Source of the DNA: Phycisphaerae bacterium SM23_33
GTDB taxonomy: Bacteria > Planctomycetota > Phycisphaerae > SM23-33
Direction: 5' to 3'
DNA length: 34,009 bases
NCBI GenBank assembly: GCA_001303665.1
Contig: LJUF01000010.1
Location: forward strand, 1-34,009
Shown: piece after piece, positions 1 through 34,009 of the stretch
How positions within the stretch are numbered: position 1 is the stretch's first letter
Layout: the number at the start of each line of letters is the position of its first letter
Translations under genes and position numbers: made by a program
The notes under the pieces: model-generated
Seen by the model: only the letters and a program-made list of their open reading frames with translations
Database searches by the model: none
Told to the model about the DNA's origin: nothing

Positions 1-2
1 CC

Positions 3-353
3 GACCAAGAGCCGCGCGCGGTCCTGGCCGTCGCCTGCGACATGCCCCTGCTGGGGCCCGAGGCGGTGGAGCTGCTGCTGGAGCAGCGCCGCCCCGGCGG
101 GCTCGCCTCGGCCCTTCGCAACCCCGGGACGGGGCGGCTGGAGCCGCTGGCGGCCATCTATGAGCCCGCCGCACTGGCCGAGATCGAGCGGGCCCTGGAG
201 GCCGCCGCGCTGTCGGCCACGGAGTTGCTGGCAGCGGTCGGCGCCTACCAGATTGAGGTGCCGCCGGAAACCGCCGAGCAGCTGCTCAACGTCAATACGC
301 CCGACGAGCTGGGCGCGCTGCGGGCCCAAATCCGCGACAAGAACTCGCATTAG
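3..353 (+). CDS. mobA: Molybdenum cofactor guanylyltransferase MobA, C-terminal fragment (5' end outside window)
   Basis: The frame is open from the window edge (DQEPRAVLAVACDMPLLGPEAVELL...). The ACDMP motif and the LNVNTPDEL tail look MobA-like. It sits directly upstream of a bis-MGD formate dehydrogenase. Confidence 0.65.
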   Translation, partial: DQEPRAVLAVACDMPLLGPEAVELLLEQRRPGGLASALRNPGTGRLEPLAAIYEPAALAEIERALEAAALSATELLAAVGAYQIEVPPETAEQLLNVNTPDELGALRAQIRDKNSH

Positions 354-366
354 GCTCGCCCCGGCC

Positions 367-398
367 GTTACAATCCGGCCTGCCCAGCCCCATATAAT
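367..398 (+). promoter_or_regulatory. Candidate sigma70-like promoter for the fdh genes (GTTACA-N20-TATAAT)
   Basis: Perfect TATAAT at 393-398 inside an otherwise GC-rich 74-nt intergenic gap. A weak -35-like GTTACA lies at 367-372, but the spacer is over-long. The GTG start at 428 is preceded by AGAGG. Confidence 0.25.
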
Positions 399-427
399 GG
401 TTCGGAGCCCCAGAGGCAGGCAAGCCA

Positions 428-1073
428 GTGGAGAAGAAGCTCGCCAGCAGTGAAACCACAGAGTTATTCGTGCCGACCCCGGCCGTACTCACCGCGGCGC
501 GGATGCTGACGGCCACGGAGCGGCTGCTGACGCTGCGCTGTCAGGACGGCCTGCCCCTCGGGCACGACCCGGGCCAATTCGTGCAGGTCTCCATCTTCGG
601 CCTGGAGGAAGCGCCGATCTCGATCTGCTCGGCCGGCCGGGCGGACGCGACGTTTGAGTTGTGCGTGCGGCGGATGGGCCGGGTCACAGGGGCCCTGCAC
701 GAGCTGAAGCCGGGCCAGGAGGTGGGCGTACGCGGCCCGTTCGGGCACGGCTTTCCGGCCGAAGAGCTCGCCGGCAAGGACCTGGTGCTCGTGGCCGGCG
801 GCATCGGGCTGGCCCCCCTGCGATCGCTGATCCAGCACTGCCTGGCCCATCGCGGGCGGTTCGGCCGGCTGACGCTGCTGCACGGGGCGAAGCAGCCGGC
901 CGAGTTGCTGTTCCGCGAGGAGCTGCCGCAGTGGCGGCGTCCTCAGCCTGGAACGCCACATGCGCTGCGGGGTGGGCAAGTGCGGGCACTGCATGATTGA
1001 CGACCTGTACTGCTGCCGGGACGGGCCGGTGTTCAGGCTGTCGGACCTGGCCAGCGTGAGGGGGGCGTTCTGA
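428..1073 (+). pseudogene. FAD/NAD(P)-binding, [2Fe-2S] oxidoreductase subunit (AsrB / sulfhydrogenase gamma HydG-like) with an internal deletion and frameshift
   Basis: The frame from 428 encodes the FAD-binding barrel (PGQFVQVSIF...RGPFGHGF) and the start of the NAD-binding fold (LVLVAGGIGLAPLRSL...LLFREELPQW). It then degenerates. The C-terminal cluster motif GGVLSLERHMRCGVGKCGHCMIDDLYCCRDGPVF is intact, but in a different frame (about 933-1073), ending in a TGATG overlap with fdhA. Only ~215 codon equivalents are present, versus the ~270-290 aa I recall for this family. Confidence 0.6.
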
Positions 1074-3109
1074 TGGCCGGCGTGCTGACAACGTGCCCGT
1101 ATTGCGGCTGCGGCTGCAACATGGAGCTTCAGGTGGCCGGCGGGCGGGTGGTGGGCACCTCGCCGGTCGGCGGGCATCCCGTGGCGCAGGGCTCGCTGTG
1201 CGTGAAGGGCTGGAACGCCCACGAGTTCGTGCACTCGCCGGATCGGCTCACCGGGCCGCTTCTTCGCCGCGACGGCCGGCTCGCGCCGGTGAGCTGGGAG
1301 GAGGCCATGGACTTCGCCGCCGGCGGGCTCAAGCGGATCGCCGCTGAGCACGGCCCGGACGCCCTGGCCTTCTTCAGCTCGGCCAAGTGCACCAATGAGG
1401 AAAACTTCCTCATGATGAAGCTGGCCCGGGCGGCCTTCCGGACCAACAACGTGGACCACTGCGCCAGGCTGTGCCACGCCTCCAGCGTGGTGGGACTGGC
1501 CGAGACCTTCGGCTCCGGGGCGATGACCAACTCCATCGAGGAGCTGGCCCAGGCCGACTGCATCTTCGTCATCGGCTCCAACACCACCGAGCAACATCCC
1601 CAGGTGGCGGCCCGCATCCTGGAGTCGGTCCGCCGCGGGGGGGCGCTGATTGTGGCCGACCCGCGCTCGATCCGGCTGACGCGCTTCGCCAAGGTTCACC
1701 TGCGCCACCGGCCGGGCTCCGACGTGGCCCTGGTCAACTCCATGATGCACGTCATCCTCGCGGAGAAGCTGGAGAATCGGGAGTTCATCTCGGCCCGCAC
1801 GGAGAATTTCGAGGCGCTGGCGCGGACGGTGCGGGCGTATCCGCCCCGGCGGGGCGAGGCCATCAGCGGCGTGCCGGCTGACTTGATCGCCCAGGCGGCC
1901 CGGACGTACGCCCGGGCCAAAGCCGCCGCCATCGTGTACTCCATGGGCATCACCCAGCACGTCACCGGGGTGGACAACGTCCGCTCGCTGGCCAACCTGG
2001 CGATGCTGACCGGCAACGTCGGCCGGCCCAGCACCGGCGTGAACCCCTTACGCGGACAGAACAACGTCCAGGGGGCCTGCGACGTGGGGGCGCTGGCCAA
2101 CGTCTACAGCGGCTACCAGAGTGTCACCGACCCGGCCGCCCGGCAGAAGTTCGCCCGGGCCTGGGGCACCGATGAGCTGCCCGGCCAGGTGGGCCTGACG
2201 GTGGTGGAGGCCATCAACGCCGCGGCCGACGGCCGCGTCAAGGCCATGTACATCATGGGAGAAAACCCCATGATGTCCGACCCGGACATTCGCAAGGCCG
2301 AAAAGGGCCTGCGGAGCCTGGAGCTGCTGATCGTTCAGGACATCTTTCTGACGGAGACGGCGCGGCTGGCGGACGTGGTGCTGGCGGGGGCGAGCTTCGC
2401 CGAGAAGGACGGCACCTTCACCAACACCGAGCGGCGGGTGCAGCGGGTCCGCAAGGCCATCGAGCCCGTCGGCCAGGCCCGGGCGGACTGGGAGATCCTC
2501 TGCGACTTCGCCCGGCGGGTCGGCTGCGAGCAGATGAGCTACGCCGGCCCGGAGGACGTCTTCAACGAGCTGGCCGAGCTGACGCCCAGCTACCACGGCA
2601 TGAGCTATGCCCGGCTGGAGCCGTGGGGGCTGCTGTGGCCCTGCCCCGAGCCGGGCCACCCCGGCACGCCCTACCTGCACCAGGGCACCTTCGCCCGCGG
2701 CAAGGGCCACTTCTCCCCGGCCGAGCACCGCCCGCCCGATGAGATCCCCGACGAGCACTACGACCTGATCCTGACCACCGGGCGGATCTACTTCCACTGG
2801 CACACCGGCTCCATGACGCGGCGGACCAACCCGCTGAACCGCGAGTCGCCGGAGGCGTTCGTGGAGATCAGCCCGGAGGACGCCGCCGCCCGCGGCATCC
2901 GCCCCGGCGGCCGGGCCCGCGTGTCCACCCGGCGAGGGGCCATCGAGCTGACCGCCCGGGTGACCGAGGACGTGGCCCCCGGGGTGCTGTTCATCCCCTT
3001 CCACTTTCACGAGGCGGCGGCCAACCTGCTGACCAATCCGGCCCTGGACCCGGAGGCCAAGATCCCCGAGTACAAGGCCTGCGCCGCCCGGGTGGAGGCC
3101 TGCCCGTGA
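1073..3109 (+). CDS. fdhA: Formate dehydrogenase catalytic subunit, molybdopterin (bis-MGD) family, cysteine type
   Basis: 678 aa. N-terminal [4Fe-4S] motif CPYCGCGCN. The active-site region NNVDHCARLCHASSV has Cys where Sec-type enzymes have U, and there is no in-frame TGA. Molybdopterin oxidoreductase and C-terminal MopB-binding regions are present (RGIRPGGRARVSTRRG...FIPFHF). Confidence 0.93.
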   Translation: MAGVLTTCPYCGCGCNMELQVAGGRVVGTSPVGGHPVAQGSLCVKGWNAHEFVHSPDRLTGPLLRRDGRLAPVSWEEAMDFAAGGLKRIAAEHGPDALAFFSSAKCTNEENFLMMKLARAAFRTNNVDHCARLCHASSVVGLAETFGSGAMTNSIEELAQADCIFVIGSNTTEQHPQVAARILESVRRGGALIVADPRSIRLTRFAKVHLRHRPGSDVALVNSMMHVILAEKLENREFISARTENFEALARTVRAYPPRRGEAISGVPADLIAQAARTYARAKAAAIVYSMGITQHVTGVDNVRSLANLAMLTGNVGRPSTGVNPLRGQNNVQGACDVGALANVYSGYQSVTDPAARQKFARAWGTDELPGQVGLTVVEAINAAADGRVKAMYIMGENPMMSDPDIRKAEKGLRSLELLIVQDIFLTETARLADVVLAGASFAEKDGTFTNTERRVQRVRKAIEPVGQARADWEILCDFARRVGCEQMSYAGPEDVFNELAELTPSYHGMSYARLEPWGLLWPCPEPGHPGTPYLHQGTFARGKGHFSPAEHRPPDEIPDEHYDLILTTGRIYFHWHTGSMTRRTNPLNRESPEAFVEISPEDAAARGIRPGGRARVSTRRGAIELTARVTEDVAPGVLFIPFHFHEAAANLLTNPALDPEAKIPEYKACAARVEACP

Positions 3110-4131
3110 TCAAGGCGATCGCCACCAACTCGATCGACGGCTGGCTGAAGCGGCTCAGCGCGCAGGCGGTCGTGTTCGTGCCGCAGCGGCGCACTGGCGG
3201 AGACGTGGTGCTGGAGCCGATGCAGCCCGGCCGGCGGGCCGCCCATTACCGCCGGCTGGCCGAATCGCCCAAGCGGATCCTGCTGCCGCAGGTAGACGAG
3301 CTGGTGCGGTTCGAGGCCAACCGCGGCCGGCCCGTGCTGGATGAGACACAGCGCATCCTTTTCGGCCTGCGGCCGTGCGACGCCGCCGCCGTGGCCATCC
3401 TGGATGAGTTCTTCAGCCGGGACTTCGCCGACCCCAACTACCTGGCCCGCCGAAGGCACATGCGTCTGATCGTGGCCGCCTGCCCGGAGTCGGCGGAGTC
3501 GTGCTTCTGCCTGTCGGCCGGCACCGGACCCGTCGCCGCGGACGGGTTCGACGTGCAGCTTTTCGATCTGGGCGAGATCCACCTGGCCGCGGCCGGCACG
3601 GAAGAGGGCAAGGCCCTGATGGCCCGCGGGGGCGAGCTATTCGGCGACCCGCCGCCCGACGCCCAGCAGCAGCTGGCCGAGTTCAGGCGGAAGTCCGAGG
3701 CCGCCCAGCAGACCCATCTGGACCTGGACCGGGTCCGGAAGATCATCCGCGACCGGGCCGAGCCGGCCCATTTCTGGGAAGGGGTGGCCGACCGCTGCCT
3801 GATGTGCGGCGGCTGCGCCTACCTGTGCCCGACGTGCACCTGCTACGACGTCGCCGACCAGCCGACCGGCCCCGGCCAGGGCGTCCGTCGGCGGCTGTGG
3901 GATACCTGCGTGCTGGGGGGCTTCACCCGCGAGGCCAGCGGGCACAACCCGCGCGAGCCGCAGTCCCTCCGCTGCGCCCATCGCTACCTGCACAAGCTGG
4001 GCGGGTCGGACTCCTCCGAAAGGCCTTTCCGGTGCGTCGGCTGCGGGCGCTGCGCCGATACCTGCATCACCCGCTTGGGGATGATCCGCGTGGTGACCGA
4101 GCTGCTCGAAGGGGTCGCCGGGAGCAAGTAG
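3106..4131 (+). CDS. 4Fe-4S dicluster subunit, AsrA / sulfhydrogenase beta HydB-like (putative FDH electron-transfer subunit)
   Basis: 341 aa. GTGA overlap with the fdhA stop. Cluster motifs CLMCGGCAYLCPTCTCYD and CVGCGRCADTCI. The overall layout resembles the beta subunits that pair with AsrB/HydG-like proteins. Confidence 0.78.
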   Translation: MIKAIATNSIDGWLKRLSAQAVVFVPQRRTGGDVVLEPMQPGRRAAHYRRLAESPKRILLPQVDELVRFEANRGRPVLDETQRILFGLRPCDAAAVAILDEFFSRDFADPNYLARRRHMRLIVAACPESAESCFCLSAGTGPVAADGFDVQLFDLGEIHLAAAGTEEGKALMARGGELFGDPPPDAQQQLAEFRRKSEAAQQTHLDLDRVRKIIRDRAEPAHFWEGVADRCLMCGGCAYLCPTCTCYDVADQPTGPGQGVRRRLWDTCVLGGFTREASGHNPREPQSLRCAHRYLHKLGGSDSSERPFRCVGCGRCADTCITRLGMIRVVTELLEGVAGSK

Positions 4132-4142
4132 CCCGGCCGCGG

Positions 4143-5234
4143 CTACTCGCGCAGGCCTTCCACGATCCCGTCCACGTCCACGTACTCGTTGACCAGGCAC
4201 ATGGCCGCGCCGATGCGCTCCTTGTCCTCCGGGGTAATCTTGAAGGTCACCTCCCGCAGCCTGGCCGCCAGGGTGTAGGTGTCCTCCCGGCACAGGATCG
4301 CCGGCAGGCCGGAATCCCCCATCAGGCTCATCACTATCCCCCCCGGCCGGAAGCCGCCGGTCAGCACGACCCCCGACACCGGCGGCGGCGAGGCCGCCGC
4401 CAGGGTGTGCGTGCTGATCACGGCCAGGAGGTTGTCGCTGCGGTCACCGGGGGTGATCACCAGGGCCCGGTCCTTCAGGTAGGAGACCATGTGGTGGGCC
4501 TCCATGGCGGCGACGATGGTATTGCCGACGCGGTTGCCCAGGGCCTTGTTCCCGCACAGGACCTCCCCGTTGAGCTTCTGGGCGACCTGCCCGACGGTGG
4601 GCGAGGCTAGCGTCTCTTCAAAGGGCACGGTGCCGAAACAGCGGATGCCCAGGTTGTCCAGGCCCTTGGTGGTGGCCTCCCGGACGCGGCGGTACTTCTC
4701 CGGCCAGACCTTGTTCACCACCGCCCCCAGCAGGTCGGCCCCGCGCGCGTTCAGGAAGGTCGCGCACAGGGAGATGTCGTCGATGGCCCGGCCGATGCCG
4801 CCGCCGCTGATCAACAGGGCCTGGGCCCCCAGGATGCGCGACACGTCCGCCGCCGACAGCATGATGCAGGACCCCATGGCCACGTGGCCCATGCCCTCGA
4901 CAATGACCACGTCGTGCTCCAGCCGCAGCCGCCGGCACACCTCCGCCACCTTCCCCGCCAGCTCCGGCACGTTCAGGTCGTAGATCTCCCGCTCGACCCG
5001 CCCGCGGGTCAGCGCCACGGCCATGGAGGCCGACTGGGGGTCCATGCTCATCGCCTGGGAAACCACCAGGGCGTCGTCGTGGACCGGCTGCCCGGCCACG
5101 GAGCTGACCCTCTGGCCCAGCGGCTTGGTGTAGCCGACGCTGAAGCCGCGATCTCGCAGGGCGCTGATCAGGCCGATGCAGAACGTGGTCTTGCCGACGT
5201 CGCGCTGGGTGCCCACGATGTACAGAGGTCTCAC
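4143..5234 (-). CDS. Stand-alone phosphotransacetylase N-terminal-like protein (BioD/CobQ-like P-loop domain plus DRTGG domain)
   Basis: 363 aa. N-terminal Walker-A-like GTQRDVGKTT. The central and C-terminal part has LVITPGDRSD...VLTGG, typical of the DRTGG domain. No catalytic PTA_PTB domain is present. It is the last gene of the minus-strand acs operon. Confidence 0.72.
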   Translation of the reverse strand: MRPLYIVGTQRDVGKTTFCIGLISALRDRGFSVGYTKPLGQRVSSVAGQPVHDDALVVSQAMSMDPQSASMAVALTRGRVEREIYDLNVPELAGKVAEVCRRLRLEHDVVIVEGMGHVAMGSCIMLSAADVSRILGAQALLISGGGIGRAIDDISLCATFLNARGADLLGAVVNKVWPEKYRRVREATTKGLDNLGIRCFGTVPFEETLASPTVGQVAQKLNGEVLCGNKALGNRVGNTIVAAMEAHHMVSYLKDRALVITPGDRSDNLLAVISTHTLAAASPPPVSGVVLTGGFRPGGIVMSLMGDSGLPAILCREDTYTLAARLREVTFKITPEDKERIGAAMCLVNEYVDVDGIVEGLRE

Positions 5235-5261
5235 GTTTTCGGTCTCGCCTCCCCGCGAAGT

Positions 5262-5906
5262 TCAGAACCGCCCTCCCCCCCAACGGGATACCAGCCGCTC
5301 CGACAGAACCACGATATCCTCCGGGCAGAAGAACGACTCGATGTTGGCCGGCAGCAGCAGCACGGCCGAGGGCTCCAGCTCCTGATCGCCGCCGTACCAC
5401 ACCAGCCGCAGCCGCACCCGCGGATACACGCGGAAATCAAAGGCCGCGTCGCCCTCCGGTGCCGCCCGCCCGCCCAGTGCCTCCGCCGCCGCGCGGAGCG
5501 CCCGCCCGTCCCGGCCGACCGTCCGGCACAGCCGCTCGATGACGCGCCGCCGATACACGGGGGCGTAGGCCCTTCCGGCGGGCAGGTCGGCGAAGCTCAC
5601 GGCGGGGGCCTGCGGTGAGGGGCGCTCGGCCACGGCGAGGTAGTGCAGCGTCAGGATCCGCCACGCGGCGGCGGTCGGCCGGCCGGCGGAGGTTCGCACC
5701 GTCCCGCCGTCCAGCTCGACGCTGAGGAGGTCATCGAGGACGGGCACGACCCAATGCTGGCTGGCCCGGCGGGCGCCAAGCCATTCCAACTGCTGCGGTG
5801 GCTGCCGGCAGACCCGGATCAGAGCCTGGGCGGCGGCGTCCTCCAGGTTGTGCTGGGGGGGCGGGACGGCCGACCGGCCCGCAGATTCACGCCGGCTGTC
5901 CGCCAC
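5262..5906 (-). CDS. DUF3786-family protein (uncharacterised family I recall as often linked to corrinoid/acs clusters)
   Basis: 214-aa ORF with a GTG start. Length and sequence (WRILTLHYL..., FADLPAGRAYAPVYRRRVIERL..., FCPEDIVVLSE) fit my recollection of DUF3786. It lies in the same strand and operon as acsE. The start codon is uncertain. Confidence 0.5.
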   Translation of the reverse strand: MADSRRESAGRSAVPPPQHNLEDAAAQALIRVCRQPPQQLEWLGARRASQHWVVPVLDDLLSVELDGGTVRTSAGRPTAAAWRILTLHYLAVAERPSPQAPAVSFADLPAGRAYAPVYRRRVIERLCRTVGRDGRALRAAAEALGGRAAPEGDAAFDFRVYPRVRLRLVWYGGDQELEPSAVLLLPANIESFFCPEDIVVLSERLVSRWGGGRF

Positions 5907-6210
5907 TGGATTTTCTCCTCAGGCGCTGCCGGATGCTCTCCAGGCAGCGCTTGGCGCGGGGGTCGTTCTTGATCCGGGCCAACCGGCGCTGAAGCTCGCG
6001 GACGTCAATCGCCTCGCCCAGGCACACCGCCGCCGCCGGGCACCACTCGGCGCAGCGGGGAAGCAACTCCCGCAGCAGCAACCGCCCGCACCGGCATCGC
6101 CGCTTCGCCTCATCGGTGAAGAACTCCACCACCCGCCCGCAGGCCGGACACGGCACCAGCACGCTGTCCAGGTTCCGCGGCGTCGTCTGCCCTGGGCACT
6201 TGTTCATCAT
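5887..6210 (-). CDS. Small cysteine-rich (zinc-ribbon-like) hypothetical protein
   Basis: 107 aa with 8 Cys in pairs (C5, CPAC at 21-24, CRC at 39-41, CAEWC at 54-58, C63). ATGATG start 9 nt after the acsE stop. The 3' end overlaps the DUF3786 ORF by 20 nt. I recognise no family. Confidence 0.45.
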   Translation of the reverse strand: MMNKCPGQTTPRNLDSVLVPCPACGRVVEFFTDEAKRRCRCGRLLLRELLPRCAEWCPAAAVCLGEAIDVRELQRRLARIKNDPRAKRCLESIRQRLRRKSSGGQPA

Positions 6211-6219
6211 GACACTTCA

Positions 6220-7020
6220 TCATACGCCGGGCTGTCCCTGCCGGGCGGCTTCCAGGTACGAGTCGCAGTAGATCATCTTCTCCAGCAGCAGCTCGGCCGT
6301 GATGGCCGCGTCCATCAGCTCGGTATCCAGCGGGTCCATGATGGCCGCGTCCATCCCCTGGGCCATGGCCATCGCCAGGTACGTGCGGTTGATCAACTCC
6401 CGGTTCCGGCAGCGCTGGGAGACGTTGGACAGCCCCAGCATCAGGTGCGGCGGCGGGTCGGCGAAGGCCTTGATCTGGGCGATGGCCTGCATGCAGTGGA
6501 GCGGATTCTTGGGGGACACGTTCACCGGCAGGATGATGGGGTCGATGAACAGCCTCTCCAGCTCCAGACCGCCCTCCATGGCCACGGTGATGAGCTGGGC
6601 GCCCAACTCCACGCGCCCCTCCACGTTGCCGGGCACGCCCTGGGCGTCGATGGTCAGCCCGATCAGCGACGCCCCCTGCTCCACGGCCAGGCCCACGTAC
6701 TGGGAGGCGATCTCCGGGTCGGCCTTGCTGGAGTTAAGGATCTTCTTCCCCGGCACCTGGGGGATGACGGCGGACATGACGTTCCACTTGGCCGTGTCGA
6801 TGGCCACCGCCGCGTCGGTGACCGAGCGGATCACCTCCACCAGCCACAGCATCCCGCCCTTGTCATCGCGGACGGCCGGGCCGACGTTCACGTCCAGGGC
6901 GCTGGCGCCGGCCTGCATCTGCCGCCTGGCGAGGTCCTTGATGACCTCTGCGTTCTTCTCGCGAAGGGCCTGCTTCACGTCCGTGAACATCCCATTGATG
7001 CGCTCGCCGATGACGTACAC
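6220..7020 (-). CDS. acsE: Methyltetrahydrofolate:corrinoid/iron-sulfur protein Co-methyltransferase
   Basis: Pterin-binding fold with an N-terminus VYVIGERINGMF like Moorella MeTr. The GTG at 7020 is preceded by GGGAGAA, giving 266 aa. The longest ORF extends to a TTG at 7068, but that extension runs into the AT-rich repeat tract. Confidence 0.92.
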   Translation of the reverse strand: MYVIGERINGMFTDVKQALREKNAEVIKDLARRQMQAGASALDVNVGPAVRDDKGGMLWLVEVIRSVTDAAVAIDTAKWNVMSAVIPQVPGKKILNSSKADPEIASQYVGLAVEQGASLIGLTIDAQGVPGNVEGRVELGAQLITVAMEGGLELERLFIDPIILPVNVSPKNPLHCMQAIAQIKAFADPPPHLMLGLSNVSQRCRNRELINRTYLAMAMAQGMDAAIMDPLDTELMDAAITAELLLEKMIYCDSYLEAARQGQPGV

Positions 7021-7071
7021 GCTGTTTCTCCCGTTCCTTAGAACGTCCGGGTCACATGAAAATCCCAATAT

Positions 7072-7087
7072 CGAAATCCGAAATCCT
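7072..7087. repeat. Left arm of a perfect 16-nt inverted repeat (CGAAATCCGAAATCCT) within a GAAATCC-rich tract (7058-7110)
   Basis: It is the exact reverse complement of 7510-7525. A further partial copy AAATCCGAAAT lies at 7099-7109. The tract is visibly AT-richer than its flanks. Confidence 0.85.
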
Positions 7088-7131
7088 AAACAAACTCCAA
7101 ATCCGAAATGCCAAATGTCTCAAACGTCGCG

Positions 7132-7497
7132 TCACTGTGACTTCTGCAGTATGGATGCGAATATCTTCGTCAACTCCAAAGCCTCCTGTACCAGGGGCGT
7201 TCGCTGATCTTCCAGATCCTGGTCCTCACGGGTGTCCATCAGCCTGAGCCAATACTGGCTTTCCTTGGCCTCCTTGCGGCAGATCTTGATGCGCATCACG
7301 AAGTCTTTCTTACTCAGGGCTTCGTTCGCCTCAATATAGTTCGAACCGACCGAGCCGCAGGCCCTGACAACCTGTCTTCCGTCCTCGATGTTCGCGAGGG
7401 TCTTCGGGAGCTTCCCCACAAAGGCTCGAACGGCCTTGGCAAACTTAAAGGTCCGATCTTCCAGGTCGTACCGTTTTGGGGTTTGAGTTTGTGTCAT
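7132..7497 (-). CDS. Four-helix-bundle protein (23S rRNA intervening-sequence protein family)
   Basis: 121 aa. FKFAKAVRAFVGKLPK...SVGSNYIEANEALSKKDF...I CRKEAKESQYWLRL is the characteristic signature of this family. GC content is lower than in the neighbouring genes. It is inserted between acsD and acsE. Confidence 0.9.
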   Translation of the reverse strand: MTQTQTPKRYDLEDRTFKFAKAVRAFVGKLPKTLANIEDGRQVVRACGSVGSNYIEANEALSKKDFVMRIKICRKEAKESQYWLRLMDTREDQDLEDQRTPLVQEALELTKIFASILQKSQ

Positions 7498-7509
7498 TCG
7501 GTCTTGTTC

Positions 7510-7525
7510 AGGATTTCGGATTTCG
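7510..7525. repeat. Right arm of the perfect 16-nt inverted repeat (AGGATTTCGGATTTCG); the GGATTTC-rich tract spans 7510-7537
   Basis: It is the reverse complement of 7072-7087. It lies between the acsD stop (7529) and the four-helix-bundle start (7497), partly overlapping the acsD 3' end. Confidence 0.85.
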
Positions 7526-7528
7526 GGA

Positions 7529-8509
7529 TTAGGATTTCTCTTCGTCAGCCGGCATGAACCGGTCGACGGCCTTCCTGACGTACTGGATGGCGTCGGGATG
7601 GCGCATGACCACCAATTCGGCCCCGGCCTGGAGCAGCACCAGGGCGGTGGCGGCCTCCCACATCACGCCCCAGTAGGGGCGGGTCTCGTCGGTGACGCCC
7701 TCGAAGGGGGGCGCCTTGGCCTCCTTGGCCCGCCAGGCCTCGAAACCCACGTCGCAGATGACCGGCTGGCCCAGCAGCTTGTCCCCCCGCAGCGCCGCCA
7801 GCCGGCCGCGCTCCTGGATGCTGTAGACGTATTCGATCCCGTACCCCAGCGCGCCGGTGGTGGGGAAGATGACGATGTCTCCCACGGGAAAGCCGGCGTC
7901 CGAGCACAGAATGTTGACCTGCTTGGCGATGTTGATGTCCAGGGGGCTCTCGGCAATCAGCTTGTGCTTGTCAGCCAGGCACACGGCCACAATGGTGCGG
8001 TAGTTCTTTTCCCGGGCCGTGCCCATCAGGCAATTCTCGCCTTTGGCGGCGGCCGAGGCCGCCGGCAGGATCTGGTTGTCCTTTTCGTCGACGCCGCAGC
8101 CCCAGATGATCAGCGGCACGCCCACGGCCGCGAGGACCTCCTTGACGGTCTGGGCGCACTGCTGGGGGGAGCGATCGCCGGAATCGGGGTGGGCGCCCAT
8201 CAGCCGCAGGCAGATCAGGTCCACGCCGAACTCGACGGCCTTCTTGGCCCACTCGCCGGGAGAGGACAGGGCCTCGCCATAGGCCTGGCGCAGCACCTCG
8301 GGCCAGGCCTCCCCGCCGCTGTCCCAGACCTCCGCGGCGATCGCCGGCCGGCGGCCGACCGCCCCCTCAAACGACAGGAACGGCAGCGTCTCGGCCCCGC
8401 CGATGGTGACGGTGCTGGTTCGCGTGCCGCCCTCCTCCGGGGTGGCGCCGATGACCACGGTGTTGACCTTGCCGGTCCATTTCTCCTTCACGTCCGGGAG
8501 GCTGCTCAT
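7529..8509 (-). CDS. acsD: Corrinoid iron-sulfur protein small subunit
   Basis: The ATG at 8509 is preceded by GAAGGAG and forms an ATGA overlap with the upstream gene's stop, giving 326 aa. The TIM-barrel CdhD/AcsD-like sequence includes ICLRLMGAHP and DINIAKQVNIL. The ORF-track start at 8563 is probably too far upstream. Confidence 0.9.
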   Translation of the reverse strand: MSSLPDVKEKWTGKVNTVVIGATPEEGGTRTSTVTIGGAETLPFLSFEGAVGRRPAIAAEVWDSGGEAWPEVLRQAYGEALSSPGEWAKKAVEFGVDLICLRLMGAHPDSGDRSPQQCAQTVKEVLAAVGVPLIIWGCGVDEKDNQILPAASAAAKGENCLMGTAREKNYRTIVAVCLADKHKLIAESPLDINIAKQVNILCSDAGFPVGDIVIFPTTGALGYGIEYVYSIQERGRLAALRGDKLLGQPVICDVGFEAWRAKEAKAPPFEGVTDETRPYWGVMWEAATALVLLQAGAELVVMRHPDAIQYVRKAVDRFMPADEEKS

Positions 8510-9321
8510 GCTATCGGCTCCTTCTGCTGTGACTTTGGGGCTTCCGCCGGCCGGCCGAGGCACAGGCCGGTCAGCTCCTCCACCGCCGGCCGGGCCGCCG
8601 CGCCGGCGGAGTCGTCAATCGGCCGGCCGGCCACGCAGCGGCGGTACAGGTCGGCGTCGAAGGGAACCCGGACCGTCGCATCCACCTGGGGGGCCTGTGC
8701 CAGGTCCGGGCCGGGCCATGCCGCGCCGGCTTCGGCCGGGCCGCCCCGGCCGAGGTTGTTCAGCGCCAGCACCCGCCGGTGGACCTGAACCGGCAGGGCG
8801 TCGGCCAGTTGGGCGATGCGCCGGGCGCTGGCCAGCCCGACGGGCGTGGCCTCGGCCACCAGCACCAGCGTCTCGACGTCGTCGACCGTGAGCCGCGAAA
8901 GGTATTCCATCCCCGCCTCACAGTCCACCACCACGGCCTGGTAGCTGCCGCGAAGCTCCTGGAGGTAGCGCCGCAGCAGGGCGTTGACGTAGCAATAGCA
9001 CCTGGGGCCCTCGGGCCGGCCCATCGTCAGCAGGTCGAAGCCGACCTCCTCGCTCAGCAGCTCGGCGAGCCACTGGTCCAGCAATCGTTCCTTGGGTATC
9101 TCGCTGATTTCCTGGGCGGCTTGGCCCATGCGGTCGCGGAGGTCGGCGATGCTGCCGCCGGCCTGCACCCCCAGGGCCAGGGCCAGGGTGGCGTTGGGGT
9201 CGGCGTCCACGCCCAGCACGGGCTTGACGTTCACGCGCAGCAGTTGGCGCAGCACCATGGCCGCCAGCGTCGTCTTGCCAGCCCCGCCCTTGCCGCTGAA
9301 GGCGAAGATCGCTCCGGCCAT
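8506..9321 (-). CDS. acsF: CooC-type nickel-insertion ATPase of the acs operon
   Basis: Deviant Walker A GKGGAGKTT, a CxC metal motif (CYCY), and a position between acsV and acsD as in Moorella-type acs clusters. Confidence 0.85.
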   Translation of the reverse strand: MAGAIFAFSGKGGAGKTTLAAMVLRQLLRVNVKPVLGVDADPNATLALALGVQAGGSIADLRDRMGQAAQEISEIPKERLLDQWLAELLSEEVGFDLLTMGRPEGPRCYCYVNALLRRYLQELRGSYQAVVVDCEAGMEYLSRLTVDDVETLVLVAEATPVGLASARRIAQLADALPVQVHRRVLALNNLGRGGPAEAGAAWPGPDLAQAPQVDATVRVPFDADLYRRCVAGRPIDDSAGAAARPAVEELTGLCLGRPAEAPKSQQKEPIA

Positions 9322-9322
9322 C

Positions 9323-11254
9323 TCAGCCTCCCCTCCCGGAGGCCAGCTCCGTCAGCACGCTGGGGAACAGCTCGACGTTGGTGTGCGGGAAAAAGCAGGC
9401 CGAGACGAACTGGTCCATGAACGTGGGCTCGGTGCTGAGCTCGAAATACGTGGTTCGGGCGGCGATATCGAAGATCTCGTCGTAGCACCGGCTGCAAATG
9501 GCGGCCAGCTTGGCCCCGGCGATGGAGGCGTTGCCCACGAAGCGCAGGCGGTCGCGGGGCACGTCCGGCAGCAGGCCGATGAAGACGGCGTTGCCCACGT
9601 TCAGGAAGTTGCCGAACGCACCGGCGACCATGATCTCGGCCACGTCGTCGAAGCCCATGTTCAGGGCCTTCAGCAGGACGGAGGCGGCGGCATAGATGGC
9701 CGCCTTGGCCCGGAGGATGTTGCTGACGTCGCCCTGGGTGACGGTGATGTCGTCGCCGTTGCCGGTCCAGGAAGCGGGCACGACCACGTATTCCAGCTCG
9801 CCGTGCTGGGCCAGGCGGACTTTCTCGGGGGCGGCTTCCTGGTCCAGGCGGCCGGTCTTGTCGATCAGCCCTACCCGGAGCATCTCGGCCACCAGGTCCA
9901 CGTAGCCGGTGCCGCACAGGCCGACCGGCGAAGTCGAGCCGACGGTGGAGTAGTTGAGCACGTGGCTGGCATCGAGCAGGCGAATGTGGTCGATGGCGCC
10001 GCGGCTGGCCCGCATGCCACTTCGGCACTCGGCCCCCTCGAAGGCGGGGCCGGCCGAGGCGCTCGCACAGACCAGGAACTCCTTGTTGCCGATGACGATC
10101 TCGCCATTGGTGCCGATGTCAATGAGCATCCGCACCTCGTCGCTGTGGGCCAGCCCGGTGGCGAAGATGCCGCTGACGATGTCCGCCCCGACGAATCCGG
10201 CCACGCAGGGCAGGCTGTACAGCAGCCCCCGCGGGTTGATCTGCAGGCCCACTTCAGCGGCGCGGAACGGCGGCAGATGATAGGCCGCGCCCGTGTACGG
10301 CTCCCTGCGGATGTTCTCCGCGGGCAGCCCCAGCATCAGGTGGACCATGGTGGTGTTTCCGGCGGCGGAGATCAGCGAGATGTCCCCGGCCCCCAGCCGG
10401 TACCGCCGCGTCAGCTCGCGGATGAGCTCGTTCAGGTCGCCGACGATGGCGTTGCGGAGGGCGTTCTCGTTGTCGGGGCTCTGGGAGGCGTGGATGATGC
10501 GGCGGATGACGTCCACCCCGTAGGTGGCCTGGGAGTTGTATTTGGCGGCCCGGCCGAGGGTCTGGCCGTCGCGCAGGTCCACCAGGTGGCAGACGACGGT
10601 GGTGGTGCCGACGTCGGCGGCGATGCAGAAGTTCCGGCGGCTGGTGTCGCCGGCCTCGACGTCGATGATCTCCGTCAGCGGCCCGCGGTGGCCGGTCACC
10701 GCCGTCACCCTGTAATCGGCCTTGCGCAGCAAGTGCGGCAGCCGGCGGGTGACCTTCAGCCCCATCTGGAAATCGCCGCGGCCCGTCTCCTTGCCCAGGG
10801 CCTGCTCCAGCCGCTGGAGGTCCGAGACGTTGTCGTCCAGGCTGGGGCGGGGAAGCTGAATGTAGGTCTTTCGCACCAGCGGCGACAACTGAATCGCCCG
10901 GTCCAGCCGCTTGCTGAGCTCGGCCAGGAAGGGCACCTCGCCGGGCACGTGCTCGGGGGCGCCGGCCAGCCGCGTCTCCGGGGGAACCTCGACCACCAGG
11001 TCCGACTCGACGCGGCCCTGGCAGGCGAGGATGTAGCCCTGCTGAATCTCCTCGCGGGTGAAGAACTCGGTGGTTCCGCCGGACGCCTTGCCCTGGCGGA
11101 CGATGACGCGGCAGCGGCCGCAGACGCCGTCGCCCCCGCACAGGCTGTTGACGAATACCCCCGCCTTGGCGGCGGCGGCAAGAATGGCCGTGCCGGCCGG
11201 AACCTCCACGGACACCTCGTCCGGGCGGAATGACACCTTGAAGCTTTTCGCCAT
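9323..11254 (-). CDS. acsV: Reductive activator of the corrinoid Fe-S protein (RACo; 2Fe-2S ferredoxin plus ASKHA ATPase)
   Basis: N-terminal plant-type ferredoxin motif CGGDGVCGRCRV. The large C-terminal ASKHA-like domain includes IAADVGTTTV and LIDIGTNGE. The ATG at 11254 is preceded by GAGGGG. The track start at 11266 is a TTG. Confidence 0.87.
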   Translation of the reverse strand: MAKSFKVSFRPDEVSVEVPAGTAILAAAAKAGVFVNSLCGGDGVCGRCRVIVRQGKASGGTTEFFTREEIQQGYILACQGRVESDLVVEVPPETRLAGAPEHVPGEVPFLAELSKRLDRAIQLSPLVRKTYIQLPRPSLDDNVSDLQRLEQALGKETGRGDFQMGLKVTRRLPHLLRKADYRVTAVTGHRGPLTEIIDVEAGDTSRRNFCIAADVGTTTVVCHLVDLRDGQTLGRAAKYNSQATYGVDVIRRIIHASQSPDNENALRNAIVGDLNELIRELTRRYRLGAGDISLISAAGNTTMVHLMLGLPAENIRREPYTGAAYHLPPFRAAEVGLQINPRGLLYSLPCVAGFVGADIVSGIFATGLAHSDEVRMLIDIGTNGEIVIGNKEFLVCASASAGPAFEGAECRSGMRASRGAIDHIRLLDASHVLNYSTVGSTSPVGLCGTGYVDLVAEMLRVGLIDKTGRLDQEAAPEKVRLAQHGELEYVVVPASWTGNGDDITVTQGDVSNILRAKAAIYAAASVLLKALNMGFDDVAEIMVAGAFGNFLNVGNAVFIGLLPDVPRDRLRFVGNASIAGAKLAAICSRCYDEIFDIAARTTYFELSTEPTFMDQFVSACFFPHTNVELFPSVLTELASGRGG

Positions 11255-11317
11255 AAGGCCCCTCAATTGCGGATCGGCCGCCGGCGGCGCCAGCCGCTTG
11301 ATCCGCCATCGGACATC

Positions 11318-12661
11318 TTACGCCATCTTGTAGTCGTTTTTGAGGTACGGCCCGATGCCGGAGGCTTCCTTGGGCCCCACCAGGACCTTCCAGCCGCACT
11401 CCTCGGCCAGGGAGGCGGCGATGACGGCCACGTGCCCCGGGATCACCAGTTGGCGGTGGGCGACCTTCTCCTCGACTCCGGCGGCCTTGAGGGCGGCGGC
11501 AATCGTCTCCGGGTTGAACTTATCGGCCGCCCAGGCGGTCAGCACGCTGGTGCCCTCGGTATCGACGGCCAGGATGCGACAGGGAATGCGCGAGGCCTCC
11601 ACCTCCGACTCCACGGAATAGTAGCTCAGGGAGAAGTTGGTGGTCACCAGCAGGGGGCTGTCGGCGGAGGTCTCGCCGACGTCGTAGAGTTTGGCCTCCA
11701 CCTGCACGGGCTTCTGCGGGTCGCTGTAGACGTTCTGCCGGGTGGTGAGGATGGGCACCAGCAAGTGGGGCGGCCAGGCGTCGCAGACCAGCACGGCGGC
11801 ATACTTGGCCACGTGCGCGCAGGCGTCCAGCGCGGCGGCGGTCTTGTCCTCGCCGCAGGCCACCGCCAGGATCGGGCAGCCCAGCGGGCGAAACTTCTTG
11901 TTCAGAGCGGCCCGGCGGCTCTGGGTGGCGAACGCCAGCGCCTCGCGGGCCGGTGCGGCCCCGCGGGAAATGAGCACGTCCCTGACGCCCTTGGCGGCCA
12001 GGGCCTCGACGGTGTCGGCGGCGGCCTGGAGCTCGCCGGCCACACACACCGGCGAGGAGGTCCTTTGCGCCAGGTCGGCCAGCTCGTCGGCGCCGGCCTG
12101 GCCCGTGCAGTACAGCACCGGCCGGCTGCCGTTCAGCGGCCCCATGGCCGCGGCGGAGAGGGCTTCGATCTTGTCGCTCATCAGCACCATAGGCACGCCG
12201 AGCTCGTTGTAGATGACCTCGGCCGCCGCCTGCATCTTGTCCGGCGAGCCGGACTCGTCGGCCAGGGCGATCATGTCCGGATGAATCGTCACGCCCACCC
12301 GCAGGAACTGGAGCTTCCGGAAGGCCTGGCACCGCTGCCGCAGCGCCGGCTCGTCCTCGGCGTCGGAAATTCTCAGGGCCACGGCCGTGGGATGATGGAA
12401 CTTGTCGTCGTGCCGAAACAGGGCGGTCTCCTGCCCTACCTGGATGGCGTTGGGGTCGGCGCCGATCTTCACCAGCCGCTGGGGGGGAGCCGAGGCCTCT
12501 CCCAGCTGGGCGCGGGCCTGGTCCGACAGCCGCGGGCAATCGTCCAGGCCGGCCTGGCCGGCGGCGACCTTCATGGCGAAGGCCAGACACGTCGGCACAC
12601 CGCACTCCTTGCAGTTCTCCTTGGGAAGATGTTTGTAAATCTCCAGTCCTGTCAGTGCCAT
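11318..12661 (-). CDS. acsC: Corrinoid iron-sulfur protein large subunit
   Basis: 447 aa. The N-terminal [4Fe-4S] motif is CKECGVPTCLAF...C, followed by TIM-barrel and B12-binding regions. Length matches Moorella AcsC. Confidence 0.92.
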   Translation of the reverse strand: MALTGLEIYKHLPKENCKECGVPTCLAFAMKVAAGQAGLDDCPRLSDQARAQLGEASAPPQRLVKIGADPNAIQVGQETALFRHDDKFHHPTAVALRISDAEDEPALRQRCQAFRKLQFLRVGVTIHPDMIALADESGSPDKMQAAAEVIYNELGVPMVLMSDKIEALSAAAMGPLNGSRPVLYCTGQAGADELADLAQRTSSPVCVAGELQAAADTVEALAAKGVRDVLISRGAAPAREALAFATQSRRAALNKKFRPLGCPILAVACGEDKTAAALDACAHVAKYAAVLVCDAWPPHLLVPILTTRQNVYSDPQKPVQVEAKLYDVGETSADSPLLVTTNFSLSYYSVESEVEASRIPCRILAVDTEGTSVLTAWAADKFNPETIAAALKAAGVEEKVAHRQLVIPGHVAVIAASLAEECGWKVLVGPKEASGIGPYLKNDYKMA

Positions 12662-12781
12662 CTCGTCACTCCTGCCCAGCCCTTCCCGCGAAGGACTGCA
12701 CCCTTACGTATGCGGCAGCAAAGTGCAGCGCGCCAAGACGGCCGGACCTCGGCTCGCCGCCCAGACTTCATTGCAGCATAT

Positions 12782-14962
12782 TCAGAGCAGCGGGTCCATC
12801 TTCAGCGCGGGGTGATCCACCTTGGTCAGGTGCTCCAAAAGCTGCTCGGAGGTCGTGGCGATGGTCTCGTCGGCGATCTTATCCACGAGCCCCTCCATGC
12901 CTATCACCTTGGCGCGTTTTTCCAGCCTTTCGCGCATGTATTCCTTCAGCTCCTTCGGCATCCACGTCAGCCGGGGCAGCCCGCCCTCGGCGCTGATGAA
13001 CTTCCGGCTGGCCAGGTACAGCCGGCCGACGCCGACGAACCCGGGCGTCTGGGCCCCGCCGCCGACGCTGCCAGCCAGCGTCGAAAACGGCATGCCGATG
13101 GGCGTGTCCCCGGGGTATTCGCGGTTCACGATCATCACTCCGTTGGCCTCGGGGACGATGGCCAGGATGCACTCGAAGCAGCCGCAGGAGGTCATGGGGT
13201 TCTGCATCAGGCTGTAGGCGCTGAAGCGATCGACGCTACCGTTGGAGTGCTCGTGCACGAACTTGTTGACGTTCTCCCACTCGCCCAGGACCGGATCGAT
13301 GCACTTTCCTTTGGGCACGGGCTGGTTGCAGCCGGTGGGGTTGATCTCGTAGGCGGCCTGGCCGTCCAGCCAGTTGTACGCCCCGCACAGCCCCAGCCGC
13401 TCCGGGGTGATGATGCAGACGTGATTCGGGGCGAAGGACTGGCACAGCGTGCAGGAATAGAAGGTGTCCACCGACTCGTCCGTCATGCCGGCGACGCGCT
13501 CATCGCGGGCAGTCCAGATGGGCTTGGCGTGATCGATCAGGGCGGTAACCTCCTCGGGCTCGGTGGTGACGGTGACGGCCACCTTGTCCACGATGCCGCC
13601 GTACTCGTCGTGCAGCTTGGCATGGAGGATGGTGCCGATGTGCTTGAGACGGAAGCCCGCCTTCACCGCCTCCTTGCTGAAGCGGCACCAGATCTGGTGG
13701 CGCTGGCCGGTGTGCATGAAGCCCATGGCCTCGTTGCAGTACCGGTGGATCTGGCGCTCCAGGATGCCCTCGAAGTCGCTTTTCATCTTCCGTCCGGCGA
13801 CCCTGACGTGGATGGCCAGGTCCACGGCGCCGCCTTCCTCGACCTGGTCGAAGTCCTTGCCTTTGACGGTGACGTCGCCGTCGTTGACCTCGTCGAGTTC
13901 GGCCGATTCCAGCAGCTCCACCGCCCGGGAGTACTTGCCGCCGAACTGCACGTGCATGTCTTCCCGGCGGACGCGCTCGCCCTCAAAGGCCGGGGAGTAG
14001 GAAACCGGGATGTCGATCTCCTCCACCTTCACCTTCACGCCGCGGACCTCGATGCAGGTGGGGACGATCTGATCGGGGTCGGTCTGGCGGACCAGGGCCT
14101 CGTACGTCGTCACGCCGGTGGGGCGGACCTCGGGGGTGGATTCGTGGTCGGAGATAACCGGGAAGCCCATCACGATGGCCCCGGCGCCGACGGCGTACCA
14201 GTCGTCCGGGATGGGACCAAAGGTGATGCCAAAGGCGAAGGTGCGGGCCCGGGTATAGTCCAGACACTTCTTCCACTCGCCCTTCTTGTGGCCGCCGAAG
14301 GTCAGCGCCGCCCGCACCGCCCAGTTGAGCACGTAGATGGCGGACTGGGTGTCGCGCCCGACCGGCACGATGTAGGTGTCCCACCCCAGCTCGACGCCCT
14401 CGGCGATGAGTTGATCCTTCATGCTGGTGCCGTTGCGGCCACACAGCAGGAAGGTCAGGATGCTGCGCTTCTGCAATTCCCGCACGGTGTGCAGGGCGAT
14501 CTCGTTGGCCGGCGCGGGGCCGAGGATGGCGGCGAAGCCCGGCATGCGGCCGTCCACAAGCTGGATGCCCAGCTCGCGCTGGATCGTGTCGGAGATGAAG
14601 CCGGTGCAGCCCTCTTCGACGGGTTCGCCGTTCATGTACCGCAGCGCGCAGGTCGTCTCCAGCGCCAGCAGCGTGGCGATGCCGGCGTCGAGCCCGTCGC
14701 CCAGGTAGGGCAGCCACAATTCCTTGGCCGGTTCGGCCGGCAGCAATTCGCGGCAGCGGGCCAGCACCGGCTTCAGGTCCGCCACTGTCTTGACCTCCAG
14801 ACCCATCAGGGCGTAGACCATCGGCAGATAGAAGGCTGTGTCCGGAAACTCGACCTTCTGGTCTTCGCCCTTGGCCTGGACGGCCTCGGCGAGCTTCGCT
14901 TCAGCCTCCTCGACGAACCCGTGGGCGCCACGGATGGCCGCGGCGATCACCTCTCGCGACAT
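12782..14962 (-). CDS. acsB: Acetyl-CoA synthase (A-cluster subunit of CODH/ACS)
   Basis: 726 aa. A-cluster ligand region SCGCFECI. Bacterial full-length architecture. Confidence 0.95.
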   Translation of the reverse strand: MSREVIAAAIRGAHGFVEEAEAKLAEAVQAKGEDQKVEFPDTAFYLPMVYALMGLEVKTVADLKPVLARCRELLPAEPAKELWLPYLGDGLDAGIATLLALETTCALRYMNGEPVEEGCTGFISDTIQRELGIQLVDGRMPGFAAILGPAPANEIALHTVRELQKRSILTFLLCGRNGTSMKDQLIAEGVELGWDTYIVPVGRDTQSAIYVLNWAVRAALTFGGHKKGEWKKCLDYTRARTFAFGITFGPIPDDWYAVGAGAIVMGFPVISDHESTPEVRPTGVTTYEALVRQTDPDQIVPTCIEVRGVKVKVEEIDIPVSYSPAFEGERVRREDMHVQFGGKYSRAVELLESAELDEVNDGDVTVKGKDFDQVEEGGAVDLAIHVRVAGRKMKSDFEGILERQIHRYCNEAMGFMHTGQRHQIWCRFSKEAVKAGFRLKHIGTILHAKLHDEYGGIVDKVAVTVTTEPEEVTALIDHAKPIWTARDERVAGMTDESVDTFYSCTLCQSFAPNHVCIITPERLGLCGAYNWLDGQAAYEINPTGCNQPVPKGKCIDPVLGEWENVNKFVHEHSNGSVDRFSAYSLMQNPMTSCGCFECILAIVPEANGVMIVNREYPGDTPIGMPFSTLAGSVGGGAQTPGFVGVGRLYLASRKFISAEGGLPRLTWMPKELKEYMRERLEKRAKVIGMEGLVDKIADETIATTSEQLLEHLTKVDHPALKMDPLL

Positions 14963-15063
14963 AACGGACCTCCCGACTGGACTGCCTTTGTCTGCTTACG
15001 GCGTCTGACACATCGGCCGCCGGCCTCCGGCGGCGAGCATCCTCATTCCTGATTCCTGGCCTA

Positions 15064-16359
15064 TCAAAAGAAACCGAACACTTCCTGGTATTCCGGCTCC
15101 TTGAACTTCTCCCGATTGTCCCGGATCACCGGAAACATGGACGCGAAATCGTATTCGCCGGCAACGATCCGCTCCTTCGCCTGGGCCACGTCCACCCGTT
15201 TCTTCACCAGCGATCCCAGCACGCCGGCGTTATCGACCTTTCCCACCAGGGCGAAGCCCACCAGCCGGTTGCCCTGGAAGATGAACCGCTTGCAATCGGT
15301 CTTGCCCGGGCCCTTCCGGGTGATCTCCTCGGCGCCCTCGAGCTTCTCCCTGGCCCCCGTCAGCCCGGAGGTGATCAGCGACAGCCCCCCCAGCACAAGG
15401 GAGTTCATGGAGGTTCTGCCTCCGAGGACCGTGTCCCTGCCCATGACGTTCTCGGCGGCGACCCGGCCTTCCTCGATGGCGTGCGGCCAGAGAGCGTTGG
15501 TCCAGGTCTCGCCGCGAACGGTGTCCGGGCTCTGGGTGACGTCGCCGGCGGCGTACACGTCCGGCACGCTGGTGCGGGAGTGCTCGTCAATGAGAATGCC
15601 GTGTTCGGCCTGGATGTCCGTGCCCTTGACTAGCTGGGTGTTGGCCCGCACGCCCTTTCCGACGATCACCAGCTGTGCCTCGATCTTCCTGCCTTCGGTG
15701 GTCTCGATCCCCGAGACCTTTTCGTCGCCGAGCACCTTGGCGGGGTTGGTCCTGGTGAAGATCTCGATTCCCAGCCTGGTCAGGTGCTCCTCGAAGACCT
15801 GGGCTTCCGGTTCGGCCACGATCTGGCTGAGGACATTCGGCGAGCCGACGGCCACCGTGACCTGCTTGCCGCGCTCGTTGAGGGCAACCGCCGCCTTGAG
15901 TCCCACCAGCCCGCCGCCGAGCACAACGGCCGTATCCACTCCGTCGCAGTACTCGGCGATGCGCTCGGCGTCGGCCAGGGTGCGGAAGCCAAACACGCCC
16001 TGCTTCTCGATGCCGGGGATGTTGGGCATGGAGCACGTGCCCCCGGCGGCGACGATCAGGGCCTCGTAAGCCACCCGCTCGCCGCTGTCCAGAAGCACCT
16101 GCTTTTCCTTCGGCAGCACGCGCACGACCTCGCAGCCCAGCATCGCGTCGATCCGGTTGTCTTCATAGAAGCTGACGGGCTTGAAGAGGATGTCCTCAAC
16201 GGTCTTTTCCCCAGAGACCAGATACGGAATGAGGCAGCGCGAGTACGGGGGAACCTTCTCGTTGGAGATCACCGTGATCTGGCAGGCCGAGTCCAGCTTC
16301 CGCAAAGTCTCCGCCGCCGACAGGCCCGCAGCATGGTTGCCGATGATGACGACCTTCAT
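15064..16359 (-). CDS. FAD/NAD(P)-dependent pyridine nucleotide-disulfide-family oxidoreductase (CODH-associated 'FNOR' type)
   Basis: 431 aa. There are two dinucleotide-binding motifs (VVIIGNHAAG and AVVLGGGLVGLK). ATGA overlap with the cooF stop. Confidence 0.82.
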   Translation of the reverse strand: MKVVIIGNHAAGLSAAETLRKLDSACQITVISNEKVPPYSRCLIPYLVSGEKTVEDILFKPVSFYEDNRIDAMLGCEVVRVLPKEKQVLLDSGERVAYEALIVAAGGTCSMPNIPGIEKQGVFGFRTLADAERIAEYCDGVDTAVVLGGGLVGLKAAVALNERGKQVTVAVGSPNVLSQIVAEPEAQVFEEHLTRLGIEIFTRTNPAKVLGDEKVSGIETTEGRKIEAQLVIVGKGVRANTQLVKGTDIQAEHGILIDEHSRTSVPDVYAAGDVTQSPDTVRGETWTNALWPHAIEEGRVAAENVMGRDTVLGGRTSMNSLVLGGLSLITSGLTGAREKLEGAEEITRKGPGKTDCKRFIFQGNRLVGFALVGKVDNAGVLGSLVKKRVDVAQAKERIVAGEYDFASMFPVIRDNREKFKEPEYQEVFGFF

Positions 16360-16847
16360 GTTTTCAGCTCCGCTTGCTTGGCCGCTTCCCTGGCCTTGCG
16401 CCTCTGGGCGAATTCGTCCGCCGTTGCCTCAAACAGTGCCCCGGTCGGGCAGGCCTCCACGCACACAGGCCCGGCCTCCCTGTCGGCGCACATGTCGCAC
16501 TTGATGGTGAAGACCTCTCCCGGCCTGACGGCGCCGAAGGGGCAGACCATCACGCACATCCAGCAGCCCACGCACTTGTCCGTGTCGCAGATGACCTCGC
16601 CGGTGTCGGCGTCTTTCGTCATGGCCCCGGCCATGCACGCCTCCACGCAGGGGGCCGGGTCGCAGTGGCGGCACCCGATCGTCAGGCACGCCCCTTCCAC
16701 GGGCCTGACCCGCCGCCGCGGCAGCGGCCGGTCCTCTTCCAGCAGGGCCTTGGCCGCTTCCTTGCTCTCGGAATGCTCCACGGCGCAGGCGAACTCGCAG
16801 GAGTGGCATCCCAGGCACTTTCGGCTGTCGAAGTAGACCTTCTTCAT
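16356..16847 (-). CDS. cooF: CooF-like polyferredoxin (multiple [4Fe-4S])
   Basis: Motifs CLGCHSCEFAC, CRHCDPAPCVEAC, CVGCWMCVMVCP and CDMC...CVEACP. The likely start is MKKVYFD at 16847. The ORF-track start at 16877 is an upstream alternative. Confidence 0.85.
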   Translation of the reverse strand: MKKVYFDSRKCLGCHSCEFACAVEHSESKEAAKALLEEDRPLPRRRVRPVEGACLTIGCRHCDPAPCVEACMAGAMTKDADTGEVICDTDKCVGCWMCVMVCPFGAVRPGEVFTIKCDMCADREAGPVCVEACPTGALFEATADEFAQRRKAREAAKQAELKT

Positions 16848-16924
16848 CTTTCCATCACCGCCATTGTTTCGGGGCACCCGATGGTGCCCGCGGTTTTGCT
16901 TCCTGGCCGGCCGCGCGGCCCGGC

Positions 16925-18883
16925 CTACTCGGCGGCCCGGGCCTCCTCCACGGCCGTCCGCGGCGCATACGGCACCTCGTACATGGGCCCGGGCAGGTGC
17001 AGGGCGGACCGCTTGGCGTCGATGTGGTCGATCATCAGGCGGGCCGCCTTGATGGGGTCGGCCTCGAAGGCGAACTTCCCGCCGAACAGCTCCTCCATAT
17101 CCTCGCAGACGAACCGGGTGACCCTTGGCGCGCCTTGCACCGGCAGCGGCTCGCCCAGCACCGTGAACACGCCCGAGGCGACCACGTAGAAGCCGATGGA
17201 GACGGCCTTCTCACTCATCCATTCCGGGGCCGCCCCGGCCACGGGCAGGTCGGCGATGCTTTCGCCCAGCCCGCCTTCCTTGACCATGTTGGACAGCACC
17301 ACCAGGATTCGGCTGTTGTCCACGCAGCTTCCCAGGTGCAGCACGGGCGGGGCGCCGACCGCCCGGCAGACCTCCTGGAGTCCCCTGCCGGCATACTCCA
17401 TCGCCGCCTCCGGGCACATCAGCCCGGCCTTGGCGTCGGCGACGGCGGTGCAGCCGGTTACCGCCACCAGCACGTCGTTGCGGATCAGCTCCTTGGTCAT
17501 CTCCGTGTGGCCGTAGTCGTGCCGGTGCTTGGGGTTGTTGCATCCCACCACGCCGGCCACGCCTCGCAGCCGGCCCGACATGATGGCGTCGTTCAAAGGC
17601 CGGTAGCTCGGCCGGTACCGCCCTCCCAGCATGGCGTAGATGTTCTCGGCCGTGAATCCCGCAACCAGCGGGTTGCTGTGGCCGGGGACGCAGGGCTCGG
17701 TCTTGCGGTTGGGGAAGTTCTCGATGGCCGCGCGCACGATCCGCTTGGCAATCTCCAGCGCCCGCGACTCCTCGAACTCGATGTGCTCGGCAAAGGGGAA
17801 CTTCGCCTTGGGGCTGGTGGAGATGAACTTGGTGTGGAACTTCTGCGACAGCGCCCCCAGGGCGGGGAAGATGCATTGGACGTCCACGATCATGGCGTCC
17901 ACCACGCCGGTGGTGACGGCCAGCTCCTGCTGGAGGAAGTTGCCCGCCACGGGGATGCCGTGCCGCATCAGAATCTCGTTGGCGGTGCAGCAGATCCCGC
18001 TCAGGGTGATGCCCTTGGCGCCTTGGCTCTTGGCCAGTTCCACCATTTCCTTGTCCTGGGCGGCGGCCACGATCATCTCCGACAGCGTGGGCTCGTGCCC
18101 GTGGACGATGATGTTGACGTTCGCCGGCTCCAGGACGCCGAGGTTGGCCCGGCCGCGCACCCACTCGGGCGTGCGGAACAAGACGTCGGACAGGTCCGTG
18201 GCGATCATGCTGCCGCCCCAGCCATCGCCCAGGGACGCGCGGACGCCCTGCAGGATGATGTTCACCGGATCGTTGTCCACGCCGATGTGAGTGCGGTGCA
18301 TGATCTCGACGATCTCGCGGTCCACCCCGCGGGGCATGACGCGGGCCCGCTGCCAGCGCTTCTGCTGGTCGGCCGGCGCCCGAGCGGCGAAGACCACCTC
18401 CCCATGCTGCTGGCCGAACTGGCCGAAGGCAATCTCCGCCACGGCCCGGGCGATCTGGCGCAGGTCCTTGCCGTCGGCCTTGACGCCCAGCTCTTCGGCC
18501 AACGCGCGGAGCTTGGCCTCGTCCTTGACCTGGTAGTCGCACTTCTCGTCCTCGGCCGCCATCAGCAGCGTGTGGGCGATGTCGCGACCGTGATCGGAGT
18601 GCGCGGCGGCCCCGCCTGCAATCATCCGCACCAGGTTGCGGGCGGCGATGATGTCGGCGTCGGCCCCGCAGATGCCCGCGGCCGGGCCTTCCCCGAAGGG
18701 ATCGATCCGGCACGGGCCCATGGTGCAGTTGCGGCAGCAGATGCCGAGCTGCCCGAAGCCGCACTGGGGCTCCATCGCTTCCTGCCGGTCCCAGGCCACC
18801 GCCAGCCCTTTGGAGGCGGCTGCCTCCAGCATCGCAACGGTGGCGGGATCAACGCTTCGCTGTTTGGGCGTTTTCACGGACAC
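16925..18883 (-). CDS. cooS: Anaerobic Ni,Fe carbon monoxide dehydrogenase catalytic subunit
   Basis: 652 aa. The N-terminal D/B-cluster region is CGFGQLGICCRNCTMGPCRI. The protein is CooS/AcsA-like across its full length. The start is GTG at 18883, or GTG at 18877, which has better spacing to GAGAGG. Confidence 0.95.
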   Translation of the reverse strand: MSVKTPKQRSVDPATVAMLEAAASKGLAVAWDRQEAMEPQCGFGQLGICCRNCTMGPCRIDPFGEGPAAGICGADADIIAARNLVRMIAGGAAAHSDHGRDIAHTLLMAAEDEKCDYQVKDEAKLRALAEELGVKADGKDLRQIARAVAEIAFGQFGQQHGEVVFAARAPADQQKRWQRARVMPRGVDREIVEIMHRTHIGVDNDPVNIILQGVRASLGDGWGGSMIATDLSDVLFRTPEWVRGRANLGVLEPANVNIIVHGHEPTLSEMIVAAAQDKEMVELAKSQGAKGITLSGICCTANEILMRHGIPVAGNFLQQELAVTTGVVDAMIVDVQCIFPALGALSQKFHTKFISTSPKAKFPFAEHIEFEESRALEIAKRIVRAAIENFPNRKTEPCVPGHSNPLVAGFTAENIYAMLGGRYRPSYRPLNDAIMSGRLRGVAGVVGCNNPKHRHDYGHTEMTKELIRNDVLVAVTGCTAVADAKAGLMCPEAAMEYAGRGLQEVCRAVGAPPVLHLGSCVDNSRILVVLSNMVKEGGLGESIADLPVAGAAPEWMSEKAVSIGFYVVASGVFTVLGEPLPVQGAPRVTRFVCEDMEELFGGKFAFEADPIKAARLMIDHIDAKRSALHLPGPMYEVPYAPRTAVEEARAAE

Positions 18884-18964
18884 CTCTCTTGGTGGATAGA
18901 ATCCGAGTGTTTGAGGCGTGTTGGAGGCCCCCAGGCGCGACCCATCTGGAGCCTCAACCCTGGT

Positions 18965-18996
18965 AACGTGTTTGCGGGCGCGCCCCAGACGTGCAG
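18965..18996 (-). promoter_or_regulatory. Shared leader element, copy 1 (minus-strand reading CTGCACGTCTGGGGCGCGCCCGCAAACACGTT), ~81 nt upstream of cooS
   Basis: The 15-nt core GCCCGCAAACACGTT is identical to 20125-20139. The upstream CTGCA..TCTGG-N5 part is also shared. Its orientation relative to the downstream operon is the same as for copy 2. Confidence 0.4.
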
Positions 18997-19204
18997 TCCA
19001 TCCGGGCCGGCCCTCGACTTCACGAGCTTCCGTTTACAGGATAGCAGGGCGGCGGCCTGCAAGGCAACGACTTTTTGGCAGGCGCCCCGGGGGCTTCCGG
19101 GGGCTGTGGGCCGCTCGGCCGGCCCGGGGCCGAGTGACTGTCAGCCCGTCTCGACAGATTGGCTTGCCACGGTGCGGCTGGACTTCCTAAACTGCACGGG
19201 TGCG

Positions 19205-20080
19205 ATGAAACTGGCCGTATCCGGAAAAGGCGGTGTGGGCAAAACGACCCTGTCGGCCATGCTGGCGGCGGCCCTGGCCTTGAAAGGGCGCACCGTGGTC
19301 GCCCTCGACGCCGACCCCGACGCCAACCTGGGCTCGGCCCTGGGCCTGCCCGCCGACGAGCCCATCACCCCGCTGGCCGAGATGGAAGACCTCATCCGGC
19401 AGCGGACCGGGGCCCAGAAAGGCTACGGCACCTTCTTCAAGCTCAATCCCAAGGTGGACGACATCCCGGAAAGCTATGCCCGGCGGATCGGCAACATCCG
19501 CCTGCTGGTGCTGGGCGGCATCCGCGCCGGCGGCGACGGCTGCCTCTGCCCGGCCACCGCGCTGCTGAAGGCCCTGCTGGTCCATTTGATCCTCGGCCGG
19601 GACGAGCACCTCATCATGGACATGGAGGCGGGCATCGAGCACCTCGGCCGGGCCACCGCCCAGTCCATGGACGCCTTGCTGGTGGTGGTGGACCCGACGC
19701 CCTGGAGCACCCAGACGGCCCACCGCGTCCGCAAGTTGGCCGGCGACATCGGGATGAAGAAGGTGCTGGCCGTGGCCAACCGCATAAGCCGACCCGACGA
19801 GGCGGACGGCATCCGGCAGCGGCTTGGGGAAATCCCGCTGGCGGGCCATCTGCCCGCCGACGAGCCCATCACCCCGCTGGCCGAGATGGAAGACCTCATC
19901 CGGCAGCGGACCGGGGCCCAGAAAGGCTACGGCACCTTCTTCATGGAAAAGCGGCTTGCCGAGGCTGCGCCTTCCACGCCCGCCCCGAAGGCGCCGATCC
20001 GCAGCCCCGCCCAGCCAACCCGGTTCTGCCGACAGCAAAAAGCCCTTGCCTTCCCCGAGCGGTTTCTGTATACGGAGTAG
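19205..20080 (+). CDS. cooC: CooC-type CODH nickel-insertion ATPase with an aberrant, internally duplicated C-terminus
   Basis: MKLAVSGKGGVGKTT Walker A. CLCP metal motif. CooC-like up to ...GEIPLAGHLPAD. A perfect copy of aa 48-78 then follows, and after it a non-CooC-like 45-aa tail. The long ORF-track entry 16997..20080 is a run-on antisense to cooS. Confidence 0.8.
   Translation: MKLAVSGKGGVGKTTLSAMLAAALALKGRTVVALDADPDANLGSALGLPADEPITPLAEMEDLIRQRTGAQKGYGTFFKLNPKVDDIPESYARRIGNIRLLVLGGIRAGGDGCLCPATALLKALLVHLILGRDEHLIMDMEAGIEHLGRATAQSMDALLVVVDPTPWSTQTAHRVRKLAGDIGMKKVLAVANRISRPDEADGIRQRLGEIPLAGHLPADEPITPLAEMEDLIRQRTGAQKGYGTFFMEKRLAEAAPSTPAPKAPIRSPAQPTRFCRQQKALAFPERFLYTE
19346..19439 (+). repeat. 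94-nt perfect direct repeat, copy 1 (inside cooC)
   Basis: As I read it, this is identical to 19850-19943. The offset is 504 nt, which is in frame. It encodes LPADEPITPLAEMEDLIRQRTGAQKGYGTFF. Confidence 0.85.
19850..19943 (+). repeat. 94-nt perfect direct repeat, copy 2 (cooC 3' region)
   Basis: Identical to 19346-19439. It begins right after the native ...GHLPAD context, which shares LPAD microhomology with copy 1. Confidence 0.85.
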
Positions 20081-20109
20081 CTCTCTTTGAGGGCCGGTTC
20101 GGATGATAG

Positions 20110-20139
20110 CTGCATCTGGACCCAGCCCGCAAACACGTT
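20110..20139 (+). promoter_or_regulatory. Shared leader element, copy 2 (CTGCATCTGGACCCAGCCCGCAAACACGTT), ~111 nt upstream of fhs
   Basis: It has the same 15-nt core and the same CTGCA/TCTGG-N5 upstream part as the cooS leader copy. Confidence 0.4.
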
Positions 20140-20250
20140 GGCGTGTGCAGAGGCCCTGAGGTTCGGCGCACTCTGGCACGGCTCAAGCACCCCTGCGGCA
20201 CCCAGGCGAGGTGTAATTGTCAAAACGCCCTGAGCGCAAGGAGATTTTGT

Positions 20251-21999
20251 ATGGGCAAGTCCGTTCCGTCCGACATTGAGATTTCCAGGGCCGCCAAGCC
20301 CAAGCCGATCACCCAGGTCGCCAAGGAGGCGGGCATCCGCCCCAAGGAGCTGGAGCCGTACGGCGACGTCAAGGCCAAGGTGAAGCTGAGCATACTGGAC
20401 CGCCTGGCCAAGGCACCTAACGGCAAGTACATCGACGTGACCGCCATCACGCCCACGCCGTTGGGAGAGGGCAAGACCACCACGGCGGTGGGCCTGACCC
20501 AGGCCCTGGGAGTGCTGGGCAAGAAGGTGTTCCTGTGCATCCGCCAGCCCTCGATGGGACCGACCTTCGGCATCAAGGGCGGCGCGGCCGGCGGCGGCTA
20601 TAGCCAAGTCATCCCCATGGAGGAGTTCAACCTCCACCTCACCGGCGACATCCACGCCGTCAGCATCGCCCACAACCTGCTGGCGGCCGCCGTGGACGCC
20701 CGCATCAAGCACGAGGGCCACGCCGACGACGAGGCCTGGGCGAAGACGGGGCTGCCCCGGCTGAACATCGACCCGGACTCCATCACCTGGCGCCGGGTGG
20801 TGGACGTCAACGACGCGGCCCTGCGCTTCATCGAGACCGGCCTGAGCGACAGCTGGCTGGACGGGCCGCGGCGGAAGACCGGCTTCGACATCTCCGTGTC
20901 CTCGGAGATCATGGCCATCCTGGCCCTGGCCGCCGGGCCGGAGGACATGCGCCAGCGGCTGGGGCGGGTCATCATCGGCCTGAACAAAGACGGCGACCCG
21001 GTCACCGCCGAGGACCTGGGCTGCGCCGGGGCGATGATGGTGCTGCTGAAGGACGCCATCAAGCCCAACCTCATGCAGACCCTGGAAGGCCAGCCCGCCT
21101 TCGTCCACGCCGGGCCCTTCGCTAACATCGCCCACGGCAACAGCTCCATCCTGGCCGACAAGATCGCCCTGAAGCTGGCCGACTACGTGGTGACCGAATC
21201 CGGCTTCGGGGCCGACATCGGCATGGAGAAGTTCTTCGACATCAAGTGCCGCACCAGCGGGCTGGTGCCCAACTGCGTGGTGCTGGTGGGCACCATCCGG
21301 GCGCTGAAGATGCACGGCGGCGGGCCCAAGGTCACCCCCGGCAAGCCGCTGGCCGAGGAGTACACCCGCGAAAACCTCCAGCTTCTGGAGAAGGGCCTCT
21401 GCAACCTCACCCGGAACATCGAGATCGCCAAGATGTTCGGCGTGCCGGTGGTGGTGGCCATCAACCAGTTCCCCGCCGACACGCCCGCCGAGGTGGAGCT
21501 GGCCCGCCAGGCCGCCGAGCAGGCCGGCGCCGAGGCCGCCGTCATGTCCAACCACTGGGCCGAGGGCGGCCAGGGCGCCACCGACCTGGCCGAGGCGGTC
21601 GTGGCCGCCTGCGACAAGCCCACCGACTTCAAGCTGCTGTACCCCAACGAGATGTCCATCAAGGACAAGATCGAGCTGATTGCCAAGAAGGTGTACCTGG
21701 CCGGGGCGCTGGAGTACGCCCCGGTGGCCGAAAGACAGGTCGCCGCCTACGAAAAGGCCGGCCTGAGCCACCTGCCCATCTGCATGGCCAAGACGCACCT
21801 GTCCCTGACTCACGACCCCACGCTCAAGGGCGTGCCCCGCGGCTTCACCGTGCCCATCGTGGAGGTGCGGGCCTCGGCCGGGGCCGGCTTCCTGTACCCC
21901 CTGCTGGGCACCATGCGGACCATGCCGGGGCTGCCCAGCCGGCCGGCGTTCCTGAGCGTGGACCTGGACGGCGACGGCCAGGTCGTGGGCATGTTCTGA
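20251..21999 (+). CDS. fhs: Formate--tetrahydrofolate ligase
   Basis: The ATG at 20251 is preceded by AAGGAG. Sequence includes SDIEI..., [11 protein letters not shown] and the FTHFS family signature throughout. 582 aa. Confidence 0.95.
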
Positions 22000-22144
22000 T
22001 GCGGACCAGCGGCGCCCAGGGAAGCAGCGGACACGACTCGTTTTCAGCCCCGGGTCCGATTGGCTAAGATGTAGGTAGGAGGGTTGCCAGCGGATGGCGG
22101 AGGCTCGGTGTCTCTGGCTTGATTCTCGAGGCGGAGAGGCGTTG

Positions 22145-24226
22145 ATGCAGAAGGCGGACTTGACATCAAGGGACATTGCCGAGCTCGGGCGGGTTACCGA
22201 ACTCATGGAGCGCGAGTGGTCCCCCTGCCGATACCATTGCCCCGTCCACGCGGACGTCCGGGGTTACATCGAGGCGGCCGCTCAGGGCCGGTTTGGCGAA
22301 GCCATCGACATCATTCGGGAGAACCTCCCGTTCGCCGCGGTGTGCGGGCGGGTCTGCCACCATCCCTGTGAGACCAACTGCCGCCGCAAGGACGTGGACG
22401 ACCCTGTGGCCATCCGGCACGTGAAGCGGTTCGTGGCCGAATTGCAGGGCGCCGAAGGCTGCACGGTTCACAAGCCGCCGGCCCAGGACAAGGCCCGGGT
22501 CGCGATTGTGGGCGCCGGCCCGGCCGGTCTGTCGGCGGCGCTGCACCTGGCCAAGCTCGGCTACCGCCCCACGGTCCTGGAGAAGTTCCCTATTGCCGGC
22601 GGCATCCCCGCCACCGCCATTCCCCGGTACCGCCTGCCCCTGGAAGTCGTCCAGATCGACGTGGACTGGATCCGCGCCCACGGGGTGGAACTGATCACCG
22701 GCGTCGAGGTCGGCAAGGACAGAAGCATCCAGGACCTGCTGGGCGAAGGGTACGAGGCGGTGCTGGTGGCGGCCGGCTTGGCCGCCAGCCGCACCCTGCC
22801 TCTGCCCGGCTCCGACCACCCGCGCGTGCATCTGGCCCTGGACTTCCTGACGGCCCTGAACTTCGGCGACAGGCCGGACGCCGGGGATGACGTGCTGGTC
22901 ATCGGCGGCGGCAACGTCGCCTGCGACGCAGCCCGCTCCTGCGTGCGGCTGAAGCCGGCCGCCCGCGTCCGCATGATGTGCTTGGAAAATGAAGAAGAGA
23001 TGCCCGCCTGGGAGTGGGAGCGGCGCGAGGCCGAGGAGGAGGGCGTCGGGATCATCTTCCGCCGCGGGCCGGTGAAGGTGATCCTCGAAGGCGACCGAAT
23101 CGTCGGCCTGACCACCCGCGGGGTCACCCGTGTTTTCGATTCGGAGGGGCGCTTCGACCCGCAGTACGACGACACGGACCTGAGCGACCTGCAGTGCGAT
23201 ACCGTCGTCATCGCCATCGGGCAGATGGCCAACATGGGCTTCGCCCGGGGCAGCGGTCTGAAGGCGGGCCCGGGCGGCCGGCTGGAATACGATCCGGCCA
23301 CCCACCAGGGCAGCCTGCCCAACGTCTTCTTCTGCGGGGAGATCGTCACGCCCCCCGGCTCGGTGGTGGAGGCCTGCGCCCACGGCCAGCGGGCGGCCAA
23401 GGCCATCCACATGTACCTGAGCGGCAAGACCATTCAGATTGACGATTCACTGCCGCCGTACATCGACACCATCCAGCCCGAAACCGCCGAGAAGGTGCTG
23501 AAAGTCTGCCGCCAGGCCATCCCCACGGACCCCCCCCAGCGGCGGAGGAAGCTGTTTACTGAGTTCGAGCGCGGCTACGACGAGCCAGCGGTGCTGGCCG
23601 AGGCCCGGCGGTGCATGAACTGCGGCAGCGGGGCCGAGGTCCTCACCGACAAGTGCGCCGCCTGCCTCACCTGCCTGCGCGTCTGCCCCTTCGACATTCC
23701 GGTGGTGACGGACGTGGCCCGGATCCAATCCACCCTGTGCCAGGCCTGCGGCATGTGCATTGCCGAATGCCCGGCCAACGCCATCATCGCCCGCGGCCGG
23801 GACGTCGGGGAGCTGGTCCAGCACACCGCGGCGGCCTTGGCCAAGATGAACGGGCGCGAGCCCAAGGTTATCGCTTACGTCTGCGGCCACCACGCCGGTG
23901 CCGCCGATTGGGGCGGTCGCGTCGAGGGCGTGGAGGGCGTGGCCGAAATCTACCTGCCCAGCACCGCCCGGCTCAGTTCGGCCGAGCTGCTGCACGCCTT
24001 CGAGAACGGCGCGGATGCCGTGATCGTGGTGGCATGTCCGGACGCGGCCGATCGTTATCCGCAAACGGCCGATCGCACCCGGCGGCGGGTCAACCAGGCC
24101 CGCCGGCTGCTCCAGGAAGCGGGCCTGGACGGCCAGGCCCTGCAACTGCTGGAAGTGGCCGACCAGGGCCGGCAGGCCATCCGCGCCGCCCTGGCCGAGG
24201 CGGCCGGAAAGACAAGTGCCTCTTAG
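22145..24226 (+). CDS. Fusion protein: GltD/NfnB-like NAD(P)H-FAD oxidoreductase plus 2x[4Fe-4S] ferredoxin domain plus MvhD(FlpD)-like domain
   Basis: N-terminal Fe-S region CRYHCPVH...CGRVCHHPCETNCRR. Dinucleotide folds VAIVGAGPAGLSAA and VLVIGGGNVACDAA. Ferredoxin motifs CAACLTCLRVCP and CQACGMCIAECP. The C-terminal part (KVIAYVCGHHAGAADWGG...GADAVIVVACPDA...) is FlpD/MvhD-like. The ATG at 22145 is preceded by GGAGAGG. Confidence 0.82.
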   Translation: MQKADLTSRDIAELGRVTELMEREWSPCRYHCPVHADVRGYIEAAAQGRFGEAIDIIRENLPFAAVCGRVCHHPCETNCRRKDVDDPVAIRHVKRFVAELQGAEGCTVHKPPAQDKARVAIVGAGPAGLSAALHLAKLGYRPTVLEKFPIAGGIPATAIPRYRLPLEVVQIDVDWIRAHGVELITGVEVGKDRSIQDLLGEGYEAVLVAAGLAASRTLPLPGSDHPRVHLALDFLTALNFGDRPDAGDDVLVIGGGNVACDAARSCVRLKPAARVRMMCLENEEEMPAWEWERREAEEEGVGIIFRRGPVKVILEGDRIVGLTTRGVTRVFDSEGRFDPQYDDTDLSDLQCDTVVIAIGQMANMGFARGSGLKAGPGGRLEYDPATHQGSLPNVFFCGEIVTPPGSVVEACAHGQRAAKAIHMYLSGKTIQIDDSLPPYIDTIQPETAEKVLKVCRQAIPTDPPQRRRKLFTEFERGYDEPAVLAEARRCMNCGSGAEVLTDKCAACLTCLRVCPFDIPVVTDVARIQSTLCQACGMCIAECPANAIIARGRDVGELVQHTAAALAKMNGREPKVIAYVCGHHAGAADWGGRVEGVEGVAEIYLPSTARLSSAELLHAFENGADAVIVVACPDAADRYPQTADRTRRRVNQARRLLQEAGLDGQALQLLEVADQGRQAIRAALAEAAGKTSAS

Positions 24227-24238
24227 GAGGTTTTTTCG

Positions 24239-24928
24239 ATGATCGTCGCCGAACGAAAGCCATTCGACGAAATCGTGGAGATGGTCGCGCCGTATAAGAA
24301 GGTGCTGGTGCTCGGCTGCGGCAGCTGCGTGACCGTGTGCCTGACCGGCGGGGAGCGACAGGCTGAGATACTCGCCTCGCAGCTCCGCCTGGCCGGGCGG
24401 AAGAAGGGCCTGGACCTGTCCGTGGACTTCGACTGCATCACCCGGCAGTGCGACCGCGAGTTCACCGAGAACCTCAAGTTCGACCCGGCCGAGTACGATG
24501 CCGTGCTGAGCCTGGCCTGCGGCGTGGGGGTGGGTTTCATGAGCGGGGTGCTTCCCGACACGCCCGTGCTTCCGGCCCTGAACACCACGTTTTACGGCGC
24601 GGGCGTGGCCGAAGGCGTCTGGGAGGAATACTGCCACGGCTGCGGGGATTGTGTGCTGGCCTGGACCGGGGGCATCTGCCCCATCGCCCGCTGCTCCAAG
24701 AGCCTCATCAACGGCGCCTGCGGCGGCACCAACGACGGCAAGTGCGAAGTCAGCCAGGACATGGACTGCGGCTGGCACCTGATCTACAAGCGTCTGCAGG
24801 AGCTCGGCCGGCTGGACGAACTCCGCAAGATGCGCCCGCCCAGAGACTGGAGCAAGAATCGCAGCGGCGGCGTCCGCCGCCTCAGCCGCGAGGAAATGGC
24901 CGAGATCGCCCAGGAGTCCGCCGAATGA
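24239..24928 (+). CDS. metV: Methylenetetrahydrofolate reductase small subunit (MTHFR C-terminal-like, Cys-rich)
   Basis: 229 aa. Sequence includes CGSCVTVC and CPIARCSKSLINGACGGTNDGKCEV...C. ATGA overlap with the metF start. Confidence 0.87.
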   Translation: MIVAERKPFDEIVEMVAPYKKVLVLGCGSCVTVCLTGGERQAEILASQLRLAGRKKGLDLSVDFDCITRQCDREFTENLKFDPAEYDAVLSLACGVGVGFMSGVLPDTPVLPALNTTFYGAGVAEGVWEEYCHGCGDCVLAWTGGICPIARCSKSLINGACGGTNDGKCEVSQDMDCGWHLIYKRLQELGRLDELRKMRPPRDWSKNRSGGVRRLSREEMAEIAQESAE

Positions 24929-25836
24929 ACGAGCCCGTCAGCAAATTGCAGGAGATCTTGGACGCCGGCCAGTTCGCCGTCACCGGAGAGATCGGCCCGC
25001 CCAAGGGCACCAACGTCGAGCCAGCCCTGCACGAGGCCCAGCAGTACCTCGAGGGCCGGGTGGCCGCCGTCAACGTCACCGACATTCAGACGGCGGTGAT
25101 GCGGCTGGGGTCGATGGCCGTCTGCCACCTGCTGCTGGACCGCGGCGTCGAGCCGGTCTTCCAGATGGTCTGCCGCGACCGCAATCGCCTGGCCCTGGAA
25201 TCCGACCTGCTTTCCGCCTACACCCTGGGCATCCGCAACGTCCTGGCCCTGACCGGCGACCACGTGGCCATGGGCGACCATCGCGAGGCCAAGTGCGTCT
25301 TCGACCTGGATTCGGTGGGCCTGCTGGAGGCGATGGCCCGCCTGGAGGCCGGCACCGACCTGGGGCGGGATGCGAAAGGCAACCCCAACCAACTCGACGG
25401 GGTGCCCAAGTTCTTCAAGGGCTGCTGCGTCACGCCCTGCGCCGACGAGGTCGAACCGCAGATCATCAAGCTGGAAAAGAAGGCCACCGCCGGCGCCCAG
25501 TTCGTCCAGACCCAGGCGGTGTACGACCCGGCGGCGTTCGAAAAGTTCATGAACCAGATCCAGCACGTCAAGGTCCCGGTGCTGGTGGGGATCGTGCTGC
25601 TGAAGTCGGCCGGCATGGCCAAGTACATGAACCGCTCGGTCCCGGGCGTGCAGGTGCCCGACGCAATCGTCCAGCGGCTGACCGACGCGCCCAAGGAAGA
25701 CCGCGCCAAGGTCAGCGTCGAGATCGCCGCCGAGCTCATCCGTGCGATGAAGCCCATGTGCCAGGGGGCCCACCTGATGACCCTAGGCTGGGATCACTGC
25801 GTGCCCGACATCATTCAGCAAGCGGAACTGGCGTAA
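24925..25836 (+). CDS. metF: Methylenetetrahydrofolate reductase catalytic subunit
   Basis: 303 aa from the ATG at 24925. It has an MTHFR TIM-barrel sequence (VNVTD..., LALTGD..., AGAQFVQTQAVYD). The ORF-track entry 24448.. includes an out-of-gene N-terminal extension. Confidence 0.92.
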   Translation: MNEPVSKLQEILDAGQFAVTGEIGPPKGTNVEPALHEAQQYLEGRVAAVNVTDIQTAVMRLGSMAVCHLLLDRGVEPVFQMVCRDRNRLALESDLLSAYTLGIRNVLALTGDHVAMGDHREAKCVFDLDSVGLLEAMARLEAGTDLGRDAKGNPNQLDGVPKFFKGCCVTPCADEVEPQIIKLEKKATAGAQFVQTQAVYDPAAFEKFMNQIQHVKVPVLVGIVLLKSAGMAKYMNRSVPGVQVPDAIVQRLTDAPKEDRAKVSVEIAAELIRAMKPMCQGAHLMTLGWDHCVPDIIQQAELA

Positions 25837-25847
25837 GGAGACAGACG

Positions 25848-26825
25848 GTGGCAGCCAAGATCATCGACGGTGAGGCGGTAGCCGAGGAAATCAAGAAGAA
25901 GGTGGCCGCGGACGCGGCCGAACTGGCCCAGGCCGGCAGGCCGCCCCACCTGGTGGCGGTGCAAGTCGGGGAAAACCCGGCTTCCAAGATCTACACCAAC
26001 ATGCAGGCCAAGGCCTGCGAATCGGTGGGGATCCAATACGAGCTGCTCAACCTGCCGGAAGATACGACCCAGGAGGCGCTGCTGGCCAAGGTCGGCGAAC
26101 TGAACGCCGACAAGAAGGTAACGGGCCTGATCCTCCAGATGCCCGTTCCCCCCCAGATCGACGCCCGCCAGGTCCAGGTGAGGCTCTCGCCGGCCAAGGA
26201 TGTCGAGGGCATGCACCCTGAAAACATGGGCCGGCTGTTCTACGGCGGCGGCATCGTCGCCCCTTGCACGGCCCTGGCCGCGGTGGAGCTGCTCAAGCGG
26301 GCCTGCCCGAACCTCACCGGCAAAGAGACGGTCATCGTCGGCCACAGCGAGATCGTGGGCAAGCCCGTGGCCATGATCCTGCTGCAGTCGCTGAACGAGT
26401 CCCCCACCGCCACCGTCTGCCACATTGCCACGAAGGACCTGGCCGCCCACACCCGCCGGGCCGAGGTGCTCATCGTCGCCACCGGCGTTTCGCAGGCGCG
26501 GTGGCAGGCCTACAGCCGAAGGAAAAAGGCCGGCGAGAAGCCCCCGCTGCCGGACCTGTCGCCGTTGATCAAGGCCGACATGCTCCGGCAGGGCGCCATC
26601 GTCATTGACGTGGCCATGAACCGCATCCCCAAGGGCTTCGACGACAGCGGCGAGCCCCTGAAAAACGAAAAGGGCAGCACCATCATGCAGACCGTCGGCG
26701 ACGTGGACTTCGCCGCGGCCAAGGAAAAGGTCGCCGCCATCACCCCCGTCCCCGGCGGCGTGGGGCCGGTCACCGTGGCCATGCTGCTGGCCAACACCGT
26801 GGCCTGCGCCGAGGCCCTGGCCTGA
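25848..26825 (+). CDS. folD: Bifunctional methylene-THF dehydrogenase / methenyl-THF cyclohydrolase
   Basis: The GTG at 25848 is preceded by AAGGAG. Sequence includes IIDGEAVA..., LILQMPVP, VIVGHSEIVGKP and TPVPGGVGPVTVAML. At 325 aa it is longer than the ~285 aa I recall as typical, because of two insertions. Confidence 0.92.
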   Translation: MAAKIIDGEAVAEEIKKKVAADAAELAQAGRPPHLVAVQVGENPASKIYTNMQAKACESVGIQYELLNLPEDTTQEALLAKVGELNADKKVTGLILQMPVPPQIDARQVQVRLSPAKDVEGMHPENMGRLFYGGGIVAPCTALAAVELLKRACPNLTGKETVIVGHSEIVGKPVAMILLQSLNESPTATVCHIATKDLAAHTRRAEVLIVATGVSQARWQAYSRRKKAGEKPPLPDLSPLIKADMLRQGAIVIDVAMNRIPKGFDDSGEPLKNEKGSTIMQTVGDVDFAAAKEKVAAITPVPGGVGPVTVAMLLANTVACAEALA

Positions 26826-26949
26826 GAGGCGACCGACGGCGAGGGATCAAGGGTCCAGGCCGCGGCAGCGGCTTGCAAGTCCGTGTCGAATTGCTATGGT
26901 CGGCCTCAGGAAATGACCCGGTCCGGCCAACAGCCCTGAGGGCTTCGCC

Positions 26950-29244
26950 ATGGACATTGCCAGCCAACTCCAGTTCCACCCGCTGTTCGCCACCTTCAGC
27001 CCTGATGCCCTGGCCGAGGTCGTCCGCGCCAGCACCGCCGTTACCTACCAGCCGGGCGACGTCTGCATCCGGCAGGGCGAGGCCGGAGAGGTCTTCGGAG
27101 TCCTGATCTCCGGGAAGCTGGAGGCGGCCCGCGACCTGGGCACCGAGCAGCGCGAACGCCTGGGCACGATTGAACCGGGCGAATGCTTCGGGGAGATGTC
27201 GCTGCTGACCGGCAGCCCGGCCGCGGCCGAGGTGGTGGCGGTGACGGAATCCGAGGCCGTCGTCTTTCTCCAGGAGGCCATCGGCCCCCTCATCGCCCTC
27301 AACCGCAACGCCGTCCAGCTTCTGACTCGGTTGATGGCACGCCGGCTGGCCGGCCCCAGGCCGCAGGCGACGTCGCCGCGCCCGGCCGCGGTCACCTACA
27401 GCCTGGGCGCCAGCGGCCCCATGCGAATCCTGTCCATAAGCTGCCGCCGGGACGATCTGCGGTACAGCTACTTCGACACGACCTCCGAGCAGGCGCTGGC
27501 AACGGGCAGCGCGACCGGCCTGGGCGGCCAGGAGGCGGTTCACACTCACCGCGGCCCCAAGGGCGCACTTCAGGAGCGGGTCGGCCCCCCCACCCACGAG
27601 GCGGCGCTGGCCGCGGCCCTGGACGCGTTGACAGCCGCCGACGGCGGGCTGCTCGGCTCGGCGGCGGAACTGTCGGCCATCGGGCACCGCGTCTGCCACG
27701 GCGGGCTCGGCTTCAACGGCCCGGCGGTGGTGGATGAGCAGGTGCTGGAGGAGATCCGCCGGCTGGCGCCCCTGGCCCCGATGGAAAACCCCTACAATCT
27801 GCTCGGAATCGAGGCCTGCCGGAAGCTCGCCCCGGGCGTCGCCCAGGTGGCTGTCTTCGACACGGCCTTCCACCTGAGGATGCCGGCCGCGGCCTGCCGC
27901 TACGCCCTGCCCCAAGACCTGGCCGGGGAGGTCGAACTCCGCCGGTTCGGCTCCCACGGGATTTCGCACGAAGGTGCGGCCCGGGCCGCCTGCGCTTACC
28001 TCGGCAGGAACTTCGACACGCTGAAAATCATCAGCTGCCACCTCGGCACGGGGGCCTCGCTGACGGCCATCGATCACGGCCGGCCGGTGGACAATACCAT
28101 GGGCTTCACCCCCATGGAGGGGCTGGTCATGGCCACGCGGCCGGGCGACGTGGACCCCGGTCTCCTGCTGTACCTGATCGCCCAGCGCGGCATCCCCGCG
28201 GAGGAGCTGACCCGCCGGCTGTACACCGAGTCGGGCCTGCTGGGGCTGTCGGGCATCTCCGGTGACGTCCTTACCGTGCTCGGGGCCGCCGATGAGGGAA
28301 ATCCCCAGGCCCTGCTGGCCATGCAGGTCTATTGCCACCGGGCGCGGAAATACCTCAGCGCCTACGTGGGGCTGCTGGGCGGCGTGGACGGGATCGTCTT
28401 CACCGGCGGCGTGGGCCAGAACGCCCCCGGCCTGCGGGCCCGCATCTGCCAGGGCCTGGAATGGATGGGCATCGTGCTGGACGAAGGGCGCAACCGCCAA
28501 GCCCGGCCGGGGGCGGGCGAAGTGGCCGAGATCTCCCAGAGCCAGTCGCGGGCCCGCGTGCTGGCCGTCGGCAGCAGCGAGGACCACACCATCGCGATCC
28601 AGGCCGTCCGCGCCGTGACGCAAAGACGCGTCACCGACGTCATCCGCCACCAGCAAAAGCCGATCCCCATCAGTGTTTCCGCTCACCACGTCCATCTCAC
28701 CCAGGAGCACGTCGAGGCACTTTACGGGGCCGGGCGGGAGCTCACCTGGTACGCCGAACTCTCTCAGCCAGGCCAGTTCGCCTGCAACGAGCAGCTCTCC
28801 CTGATCGGACCCAAGGGCCGCATCGACCACGTGCGAGTCCTCGGGCCCGTGCGGCCGGAAACCCAGGTCGAAATCTCCCGCACCGAGGAATTCAAGCTGG
28901 GCATCGACGCCCCCATCCGCATGTCCGGAGACCTGGACGGCACGCCGGGCCTTACCCTGCAAGGCCCACAGGGCCAGGTCCATCTCCAGCGCGGCGTCAT
29001 CTGCGCCATGCGACACATTCACATGTCGCCGGCCGACGCCATGGAGTTCGCCGTCCGCGACCGCGACACCGTCCGCGTCCGCGTCCCCGGCGAGCGCTCG
29101 CTGGTCTTCGGCGACGTGGCCGTCCGGGTCAATCCGGACTACCGCCTGGACATGCACATCGACACCGACGAGGCCAACGCCGCCGAGCTCAGCCCCGGGG
29201 CCGTCGGCTACCTCGACTCCATCCAACAAAGGGCCTCCGCCTGA
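26950..29244 (+). CDS. Triple fusion: CAP/cNMP-binding-type effector domain plus acetate/propionate kinase-family domain plus PduL-type phosphotransacylase
   Basis: 764 aa. Residues ~8-125 form the cNMP-type beta-barrel (GECFGEMSLL). Residues ~158-556 are the kinase family (GHRVCHGG, VAVFDTAFH, RRFGSHGISH, ISCHLGTGASLTAIDHG, IVFTGGVGQN). Residues ~571-748 are PduL (VSAHHVHL, SQPGQFAC, AMRHIHM, HIDTDEANAA). GAGGG lies 9 nt upstream of the ATG. Confidence 0.88.
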   Translation: MDIASQLQFHPLFATFSPDALAEVVRASTAVTYQPGDVCIRQGEAGEVFGVLISGKLEAARDLGTEQRERLGTIEPGECFGEMSLLTGSPAAAEVVAVTESEAVVFLQEAIGPLIALNRNAVQLLTRLMARRLAGPRPQATSPRPAAVTYSLGASGPMRILSISCRRDDLRYSYFDTTSEQALATGSATGLGGQEAVHTHRGPKGALQERVGPPTHEAALAAALDALTAADGGLLGSAAELSAIGHRVCHGGLGFNGPAVVDEQVLEEIRRLAPLAPMENPYNLLGIEACRKLAPGVAQVAVFDTAFHLRMPAAACRYALPQDLAGEVELRRFGSHGISHEGAARAACAYLGRNFDTLKIISCHLGTGASLTAIDHGRPVDNTMGFTPMEGLVMATRPGDVDPGLLLYLIAQRGIPAEELTRRLYTESGLLGLSGISGDVLTVLGAADEGNPQALLAMQVYCHRARKYLSAYVGLLGGVDGIVFTGGVGQNAPGLRARICQGLEWMGIVLDEGRNRQARPGAGEVAEISQSQSRARVLAVGSSEDHTIAIQAVRAVTQRRVTDVIRHQQKPIPISVSAHHVHLTQEHVEALYGAGRELTWYAELSQPGQFACNEQLSLIGPKGRIDHVRVLGPVRPETQVEISRTEEFKLGIDAPIRMSGDLDGTPGLTLQGPQGQVHLQRGVICAMRHIHMSPADAMEFAVRDRDTVRVRVPGERSLVFGDVAVRVNPDYRLDMHIDTDEANAAELSPGAVGYLDSIQQRASA

Positions 29245-29265
29245 ATCGCCGCAGGCCAACATCCG

Positions 29266-29290
29266 CCCCCCGCCCAACCCCTGCGGGGGG
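29266..29290 (+). terminator. Weak candidate terminator hairpin after the fusion gene
   Basis: CCCCCCGC-N9-GCGGGGGG forms an 8-bp GC stem 22 nt after the stop codon. There is no adjacent U-tract; the nearest TTTT is ~15 nt downstream. Confidence 0.25.
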
Positions 29291-29631
29291 TATCCGCTGA
29301 ACCCATTTTGACGGGATTCGAACGTCTCCTGGGGGCAGAGTCCCGGCCGGGGGCGCAAGCCGTAAGACCTTTTCAGCAAAAGGCGTGACGCACTCAAGCG
29401 AGCCCTTTCAGCCGACGCCATCCCCCCGCCGCCGAGCGAAAAAGTCGTTCACTCGTCTCATTTCAGGCTCTTTTTTGCCCTCCAGCCCAGGGCCCCAAGG
29501 ACTTGCGCCGCCTCACTTGGCTCAGAACGCGGTCTCAAACCCCCCAGACTGCCACCTGTCGATACCTGACGGCTCTCTCAGGTCTTTACCGTAGAGGGGT
29601 ACCCAGTCCAGCAGCCCGCCGGCCCACGGCC

Positions 29632-30300
29632 TCAATCGCCTTTCGGACAGATCGCAAGCCAGGTCTTGGCCTGCTCCAGCAGGCCGGGGGCAAAGATGTA
29701 GTTTCTCGCGTGGTGGCCGCCCCCGCCGGTGAGCTTGCGAAGATAGTGCCACACATCCTTGCGATAAAGCTGGCTGAAGAACTCGGCCTCTGGAAAGCGC
29801 GACCCGATCAGGCCGCGGAAGTCCTCCGCCGAGAAGTGCACCTGGTGATACGGCGCGTCCTTCTGCTCGCGCAGTTCCTTGGTGCCGTTGGGGATGGAGA
29901 GCATCAGCGTGCCGCCGGCGGCCAGCGCGTCCCGCAGCCGCTCCAGGCAAAGCCGCGGATCGCGCACGTGCTCGAAGGTCTCGAAGCTGGTGATCAGGTC
30001 ATACGGCCCGCCCGGCAGCGGCTGGTGAAGGTCGTGCACCCCGTAACGCAGGTTGGGCCGGCGGTATCTCGCCGCCGCCGTGCTCACCAACTCCGCGTCC
30101 AGGTCCAGCCCCAGAACCGAATCAGCCGCCCGCGCCATGCAGGCCGAGCCGTAGCCCGCCCCGCAGGCTATGTCCAGCACGCGCTTCCCGGCCGCCCGCC
30201 TGGCCGCGTGAAGATAACGAGCGTAGAAGCGCCCGTGCCGCCGGGCGGCCTCGGCCAGACTCGTCGGCCGAATCGAGGTTCCCAGGACGTTCCCTTCCAT
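29632..30300 (-). CDS. Class I SAM-dependent methyltransferase (small-molecule/Methyltransf_11/23-like)
   Basis: Motif I VLDIACGAGYGS, acidic motif II LGLDLD, and post-I DLITSFETFEHV. The likely start is MEGNVLG at 30300, giving 222 aa. The ORF-track start at 30513 adds an implausible Pro/Gly/Arg-rich extension. Confidence 0.78.
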   Translation of the reverse strand: MEGNVLGTSIRPTSLAEAARRHGRFYARYLHAARRAAGKRVLDIACGAGYGSACMARAADSVLGLDLDAELVSTAAARYRRPNLRYGVHDLHQPLPGGPYDLITSFETFEHVRDPRLCLERLRDALAAGGTLMLSIPNGTKELREQKDAPYHQVHFSAEDFRGLIGSRFPEAEFFSQLYRKDVWHYLRKLTGGGGHHARNYIFAPGLLEQAKTWLAICPKGD

Positions 30301-30526
30301 GGCCGGGATTATACGCCCCCGCCCGGTGAGCATCGGATCGAAATCAGCACCCCCCATGCGCGCCCGCCACATGCTCCCGAGACGCCGAGCTCTGCCAGCC
30401 AGGGGCCGACCCTCCCGCCGCCCCCCCGGCCAGGCCGGCGGCATGGGCCCCCGTACAGGCCTGCTTCCTCCGGGCGGGCATCGCCAGGGAGGTCCACAAG
30501 GTTCGGTAGCCACACGCGACCGGTAG

Positions 30527-30931
30527 CTATCGAACGTACGATTGTGTCCGAGTGACCACGGCCTTCCGGGCGGCAGCCCGTCGCTTGCGGGTCAGGACTG
30601 CTTTGCGCGCAGCGGCCTTTCGGGTTGCCTTGCGCAACTTCCGGGTGGCTACCGCCTTCTCCCCGGCGTCTTTCATTCGCTTCGACCAATTGGCGCGCTT
30701 ATCTCGGTCGCGGAGGACTCGGAGAAGATCCGTAGGAATCAAGTCGATGTCATGCATCTTGTGACAATTGGGACACAAGATGACCAAGTTGGCAATGTGG
30801 TTGTTCTGTCGGTTGCCGTCCATGTGCGCGACCTCCAACACCTCCGGGACTCCGAAACCGCAGTACGCACAAATTGGAGGGTGATGCTTGAAGGCAAGCC
30901 GCCTGTAGTTCACACGTGGTTTGATATTCAT
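30527..30931 (-). CDS. HNH endonuclease with a Lys/Arg-rich repetitive C-terminal tail
   Basis: The HNH core is CAYCG...EVAHMDGNRQNNHIANLVILCPNCHKMHD. The tail is KAVATRKLRKATRKAAARKAVLTRKRRAAARKAVVTR. The local sequence is visibly AT-richer than the surrounding genome. Confidence 0.8.
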   Translation of the reverse strand: MNIKPRVNYRRLAFKHHPPICAYCGFGVPEVLEVAHMDGNRQNNHIANLVILCPNCHKMHDIDLIPTDLLRVLRDRDKRANWSKRMKDAGEKAVATRKLRKATRKAAARKAVLTRKRRAAARKAVVTRTQSYVR

Positions 30932-31160
30932 CCTGCCACCCTCGACTGTTCCAAACCGAAAGATCGAGGCGATTTTAGCGAATGCCTAACGCCACAGCAA
31001 TCGCAGCCGGCCGAGCCTTCGTCGAACTGTTCGCCTTTCGACGGGCTCAGGAGAATGCCGACGACAGGAAGCTCGTGCGCGGGCCGGGGCATGCGGATCG
31101 GGACTTCGGCCCCGATGCCGGCGCGTTCGGATCGGTACCTCGGCCCATAGGGGCCTCGGC

Positions 31161-31832
31161 TCAGGCTCGGCGCCTTCGCCTCAACACCAAGCAGGCGCCT
31201 GCGGCGAAAAATCCCAGCGTGGCGGGCTCCGGGACAGCATAGATGGCGCCGCCAAGATTGGCATGACCAAAGTGCTCGTTTTGCACCCAGCCGCTCACGC
31301 CTGAGTTCCACCAGTAGAAGTCCGGGCTGCTGCTCCCGATGGATGGTGGATCGTAGAACTTGCTGTTTATGGCGGTAGTGGTCTGCTGGTCGGTGAGAAC
31401 GTAAGCCCACGTGATCGTGTCAGGAACCGTCACGTTAGGGATATCAATTGAAACAAGGTTGTAGCCGTCTGACAGGGGTACGTCGTCCAAGAGTCCACTG
31501 TCCCACAGCACCGTCCCTGGTTTTCCGTCAGACCCATCGTTCAGATATATCCGGGCCAGCAGATCGGTGGTTCCATCCCCCGAGATGAGCGGGATCTCCA
31601 GTCTCGTCAATTCGCGGACCGTTCCCGCCAGAGTAACCTCATCGCCGCGCCAGACCCCGTCTACGCCTGTCATGCTGCTCCTGTCGATGCCAGGCAAGTT
31701 GCTGTAGACGGCGGTTTCGGCGAGTGATGTGCCCGCCGAAGCTCCCAAAGCCGCCGCCATCGCCAGAGACGCCCAGATGCCAGTCCTGGCCGCCATGATC
31801 GCCCTTTTCACAGATCCTTGCGAGTCTCTCAT
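31161..31832 (-). CDS. PEP-CTERM-anchored secreted protein, function unknown
   Basis: The ATG at 31832 is preceded by AAGGAGAGGG. It has a signal-peptide-like N-terminus (...AMAAALGASAGTSLAE). The C-terminal VPEPATLGFFAAGACLVLRRRRRA is a canonical PEP-CTERM sorting signal. Confidence 0.8.
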   Translation of the reverse strand: MRDSQGSVKRAIMAARTGIWASLAMAAALGASAGTSLAETAVYSNLPGIDRSSMTGVDGVWRGDEVTLAGTVRELTRLEIPLISGDGTTDLLARIYLNDGSDGKPGTVLWDSGLLDDVPLSDGYNLVSIDIPNVTVPDTITWAYVLTDQQTTTAINSKFYDPPSIGSSSPDFYWWNSGVSGWVQNEHFGHANLGGAIYAVPEPATLGFFAAGACLVLRRRRRA

Positions 31833-32175
31833 GCTTGCCCTCTCCTTTGGGATGTAATGCCCCTAAGGGGCTTTCGGGTTCTCGGGGCGCCCGACGGCCG
31901 GCCTCGCGCCTCCGGCCGCCAGCACCCCTGTCGTCGTGAGAAGTGCCAGGTGTCTCGTAAGACCTTCGCCTCCCGTGCCTGGCTGTTGTCTCCTCAATTC
32001 AGCCCATGGACGCCCTCGGCCGAACCACCGGCCGAATGCGCCGCTTCCTTGGCGCACAGCAGCACCGCTGAGCAATTGAGCTTGTCCCTAAGGGAGGGAA
32101 CTACCCTCCGAAAGACGTGGCCCGAAAAGCCGGGCCCCTCACAGGACGGGTATCATATCACGGATCGGGATTCTG

Positions 32176-33693
32176 TCAAGGCTTGACAGTGGCTGCGCGC
32201 CGGCGAATCAGGGCCAGGCCGCCCAGGGCCAGCAGCGTCAGGGCGGCGGGCTCGGGGACCCCGGCCCCGCAGCCTTCCAGGTAATGCAGCGACCAGAGGT
32301 TGTAGTCCAGCCCGTCCACCTCGCCGTCGCTGTTGAAGTCGCCCTCCGGCCAGCCGCCGGCCTGGAGGTAATGCAGGGACCAATTGTTGTAGTCTAGCCC
32401 GTCCACGCAGCCGTCGTAGTTGGCGTCGCCCATGGGCGAAGCGAACTCGTCGGCCCCATAGTCGTAGCCGGCTCCTGCTGGCCTGGGACCGCCGTCGATG
32501 TCGTCCGGGACCTCCCACAATGGCTGCGCCTGGTCGATGAGGGCCGTCGCCAGCCTGGTGAGGTGGAGCTCGCCGCCGGCCGGGTCCAGGAACCACTCGG
32601 GCAACACCGGCGTCACGAAGTCTACAATGTTGCCCCAGTAGTCGGCCACCACCCAGGGGGACCAGTCGCCCGTAGACTGATCCAGGATTCCCCCGCGGAT
32701 GATGTTGTTCACCAGGACCAGGTTCGTCGTCTGGCCCGGCCTGGTCCAGTCGTCGAGGATCCGCAGCGTCCACAGGTGCGAGGCATCCTCGCTGTAGACG
32801 GTGTTGTTGAACACCTCGAAATCCATAGTGTAGTCCAGCTCCATCGCCCGGTCGTCGGCGGACTCGCCGCGGCGTAGGATGATGTTGTTGCGGACGATCC
32901 CCTCCACGGCGTGCCAGGGCAACGTGTGGGAATGGCTGTCCGGCGGGGGATAATTGCCGATGGCGATCCCGTGGCCACAGCGGACAACCACGTTTCGCTC
33001 CAGCAGCAGGTCGCTGACGCCGTTCCAGAGGAGGAAGGCGGCCTGCCCGGTGCCCTCGGCGTCGCGGATGTTCTTGGCGACGCAGTCGCGGATGGTCCAC
33101 TCGTGGATGTTGGTGGCCTCGATGCCGCCGACGTTGTTGACGGGGTGGCCCCCCGGCCCCTGGATGTACTCCTGTGTCTGCTCCATCCACAGGTTCTCGA
33201 TCAGCACGCCGTAAGAGACCCGGGAATCGGCGTACCCCATGACGTGCCGGCGTCCGCAGTCGAGGGTCTTGACGTTGGAGATGATGAGGTCGTTGGCGTA
33301 GCTGCTGGTGTCGCCGATGAGGATGCCATTTCCCCAGAAGTCGCGGATGGTCAGGTCGTGGAGTCGGACACCGTCGGCGGCCACCCGGATGCCGTACGTC
33401 ACGCCGCTGTCGGTGTTCATGCCGTTGCCGTGCAACACCACGTCATCGCGGTTGCCCGTCTCGCCGCGGAAGGTGAGGTTGGACGCCGTCACGTGTAGCG
33501 GGGTGACGACGTGGTACTCCCCCGGGGCGATCACGATCTCGTCGCCGGGCTCGGCGGTGTACGTGGCCTCGAAGATCTCCTGGAAGGTGTCGCAGTAGTG
33601 GATCGTGCCGCCCTCCGTCGCCGCCGCCGCCGCCAACAACGACCCCGTCAGGACCAGGGCCCGCAGTCTCCGGCAAACCGCTTGCGAATCCAT
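32176..33693 (-). CDS. Secreted right-handed beta-helix protein with two dockerin-like Ca-binding repeats and a PEP-CTERM anchor
   Basis: The ATG at 33693 is preceded by AAGGAGG. It has a signal peptide (LRALVLTGSLLAAAAA). Beta-helix repeats are present (NLTFRG..., LHDLTIRDF..., ISNVKTLD..., NNIILRRG..., VFNNTVY). There is a pair of DxNxDGxVDGLDYNxWSLHY repeats. The C-terminus is VPEPAALTLLALGGLALIRRR. The ORF-track start at 33885 is probably too long. Confidence 0.8.
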   Translation of the reverse strand: MDSQAVCRRLRALVLTGSLLAAAAATEGGTIHYCDTFQEIFEATYTAEPGDEIVIAPGEYHVVTPLHVTASNLTFRGETGNRDDVVLHGNGMNTDSGVTYGIRVAADGVRLHDLTIRDFWGNGILIGDTSSYANDLIISNVKTLDCGRRHVMGYADSRVSYGVLIENLWMEQTQEYIQGPGGHPVNNVGGIEATNIHEWTIRDCVAKNIRDAEGTGQAAFLLWNGVSDLLLERNVVVRCGHGIAIGNYPPPDSHSHTLPWHAVEGIVRNNIILRRGESADDRAMELDYTMDFEVFNNTVYSEDASHLWTLRILDDWTRPGQTTNLVLVNNIIRGGILDQSTGDWSPWVVADYWGNIVDFVTPVLPEWFLDPAGGELHLTRLATALIDQAQPLWEVPDDIDGGPRPAGAGYDYGADEFASPMGDANYDGCVDGLDYNNWSLHYLQAGGWPEGDFNSDGEVDGLDYNLWSLHYLEGCGAGVPEPAALTLLALGGLALIRRRAATVKP

Positions 33694-34009
33694 CGCCGCC
33701 TCCTTTGTATTGGAATCCGCGCACACGGCGCGATGTGCCCCTGCGACACCAATACCACCGCTGCCAGCAGGGCCATGCCGACATGTCAAGCAGCTCCGGG
33801 GCGCTTCCCGGCTCTTGGCCGATCCGCCGGAAGTCCCGGCCACAGCGTACTCAGCTCGGCCGTTGAGGCCCGTGGGGTGCCCCATCGGCCCTCCCTGCCT
33901 CCCGAGGTGCGGAATGATGTCCCCGGGGGGCAGGCACTCTATCCAGCCGGGCGCGGACCGTCAAGGCAGAAGGGCAAAGACAGGCTCACCGCCCGCCCGC
34001 CACCCGCCA

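Follow-up and report, generated by a model that had tools for sequence, protein, structure and literature searches.

Between acsD and acsE, in the Wood-Ljungdahl acs cluster of Phycisphaerae bacterium SM23_33, we find a cassette that consists of a single gene for a four-helix-bundle protein of the 23S rRNA intervening sequence (IVS) family and of two inverted heptamer arrays that bracket it. On balance, we regard it as probable that this is an IVS-type cassette residing in a protein-coding operon rather than in 23S rRNA. The evidence comes from the window, i.e. the whole stretch of 34,009 nt of contig LJUF01000010.1 that was analyzed, and from comparisons with the rest of the assembly, with related genomes, with homologous loci and with metagenomic runs.

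Anatomy of the cassette, its protein and its predicted RNA fold

The first-pass annotation had pointed to an AT-richer block between the two genes, and the GC profile agrees, with values of 0.50-0.56 over positions 7000-7600 and 0.62-0.78 on either side. As had also been recognized, the four-helix-bundle gene is the sole ORF between the arms, and the perfect 16-nt inverted repeat is exact: CGAAATCCGAAATCCT occupies 7072-7087, its reverse complement occupies 7510-7525, and both are single-copy in the 3.43-Mb assembly. This repeat is embedded in extended arms of 34 nt that are 88% complementary and spaced 410 nt apart (Table 1), and Tandem Repeats Finder independently delineates period-7 arrays at 7060-7109 (7.6 copies of AAATCCG) and at 7511-7538 (4 copies of GGATTTC). 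The longer GAAATCC tracts described earlier are therefore real, and so is the additional partial copy, given that 7091-7115 is 80% identical to 7066-7090. Because the acsD stop codon lies inside the 5' arm, the last two AcsD codons (K and S) and the stop codon itself are encoded by the arm. The cassette ORF has no recognizable Shine-Dalgarno sequence upstream, and a simple consensus scan revealed neither a promoter nor a terminator within the cassette. On the other side of the junction, the TTG at 7068 suggested previously as the acsE start should be abandoned in favor of the GTG in Table 1, which is most likely the true start, as the resulting N-terminus (VYVIGERING) aligns with the M-Y-V-I-G-E-R start of the relatives.

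Table 1. Coordinates of the cassette, its parts and the adjoining acs genes (numbering of the window; 5' and 3' arms are named after the sense RNA)
Feature	Position	Strand	Description and basis
Whole cassette (5' arm + four-helix-bundle ORF + 3' arm)	7060..7537	-	~478 nt, low GC; inverted repeat, GC profile, independent metagenome contigs
5' arm AAATCCTAATCCCGAAATCCGAAATCCTGAACAA	7504..7537	-	Heptamer array, unit CGAAATC; holds acsD stop TAA 7529-7531
3' arm TTGTTTAGGATTTCGGATTTCGATATTGGGATTT	7060..7093	-	Pairs with 5' arm: 30 Watson-Crick + 2 G·U of 34 positions
Second, degenerate heptamer block	7091..7116	-	3' of ORF stop; pairs with 7474-7492
Four-helix-bundle gene, 121 aa, S23p / 23S_rRNA_IVP / TIGR02436 family	7132..7497	-	Profile matches, structure model, motif R45-x3-S49-x3-N53-x2-E56
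Direct repeat GATCTTCCAGATC	7206..7218	.	One end of 249-nt deletion in natural strain
Direct repeat GATCTTCCAGGTC	7455..7467	.	Other end of 249-nt deletion
acsD (corrinoid Fe-S protein small subunit, CdhD family)	7529..8563	-	Upstream of cassette; PF03599 E 7e-35; NF003376 389 bits
acsE (methyl-THF:corrinoid Fe-S protein methyltransferase)	6220..7020	-	Downstream of cassette; PF00809, NF005719; GTG start at 7020, preceded by GGGAGA

The membership of the cassette protein in the PF05635/TIGR02436 (23S-IVS protein) family is confirmed by matches above the cut-offs of both profiles (PF05635: 46.7 bits, cut-off 33.8, E 4e-12; TIGR02436: 68.7 bits, cut-off 24, E 4.5e-19) and by a match to the PDB entry 2RLD at E 4e-11. 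The AlphaFold model of the monomer (pLDDT 91.7) exhibits helices at residues 13-29, 34-58, 63-86 and 93-120, and a Foldseek search with this model returned 2RLD (TM 0.71-0.81) and 2GSC as the best matches, together with the Avd structures 4DWL and 8UB7. 2RLD, 2GSC and Avd are known homopentamers. Of the family motif GxxRxxxSxxxNxxE (Lin 2006; Zhang 2013), the residues R45, S49, N53 and E56 are present, the last three being invariant columns in an alignment of 36 sequences, while the leading G is replaced in the clade of the cassette by an invariant Q42. The libraries of defense (PADLOC) and phage (PHROGs) proteins contain no match to the cassette protein.

The similarity to Avd raises the question of whether the gene could encode an accessory protein of a diversity-generating retroelement. 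The predicted fold does resemble that of 4DWL and 8UB7 (TM 0.66-0.78), and Avd-like proteins are assigned to this family in Pfam; Avd itself binds nucleic acid within a ribonucleoprotein, and the family forms pentamers. However, the sequence identity to Avd is only 10-11%, the neighbors are acs genes, a template/variable repeat pair is absent from 6900-7700, and no reverse transcriptase (RVT_1) is present in the assembly (genome 76% complete). Avd genes, unlike the one studied here, are not known to be bracketed by heptamer arms. We consider this possibility effectively refuted and its residual probability very small.

The suggestion that the arms could pair in the minus-strand mRNA and loop out the gene is supported by folding of the sense RNA, in which the MFE and centroid structures alike have the arms paired, and the whole ORF is enclosed by a closed stem. 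The degenerate heptamer block pairs with the first ORF codons and lengthens the stem inward to cover the start codon; the MFE structure has the AUG (RNA positions 64-66) base-paired. The z-score of the fold is only -2.3 for the whole 521-nt stretch, and Rfam yields no match anywhere in the window. Among the non-Watson-Crick arm positions, the G·U and A·C counts on the sense strand are 55 vs 40, 74 vs 85 and 21 vs 9 (pooled 150 vs 134, p = 0.37). Because G·U shows no excess relative to A·C, selection for pairing specifically in the sense RNA is not demonstrated, and these counts are equally compatible with arms that are kept up at the DNA level or through concerted evolution.

The acsD-acsE junction in relatives and in natural populations

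In 15 of the 26 related genomes the acsD-acsE gap measures 0-20 nt, as compared to 508 nt here. The comparison with relatives proposed in the first-pass annotation has thus uncovered the empty site, and since the junction of these genomes is so tight, the insert is derived. A gene conserved at this position without flanking repeats would have spoken for an ancient resident; instead, the relatives present either empty sites or arms without a gene. In the relative L009 a decayed copy occupies the identical position: 100 nt can be aligned at 74% identity, from the tail of AcsD through the arm and the ATG to the first ~13 codons, within which stop codons now occur, and the junction AAATCCTAA is common to both genomes. 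In another relative (L014), a GAAATCC hairpin without a gene is located between acsD and acsE. As the decayed copy is found at the identical position in another genus, the alignments indicate that the insertion at this junction is not recent. The genomes with an occupied junction are scattered on the best AcsD+AcsE tree rather than grouped in a clade; their monophyly is not rejected (p-AU 0.24-0.26), and both a single insertion with many precise losses and several independent insertions are possible.

The locus is also represented in environmental sequence data, from marsh or marine-sediment samples, whereas a look for it among RNA runs returned none that contains it. Single contigs of three runs from independent samples and years span acsE, the cassette and acsD (X1, 6600-7756; X2, 6600-7737; X4, 7015-7676), and three further runs (X5, X6 and X8) cover parts of the cassette locus. 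In a marsh metagenome (run X3), the intact form is accompanied by a strain with a 249-nt in-frame deletion in the gene; the deletion lies between direct repeats of 10-13 nt (Table 1), and its joint (7205->7455) has 10 nt of shared sequence. An empty-site allele was not seen in the population, as the contigs of at least five runs carry either the cassette or its deletion derivative. Joints of the type 7104->7510, encountered in X1, X2 and X4, were considered as candidates for such an allele; since no more than 25-26 nt are available on a side and their depth exceeds that of the locus, we interpret them as gene-less hairpins of other loci or organisms.

The metagenomic contigs speak as well to the explanation that low-GC foreign DNA was misjoined inside the operon. 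The genome is a fragmented metagenome-assembled one, with 322 contigs, and in the metagenomes concerned the abundance of the arm sequence exceeds that of the locus 30-45 times, both of which would fit a chimeric assembly. However, the contigs of independent samples that run uninterrupted from acsE to acsD, as well as the homologous decayed copy at the same position in a relative, leave an artefact with a negligible probability.

Gene and arms as a unit within the genome and across phyla

The search for further four-helix-bundle genes with the same flanking repeat, recommended earlier, had a twofold outcome. The genome contains six TIGR02436 genes, all of them flanked by inverted heptamer arrays, but each of the six has a different unit, those of the other five being CGAGGGA, CGGTAAC, CGATTTT, GAGGTGA and CAATTGC, and the idea that GGATTTC-type repeats are the signature of these cassettes throughout the genome has to be given up. 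In a 6x6 control, the 5' flanks scored 16-34 against their own 3' flanks and 7-13 against the 3' flanks of the other cassettes, which argues that the complementarity of the arms is not due to chance. At least four of the six cassettes are located between co-directional genes. Throughout the genome, 85 period-7 tracts are found, in comparison to 42 with period 5 and 35 with period 8, and orphan heptamer arrays and gene-less hairpins are present at other loci. The unit of 30 out of 39 such orphans is shared with the resident cassettes (null expectation 10.6). Ungapped and consensus-based partner searches for the orphan arrays overlooked short hairpins with a variable seventh base, of which RNAduplex recovered a few. 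A lack of further copies of the repeat in the genome would have spoken against the mobile reading of the first-pass annotation; the repeat unit of the acs cassette does occur elsewhere, at C91 and C37. The genome's own 23S rRNA, assembled in part, exhibits only small expansions and no heptamer-armed insert.

The 80 closest homologues of the cassette protein, with 61-74% identity, are distributed over more than 12 phyla, and the ORF is intact in 76 of them. Arms of the CGAAATC...GAAACAA type scoring at least 14 are present at 60 of the 79 testable loci, and among the homologues that keep them synonymous sites are saturated. The consensus upstream of the ORF keeps register with the ATG, its core positions being 80-98% conserved, while the third codon positions of the ORF are 41% identical and the first and second positions ~78%; the cassette protein is thus under clear purifying selection. 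In a second clade (C72), with AGGGACN units, arms accompany 24 of 28 homologues. Both neighbors are co-oriented with the cassette in 53 of 70 cases, the GC content of the flanks exceeds that of the cassette at nearly all homologue loci, and members of the cassette clade occupy unrelated operons in other genomes. These comparisons show that the gene and its arms behave as one unit that has spread across phyla, and that the arm sequence itself is under purifying selection. The recurrence of the gene with its arms at junctions in more than 12 phyla gives the element the appearance of a widespread, horizontally spreading cassette.

The suspicion that the insertion is selfish or mobile is supported as far as its derived state is concerned, but no signs of a transposition mechanism accompany it. 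At the 60 armed loci, the longest word shared by the two sides outside the arms averages 3.5 nt, as compared to 3.66 nt in mismatched pairs, i.e. there is no target-site duplication, and no transposase, integrase or reverse transcriptase is encoded in or next to the cassette. The hexamer TTCATG, which occurs on both sides of this cassette, was dismissed as a duplication, as its position is asymmetric and it is probably there by chance.

These data bear on the alternative that the arms are DNA-level substrates, folded into hairpins or cruciforms on single-stranded or supercoiled DNA and recognized by a recombinase acting in trans or by the four-helix-bundle protein, with the RNA stem as a mere by-product, similarly to integron attC sites, REP/RAYT elements or the ends of IS200/IS605. 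The dispersal of one unit over phyla in unrelated contexts, the lack of strand asymmetry in the G·U and A·C counts, the conservation of the arms beyond the needs of pairing, and the orphan arrays and gene-less hairpins that share units with the residents, as non-autonomous derivatives would, are all in line with such an element. On the other hand, it would lack both an enzyme of its own (the solved four-helix-bundle relatives are not enzymes) and a target-site duplication, filled and empty sites do not segregate within the species in the metagenomic runs, and the co-orientation with host transcription is not required by it, although selection after insertion could yield the same bias. We consider this scenario rather unlikely.

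It is also conceivable that the cassette has been domesticated as a regulatory module, in which a pentamer of the four-helix-bundle protein binds the cognate arrays in the acs mRNA and the orphan arrays, and thereby tunes processing, stability or the translational coupling of acsD and acsE. Such a role would explain the purifying selection on the protein, the clade-specific conservation of the arms and their register with the start codon, and the presence, at other junctions, of orphan arrays built from matching units, and it would make use of the predicted stem, which brings the stop codon of acsD into proximity with the ribosome-binding site of acsE. However, most relatives run the acs operon with a bare junction, and the element has decayed at this junction in two other genera and in one natural strain. 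Moreover, the same cassette clade is found in unrelated operons elsewhere, so that no acs-specific role is indicated. Domestication is, in our opinion, improbable.

Relationship to rRNA intervening sequences and a proposed scenario

The IVS-type cassette that we favor has its closest counterparts in the 23S rRNA. ORF-bearing intervening sequences of 23S rRNA were reportedly described by Ralph and McClelland in 1993. The IVSs of Coxiella burnetii (S23p), Leptospira, Xanthomonas and Brucella hold a protein of the same family in their loop, and they share with the acs cassette the size of the element (~430-480 nt), the terminal inverted repeats, a stem of ~28-34 bp, tandem heptamers just 5' of the start codon, a Shine-Dalgarno sequence that is weak or missing, extensive deletions within the ORF of some strains and the need for read-through transcription from the host. 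The Coxiella IVS has a 28-bp stem, tandem heptamers and a poor Shine-Dalgarno sequence and is excised by RNase III (Warrier et al. 2016, PMC4990558), and one IVS-bearing strain has a 176-bp deletion in the ORF (PMC4990558); the resemblance to the geometry of rRNA IVSs proposed in the first-pass annotation extends to the long stem, the tandem heptamers, the poor Shine-Dalgarno sequence and the ORF deletions of some strains in Coxiella and Leptospira. In contrast to the rRNA IVSs, which sit in helix 25 or 45, the acs cassette sits between protein-coding cistrons, and excision by RNase III, established experimentally for the former, is inferred for the latter. Furthermore, the ORF clade of the acs cassette is under clear purifying selection, unlike the decaying ORF of Coxiella, so that "neutral selfish RNA" cannot account for it fully.

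The arms also resemble the GGGAATC arrays of Xanthomonas (Rehm et al. 2015, PMC4692102), the heptanucleotide elements of Geobacter metallireducens (PMC2700814) and the cyanobacterial STRR sequences, which likewise consist of about four heptameric units with a single variable position, are frequently arranged as convergent pairs, lie mostly between genes and, as here, vary in length between close relatives. The acs arms comprise about four tandem 7-nt units per array, inverted and between genes, in the manner of the arrays described by Rehm et al. Such arrays have been taken as G-quadruplexes or regulator sites without a link to a gene family (PMC4692102, PMC2700814), and the text of PMC4692102 does not mention S23, intervening sequences or four-helix proteins; in the acs cassette, by contrast, the arrays bracket a four-helix-bundle gene, and the unit varies with the clade of the protein. 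A precedent for the wedging of this protein family into non-rRNA operons is provided by the 23S_rRNA_IVP genes that Zhang, Doak & Ye (2013, PMC3936711) describe within cas operons; the passage concerned notes the R-x3-S-x3-N-x2-E motif, which the protein of the acs cassette has as well. That passage does not mention heptamer arms or a cassette architecture, and the host here is a Wood-Ljungdahl acs cluster. None of the papers searched describes a link between the S23p family and inverted heptamer arms other than in rRNA.

We propose that a promoterless S23p/PF05635 gene together with inverted, clade-specific heptamer arrays was inserted at the tight acsD|acsE junction in the orientation of the operon, and that it would be transcribed within the acs polycistronic mRNA. 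The arms would then pair into a stem of at least 34 bp that includes the stop codon of acsD as well as the start codon of the cassette gene, with the ORF looped out. By analogy with the IVSs of Coxiella, Leptospira and Salmonella, this stem may be a substrate for RNase III, whose gene is present in the genome (C277, 214 bits, cut-off 166), and cleavage would excise the cassette RNA and part the acsD message from that of acsE. The gene and the arms would be inherited and horizontally transferred together, and internal deletions within a lineage would leave behind gene-less heptamer hairpins. While the anatomy of the cassette, its derived state, its behavior as a unit of gene and arms, its spread across phyla, its co-orientation, the purifying selection on protein and arm sequence, and the natural deletion variant are established by the comparisons above, we infer the formation of the stem in vivo, its cleavage, the effect on the expression of acsD and acsE, and the mode of insertion.

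The constancy of the arm sequence, which has crossed more than 12 phyla together with the gene, points to a specific reader of the heptamers, and most simply this reader would be the four-helix-bundle protein itself. It is tantalizing to extend this idea to a broader scheme, which we regard as possible but speculative: the four-helix-bundle pentamer would be a sequence-specific reader of its own heptamer array, and the protein and the arms would constitute a minimal autonomous element that colonizes transcribed junctions, be they boundaries between cistrons or helices of rRNA, throughout Bacteria and perhaps also in Archaea. The orphan arrays and gene-less hairpins would then be non-autonomous derivatives acted on in trans, and the 23S IVSs would be those copies that landed in rRNA.

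The nature and origin of rRNA IVSs and of the S23p proteins have been a question since the early 1990s. The acs locus places the gene-in-heptamer-hairpin design in a metabolic operon that is both ordinary and highly conserved, and the acsD|acsE junction offers a natural series, with empty, filled, decayed and hairpin-only states in different genera and a deletion variant in the wild, which makes experiments on binding, RNase III processing and mobilization possible. The finding is relevant to annotation and to operon models in uncultured anaerobes, as cistrons that are tightly coupled, like the Wood-Ljungdahl genes acsD and acsE, can be separated by a cassette of this kind, which probably changes how they are expressed together.

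Anatomy of the acsD-acsE cassette

The block at 7058-7540 that the first-pass annotation had singled out holds up as described, with its inverted repeats, single gene, acs neighbours and dip in GC (0.50-0.56 within the block versus 0.62-0.78 around it) all recovered, and it is a real, non-chance feature. The 16-mer CGAAATCCGAAATCCT and its reverse complement occur once each in the 3.43-Mb assembly, embedded in arms that are 88% complementary and spaced by 410 nt, in both of which Tandem Repeats Finder calls period-7 arrays. The sole real gene between the arms encodes a protein that matches PF05635 (E 4e-12) and TIGR02436 (E 4.5e-19), each passing its cut-off, and has no match in the PADLOC and PHROGs libraries. 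Its closest solved relative by sequence is 2RLD, a pentamer of the S23 family from Bacteroides (E 4e-11), and a model built from 36 sequences is a confident four-helix bundle (4HB; pLDDT 91.7), whose top structural matches are 2RLD, 2GSC (Xcc0516) and the DGR protein Avd. The motif R-x3-S-x3-N-x2-E, given as the family motif in PMC3936711, is intact.

On the minus strand the operon reads CODH, oxidoreductase, AcsB, AcsC, RACo, CooC-like ATPase, AcsD, cassette, AcsE, a small Cys-rich ORF, DUF3786 and a DRTGG protein. Two details depart from the earlier reading: the acsD stop codon falls within a cassette arm, and acsE most likely starts at a GTG, which aligns with the start in every relative. 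The Cys-rich ORF has no Pfam match, and a small period-7 tract, with no inverted partner seen, lies within the 100 nt that separate acsB from the pyridine-nucleotide oxidoreductase gene.

Positions of the features discussed (window coordinates unless a contig is named)
Feature	Position	Strand	Remark
AcsD/CdhD	7529-8563		flanks cassette
acsD stop codon	7529-7531		TAA
5' arm	7504-7537		34 nt
Reverse complement of 16-mer	7510-7525
4HB gene	7132-7497	-	121 aa
3' arm	7060-7093		34 nt
16-mer	7072-7087
AcsE methyltransferase			flanks cassette
acsE start	7020		GTG, preceded by GGGAGA
Cys-rich ORF	5887-6210	-	107 aa; CPxC...CxC motifs; between acsE and DUF3786 gene
Solo period-7 tract	15040-15058		sense CAGGAAT CAGGAAT GAGGAT
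Deletion in metagenome X3	7206-7454		249 nt, in frame
Linked substitutions in X3	7105, 7117, 7489
Arm sequence used for depth	7060-7116, 7493-7539
Gene-less hairpin	C91:3100-3237		GAAATCC unit
4HB paralogue	C115:12519-12758		profile positions 1-80 of 109

The junction in relatives and in natural populations

Comparison of the window with 25 further genomes drawn from its family, order and class bears out the expectation of an empty site: the gap from acsD stop to acsE start is merely 0-20 nt (a ribosome-binding site only) in 15 genomes, 32-73 nt in four, 118-139 nt in four, 228 or 262 nt in two and 508 nt in the window, and the insertion is derived. No 4HB gene was found at this junction in the 25 other genomes. 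The 262-nt junction L009 (genome G023) is 74% identical to the window cassette over a 100-nt alignment spanning the AcsD tail, the arm-encoded stop AAATCCTAA (as in the window), the ATG and the first ~13 codons, now with stops; beyond these codons L009 is AT-rich and unrelated, and the 3' arm has degraded. Judged from this alignment, L009 is a decayed copy of the cassette at the identical nucleotide position. The 228-nt junction L014 (G013) holds a gene-less hairpin with GAAATCC/GGATTTC arms, inserted right behind the acsD stop, and in another genus L052 (G100) carries an unrelated hairpin of ~139 nt (GTTCGTC / CTTATCAGTCCTAT ... ATAGGACTTATAAGAC). Hairpin inserts of more than one kind seem to be tolerated at this junction or drawn to it. 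The 118-nt junctions L012 and L057 of genus g8 end in GGGATTTTGAG...GGGAATCCTGAAC and AAAATCCTGAAC, respectively, which resemble fragments of both window-cassette arms, and acsE starts with GTG there, as in the window and L009; they may be the scar of an old cassette.

In a tree of AcsD and AcsE the occupied genomes are dispersed among empty ones, and grouping them together is not rejected (p-AU 0.24-0.26), so that either one old insertion followed by several clean losses or two or more independent insertions may account for the pattern. The insertion point of L014, which differs from that of the window, favours at least two events.

The filled junction is traversed by contigs of independent metagenomes, both marine (X1 and X2, from 2017 and 2021) and marsh (X4, X5, X6 and X8, from 2025), which rules out an assembly artefact as the source of the insert. 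A 922-nt contig of the marsh run X3 lacks 249 nt within the 4HB gene, the deletion being flanked by direct repeats GATCTTCCAG(A/G)TC of 10-13 nt. It belongs to a distinct haplotype with three linked substitutions, and the deleted interior is covered by other X3 contigs, i.e. the intact form coexists. This variant catches in nature the transition from a cassette with its gene to a hairpin without one, and it parallels the 176-bp ORF deletion of one Coxiella strain (PMC4990558). Across runs X1-X8 the summed contig depth of the arm sequence is 30-45 times that of the surrounding locus, and GAAATCC arrays must therefore abound in many further loci or organisms of these communities. No empty-site allele was seen in these samples.

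Gene and arms as one travelling unit

Homologues of the 4HB gene are present in 57 of 92 genomes of the window's own bacterial family. The best ~25 of these matches (52-67% identity) are all in different surroundings, none having acsD or acsE within 1.5 kb, and most keep CGAAATC, CCAAATT or CTAAATC arrays with GAAACAA after them. In a group at ~45% identity, TAATGAC-type arrays take their place. In a wider search with one genome per species, the best 80 matches show 61-74% identity, several exceeding every own-family match, and come from Planctomycetota, Desulfobacterota, Bacteroidota, Verrucomicrobiota, Patescibacteria, Nitrospirota, Acidobacteriota, Chlorobiota, Zixibacteria, KSB1, Armatimonadota and Gammaproteobacteria. 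Two short contigs in bins of putative Methanophagales (ANME-1) archaea, L137 and L142, hold members of the same clade with 64-65% protein identity and AAATCC-type arms; if they are binned correctly, the unit has crossed domains.

Arms of the window type are found at a strict score in 60 of 79 testable loci, and shorter versions in most others. With the loci aligned at the start codon, the consensus upstream reads AAATCCGAAATTCGAAATTCGAAATTCGAAACAAATTCAA, followed directly by ATG. Its core positions reach 80-98% consensus frequency, whereas pairwise identity is 65% over the whole ORF and only 41% at its third codon positions, and therefore the arm sequence itself is constrained, beyond the ability to pair. 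As read from these codon comparisons, the protein is under purifying selection, and the ORF is intact in 76 of 80 loci. Cassettes are co-oriented with both neighbours in 53 of 70 cases, against a chance expectation of 25%; the upstream gene typically ends 40-70 nt ahead of the 4HB start, at or within the 5' arm, and in nearly all loci the cassette is poorer in GC than its flanks. A second clade, that of the cassette on contig C72, was tested likewise: 24 of 28 homologues are armed, mostly with AGGGACN-type units in close relatives, which drift with falling protein identity.

The assembly itself (322 contigs, 76% complete, GC 67.8%) contains six TIGR02436 genes. The suggestion that other 4HB genes of the genome might share the flanking repeat stands in part: inverted arrays of tandem heptamers bracket every one of the six, but each has its own unit (CGAAATC in the window, contig C226; CGAGGGA in C72; CGGTAAC in C215; CGATTTT in C56; GAGGTGA in C115; CAATTGC in C45). 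In a 6x6 control, complementarity of a 5' flank to its own 3' flank scores 16-34, versus 7-13 to the flanks of other cassettes. Since the six proteins share no more than 44% identity pairwise, they are not recent copies of one another. At least four cassettes lie between two genes that run in the same direction, and share their orientation (DUF58/VWA, a radical-SAM/SPASM pair, SDR/HAD and AcsD/AcsE). The C-terminal part of the C115 paralogue reads as unrelated residues, and the gene is probably a frameshifted pseudogene, still inside intact arms.

Period-7 tracts are over-represented genome-wide (85, versus 42 of period 5 and 35 of period 8), and, apart from the cassette arms, the genome has a few hairpins lacking a gene and numerous solo arrays. 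One such hairpin, on C91, has the GAAATCC unit of the window cassette and consists of four 5' units, a loop of ~80-90 nt and GGATTTC units. Over its 3' half it can be aligned to the window cassette's 3' end (55 of 84 positions). It resembles a deletion derivative, or else a non-autonomous relative. Thirty of 39 orphan tracts are within one mismatch of a resident cassette unit, whereas composition-preserving shuffles average 10.6 and never exceed 21. For the abundant orphan classes CAATCGN and CCGGGAA no cassette was found in the 76%-complete assembly.

Proposed mechanism and relation to known elements

The cassette is an IVS-type element (intervening sequence of 23S rRNA) in an mRNA operon. 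For the Coxiella IVS, excision by RNase III has been shown by experiment, and that element shares the protein family and has a 28-bp stem, tandem heptamers and a poor Shine-Dalgarno (PMC4990558). By analogy the cassette would work like a 23S rRNA IVS as an element; however, it lies outside rRNA and so fails the defining test of location. No Rfam match was found in the window, and no heptamer-armed insert in the genome's own partial 23S. The notion that the arms loop out the ORF is borne out in the predicted fold of the sense RNA (521 nt), where they form a long closing stem in MFE and centroid structures alike, reaching inward across the 4HB start codon and including the acsD stop codon. Most likely the cassette would be co-transcribed with the operon, its arms would pair, and RNase III would cleave the stem, removing the cassette RNA and separating the acsD and acsE messages. 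This mechanism is proposed because of the Coxiella precedent, the predicted stem, the RNase III gene present in the genome and the lack of any promoter-like or terminator-like site found within the cassette; the cleavage step is inferred.

No excess of G·U over A·C was found among sense-strand arm mismatches (pooled, 150 versus 134), which counts against an RNA-only view. No target-site duplication was found, the cassette has no transposase, and no reverse transcriptase was found in the assembly. It is tempting, if rather doubtful, to consider that the 4HB pentamer reads its own heptamer array, so that protein and arms would make a minimal autonomous element, orphan arrays and gene-less hairpins its non-autonomous derivatives, and 23S IVSs copies that landed in rRNA. 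We raise this because the protein is the sole clade-specific component available to read a clade-specific heptamer.

The arms match the inverted heptamer arrays described in Xanthomonas, which that paper ties to no gene family (PMC4692102), and the gene matches the 23S_rRNA_IVP genes reported within cas operons, in a passage of PMC3936711 that leaves flanking arms unmentioned. In the searchable literature we found no paper linking IVS-type element, heptamer arrays and 4HB gene together. To this our analysis contributes empty, filled, decayed and hairpin-only states across genera at one conserved junction, a natural segregating deletion variant, a quantitative case that arm sequence in register with the ATG is conserved across phyla, a statistic for co-orientation, and the match of orphan arrays to resident cassettes.

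Follow-up and report, generated by a model that had tools for sequence, protein, structure and literature searches.

Four types of methylene-tetrahydrofolate (methylene-THF) reductase (MTHFR) have been published (PMC8760232). In the type III enzyme of Acetobacterium woodii, which consists of MetVF and RnfC2, NADH is the electron donor and no bifurcation takes place; the NADH:methylene-THF activity is full without ferredoxin, and ferredoxin is not reduced (PMC8760232). RnfC2 belongs to the Complex1_51K/RnfC-type FMN proteins and carries a MetV-like domain at its N-terminus. In the type IV arrangement of Moorella thermoacetica (MetFV-HdrCBA-MvhD), MetVF is tied to an MvhD module and to an HdrA-type C-terminal ferredoxin domain. 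The HdrA core is the presumed bifurcation site of Hdr-type enzymes, and HdrL is an HdrA with an NfnB-like insert. NfnL-like domains also occur in StnC and NfnA of the Bfu-type transhydrogenases StnABC and NfnABC (PDB 8oh5, 9bov and 9n5u), where they form an entry or exit site and not the bifurcation site; their FAD accepts a hydride from NADPH and relays single electrons without bifurcation (PMC10482914 section 9, PMC11829005, PMC12018979).

We analyzed a window of 34,009 nucleotides from an uncultured planctomycete, in which metV-metF lay within a Wood-Ljungdahl gene cluster. The reductive set in the window was complete (fdhA, fhs, folD, acsABCDE and cooS) and an acetate kinase-PduL fusion was found directly downstream, which points to acetate formation. 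A single gene for a 693-aa protein preceded metV, with a GGAGAGG ribosome-binding site 5 nt ahead of its ATG; its TAG stop was separated from the metV ATG by a 12-nt gap containing AGGAGG, and metV was joined to metF by an ATGA overlap (Table 1). The gap and the overlap point to translational coupling of the three genes. No convincing terminator was found between 22145 and 26825, and folD is probably in the same operon as metF. The ORF coordinates thus agreed with the original prediction of one 693-aa protein 12 nt 5' of an ATGA-coupled metV-metF pair, and, as also predicted, hdrA, hdrB and hdrC were not found among the scanned ORFs of the window.

Table 1. Features of the fusion gene and its neighbors, with positions in the window.
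Feature	Position	Strand	Residues or length	Basis
fhs (formate-THF ligase)	20248..21999	+		FTHFS (E 3e-253); 145 nt 5' of fusion gene
Fusion gene (NfnL-like/ferredoxin/MvhD-like)	22145..24226	+	693 aa	ORF, RBS, Pfam domains, homologs, AF2 model
Fer4_20 region (Cys28, 32, 67, 71, 75, 79 and Lys94)	22220..22450	+	26-102	Pfam Fer4_20 (E 4e-20)
FAD- and NAD(P)H-binding two-Rossmann module	22496..23428	+	118-428	Pfam Pyr_redox_2 (residues 118-414, E 4e-29), PDB matches
Cys279-Leu280-Glu281, end of strand β2 of the NAD(P)H Rossmann fold	22979..22987	+	279-281	Predicted NADH-specificity determinant
Arg-Cys490-x-x-Cys493 motif after the flavin module	23612..23623	+		Invariant in all family members
2x[4Fe-4S] ferredoxin domain, HdrA C-terminal type (Cys504/507/510/514, Cys532/535/538/542)	23654..23785	+		Pfam Fer4 dicluster (residues 501-547), HdrA2 profile
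MvhD/FlpD-like domain, incomplete Cys set	23858..24199	+	572-685	Pfam FlpD (residues 576-685, E 6e-13)
metV (Fe-S/Zn subunit of MetVF)	24239..24928	+	229 aa	DUF5981 (E 4e-37)
metF (catalytic methylene-THF reductase subunit)	24925..25836	+	303 aa	MTHFR (E 7e-41)
folD	25860..26825	+		THF_DHG_CYH domains; starts 23 nt 3' of metF

The Pfam profile search recovered the domains that had been named from the sequence. The protein has four parts, in which an NfnL/GltD-type FAD-NAD(P)H module is followed by an RCxxC motif, then by a 2x[4Fe-4S] ferredoxin domain and finally by an MvhD/FlpD-like domain. An identical 693-aa gene call was present in a public collection (P0001), along with more than 120 clusters of homologs of the same length that were 60-75% identical to the fusion, and the AF2 model showed a pLDDT of 88.5 and a pTM of 0.87. 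The C-terminal 180 residues matched the C-terminus of HdrA2 (positions 571-757 of the NCBIfam HdrA2 profile against residues 496-679, E 9e-30), and the thioredoxin-reductase-like HdrA core was absent from the fusion according to the Pfam and NCBIfam HdrA2 profiles. We propose that this gene product is the electron-input subunit of an MTHFR.

The flavin module contained the motifs GAGPAG (residues 123-128) and GGGNVA (residues 254-259). Its strongest PDB sequence matches were 9bov_A (5e-84), 9n5u_A (9e-79) and 8oh5_C (1e-68), followed by weaker matches to 4ylf_B (3e-61), 5jca (NfnB/NfnL, 5e-58) and GltD (7e-46). Foldseek ranked the same three chains at the top, and the closest relatives in both sequence and fold were Csac NfnA, Tsi NfnA and StnC. 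The Fer4_20 match spanned profile positions 30-109 of 113, so that the first CxxC is missing from the fusion, while the six cysteines and Lys94 of this region did not vary among 28 locus-derived and 40 representative sequences. Two [4Fe-4S] clusters of the module, one proximal and one distal, are predicted to reside in this region, and Cys490 and Cys493 may supply the two missing cysteines; the corresponding EAxRCxxCG likewise follows the NfnL-like domain in 9bov_A, 9n5u_A and the HdrL of a variant locus (L050). In StnC and NfnA, a NuoG/Fdh-like domain comes next, and these proteins dock to NuoEF-like subunits, whereas in the fusion the ferredoxin and MvhD-like domains come next and the gene adjoins metVF. 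All eight cysteines of the ferredoxin domain were invariant in the family, and the domain shared 47% identity with the ferredoxin domain at the C-terminus of the L050 HdrL.

The cofactor of the fusion is predicted to be NADH because Leu280-Glu281 stand where the NADPH-using relatives have Arg-Arg; the prediction is based on the general Rossmann-fold rule and an alignment in which Cys279-Leu280-Glu281 corresponds to Tyr-Arg-Arg of five NADPH enzymes. In the AF2 model, a strand (residues 274-278) lies just ahead of this motif. StnC and NfnA, which use NADPH, have YRR, NfnB/NfnL has Arg-Arg, and the L050 HdrL has YRRS. Within the fusion family, both motif types were observed, CLE in 29 of 40 representatives and YRR in 11, a mixture that would be expected of a cofactor switch at this site.

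The original prediction of a compact NAD(P)H-linked, possibly bifurcating complex stood in its first part, now narrowed to predicted NADH, and was not favored in its second. In a bifurcating MTHFR, two NAD(P)H would be oxidized at the FAD of the fusion or at another flavin, with one electron pair passing downhill through MetV to methylene-THF and the other driven uphill through the ferredoxin domain to an external ferredoxin, and the MTHFR step would conserve energy. The energetics are attractive, as NADH (about -320 mV) lies between methylene-THF (-200 mV) and ferredoxin (about -450 mV), and bifurcation is a long-standing proposal for MTHFR (PMC8760232). A non-bifurcating NADH enzyme would waste about 23 kJ/mol in organisms near the thermodynamic limit, which counts against it and is the usual argument for bifurcation. 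The flavin module is an NfnL-superfamily member that shares the fold, FAD, two Rossmann domains and Fer4_20 region with NfnB/NfnL of bifurcating NfnAB (NfnSL; PDB 4ylf and 5jca), the C-terminal ferredoxin domain belongs to the HdrA type, and the module is akin to the insert of HdrL, part of a presumed bifurcating complex. Arg163, the counterpart of NfnB Arg201, is also conserved in the family, but it is found in non-bifurcating StnC too. Against bifurcation, the fusion differs from NfnB on all three criteria of PMC12221290. Lys94 at the proximal cluster aligns with StnC Lys170, where Tm NfnB and Pf NfnI-L have Glu (the StnC and NfnB comparison is from PMC10482914); Arg333, invariant in bifurcating NfnB (PMC12221290), is replaced by Trp289, with Trp, Tyr or Phe across the family, and is likewise lacking in StnC and NfnA; and the short N-terminus lacks the extension that carries the first two ligand cysteines, with no nfnA partner gene found upstream. 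The Lys/Glu and Arg333 positions track bifurcation in other enzymes but do not prove that it is absent here. Additionally, the module is a plain entry site in its nearest relatives, and both HdrBC and the bifurcating core of HdrA are absent. We therefore consider bifurcation unlikely.

The MvhD-like domain was compared residue by residue with the solved MvhD chains 5odc_D, 7bkb_F, 8rvu_F and 9sfi_K, which matched it at E-values of 4e-8 to 3e-5. It is homologous to the α/β domain of MvhD from MvhAGD-HdrABC (PDB 5odc and 7bkb) and sits beside an HdrA-type ferredoxin domain, an arrangement also seen in HdrA2, and the AF2 model showed a β-α-β pattern with a pLDDT of 85-95. The alignment bore out the substitutions that had been read from the sequence: FCCNWC is YVCGHH, MCSGR is PSTAR and GGCHLGDCHY is VACPDAADRY, leaving only Cys580 and Cys631 of the five conserved MvhD cysteines. 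Neither is conserved within the Phycisphaerae clade (51-sequence alignment), and the changes of Cys to Ser606 and Cys to Asp636 run throughout it. With three of the five positions substituted and the other two unconserved, a [2Fe-2S] cluster in this domain is very unlikely, as was suspected originally. The ligands are gone across the clade and were independently lost in other lineages, whereas most family members outside the clade keep four MvhD cysteines. The lost cluster is a link that most relatives keep, and this counts against the reading as a complex. Sequence identity of the MvhD-like and flavin domains was 0.53 and 0.67 in the clade and 0.48 and 0.58 in cysteine-intact relatives, so the relative constraint is the same. 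This constraint fits the docking role first suggested for the domain, which is predicted to be a cluster-less scaffold.

The MetF of this locus scored 74.9 bits against TIGR00676 (NAD(P)H MTHFR; cut-off, 293.7), which places it outside the NAD(P)H-using type I family, and it would therefore need an input module. The MetV cysteine pattern was the same in cluster-less, cluster-intact and HdrL-type loci. In a survey of metVF neighborhoods, MetV was directly 3' of the fusion in 34 of 35 genome loci with room, and the fusion was directly 5' of MetV in all 26 such metagenome loci. The three-gene arrangement recurred in dozens of independent contigs. Adjacency survived three gene orders and several phyla, including metV-metF-fusion (P0133), a fusion divergent from a fused MetV-MetF (P0169), and loci in Brocadiaceae, Syntrophobacteraceae, Bacillota, Hebobacteria, Desulfobulbaceae and Armatimonadetes. 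These results support a genuine and conserved association of the fusion with metVF, and from this synteny we infer a fusion-MetV-MetF complex.

Alternatively, the fusion could be a free-standing NADH:ferredoxin oxidoreductase (FNOR), like monofunctional NfnB-like FNORs, that shares only its regulation with a type II MetVF dependent on ferredoxin and uses soluble ferredoxin as the carrier. NfnB-like proteins alone catalyze ferredoxin:NAD(P)+ oxidoreduction (PMC12221290), type II MetVF enzymes, once purified, can use reduced ferredoxin (PMC8760232), the fusion lacks the MvhD relay cluster, and two solitary family members without metVF nearby (L026 and P0129) indicate that the module can exist without adjacent MetVF. 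However, near-obligate two-way adjacency in three gene orders with translational coupling exceeds usual co-regulation, and a cluster-less adaptor under constraint is hard to explain in a free enzyme. Electron transfer from NADH to free ferredoxin is also uphill, so NADH electrons would not reach MetVF by this route, and we find this explanation improbable.

We consider it somewhat more likely than not that the fusion, MetV and MetF together form a three-subunit NADH:methylene-THF reductase that does not bifurcate and is analogous to the RnfC2 type. In this enzyme, NADH, as predicted from Glu281, would bind at the second Rossmann fold and, by homology, pass a hydride to FAD. Single electrons would then move to the proximal [4Fe-4S] cluster (three Cys and Lys94) and the distal one, corresponding to clusters C7/A7 and C6/A6 of StnC/NfnA, and onward through the two [4Fe-4S] clusters of the ferredoxin domain. 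In most family members the MvhD [2Fe-2S] cluster would come next; in the Phycisphaerae clade, the last ferredoxin-domain cluster may deliver to MetV directly, with the MvhD-like domain probably only holding MetV in place. The MetV clusters would finally pass electrons to the MetF flavin, where methylene-THF would be reduced to methyl-THF, in accord with established knowledge of MetVF enzymes (PMC8760232). The net reaction would be NADH + H+ + CH2-THF -> NAD+ + CH3-THF, with no ferredoxin reduction. It is very doubtful that the complex runs oxidatively in vivo (methyl-THF to methylene-THF with NAD+ reduced) or supplies anabolic C1 instead of acetogenesis: related fusions do occur in Syntrophobacteraceae and other Desulfobacterota able to reverse the pathway, and the A. 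woodii NADH enzyme is reversible once its product is pulled away (PMC8760232), but methyl-THF oxidation with NAD+ is endergonic and the window holds the complete reductive set and the acetate kinase-PduL fusion.

Compared with the described systems, this one most likely works like the type III MTHFR. In both, MetVF is combined with one extra subunit bearing a pyridine-nucleotide site, a flavin and several [4Fe-4S] clusters, and three adjacent genes encode the enzyme. The subunits themselves are unrelated, as the place of RnfC2 is taken here by an NfnL/GltD-type FAD protein with HdrA-type ferredoxin and MvhD-like domains. Unlike type IV, the fusion lacks the HdrA core, and hence the presumed bifurcating FAD, as well as HdrB and HdrC, and its MvhD is fused rather than separate. 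The L050 locus (hdrC-hdrB-hdrL-mvhD-metV-metF) carries the same NfnL-like insert in its HdrA, with 37% identity to the fusion over 505 residues. A type IV/HdrL variant is probably the evolutionary source, and the fusion looks to descend from an HdrL-MvhD(-MetVF) ancestor that lost the HdrA core and HdrBC. We found no published description of the fusion-MetVF system, and, as anticipated, its architecture differs from all four MTHFR types published so far (PMC8760232). The arrangement would thus amount to a fifth kind of methylene-THF reductase.

The 693-aa reading frame predicted from the sequence was present together with its ribosome-binding site, and the fusion gene ends 12 nt before metV, which in turn overlaps metF by ATGA, both as predicted. 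Pfam profiles revealed Fer4_20 (residues 26-102), Pyr_redox_2 (118-414), a dicluster ferredoxin (501-547) and FlpD (576-685), in agreement with the proposed joining of a GltD/NfnB-like module, a ferredoxin and an MvhD-like domain. The same library identified MetV as DUF5981 (E 4e-37) and MetF as MTHFR PF02219 (E 7e-41). A weak hairpin with a T-run (24218-24231, +), containing three G-C pairs, coincides with the fusion-gene stop codon and the ribosome-binding site of metV, and a scan for terminator-like hairpins returned 10 sites versus 5.4 expected. It was therefore dropped as a terminator and is probably due to chance, although it could modulate the translational coupling of fusion gene and metV.

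The window, with a G+C content of approximately 68%, is essentially a single Wood-Ljungdahl locus, as assigned from Pfam and NCBIfam.

Gene content of the window on contig LJUF01000010.1
Feature	Coordinates	Strand	Remark
PyrK/AsrB-like flavoprotein ORF	428-1000	+	
fdhA	1073-3109	+	
ShyB/AsrA-like Fe-S protein	3106-4131	+	
DRTGG protein	4143-5234	-	
DUF3786 protein	5262-5906	-	
acsE	6220-7068	-	
acsD	7529-8563	-	
cooC-like gene	8506-9321	-	
RACo	9323-11266	-	
acsC	11318-12661	-	
acsB	12782-14962	-	
FAD/NAD oxidoreductase	15064-16359	-	
cooF	16356-16877	-	
cooS	16925-18883	-	
second cooC	19205-20080	+	
fhs	20248-21999	+	directly upstream of the fusion gene
fusion gene	22145-24226	+	
metV	24239-24928	+	
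metF	24925-25836	+	
folD	25860-26825	+	
cNMP-binding/acetate kinase/PduL fusion	26950-29244	+	

Several other features of the locus were observed. The short PyrK/AsrB/NfnA-like flavoprotein ORF ends halfway through NAD_binding_1 (profile positions 1-55 of 109) and may therefore be frameshifted or non-functional as a pseudogene; an intact version would, with its neighbours fdhA and the ShyB-like gene, suggest a formate dehydrogenase linked to NAD(P)H. The second cooC contains a perfect 94-nt direct repeat (19346-19439 and 19850-19943, 504 nt apart), which doubles the peptide LPADEPITPLAEMEDLIRQRTGAQKGYGTFF and displaces the normal C-terminus of a CooC-type ATPase; the repeat may have arisen in assembly or by genuine internal duplication. 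In the trio of cooS, cooF and a FAD/NAD oxidoreductase, the last has NADH-dependent subunits of the PadH type as its closest matches, and the trio is a predicted second pyridine-nucleotide-linked module of the locus. Finally, a 764-aa protein combines a cyclic-nucleotide-binding domain, an acetate kinase and a PduL-type phosphotransacylase, so that a single chain covers both steps from acetyl-CoA to acetate and may be regulated by cNMP. Close to the operon in the related locus L010, a homolog of this protein with 65% identity was found.

Surveying the gene neighbourhoods of metVF, a check proposed with the original prediction, revealed that the fusion recurs beside metVF across phyla. Homologs of the same length filled over 120 clusters (at 90% identity) in a word-indexed search, 60-75% identical and from Phycisphaerae-type MAGs; all contained the FlpD domain and none carried an informative name, the public labels being generic (for example, 'FAD-dependent oxidoreductase'). 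The nearest relatives were labelled as Phycisphaerae or Planctomycetota MAGs, and at 50% identity the family formed approximately 40 clusters from several phyla, including anammox relatives and Desulfobacterota. In species-representative genomes, MetV was encoded directly 3' of the full-length fusion in 34 of the 35 loci with room, a set that takes in distant members (40-51% identity) from Brocadiaceae, Syntrophobacteraceae, Bacillota, Hebobacteria, Desulfobulbaceae and Armatimonadetes. In the reverse direction, the fusion directly preceded MetV in every one of the 26 metagenome loci whose upstream sequence exceeded 400 nt.

Rearranged orders were also found. The order is metV-metF-fusion in one lineage (represented by the family protein P0133), and in locus L103, near acsC, MetV and MetF form one 543-aa protein (2199-3830, -) that is divergent from the fusion homolog P0169 (L103:4001-6109), which carries Tyr-Arg-Arg (YRR) at the site of fusion residues 279-281. 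Two family members, L026:6567-8588 and P0129 (L104:4001-6118), had no metV or metF within the flanks examined (up to 10 kb), and one of these is a cluster-less type from a low-GC Desulfobia MAG; their partner genes may lie further away, or the module may feed a different acceptor. Because of the adjacency in both search directions and the rearranged orders, which are strong comparative evidence and not proof, the fusion is quite probably the partner of MetVF, and the partnership would be functional and probably also physical. In another related locus, rnfC, rnfB and Rnf-Nqr subunit genes (L102:1-2684, -) are divergent from a cluster-less fusion-metV-metF operon encoding the family protein P0138 (4001-6064).

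Comparison of the flavin module with PDB sequences placed Csac NfnA (9bov_A, E 5e-84), Tsi NfnA (9n5u_A, 9e-79) and StnC (8oh5_C, 1e-68) at the top, followed by Tm NfnB (3e-61), Pf NfnI-L (5e-58) and GltD (7e-46). The AF2 model of the fusion (pLDDT 88.5, pTM 0.87) was submitted to Foldseek, and the same three chains were again the best matches. In StnABC/NfnABC, the NfnL-like module is the NADPH entry site with a non-bifurcating FAD, and bifurcation is assigned to the NuoEF-like subunits (PMC10482914, PMC11829005, PMC12018979). The ligand of the FAD-proximal cluster is Lys in StnC/NfnA and Glu in NfnB (PMC10482914), and true NfnB proteins invariably carry the Arg found at position 333 of Pf NfnI-L (PMC12221290).

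We found that Lys94 of the fusion, invariant in the family, occupies the aligned position of StnC Lys170, where 4ylf_B and 5jca_L have Glu; the Glu ligand of bifurcating NfnB/NfnL at the proximal [4Fe-4S] cluster is thus absent. The position of Arg333 (Pf numbering) is occupied by Trp289, which is W, Y or F in the Phycisphaerae-type clade, and a conserved Arg was never present there across 40 fusion-family representatives. No nfnA was found immediately upstream of the fusion, where fhs is located. The extended N-terminus with the first two ligand cysteines was likewise absent: residues 1-27 contain no Cys, and the Fer4_20 match begins at profile position 30, with the first CxxC missing. After the flavin domain, an invariant RC490xxC493 is present, as in NfnA, StnC and HdrL, and we infer that it completes the distal cluster. 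The Lys at the proximal cluster and the NfnL fold followed by EAxRCxxCG are both features of a StnC/NfnA-type entry module. StnC/NfnA (the Bfu family) run on into a NuoG/Fdh-like domain with NuoEF-like partners, whereas the fusion ends with the ferredoxin and FlpD domains, and neither such a continuation nor NuoE- or NuoF-like flanking genes were found at it.

The discriminators from NfnB (Lys94, Trp289, the lack of nfnA and the short N-terminus) point in the same direction as the closest relatives, and the enzyme is likely to be non-bifurcating. Alternatively, the fusion, MetV and MetF could form a minimal flavin-based bifurcating MTHFR, in which NADH reduces both methylene-THF and ferredoxin without an Hdr core and the cluster-less MvhD domain gates the complex by its conformation instead of conducting electrons. 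These same residues make that reading improbable; if it were true, the three polypeptides would constitute the long-sought energy-conserving methylene-THF reduction. Of the original prediction of an NAD(P)H-linked, possibly bifurcating complex, the nucleotide link was supported and narrowed to predicted NADH, whereas bifurcation, the weakest part of that interpretation, was disfavoured by Lys94, Trp289 and the missing nfnA.

Classically, an acidic residue where β2 ends marks specificity for NAD(H), and paired Arg residues contact the NADP(H) 2'-phosphate. The second Rossmann fold of the fusion contains G254-x-G256-x-x-A259, a helix, a strand (274-278, from the AF2 model) and then Cys279-Leu280-Glu281 (CLE); the aligned site is Tyr-Arg-Arg in all five NADPH enzymes compared. 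The acidic-residue logic has also been applied to Glu-286 of NfnB (PMC12018979). CLE was present in 29 and YRR in 11 of the 40 family representatives (P0153 is a natural YRR member), so the cofactor site evidently switches within the family. Pyridine-nucleotide input to the fusion is highly probable, and Leu280-Glu281 leads us to predict, with less assurance, that the window enzyme uses NADH rather than NADPH.

The last 124 residues of the fusion were compared with four solved MvhD chains. As had been predicted, the MvhD motifs are substituted, and of the five cysteine positions conserved in those chains just two are kept, Cys580 and Cys631. Throughout the Phycisphaerae-type clade, the MvhD Cys41 position is always Ser and the Cys72 position always Asp or Glu, while Cys580 and Cys631 are themselves replaced in many members; because of these changes, a [2Fe-2S] cluster is very unlikely in this domain, which we regard as cluster-less. 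His582/583, Ser606 and Asp636 were ruled out as substitute ligands because Cys580 and Cys631 vary and no conserved four-ligand set remains. A compensating cysteine gain in MetV was also ruled out, as its cysteine pattern is identical in all groups. Most non-Phycisphaerae lineages of the family keep four cysteines, the homolog in locus L037 is one cysteine-intact example, P0137, P0143, P0144, P0152 and P0161 keep three of the four, and P0133 and P0138 have lost all four; cysteine loss, complete or partial, is the result of several independent events.

The mean pairwise identity in the clade was 0.53 for the MvhD-like domain compared with 0.67 for the flavin module and 0.30-0.43 for the linkers, and the cysteine-intact members showed the same ratio between domain and module (0.48 versus 0.58). 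The clade domain has acquired new invariant residues (Arg637 and Pro639) and near-invariant ones (Ser606 and Tyr638), and its pLDDT in the AlphaFold model was 85-95. The domain thus stays constrained and is not decaying while its cluster ligands are gone, which is consistent with the docking module originally proposed; a structural or docking part is the simplest reading. The top PDB matches of the C-terminal 214 residues, TALE repeat proteins, were rejected as low-complexity matches to the Ala/Gly-rich linker, and the FlpD part alone gave clean MvhD matches.

The four MTHFR types listed in the original prediction agree with the scheme of Öppinger et al.: MetF alone (I), MetVF (II), MetVF with RnfC2 (III) and MetVF-HdrCBA-MvhD (IV) (PMC8760232). 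The window MetF is not of type I, as it scored 74.9 bits with the NAD(P)H-MTHFR profile TIGR00676 versus a cut-off of 293.7, and a Cys-rich DUF5981 MetV directly adjoins metF, as in types II-IV. No RnfC_N, Complex1_51K or SLBB domain (type III) was detected in the fusion or the other scanned window ORFs. The predicted lack of hdrABC was borne out by the scanned ORFs, with no HdrB (CCG domains), HdrC or HdrA core beside metVF within the 34-kb window. The profile of HdrA2, an HdrA fused to MvhD, was matched by fusion residues 496-679 (E 9e-30) only at its C-terminal positions 571-757 of 777. MvhD of type IV binds its [2Fe-2S] cluster via cysteines; in contrast, the fusion domain keeps two of five, and those two are variable. 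In its mode of action the fusion-MetVF arrangement would most resemble type III, in which an NADH-flavin-FeS input subunit is added without bifurcation, and by descent it is probably related to type IV, but it belongs to neither.

A possible ancestor-like arrangement was found in a related locus from an unclassified MAG (L050:8119-15985), where hdrC-hdrB-hdrL-mvhD-metV-metF encode a type IV variant with a pyridine-nucleotide module built in. Its HdrL is a 1474-aa HdrA with an NfnL-like insert carrying a YRRS (NADPH-type) motif; the fusion is 37% identical to this insert over 505 residues and 47% identical to the C-terminal ferredoxin domain. The HdrL type was first named in Desulfobacterium autotrophicum (PMC2702500), and many HdrL-type proteins (1470-1530 aa) were among the closest representatives. 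The simplest history would be descent of the fusion from an HdrL-MvhD-MetVF system through loss of HdrBC and of the core of HdrA, a loss that would wire the NfnL-like entry module directly to the ferredoxin domain and MvhD. Taken as a whole, an NADH-fed, non-bifurcating fusion-MetV-MetF enzyme is favoured on balance. L050 also contains a second MTHFR-like gene upstream of the hdr-met cluster (5715-6590).

Electron supply and energy conservation in methylene-THF reduction are an old question of acetogen bioenergetics. We found no earlier description of a GltD/NfnB-ferredoxin-MvhD protein adjoining metVF in the open-access literature, an absence that is no proof of novelty. Fusion-MetVF is a widespread, unnamed fifth MetVF-type architecture in which the MvhD module has degenerated repeatedly and the cofactor site switches, and it would add a fifth type to the published four-type scheme (PMC8760232). 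If the enzyme uses NADH and does not bifurcate, metabolic models of Wood-Ljungdahl-positive Planctomycetota would count this step as NADH-consuming, without a gain of ferredoxin. Since Glu-type and Arg-Arg-type members and Cys-intact and Cys-less MvhD domains all occur in one family, the fusion family offers a natural experiment in how cofactor preference switches and in the need for the MvhD cluster as a relay.

Follow-up and report, generated by a model that had tools for sequence, protein, structure and literature searches.

What leaves the Wood-Ljungdahl pathway of Phycisphaerae bacterium SM23_33, and does it leave with ATP? The steps from acetyl-CoA to acetate plus ATP decide whether this pathway gains net energy. 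An earlier note assigned both of them to one chain, in which a ligand-sensor domain is joined to an acetate kinase (Ack) and a PduL phosphotransacylase. We examined this gene within its window, the whole 34,009-nucleotide stretch of contig LJUF01000010.1 (Table 1).

The 764-aa fusion is a real single gene and not an assembly fusion. Its ORF starts with ATG, preceded at 9 nt by a GAGGG motif, and contains no internal stops. GC3 is 0.82-0.98 in every 50-codon window of the ORF, both linkers included, and this uniformity gives no sign of a frameshift; no internal repeats were found in the ORF. The same uninterrupted architecture, 760-772 aa long, occurs in GTDB genomes and, at 53-75% identity, in over 110 protein clusters drawn from independent ENA, JGI, NCBI and Logan assemblies; the gene is thereby conserved across more than 100 uncultured bacteria. 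A frameshift or a merging of genes, for which the earlier note had asked for a check, is therefore effectively excluded.

Table 1. Features of the fusion gene and of its surroundings in the window (residues are those of the fusion protein)
Feature	Position	Strand	Basis or remark
Whole fusion gene	26950..29244	+	764-aa ORF: CNB-like sensor, Ack-fold domain, PduL
CNB-fold domain, N-terminal, residues 1-134	26950..27351	+	Pfam cNMP_binding 6e-17; PDB matches PKG/PKA-R/CRP/Pat; predicted beta-barrel plus helices
PBC-like segment FGEMSLLTGSPAAAEV, residues 80-95	27187..27234	+	Aligned to PKG/PKA PBCs
Sensor/Ack linker, residues 135-157	27352..27420	+	135-149 predicted disordered, pLDDT <50
Acetate-kinase-fold (ASKHA) domain, residues 158-556, divergent active site	27421..28617	+	Pfam, TIGR00016, Foldseek, residue mapping
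Remodelled PHOSPHATE-1 hairpin SCRRDDLRY, residues 164-172	27439..27465	+	Alignment to M. thermophila AckA (canonical N-A-G-S-S-S-L-K-Y)
Ack-PduL connector, residues 557-571	28618..28662	+	C-terminal Ack helix 544-568 continues toward PduL (AF2)
PduL-type phosphotransacylase domain, residues 572-750, catalytic residues complete	28663..29199	+	Pfam PTAC; 5cuo match; Zn ligands
cooC-like	19205-20080	+	
fhs	20143-21999	+	
HdrA/MvhD-like	22094-24226	+	
metV	24239-24928	+	
metF	24925-25836	+	
folD	25848-26825	+	
CODH/ACS operon (cooS, Pyr_redox, acsB, acsC, RACo, cooC, acsD, acsE, DUF3786)	5262..18883	-	Divergent
AAA_26+DRTGG stand-alone protein	4143..5234	-	End of divergent acs operon

Profile searches matched all three domains that the earlier note had placed on this ORF, and their coverage agrees with the boundaries it gave. 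Pfam cNMP_binding (PF00027) matches residues 31-114 (E 6e-17, 61.8 bits against a cut-off of 27.5), Acetate_kinase (PF00871) residues 160-549 (model positions 2-391 of 392, E 5.7e-106, 354.9 bits against 22), and PTAC (PF06130) residues 573-747 (model positions 1-175 of 176, E 6.6e-77, 257.7 bits against 25). The curated cut-offs of NCBIfam ackA (TIGR00016; 349.4 against 293.4) and of phosphate propanoyltransferase (PRK15070; 261.8 against 209) are also exceeded. The AF2 model of the protein has a mean pLDDT of 85.7 and a pTM of 0.75. The sensor/Ack linker is the least conserved part of the protein (42% mean identity). The second linker is not a loose one: it is predicted to belong to a continuous helix that runs out of the Ack domain.

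The fusion gene closes a run in which cooC-like, fhs, HdrA/MvhD-like, metV, metF and folD follow one another on the same strand (19205..26825). The earlier note's claims that the window lacks a classical Pta catalytic domain and that PduL takes the place of Pta stand; the PduL domain is complete, and no PTA_PTB domain was found among the 31 window ORFs scanned. The stand-alone protein of the Pta N-terminal type that the note placed on the opposite operon carries AAA_26 and DRTGG domains and aligns with the class II Pta model over positions 3-370 of 708. This protein is a possible partner of the fusion protein; in L086 and L028, the gene for its homologue immediately precedes the fusion gene and shares its strand. 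Scans of the window for Rfam families gave none, and around the fusion gene neither a promoter nor a terminator consensus was found.

The PduL domain matches 5cuo in sequence (E 6e-48), and its predicted double beta-barrel superposes on that structure with a TM score of 0.93-0.94 and an rmsd of 1.5 Å. In R. palustris numbering, the six Zn ligands H48, H50, E109, H157, H159 and H204 are kept as H580, H582, E641, H689, H691 and H736, and the phosphate-positioning R103 and S127 as R635 and S659. All eight residues are invariant in the family (118/118 members). A microcompartment-associated PduL is rejected as a candidate: the domain lies inside the fusion and none of the window ORFs scanned gave a BMC shell Pfam. 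This puts it in the non-BMC class of PduL, the class that Erbilgin et al. describe for Ack fusions.

The kinase domain gives a different picture. By profile and predicted fold it is a member of the acetate/propionate kinase family; Foldseek aligns its model with 1g99/1tuy over 400 columns (TM 0.95, rmsd 1.7 Å). Its active site is non-canonical. In M. thermophila AckA numbering, by alignment, the PHOSPHATE-1 segment NAGSSSLK reads SCRRDDLR. None of its five hallmarks is kept (N7S, S10R, S11D, S12D, K14R), and G9 is also replaced (G9R). Other ATP contacts are changed in PHOSPHATE-2 (N211T, at T367), LOOP3 (G239A, at A395) and LOOP4 (R285L, at L441). Three of the four acetate-pocket residues are exchanged (V93C at C249, L122M at M278, F179S at S335), leaving P232 as P388, and H123E and T182I complete the differences from the M. 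thermophila enzyme. What the two share, besides the fold, is H208, the acetyl-phosphate and phosphoryl-transfer core (R91, D148, H180, R241 and E384, with H180 and R241 at H336 and R397) and the ADENOSINE motif (G331, G333 and N335 at G487, G489 and N491). Single changes in the M. thermophila enzyme cost ~44-fold (N211T), ~12-fold (G239A) and ~7-9-fold (R285L). The kinase-family domain is full-length, but that it is a normal kinase, and with it the claim that both acetyl-CoA steps lie on one chain, is not secured. Judged from these residues, plain formation of acetate and ATP may not be what the fusion does.

These replacements are a property of a lineage. The derived kinase form defines a monophyletic clade of 97 members that is nested within the family phylogeny; MAGs that carry such members include GCA_004196275.1, GCA_975967245.1 and GCA_964526295.1. 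Within it, D148, H180, R241 and R340 are present in 97/97 members, E384, R175 and G331 in 96/97, and N335 in 91/97. The new PHOSPHATE-1 segment is itself highly conserved, with the consensus S-C-R-x-[DN]-D-x-R-Y; G9R (R166) is found in 97/97, K14R in 96/97 and S12D in 89/97. The hairpin is predicted at pLDDT ~90, with two new arginines at its tip. R91 is either kept or exchanged with position 93 (GHRVCHGG versus GHCVRHGG), a compensated swap which suggests that selection still acts on the acetyl-phosphate site. Random decay would not leave the new motif so strongly conserved. Together with the conserved catalytic core and the compensated swap, it speaks against a simple decay of the kinase domain. 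Positions 93, 122, 179 and 211 are variable inside the clade. Compared with the canonical sister group, mean identity in the derived clade is lower in the Ack domain (63% versus 74%) and similar in the sensor (64% versus 62%) and in PduL (79% versus 80%). Fixed differences between the derived and canonical forms outside the Ack domain are few and uninformative. Wood-Ljungdahl genes adjoin the fusion in 8 of 15 contexts of the derived clade versus none of 5 outside it, and their order is shuffled within the clade (folD-fusion, fhs-fusion, cooC-fusion, DRTGG-fusion).

More distant three-domain members are labelled Kuenenia, Magnetobacterium, Armatimonadia and deltaproteobacterial; P0110 and the Kuenenia-labelled member are canonical three-domain relatives. 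Two-domain Ack-PduL forms, which have canonical kinase motifs and no sensor, are found in Myxococcota and Aureispira. The kinase is degenerate independently in Armatimonadia, P0103 and Magnetobacterium, with PduL intact in each. In the Armatimonadia member it is clearly dead (H180D, R241T, E384R), and kinase activity has therefore been dispensable at least once in the three-domain architecture. The novelty that had been suggested for this architecture was overstated, since it is common in public data under several phylum labels and the Ack-PduL fusion itself was in print by 2016. We found no paper on the three-domain form; a paper on acetate activation in Kuenenia does not list such a gene, and the pathway goes unmentioned in a paper on Phycisphaerae genomics. 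It is the divergence of the kinase domain that is newly recognised here.

The sensor domain matches CNB sequences in the PDB (PKG, PKA-R, CRP and Pat; down to 1e-21) and is predicted to adopt the CNB fold. In its PBC, the Gly-Glu pair that contacts the ribose 2'-OH is present (G81, E82), and F80, G81, E82 and S84 are invariant in the family (118/118). The canonical Arg and Ser/Thr of cyclic-phosphate binders are A91 and A92 in the window protein. The absence of the Arg, on which the earlier note had based its doubt about cAMP and cGMP, extends to the entire family: position 91 is Thr in 80 members, Ser in 28, Ala in 6 and Gly in 4, and is never Arg (118/118). On these replacements the reading as a canonical cAMP/cGMP receptor is rejected, and since its PBC lacks the Arg, the ligand of the sensor is probably neither cAMP nor cGMP. 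In the nearest 149 representatives, 783 PBC-like motifs were loosely matched, and no residue occupies the Arg position in them more often than Arg itself (353). Arg-less FGEMSLLT..P.SATV cassettes also occur in several other bacterial proteins, among them some with patatin, protein-kinase or TPR domains. An exhaustive search of representatives with the sensor alone returned mainly multi-CNB proteins and gave no hint of the identity of the ligand.

We give about an even chance to a reading in which the protein, placed where acetyl-CoA leaves the Wood-Ljungdahl pathway, combines a sensor-gated PduL with a kinase that is rewired but probably still catalytic. The fusion family would handle the node of acetyl-CoA, acetyl-phosphate and acetate, and would have been recruited to the Wood-Ljungdahl cluster in this lineage. 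The di-zinc PduL domain would stand in for the missing Pta, converting CODH/ACS-derived acetyl-CoA and phosphate to acetyl-phosphate and CoA. The Ack fold, joined to PduL by the predicted helix, would still bind acetyl-phosphate and transfer its phosphoryl group, most probably to ADP, in the acetate-forming direction. Its nucleotide-phosphate site is rewired, with a new Arg/Asp-rich PHOSPHATE-1 hairpin and with N211, G239 and R285 lost, which sets the domain apart from a standard AckA. The CNB-fold domain, on its flexible linker, may act as an allosteric sensor of a ligand other than cAMP or cGMP. The three-domain folds, the recurrence of the architecture in other assemblies, the intact PduL, the kept kinase core, the compensated R91 swap, the constrained hairpin, the Wood-Ljungdahl context, the lack of a Pta in the window and the precedent of Moorella all favour this reading. 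Against it stand the lost PHOSPHATE-1 hallmarks and ATP contacts, the variable acetate pocket and position 211, the lower conservation of the Ack domain alone and the dead kinase of Armatimonadia.

The same points could be explained if PduL were the sole catalytic module and the Ack fold a pseudo-kinase, serving as a dimerisation scaffold, as an allosteric site for acetyl-phosphate or a nucleotide, or as both. The CNB and Ack-fold domains would then form a large regulatory region with the role that the N-terminal half plays in class II Pta, and ATP would be supplied by another Ack encoded at a different place in the genome. The loss of every PHOSPHATE-1 hallmark with the three further ATP contacts, the variability of position 211 and the acetate pocket, the confinement of faster evolution to the Ack domain, and the repeated degeneration of the kinase beside an intact PduL are all in line with such a regulated phosphotransacetylase. 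However, a scaffold would need less conservation than is seen: D148, H180, R241 and E384 stand at 99% or above, the ADENOSINE motif is intact and the R91/C93 exchange is compensated. The new hairpin is also strongly constrained, and the Wood-Ljungdahl context calls for a kinase that consumes acetyl-phosphate. We consider a regulated phosphotransacetylase with a pseudo-kinase rather unlikely.

It seems improbable that the kinase is active but has switched its phosphoryl acceptor or donor, either phosphate to pyrophosphate as in Entamoeba or another acceptor at the Arg-rich hairpin. The changes do cluster at contacts to the ATP phosphates and adenine and leave the acetyl-phosphate core in place, two new arginines are predicted at the hairpin tip, and N211T and G239S are residues of the PPi-dependent Entamoeba enzyme. 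But G331 and N335 of the ADENOSINE motif are retained, the former being Gln in Entamoeba, and the residue at position 211 varies. Last, a merging of two or three neighbouring genes by a sequencing or assembly frameshift is effectively refuted: a perfect 94-nt direct repeat in cooC (19346-19439 and 19850-19943) means that the window assembly is not flawless, but the fusion ORF is free of repeats, its coding signal is even over both junctions, its full-length homologues number more than 110, and a continuous helix is predicted over the Ack-PduL junction.

Metagenome-assembled genome (MAG) reconstructions of uncultured Planctomycetota-type organisms will score this gene as 'acetate kinase', the name it already has in sources, and credit the organism with substrate-level phosphorylation. 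This credit is unsafe because the ATP-phosphate-binding elements are replaced throughout the Wood-Ljungdahl-linked clade. If the kinase is active, nature has rebuilt an ASKHA active site from different residues; if it is inactive, an enzyme domain now regulates the partner it once had in the pathway. More tentatively, and with somewhat less than even confidence, we suggest that the Ack fold of this clade has been repurposed, either as a pseudo-kinase that senses acetyl-phosphate or a nucleotide and gates PduL or as a kinase with a new acceptor, and that with an Arg-less CNB domain reading a metabolite other than a cyclic nucleotide it would form a regulatory valve, undescribed so far, where acetyl-CoA leaves the pathway. 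Being single polypeptides, the family members are also tractable for probing the ligands of the widespread Arg-less bacterial CNB domains.

Comparison with known systems places the fusion among several partial relatives. Erbilgin et al. 2016 remarked in one sentence on Ack-PduL fusions whose PduL lacks an encapsulation peptide, uncharacterised, and proposed that such a fusion replaces Pta in the Pta-Ack pathway and favours channelling (PLoS Biol, PMC4784909). The window protein likewise has Acetate_kinase and PTAC on one chain with no encapsulation peptide on its PduL; it adds the N-terminal CNB-like domain and the rewired PHOSPHATE-1/ATP-phosphate site. In Moorella thermoacetica, PduL1 and PduL2 rather than Pta convert Wood-Ljungdahl-derived acetyl-CoA to acetyl-phosphate, so that a PduL-type enzyme serves this pathway in both systems, whereas PduL and AckA are separate there and carry no sensor. 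The Moorella AckA is a canonical kinase. The PPi-dependent acetate kinase of Entamoeba histolytica (N211T, G239S, G331Q), in which Gln at G331 was suggested to decide between ATP and PPi, resembles the window protein in its altered ATP contacts at 211 and 239; its phosphoryl partner is changed. Of the positions compared (211, 239 and 331), the Entamoeba enzyme has the third altered as well, whereas the fusion keeps G331; the Entamoeba enzyme also stands alone. Class II Pta (E. coli-type, ~710 aa), like the fusion, places a phosphotransacetylase behind a large N-terminal region, non-catalytic in Pta, but its catalytic domain is PTA_PTB rather than the unrelated PduL and its N-terminal region is AAA_26 plus DRTGG rather than CNB plus Ack fold. 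That N-terminal half is a separate gene here, sometimes beside the fusion gene. For the sensor, the best NCBIfam match is mycobacterial Pat (4onu/4orf), which also bears an N-terminal CNB domain on an enzyme of the acetate/acetyl-CoA node. The CNB domain of Pat is a genuine cAMP receptor, and its partner is a GNAT acetyltransferase instead of Ack and PduL. The PKA regulatory subunit of trypanosomatids shares with the fusion sensor the replacement of the PBC Arg, there by a polar residue, and binds inosine, guanosine and adenosine but not cAMP; unlike it, the fusion family has an invariant Ser in place of Glu at the A202 position and an Asp/Glu three residues past the Arg position.

The fusion gene, separated from folD by 124 nt, is a single ORF of 764 codons with an ATG start, a GAGGG motif 9 nt 5' of the start and no internal stops. 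Its GC3 is 0.82-0.98 across all 50-codon windows, both junctions included, and no direct or inverted repeats were found within it. Profile searches bear out the three-part anatomy claimed in an earlier note, at nearly the same boundaries: a cyclic-nucleotide-binding (CNB) sensor (cNMP_binding, E 6e-17), an acetate-kinase (Ack) fold (Acetate_kinase, E 5.7e-106) and a PduL phosphotransacylase (PTAC/PduL, E 6.6e-77), the last two covering their whole models. The protein also scores above the curated cut-offs of both the NCBIfam ackA and phosphate-propanoyltransferase models. In an AlphaFold2 model based on a 56-sequence family alignment (mean pLDDT 85.7, pTM 0.75), residues 135-149 at the sensor/kinase-fold junction are the sole disordered stretch, and the final kinase helix (544-568) extends toward PduL, so that the second linker would not be loose. 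By Foldseek, the predicted middle domain matches M. thermophila acetate kinase (TM 0.95, rmsd 1.7 Å) and the C-terminal domain R. palustris PduL (TM 0.94).

A homologue search of 5.8 billion proteins, clustered at 90% identity, found the same trio of Pfam domains in more than 110 clusters (759-790 aa, 99-100% query coverage, 53-75% identity), stemming from ENA, JGI, NCBI and Logan assemblies. The named clusters, from Planctomycetota, Phycisphaerae and one 'Lentisphaerae', are labelled 'acetate kinase' or 'acetate/propionate family kinase'. In GTDB contigs (one genome per species), the three-domain form recurs at 43-46% identity in records labelled Candidatus Kuenenia stuttgartiensis, Candidatus Magnetobacterium casense, Armatimonadia and deltaproteobacterium; a two-domain Ack-PduL that lacks the sensor is frequent among Myxococcota, with further examples in Aureispira and Cytophagales. 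An artefact of assembly can in effect be dismissed. The fusion protein is real, and its architecture is not rare. Already known are the abundance of this architecture in databases and its two-enzyme Ack-PduL core, previously remarked on by Erbilgin et al. (PMC4784909); our literature search brought up no description of the three-domain form.

The main new result is that the kinase half of the clade linked to Wood-Ljungdahl (WL) genes lacks, by residue alignment, the hallmark ATP-phosphate motifs. In the fusion, PHOSPHATE-1 reads S-I-S-C-R-R-D-D-L-R-Y versus V-I-N-A-G-S-S-S-L-K-Y in M. thermophila acetate kinase (N7S, G9R, S10R, S11D, S12D and K14R, M. thermophila numbering), and V93C, L122M, H123E, F179S, T182I, N211T, G239A and R285L are further substitutions. 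Among the hallmarks that Ingram-Smith et al. list for all acetate kinases are N7, S10, S11, S12 and K14; they report single-change losses of about 44-fold for N211T, about 12-fold for G239A and 7-9-fold for R285 variants. R91, D148, R175, H180, H208, R241, R340 and E384 are retained, as is the ADENOSINE motif (G331, G333, N335). This derived form accounts for 97 of the 118 sequences in the family alignment (G9R 97/97, S12D 89/97, K14R 96/97, H123D/E 96/97), and in a neighbour-joining tree of the Ack+PduL region the window's clade is monophyletic and nested within the three-domain family. Canonical residues are kept in 17 sequences (a Planctomycetota subgroup, Kuenenia-labelled and deltaproteobacterial) and in the two-domain fusions.

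Within the derived clade, the new PHOSPHATE-1 hairpin motif is highly conserved, D148, H180, R241 and E384 show at least 99% conservation, and the loss of R91 (to C, M, L or V) is a compensated swap, with Arg appearing at 93 (GHCVRHGG versus GHRVCHGG). The domain is therefore probably still under functional selection. Position 211 is variable in the clade, as are those of the acetate pocket, and mean pairwise identity of the kinase domain is 63% versus 74% in the canonical sister group, while the sensor (64 versus 62) and PduL (79 versus 80) are equal. These features, together with the loss of the kinase in other three-domain lineages, speak against a standard kinase in the derived clade. It is against both sets of observations that we weigh the main rival, a PduL phosphotransacetylase whose kinase fold would no longer be catalytic and would serve in regulation or as a scaffold; we regard this as possible but doubtful. 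Active-site degeneration elsewhere in the family is independent: the kinase is lost outright in the Armatimonadia-labelled protein (H180D, R241T, E384R) and partially in that of Ca. Magnetobacterium casense (G9R, S10I, S11A, N211H), both keeping all PduL zinc ligands, and partially in the family protein P0103.

The PduL module of the fusion, judged by its sequence, is probably a competent phosphotransacylase. Compared with 5cuo, it has all the zinc ligands (H48, H50, E109, H157, H159, H204) and the phosphate-positioning R103 and S127 (R. palustris numbering), and these eight residues are invariant in 118/118 aligned family members. In the sensor cassette, FGEMSLLTGSPAAAEV, the Arg and the adjoining Ser/Thr that hold the cyclic phosphate in PKA/PKG cassettes are both Ala. 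The absence of this Arg is a family-wide trait: its position holds T in 80, S in 28, A in 6, G in 4 and Arg in none of the 118 sequences. F, G, E and the Ser two residues on are invariant, and the third residue after the Arg position is Asp/Glu in 100/118. An exhaustive sensor-only search found similar cassettes (FGEMSLLT..P.SATV) in several other bacterial proteins, including ones with patatin, protein-kinase and TPR domains, which places the sensor in a broader, uncharacterised Arg-less class. It is unlikely to bind a cyclic nucleotide in the usual way.

The window (G+C 68%) carries a WL cluster. Its minus-strand operon comprises cooS, a flavoprotein gene, acsB, acsC, RACo, cooC, acsD, acsE, DUF3786 and, last, an AAA_26+DRTGG gene; the plus-strand operon runs cooC-like, fhs, HdrA/MvhD-like flavoprotein, metV, metF, folD, fusion. 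Of the 15 distinct derived-clade contexts, 8 have the fusion adjoining WL genes, in varying local order; such recurrent linkage argues for a functional connection with the pathway. In the five contexts of three-domain members beyond the derived Planctomycetota-type clade (L005, L018, L020, L033, L087), no WL genes lie near the fusion; the connection is specifically that of the clade with the rewired kinase. Two derived-clade contexts without WL neighbours, L088 and L091, have a GAF-domain histidine kinase and response regulator immediately beside the fusion gene.

Features of the fusion protein, the window and related loci
Source	Feature	Position (strand)	Detail
Fusion protein	cNMP_binding	residues 31-114	
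Fusion protein	Acetate_kinase	residues 160-549	
Fusion protein	PTAC/PduL	residues 573-747	
Window	formate dehydrogenase alpha	1073-3109	then Fe-S subunit
Window	AAA_26+DRTGG	4143-5234 (-)	ends acs operon
Window	small ORF	7132-7497 (-)	acsE/acsD interval
Window	cooC-like	19205-20080 (+)	between cooS and fhs
Window	94-nt direct repeat	19346-19439, 19850-19943	perfect
Window	fhs	starts 20143	Pfam match begins only at residue 43
Window	fhs-metV interval	22094-24226 (+)	GltD-like flavoprotein fused to MvhD/FlpD-like domain
Window	metF	24925-25836 (+)	
Window	folD	25848-26825 (+)	
Window	fusion	26950-29244 (+)	metV-metF-folD-fusion
Window	PEP-CTERM-motif protein	31161-31832 (-)	near fusion
L018	Ca. 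Magnetobacterium casense fusion	10001-12295	
L020	Armatimonadia-labelled fusion	9755-12037	
L028	AAA_26+DRTGG	6499-7584	acsD-acsE-DRTGG-fusion
L030	fusion context		RACo downstream
L081	PEP-CTERM-motif protein	12477-13550	near fusion
L082	fhs-metV interval	4067-7118	metV-metF-folD-fusion
L085	PEP-CTERM-motif protein	14830-17459	near fusion; locus order cooC-fusion
L086	AAA_26+DRTGG	8530-9630	acsD-acsE-DRTGG-fusion
L088	histidine kinase, response regulator	8160-9876	
L089	fusion context		FDH genes upstream; folD-metF-metV downstream, opposite strand
L090	fusion context		cooC-fhs-fusion
L091	histidine kinase, response regulator	12378-13994	

The PTA_PTB domain is found in none of the 31 scanned window ORFs. 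The earlier note's label for the AAA_26+DRTGG product, a stand-alone Pta N-terminal-type protein, is right, because it covers the 708-position class II Pta model from 3 to 370 (E 9e-49). It corresponds to the regulatory N-terminal half of that enzyme; its gene immediately precedes the fusion gene, in the same orientation, in L086 and L028, and the protein may act on the PduL-containing enzyme as a regulatory partner. The cooC-like gene, concealed within a long antisense ORF, lacks about 40 C-terminal residues: the second repeat copy supplants the C-terminus at a common 'LPAD' microhomology where relatives read on as GHLPTDARLAEG, through either rearrangement at this locus or misassembly. The fhs-metV interval of L082, a 75%-identical relative, encodes NiFe hydrogenase small and large subunits and HycI, which suggests that MetVF electron-input modules are interchangeable. 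The small acs-operon ORF encodes a 23S rRNA intervening-sequence-protein domain (PF05635, E 4e-12).

What the domains of the fusion are, which residues they carry, how well these are conserved and what lies around the gene is shown by the data; we infer its activity, phosphoryl acceptor, flux direction and allostery. In the best-supported reading, to which we give an even chance as a whole, PduL would convert the pathway's acetyl-CoA to acetyl-phosphate, the kinase fold would handle this product and, via a rebuilt nucleotide-phosphate site, transfer its phosphoryl group, with ADP as the likeliest acceptor, and the Arg-less CNB domain would gate the enzyme upon a ligand other than a cyclic nucleotide. 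With the hallmark motifs missing, neither the 'acetate kinase' label nor a substrate-level ATP gain is safe. Our analysis adds the rewired kinase of the WL clade, the family-wide Arg-less sensor and the split Pta N-terminal-like gene sometimes found beside the fusion.

Known systems offer partial parallels. In Moorella, a WL acetogen, PduL serves as Pta. A change of phosphoryl acceptor like that of the Entamoeba PPi enzyme is favoured by that enzyme's N211T and G239S, against N211T and G239A in the fusion, but is improbable, as the Entamoeba enzyme has also lost G331, which the fusion retains. For the Arg-less sensor, trypanosomatid PKA regulatory subunits provide a precedent: there too the Arg is replaced, and the replacement shifts the ligand from cAMP to nucleosides.

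Follow-up and report, generated by a model that had tools for sequence, protein, structure and literature searches.

Results

A three-domain fusion gene closes a Wood-Ljungdahl gene cluster

The window analyzed here, a stretch of 34,009 nucleotides, comes from an uncultured marine-sediment planctomycete and carries a Wood-Ljungdahl (CO2-fixing) gene cluster closed by a three-part fusion gene. The encoded protein is composed of a cNMP-binding-like domain, an acetate kinase-like domain (hereafter Ack-like domain), and a PduL phosphotransacylase domain (Table 1). Its frame is uninterrupted over the 764 codons, Pfam places the Acetate_kinase match at residues 160 to 549, and the AF2 model of the whole chain has a mean pLDDT of 87.8 and a pTM of 0.82.

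Table 1. Coordinates of the fusion gene, its domains and motifs, and the neighboring genes (positions in the window; Mt, numbering of M. thermophila AckA)
Feature	Position	Strand	Details	Basis
acsB	12782-14962	-		
Wood-Ljungdahl methyl-branch genes	20143-26825	+	upstream of and co-directional with the fusion	Pfam, ORFs, gene starts
fhs	20143-21999	+		Pfam, ORFs
flavin/FeS-MvhD protein gene	22094-24226	+		Pfam, ORFs
metV	24239-24928	+		Pfam, ORFs
metF	about 24925-25836	+		Pfam, ORFs
folD	about 25848-26825	+		Pfam, ORFs
Fusion gene	26950-29244	+	cNMP-binding, Ack-like, and PduL domains; 764 aa	ORF list, translation, Pfam, NCBIfam, AF2
cNMP-binding-like domain	27040-27291	+	residues 31-114; FGEMS present	PF00027, 61.8 bits (cut-off 27.5)
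Ack-like domain	27421-28617	+	residues 158-556	PF00871 355 bits, TIGR00016 349 bits, Foldseek
PHOSPHATE1 core	27439-27462	+	S164-C-R-R-D-D-L-R171 (Mt N7-A-G-S-S-S-L-K14)	alignment to 1tuu
GHRVCHGG	27682-27705	+	R247 (Mt R91) kept; C249 at Mt V93	residue counts
PMENP	27778-27792	+	M278 (Mt L122), E279 (Mt H123); L122M, H123E	PLHNP in canonical
FDTAFH	27856-27873	+	D304 (Mt D148) kept	D in 110/110 variants
RRFGSHGISH	27940-27969	+	S335 (Mt F179), H336 (Mt H180) kept, I338 (Mt T182)	residue counts
PHOSPHATE2, HLGTGAS	28039-28059	+	T367 at Mt N211 (beta-phosphate contact)	residue counts
LOOP3, VMATRPGD	28126-28149	+	A395 at Mt G239; R397 (Mt R241) kept	residue counts
LOOP4, SGDVLTV	28258-28278	+	L441 at Mt R285; adenine-stacking Arg lost	residue counts
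ADENOSINE, FTGGVGQNAP	28399-28428	+	G487 (G331), V488 (I332), Q490 (E334), N491 (N335)	residue counts
SSEDH	28573-28587	+	E544 (Mt E384, proposed metal-binding Glu) kept	E in 109/110 variants
PduL phosphotransacylase domain	28666-29190	+	residues 573-747	PF06130 258 bits, alignment to 5cuo

The N-terminal domain is recognized by the profile of cyclic nucleotide-binding domains (PF00027), its fold matches the cAMP-binding acyltransferase 4orf in Foldseek, and it also gives a weak match to NCBIfam NF058543. In domains of this type, the phosphate-binding cassette reads FGE...P-R-[ST]-A and its Arg binds the cyclic phosphate. The corresponding segment of the fusion is FGEMSLLTGSPAAAEV, with P-A-A-A where the Arg is expected, and this position is occupied by T, S, or A in variant and canonical fusions alike (those that share the kinase-motif replacements described below and those that keep every kinase hallmark, respectively). 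At the C terminus, the PduL domain superimposes on 5cuo with a TM of 0.95 in Foldseek. It has all the Zn ligands (H48, H50, E109, H157, H159, and H204) and phosphate/CoA residues (S45, R97, R103, S127, and N211) whose roles have been described (PMC4784909). Furthermore, S577, H580, H582, R629, R635, Q639, E641, S659, H689, H691, H736, and N743 are invariant in our alignment, and the domain appears catalytically intact. The Ack-like domain, which lies between the two, exceeds the cut-offs of both PF00871 (22 bits) and TIGR00016 (293 bits), the profiles of the acetate/propionate kinase family (EC 2.7.2.1/2.7.2.15), and stays below that of every NCBIfam equivalog model. Foldseek matches its AF2 model to M. 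thermophila AckA (1g99/1tuy) with a TM of 0.95, an rmsd of 1.8 Å, and 38% identity, and the predicted fold is that of an unaltered acetate kinase.

Residues on the ATP side are replaced

Residues were numbered according to M. thermophila AckA, using a phmmer search of the PDB that aligned the Ack-like domain, from its first residue, with the T. maritima (2iir) and M. thermophila (1tuu/1g99) enzymes. This alignment to three solved AckAs is free of gaps through PHOSPHATE1 and the other motifs and colinear to the end, which rules out a mis-registration of the motifs. PHOSPHATE1 reads ILSISCRRDDLRY (27427-27465) compared with the canonical VLVINAGSSSLKY of M. thermophila AckA, with the substitutions N7S, A8C, G9R, S10R, S11D, S12D, and K14R, leaving none of the hallmark residues (N7, S10, S11, S12, and K14, together with Gly9). 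With these replacements shared by 110 homologues, the pattern is far beyond chance. Position 7 is Ser in 103 of these variants, position 9 Arg in 105, position 12 Asp in 98, and position 14 Arg in all 110, N7 and K14 being kept in none, which gives a clade-wide S-C-R-x-x-D-x-R motif. Canonical sequences have N, G, and S at positions 7, 9, and 12 in 100/100 cases and K14 in 99/100.

Outside this loop, the residue at H123 is Asp in 61 and Glu in 49 of the 110 variants, compared with His in 100/100 canonical sequences. The ATP contacts N211, G239, and R285 are all missing from the Ack-like domain and are replaced or relaxed throughout the clade. N211 gives way to Thr (28), Ser (20), Ala (14), Met (13), Arg (9), and others, G239 to Ala (84) or Ser (20), and R285 to Leu (79) or Val (10), with Arg in 8; N211 and R285 are found in 92/100 and 98/100 canonical sequences, respectively. 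Positions 10, 11, and 211 are free to vary within the variant clade. N7, S10, S11, S12, K14, N211, G239, and R285 are important for activity or ATP contact, N211 contacting the beta-phosphate and R285 stacking on the adenine; activity falls 6- to 200-fold upon single changes at N211 or G239, and kcat about 7- to 9-fold upon changes at R285 (PMC4390882). Calling the Ack-like domain kinase-dead would extend to it this single-residue mutational literature on another enzyme.

A previous sequence-only reading of this DNA had listed the PHOSPHATE1 and PMENP substitutions, which prove to be in register, and had regarded GHRVCHGG, FDTAFH, RRFGSHGISH, and HLGTGAS as intact, as they are; N211T, G239A, R285L, F179S, V93C, and T182I add to its list. 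Among the RRDD, ENP, and GQN segments that it had singled out, R9, D12, and D/E123 are fixed across the variants, positions 10 and 11 vary, and Q334 is also found in canonical fusions. Its caveat that such positions may simply vary in functional orthologues is borne out for E334 alone; it does not hold for PHOSPHATE1 and H123, at which 99 to 100 of 100 canonical sequences have the usual residue.

The acetate and acetyl-phosphate side is retained

The residues binding acetate, acetyl-phosphate, and metal are all present in the Ack-like domain (R247, D304, H336, R397, and E544, corresponding to Mt R91, D148, H180, R241, and E384). The loss is specific to the ATP side, where contacts are replaced or free to vary, with D148, H180, and R241 found in 110/110 variants and E384, the Glu credited with metal binding (PMC6461089), in 109/110. 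The ADENOSINE motif is also kept, with G331 in 109/110, I or V332 in 108/110 (V in 101 and I in 7), and N335 in 104/110. The Ack-like domain therefore resembles M. thermophila AckA in its fold, in these catalytic residues, and in G331 and N335, and differs from it by the missing ATP-side residues, by the Glu at H123, and by an altered acetate pocket (V93, L122, and F179). Position 179 is Phe in 50 variants, Ser in 31, and Gly in 18, and T182 is replaced by Ile in 103.

Within ADENOSINE, GIGEN becomes GVGQN (28408-28422) through I332V and E334Q, and the sequence-only reading had taken the Glu for a Mg ligand and suggested altered metal chemistry. The E334Q change is no anomaly because 45 of the 87 canonical fusions carry Gln at this position, and Q490 falls within normal variation. 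Altered metal chemistry finds no basis in this residue, since the GIGEN Glu is not a metal ligand and E-to-Q is common in canonical enzymes.

The variant is a conserved clade

Three residue pairs covary in a compensating manner. R93 is present in 32 of the 34 sequences devoid of R91 and in none of the 76 that have it, so that R93 seems to replace R91 functionally in 32 clade members; R9N comes with L122R in 4/5 cases; and D123 accompanies F179 in 50/50 cases and E123 accompanies S/G179 in 45/49. Covariation alone leads us to propose contacts between R9 and D/E123 and between D12 and an Arg. A scan over all 764 residues for clade-specific conserved or relaxed positions returned 17, nine of which fall in PHOSPHATE1, L122, F179, and N211 and none in PduL. 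Mean pairwise identities within the variant clade are 0.63 for the Ack-like, 0.64 for the cNMP, and 0.78 for the PduL domain, the ratio of Ack-like to PduL being similar to that of canonical fusions (0.59 and 0.70). The Ack-like domain is thus under purifying selection rather than decaying; with the residues of the ancestral reaction lost, it has the sequence profile of a pseudoenzyme.

In the tree, the variants form a monophyletic group at the end of a long stem (0.39 substitutions per site), with canonical three-domain fusions as sister group and a support of 1.0 for the parent node, pointing to a single origin. These canonical fusions (51-56% identical) share with the variants the three domains, the length, and the PduL catalytic residues, but have, as do canonical Ack-PduL fusions, every kinase hallmark. 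Other cNMP-Ack-PduL fusions have lost kinase motifs independently, some of them lacking D148, H180, or E384, and most of these degraded fusions retain the RH(I/V)H metal motif of PduL. In an exhaustive HMMER search, the variant clade corresponds to two 50%-identity representatives, after which scores fall from 530 to 397 bits, and no standalone version of the variant domain occurs among the best 150 matches. A search of contigs for related loci returned, among the matches listed, distant and nearly all canonical relatives (41-55% identity, and 62% for one partial). A sample taken across the phylum contained no variant other than that of the window, the clade surfacing only on class-level sampling. 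The literature searched for this architecture or variant yielded nothing beyond a one-sentence mention, in which PduL was noted in "multidomain proteins annotated as Acks" (Erbilgin et al. 2016, PMC4784909).

Genomic context and co-occurrence with a canonical AckA

The variant fusion adjoins Wood-Ljungdahl genes in five of the seven contigs examined; glycoside hydrolase genes, not Wood-Ljungdahl genes, neighbor the canonical fusion in the one sister-clade contig examined. A free-standing AAA_26+DRTGG gene adjoins one variant fusion. Counted in MAGs (the genome of the window being 76% complete) and against two control sets of differing sampling, AcsB, the acetyl-CoA synthase, is found in 12 of 13 variant-carrier genomes versus 54 of 401 in the class (Fisher p=1.3e-10), and a standalone canonical AckA in 13 of 13 versus 7 of 29 canonical-fusion genomes (Fisher p=3e-6). 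This AckA scores 462-517 bits and has every hallmark; ackA and the fusion gene are unlinked, lying on different contigs. Kinase function is redundant in the variant-carrier genomes. In 22/29 of the canonical-fusion genomes, no acetate kinase besides the fusion scored highly, the fusion being the sole PF00871 match in most of these 22.

Discussion

The ATP-phosphate-binding residues of the Ack-like domain are replaced by a motif conserved in more than 100 relatives, which argues that it is probably a sensor or scaffold and not a working ATP-dependent kinase. We favor, with moderate confidence, the view that it is a conserved pseudokinase whose acyl-phosphate/acetate pocket is retained and which regulates or scaffolds PduL. 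Both proposals of the sequence-only reading, a kinase-dead scaffold for PduL or an altered phosphoryl donor or acceptor, are still live, and the canonical AckA always found in trans favors the former.

The fusion would then be a ligand-regulated phosphotransacetylase of the Wood-Ljungdahl pathway, in which PduL would interconvert acetyl-CoA and Pi with acetyl-phosphate and CoA. The Ack-like domain would derive from the functional acetate kinase of an ancestral bifunctional cNMP-Ack-PduL enzyme. In one uncultured Planctomycetota lineage that also had a separate canonical AckA, the residues for the ATP phosphates and adenine (N7/G9/S10-12/K14 of PHOSPHATE1, N211, G239, and R285) would have been swapped out, and a new charged set (Arg at 9, Asp at 12, Arg at 14, and Asp/Glu at 123) would have become fixed beside a retained acetate/acetyl-phosphate half-site (R91 or R93, D148, H180, R241, and E384). 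We infer that phosphate transfer to ADP by this domain was lost, ATP presumably being made by the standalone AckA. The domain may sense acetyl-phosphate or acetate; alternatively, its own new carboxylates may fill the site, leaving it to relay signals and hold the dimer for PduL beside the cNMP-like sensor.

Parallels for such an arrangement exist. In class II Pta of E. coli and Salmonella, the N-terminal AAA_26/DRTGG regulatory region is non-catalytic. This is a functional analogy, that is, a phosphotransacetylase under allosteric control of a fused domain with a former NTP-binding fold that is no longer an enzyme, although it involves Pta and not PduL, a DTBS-like NTPase and not an ASKHA domain, and unrelated folds. 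The mycobacterial cAMP-regulated acetyltransferase Pat (4ORF) likewise joins an N-terminal cNMP domain to an enzyme of acetyl-CoA/acetate metabolism; its catalytic partner is a GNAT, however, and the fusion has no Arg for the cyclic phosphate in its cassette.

A counter-point is that D148, H180, R241, E384, G331, and N335 are kept in 104-110 of 110 variants, beyond the obvious need of a pure scaffold, a retention that fits continued catalysis as well as ligand sensing. The main alternative, though rather unlikely, is an enzyme with new chemistry, which would take acetyl-phosphate made by PduL and hand its phosphoryl group on either to water or to an acceptor other than a nucleotide (polyphosphate, another anion, or Pi, which would yield PPi), with Arg9/Arg14 and Asp12/Asp-Glu123 forming the acceptor and metal site. 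The strict conservation of the residues for in-line transfer on the acetyl-phosphate side speaks for it, as do the Arg91/93 swap, which shows selection for a working Arg, the fixed rather than random nature of the new residues (two of them cationic), and the confinement of divergence to the acceptor half of the site. The Entamoeba ACK, which uses Pi/PPi, provides a precedent (PMC5517563). This PPi-forming enzyme of E. histolytica (4H0O), a non-ATP member of the family, also has a Thr at N211. However, its ADENOSINE motif is altered (G331Q, I332M, and an Asp) and its PHOSPHATE2 is one Gly longer (PMC5517563). The Ack-like domain is the reverse, having a PHOSPHATE2 of normal length (HLGTGAS, gap-free), G331/V332 in ADENOSINE with no Asp/Gln-Met, and a replaced PHOSPHATE1; an Entamoeba-type PPi kinase (EC 2.7.2.12) is ruled out by the absence of its signature. 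Nor is loss of PHOSPHATE1 a known route to PPi use, since its hallmarks are highly conserved in prokaryotic and eukaryotic ACKs (PMC4390882). The free variation at positions 10, 11, and 211 is unexpected in a newly built substrate site, and other fusion lineages have degraded Ack further, to clear pseudoenzymes. A more specific form of this alternative, in which the rebuilt half-site (Arg9, Asp12, Arg14, and Asp/Glu123) of an active domain would bind Pi or polyphosphate and convert Wood-Ljungdahl acetyl-CoA to acetate and PPi or polyP without ADP, seems to us quite improbable.

We have somewhat less belief still in a pseudoenzyme partner that would heterodimerize with, or dock, the standalone AckA beside PduL and channel acetyl-phosphate under cNMP-like control. 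The canonical AckA of all 13 carrier genomes, the complete retention of the AckA fold (homodimeric in the structures solved), and the purifying selection are in its favor, but the genes are unlinked and the model alone leaves the retention of the acyl-phosphate site unexplained. An acetate/propionate kinase of the ordinary ATP-dependent type, tolerant of an odd phosphate loop and forming part of a normal bifunctional Pta-Ack fusion, has very little chance of being correct. It would account for the TIGR00016 score and for the presence of G331/V332/N335 and all acetate-side catalytic residues, but at least ten positions on the ATP side have changed jointly, among them the Gly9 that is invariant in the ASKHA phosphate loop; moreover, single changes at N211, G239, or R285 already impair activity (PMC4390882), canonical sequences keep these ATP-side residues (92-100/100), and every carrier genome also encodes a canonical AckA. 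Finally, an artefact or a decaying gene is virtually out of the question: across the motifs, no DNA difference separates the contigs of four runs, drawn from four studies (marine sediment, seawater, and marsh), which rules out sequencing or assembly error, and the open 764-codon frame and the strong conservation of the motif in 110 homologues agree with the sequence-only view of a gene that is not decayed, the substitutions, with their compensating covariation, representing a selected state.

Automated annotation names the fusion "acetate/propionate family kinase," and metabolic reconstructions of uncultured sediment Planctomycetota would count it as the ATP step of acetogenesis. The evidence says that the ATP-yielding step would belong to a different gene, the Ack-like domain being a conserved derivative with its ATP side apparently rebuilt. 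An enzyme has likely been turned into a regulatory module of its pathway neighbor. For enzymologists interested in the ASKHA phosphate loop, the clade also offers a natural experiment, with more than 100 sequences bearing compensating substitutions, and the fusion, with its cNMP-like sensor and acyl-phosphate pocket, is a candidate control point where Wood-Ljungdahl acetyl-CoA is handed over to energy conservation. A domain with new chemistry would instead mean a new acetate kinase that is independent of nucleotides; were Pi or polyphosphate its acceptor, it would represent a second, independently evolved, and structurally different nucleotide-independent route, in energy-limited sediment bacteria.

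Architecture and fold of the fusion

The 764-aa fusion encoded in the window (table below) was modelled with AlphaFold2 from an input of 91 homologues (mean pLDDT 87.8, pTM 0.82), and linker 134-146 is the sole disordered part of the model. Upon superposition, its acetate-kinase-like middle domain (Ack*) matches M. thermophila acetate kinase with a TM of 0.95 and an rmsd of 1.8 Å, and its C-terminal domain matches R. palustris PduL, a phosphotransacylase, with a TM of 0.95. The PduL part is intact: the equivalents of the Zn ligands H48, H50, E109, H157, H159 and H204 are invariant in the 91-sequence alignment, as are those of S45, R97, R103, Q107, S127 and N211. The cassette Arg of cNMP-binding domains binds the cyclic phosphate. 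In the cNMP-binding-like domain of the fusion (residues 78-96, window 27181-27237) the FGEMS motif is kept and this Arg is absent, with G-S-P-A-A-A instead; the cassette consensus is N-P-T/S-x-A in the clade of fusions with replaced ATP-side residues (the variant), and fusions that retain the kinase hallmarks (canonical) likewise have no Arg there. Because of this absence, the ligand of the domain may be other than cAMP or cGMP.

Features of the fusion protein and of the genes upstream of it
Feature	Position	Strand	Details
Formate-dehydrogenase-like molybdoenzyme	1073-3109		further upstream of the fusion
acsB	12782-14962	-	further upstream of the fusion
Other upstream genes	within 1073-26825		CooC-like ATPase, fhs, flavin/FeS-MvhD protein, metV, metF, folD
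Three-domain fusion ORF	26950..29244	+	764 aa
cNMP-binding domain, N-terminal	residues 31-114		Pfam/NCBIfam
Acetate-kinase domain	residues 160-549		PF00871 355 bits, TIGR00016 349 bits
PduL-type phosphotransacylase	residues 573-747		PF06130 258 bits

Replacement of ATP-side residues in a conserved clade

A sequence-only reading had flagged altered acetate-kinase motifs, and its motif register is right since the phmmer alignment of Ack* (searched against all PDB chains) starts from residue 1 with T. maritima and M. thermophila AckA and is gap-free through the first motif. This first phosphate-loop motif (PHOSPHATE1) indeed reads ILSISCRRDDLRY (27427-27465) in place of VLVINAGSSSLKY, PMENP stands at 27778-27792 where PLHNP is expected and GVGQN at 28408-28422 where GIGEN is expected, and the GHRVxHGG, FDTAFH, RRxGxHGxSH and HLGxGxS motifs said to be intact are all found. 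The same alignment adds the substitutions N211T, G239A, R285L, F179S, V93C and T182I (M. thermophila numbering throughout). One attribution has to be corrected: the Glu of GIGEN (E334) was taken for a metal ligand, whereas divalent-metal binding is credited to E384 (PMC6461089), which is retained as E544; Gln occupies position 334 in 45 of the 87 canonical fusions.

A word-indexed search yielded more than 120 cluster representatives of the same three-domain architecture, which were aligned with further relatives taken from genomes. Three groups result: 110 variant sequences that share 57-76% identity with the window protein, and, for comparison, 87 canonical fusions and 13 standalone AckAs out of variant-carrying genomes. 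Hallmark residues that matter for activity include N7, S10, S11, S12 and K14; the beta-phosphate is contacted by N211, which is hydrogen-bonded to G239, and R285 stacks on the adenine (PMC4390882).

Residues at kinase positions in the variant and canonical groups
Position	Variant	Canonical
N7	S 103/110	N 100/100
G9	R 105, N 5 of 110	G 100/100
S10, S11	unconstrained	S 100/100
S12	D 98/110	S 100/100
K14	R 110/110	K 99/100
H123	D 61, E 49 of 110	H 100/100
N211	at least 7 different residues	N 92/100
G239	A/S 104/110	G 98/100
R285	non-R 102/110	R 98/100
D148, H180, R241	110/110 each	retained
E384	109/110	retained
G331	109/110	retained
N335	104/110	fusions variable (G 41, N 32 of 87); standalone AckA N 13/13

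Four public sequencing runs, drawn from four studies of marine sediment, seawater and marsh, gave contigs with zero differences from the window in the motif DNA, which excludes sequencing error. Artefact or decay is excluded as well; to the earlier reading, too, the gene did not look decayed.

Phylogeny and covariation

A maximum-likelihood tree built on the kinase domain unites the variant sequences in a single clade, the stem of which is long (0.39 substitutions per site); its sister group consists of canonical three-domain fusions (parent-node support 1.0). The clade has two representatives in a 50%-identity clustered library, after which scores fall from 530 to 397 bits, and no standalone version of the variant occurs within the best 150 matches in that library. 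Scanning all positions of the protein revealed 17 sites of clade-specific fixation or relaxation, nine of which are PHOSPHATE1, L122, F179 and N211 and none of which lies in PduL. Mean pairwise identity within the variant clade is 0.63 for Ack*, 0.64 for the sensor domain and 0.78 for PduL; canonical fusions give 0.59 for Ack versus 0.70 for PduL, the relative constraint on Ack* being about equal. Furthermore, three covariations in the variant clade show selection still acting precisely on the site: R93 is found in 32 of the 34 sequences without R91 and in none of the 76 with it, L122R is found in four of the five variants with Asn at position 9 and in no others, and Phe179 pairs with Asp123 (50/50) as Ser/Gly179 does with the longer Glu123 (45/49).

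Genomic context and distribution

In the window, the fusion gene is preceded on the same strand by fhs, a flavin/FeS protein gene, metV, metF and folD, and a near-complete Wood-Ljungdahl gene set lies upstream of it. The fusion adjoins CODH/ACS or methyl-branch genes on four of six other variant-bearing contigs; on one contig of the canonical sister clade it sits amid glycoside hydrolases. A sample of 400 genomes of the same class contained 12 further variant carriers, and the Wood-Ljungdahl marker AcsB is present in 12 of the 13 carriers versus 54 of the 401 genomes (Fisher p = 1.3e-10). The exception is G423 (locus L110), a 97% complete carrier with a canonical AckA in which neither AcsB nor Pta matches were found. 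At another locus (L145, 8530-9630), a free-standing 366-aa protein with AAA_26 and DRTGG, domains of the class II Pta N-terminal regulatory region, is encoded between acsE and the variant fusion gene. DNA near-identical to window 26000-29300 occurs in marine sediment (2017), seawater/sediment (2021) and several marsh metagenomes (2025), so the organism has a wide distribution across anoxic coastal sediments.

The window's genome encodes Pta and, at 4448-5617 of another contig, C320, a standalone AckA (484 bits) with all hallmark residues. Indeed, a canonical standalone AckA is present in 13/13 carriers (462-517 bits), whereas a second high-scoring acetate kinase accompanies the canonical three-domain fusion in only 7/29 genomes (Fisher p = 3e-6), the fusion being the sole PF00871 match in most of the remainder. 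The canonical fused kinase is thus usually the cell's acetate kinase, while the variant always coexists with a separate canonical one. Three genomes of the same family as the window's (G423, G493, G613; loci L138, L139 and L140) encode a third Ack-like protein, a divergent standalone paralogue scoring 305-318 bits; its phosphate loop reads NIGSTSFKF, AFK(T/A)(I/V)M(G/A)G replaces GHRVVHGG (R91 to K), and it has FE(T/P)GFH (D148 to E) and HLGGSSS. The window's genome, 76% complete, yielded no copy of this paralogue.

Kinase degeneration in other fusion lineages

Kinase motifs are degraded independently in other lineages of the same architecture, some of which have also lost D148, H180 or E384, and most of these lineages retain the PduL RH(I/V)H motif. 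Kinase loss hence appears recurrent among cNMP-Ack-PduL and Ack-PduL fusions, and this independent degradation beside a mostly kept PduL motif argues for a non-kinase role of the Ack domain in this architecture. The fusions P0129, P0131, P0132, P0140, P0154, P0160, P0248, L025 and L043, of either domain composition, carry mutually different degenerations; D148, H180, R241 or E384 is gone in some, and the RH(I/V)H metal motif is kept in most. An independent three-domain variant occurs in MAGs labelled Rhodocyclaceae or Gammaproteobacteria (L036, L038, L039, L042), with the loop LN(A/I/V)G(R/L/V)(C/S)Q(I/V)(R/H)F, R241 within an SRxGSxDP context, and G331 changed to R/Q/D/E, reminiscent of the Entamoeba/Anaerolineae-type change; these genomes hold at most one other, lower-scoring PF00871 match (367-376 bits).

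Discussion

The most economical reading is that the ancestor was a bifunctional, sensor-regulated PduL-Ack enzyme whose kinase half became redundant in a lineage possessing a separate AckA, and that the half of the kinase site that handles ATP would then have been rebuilt as a fixed charged constellation, with the acyl-phosphate half and the entire fold preserved. The fusion would be a Wood-Ljungdahl-linked phosphotransacetylase, and we infer that Ack* has no ATP-dependent activity and a regulatory role instead, having lost ATP production to become a sensing and/or scaffolding module. Acetyl-phosphate or acetate might be bound in the kept R91/R241/H180 pocket; alternatively, the new carboxylates of the domain itself might fill this pocket. 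Packing of a carboxylate and an arginine into the former acetate/gamma-phosphate position would be consistent with the F179/D-E123 and R9/L122R covariations. Class II Pta, whose N-terminal regulatory region is non-catalytic, offers a functional analogy to Ack*.

That Ack* is still catalytic with a new, non-nucleotide partner is possible, if rather doubtful: all acetyl-phosphate-side catalytic residues are strictly retained, which continued catalysis fits equally well, but the Entamoeba PPi-kinase signature is absent, so that new chemistry would be a different solution. We consider it improbable that Ack* docks the standalone AckA that always accompanies it, and slightly less probable still that it is an unusual yet ordinary ATP-dependent kinase.

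Ack-PduL fusions have received a one-sentence mention as probable channelling enzymes (PMC4784909); literature searches found no description of the conserved variant or of the regulation of the three-domain architecture, and variant-type fusions are publicly annotated as 'acetate/propionate family kinase'. Should the domain prove to have acquired a new chemistry, the finding would be of high interest; otherwise its interest would be moderate.
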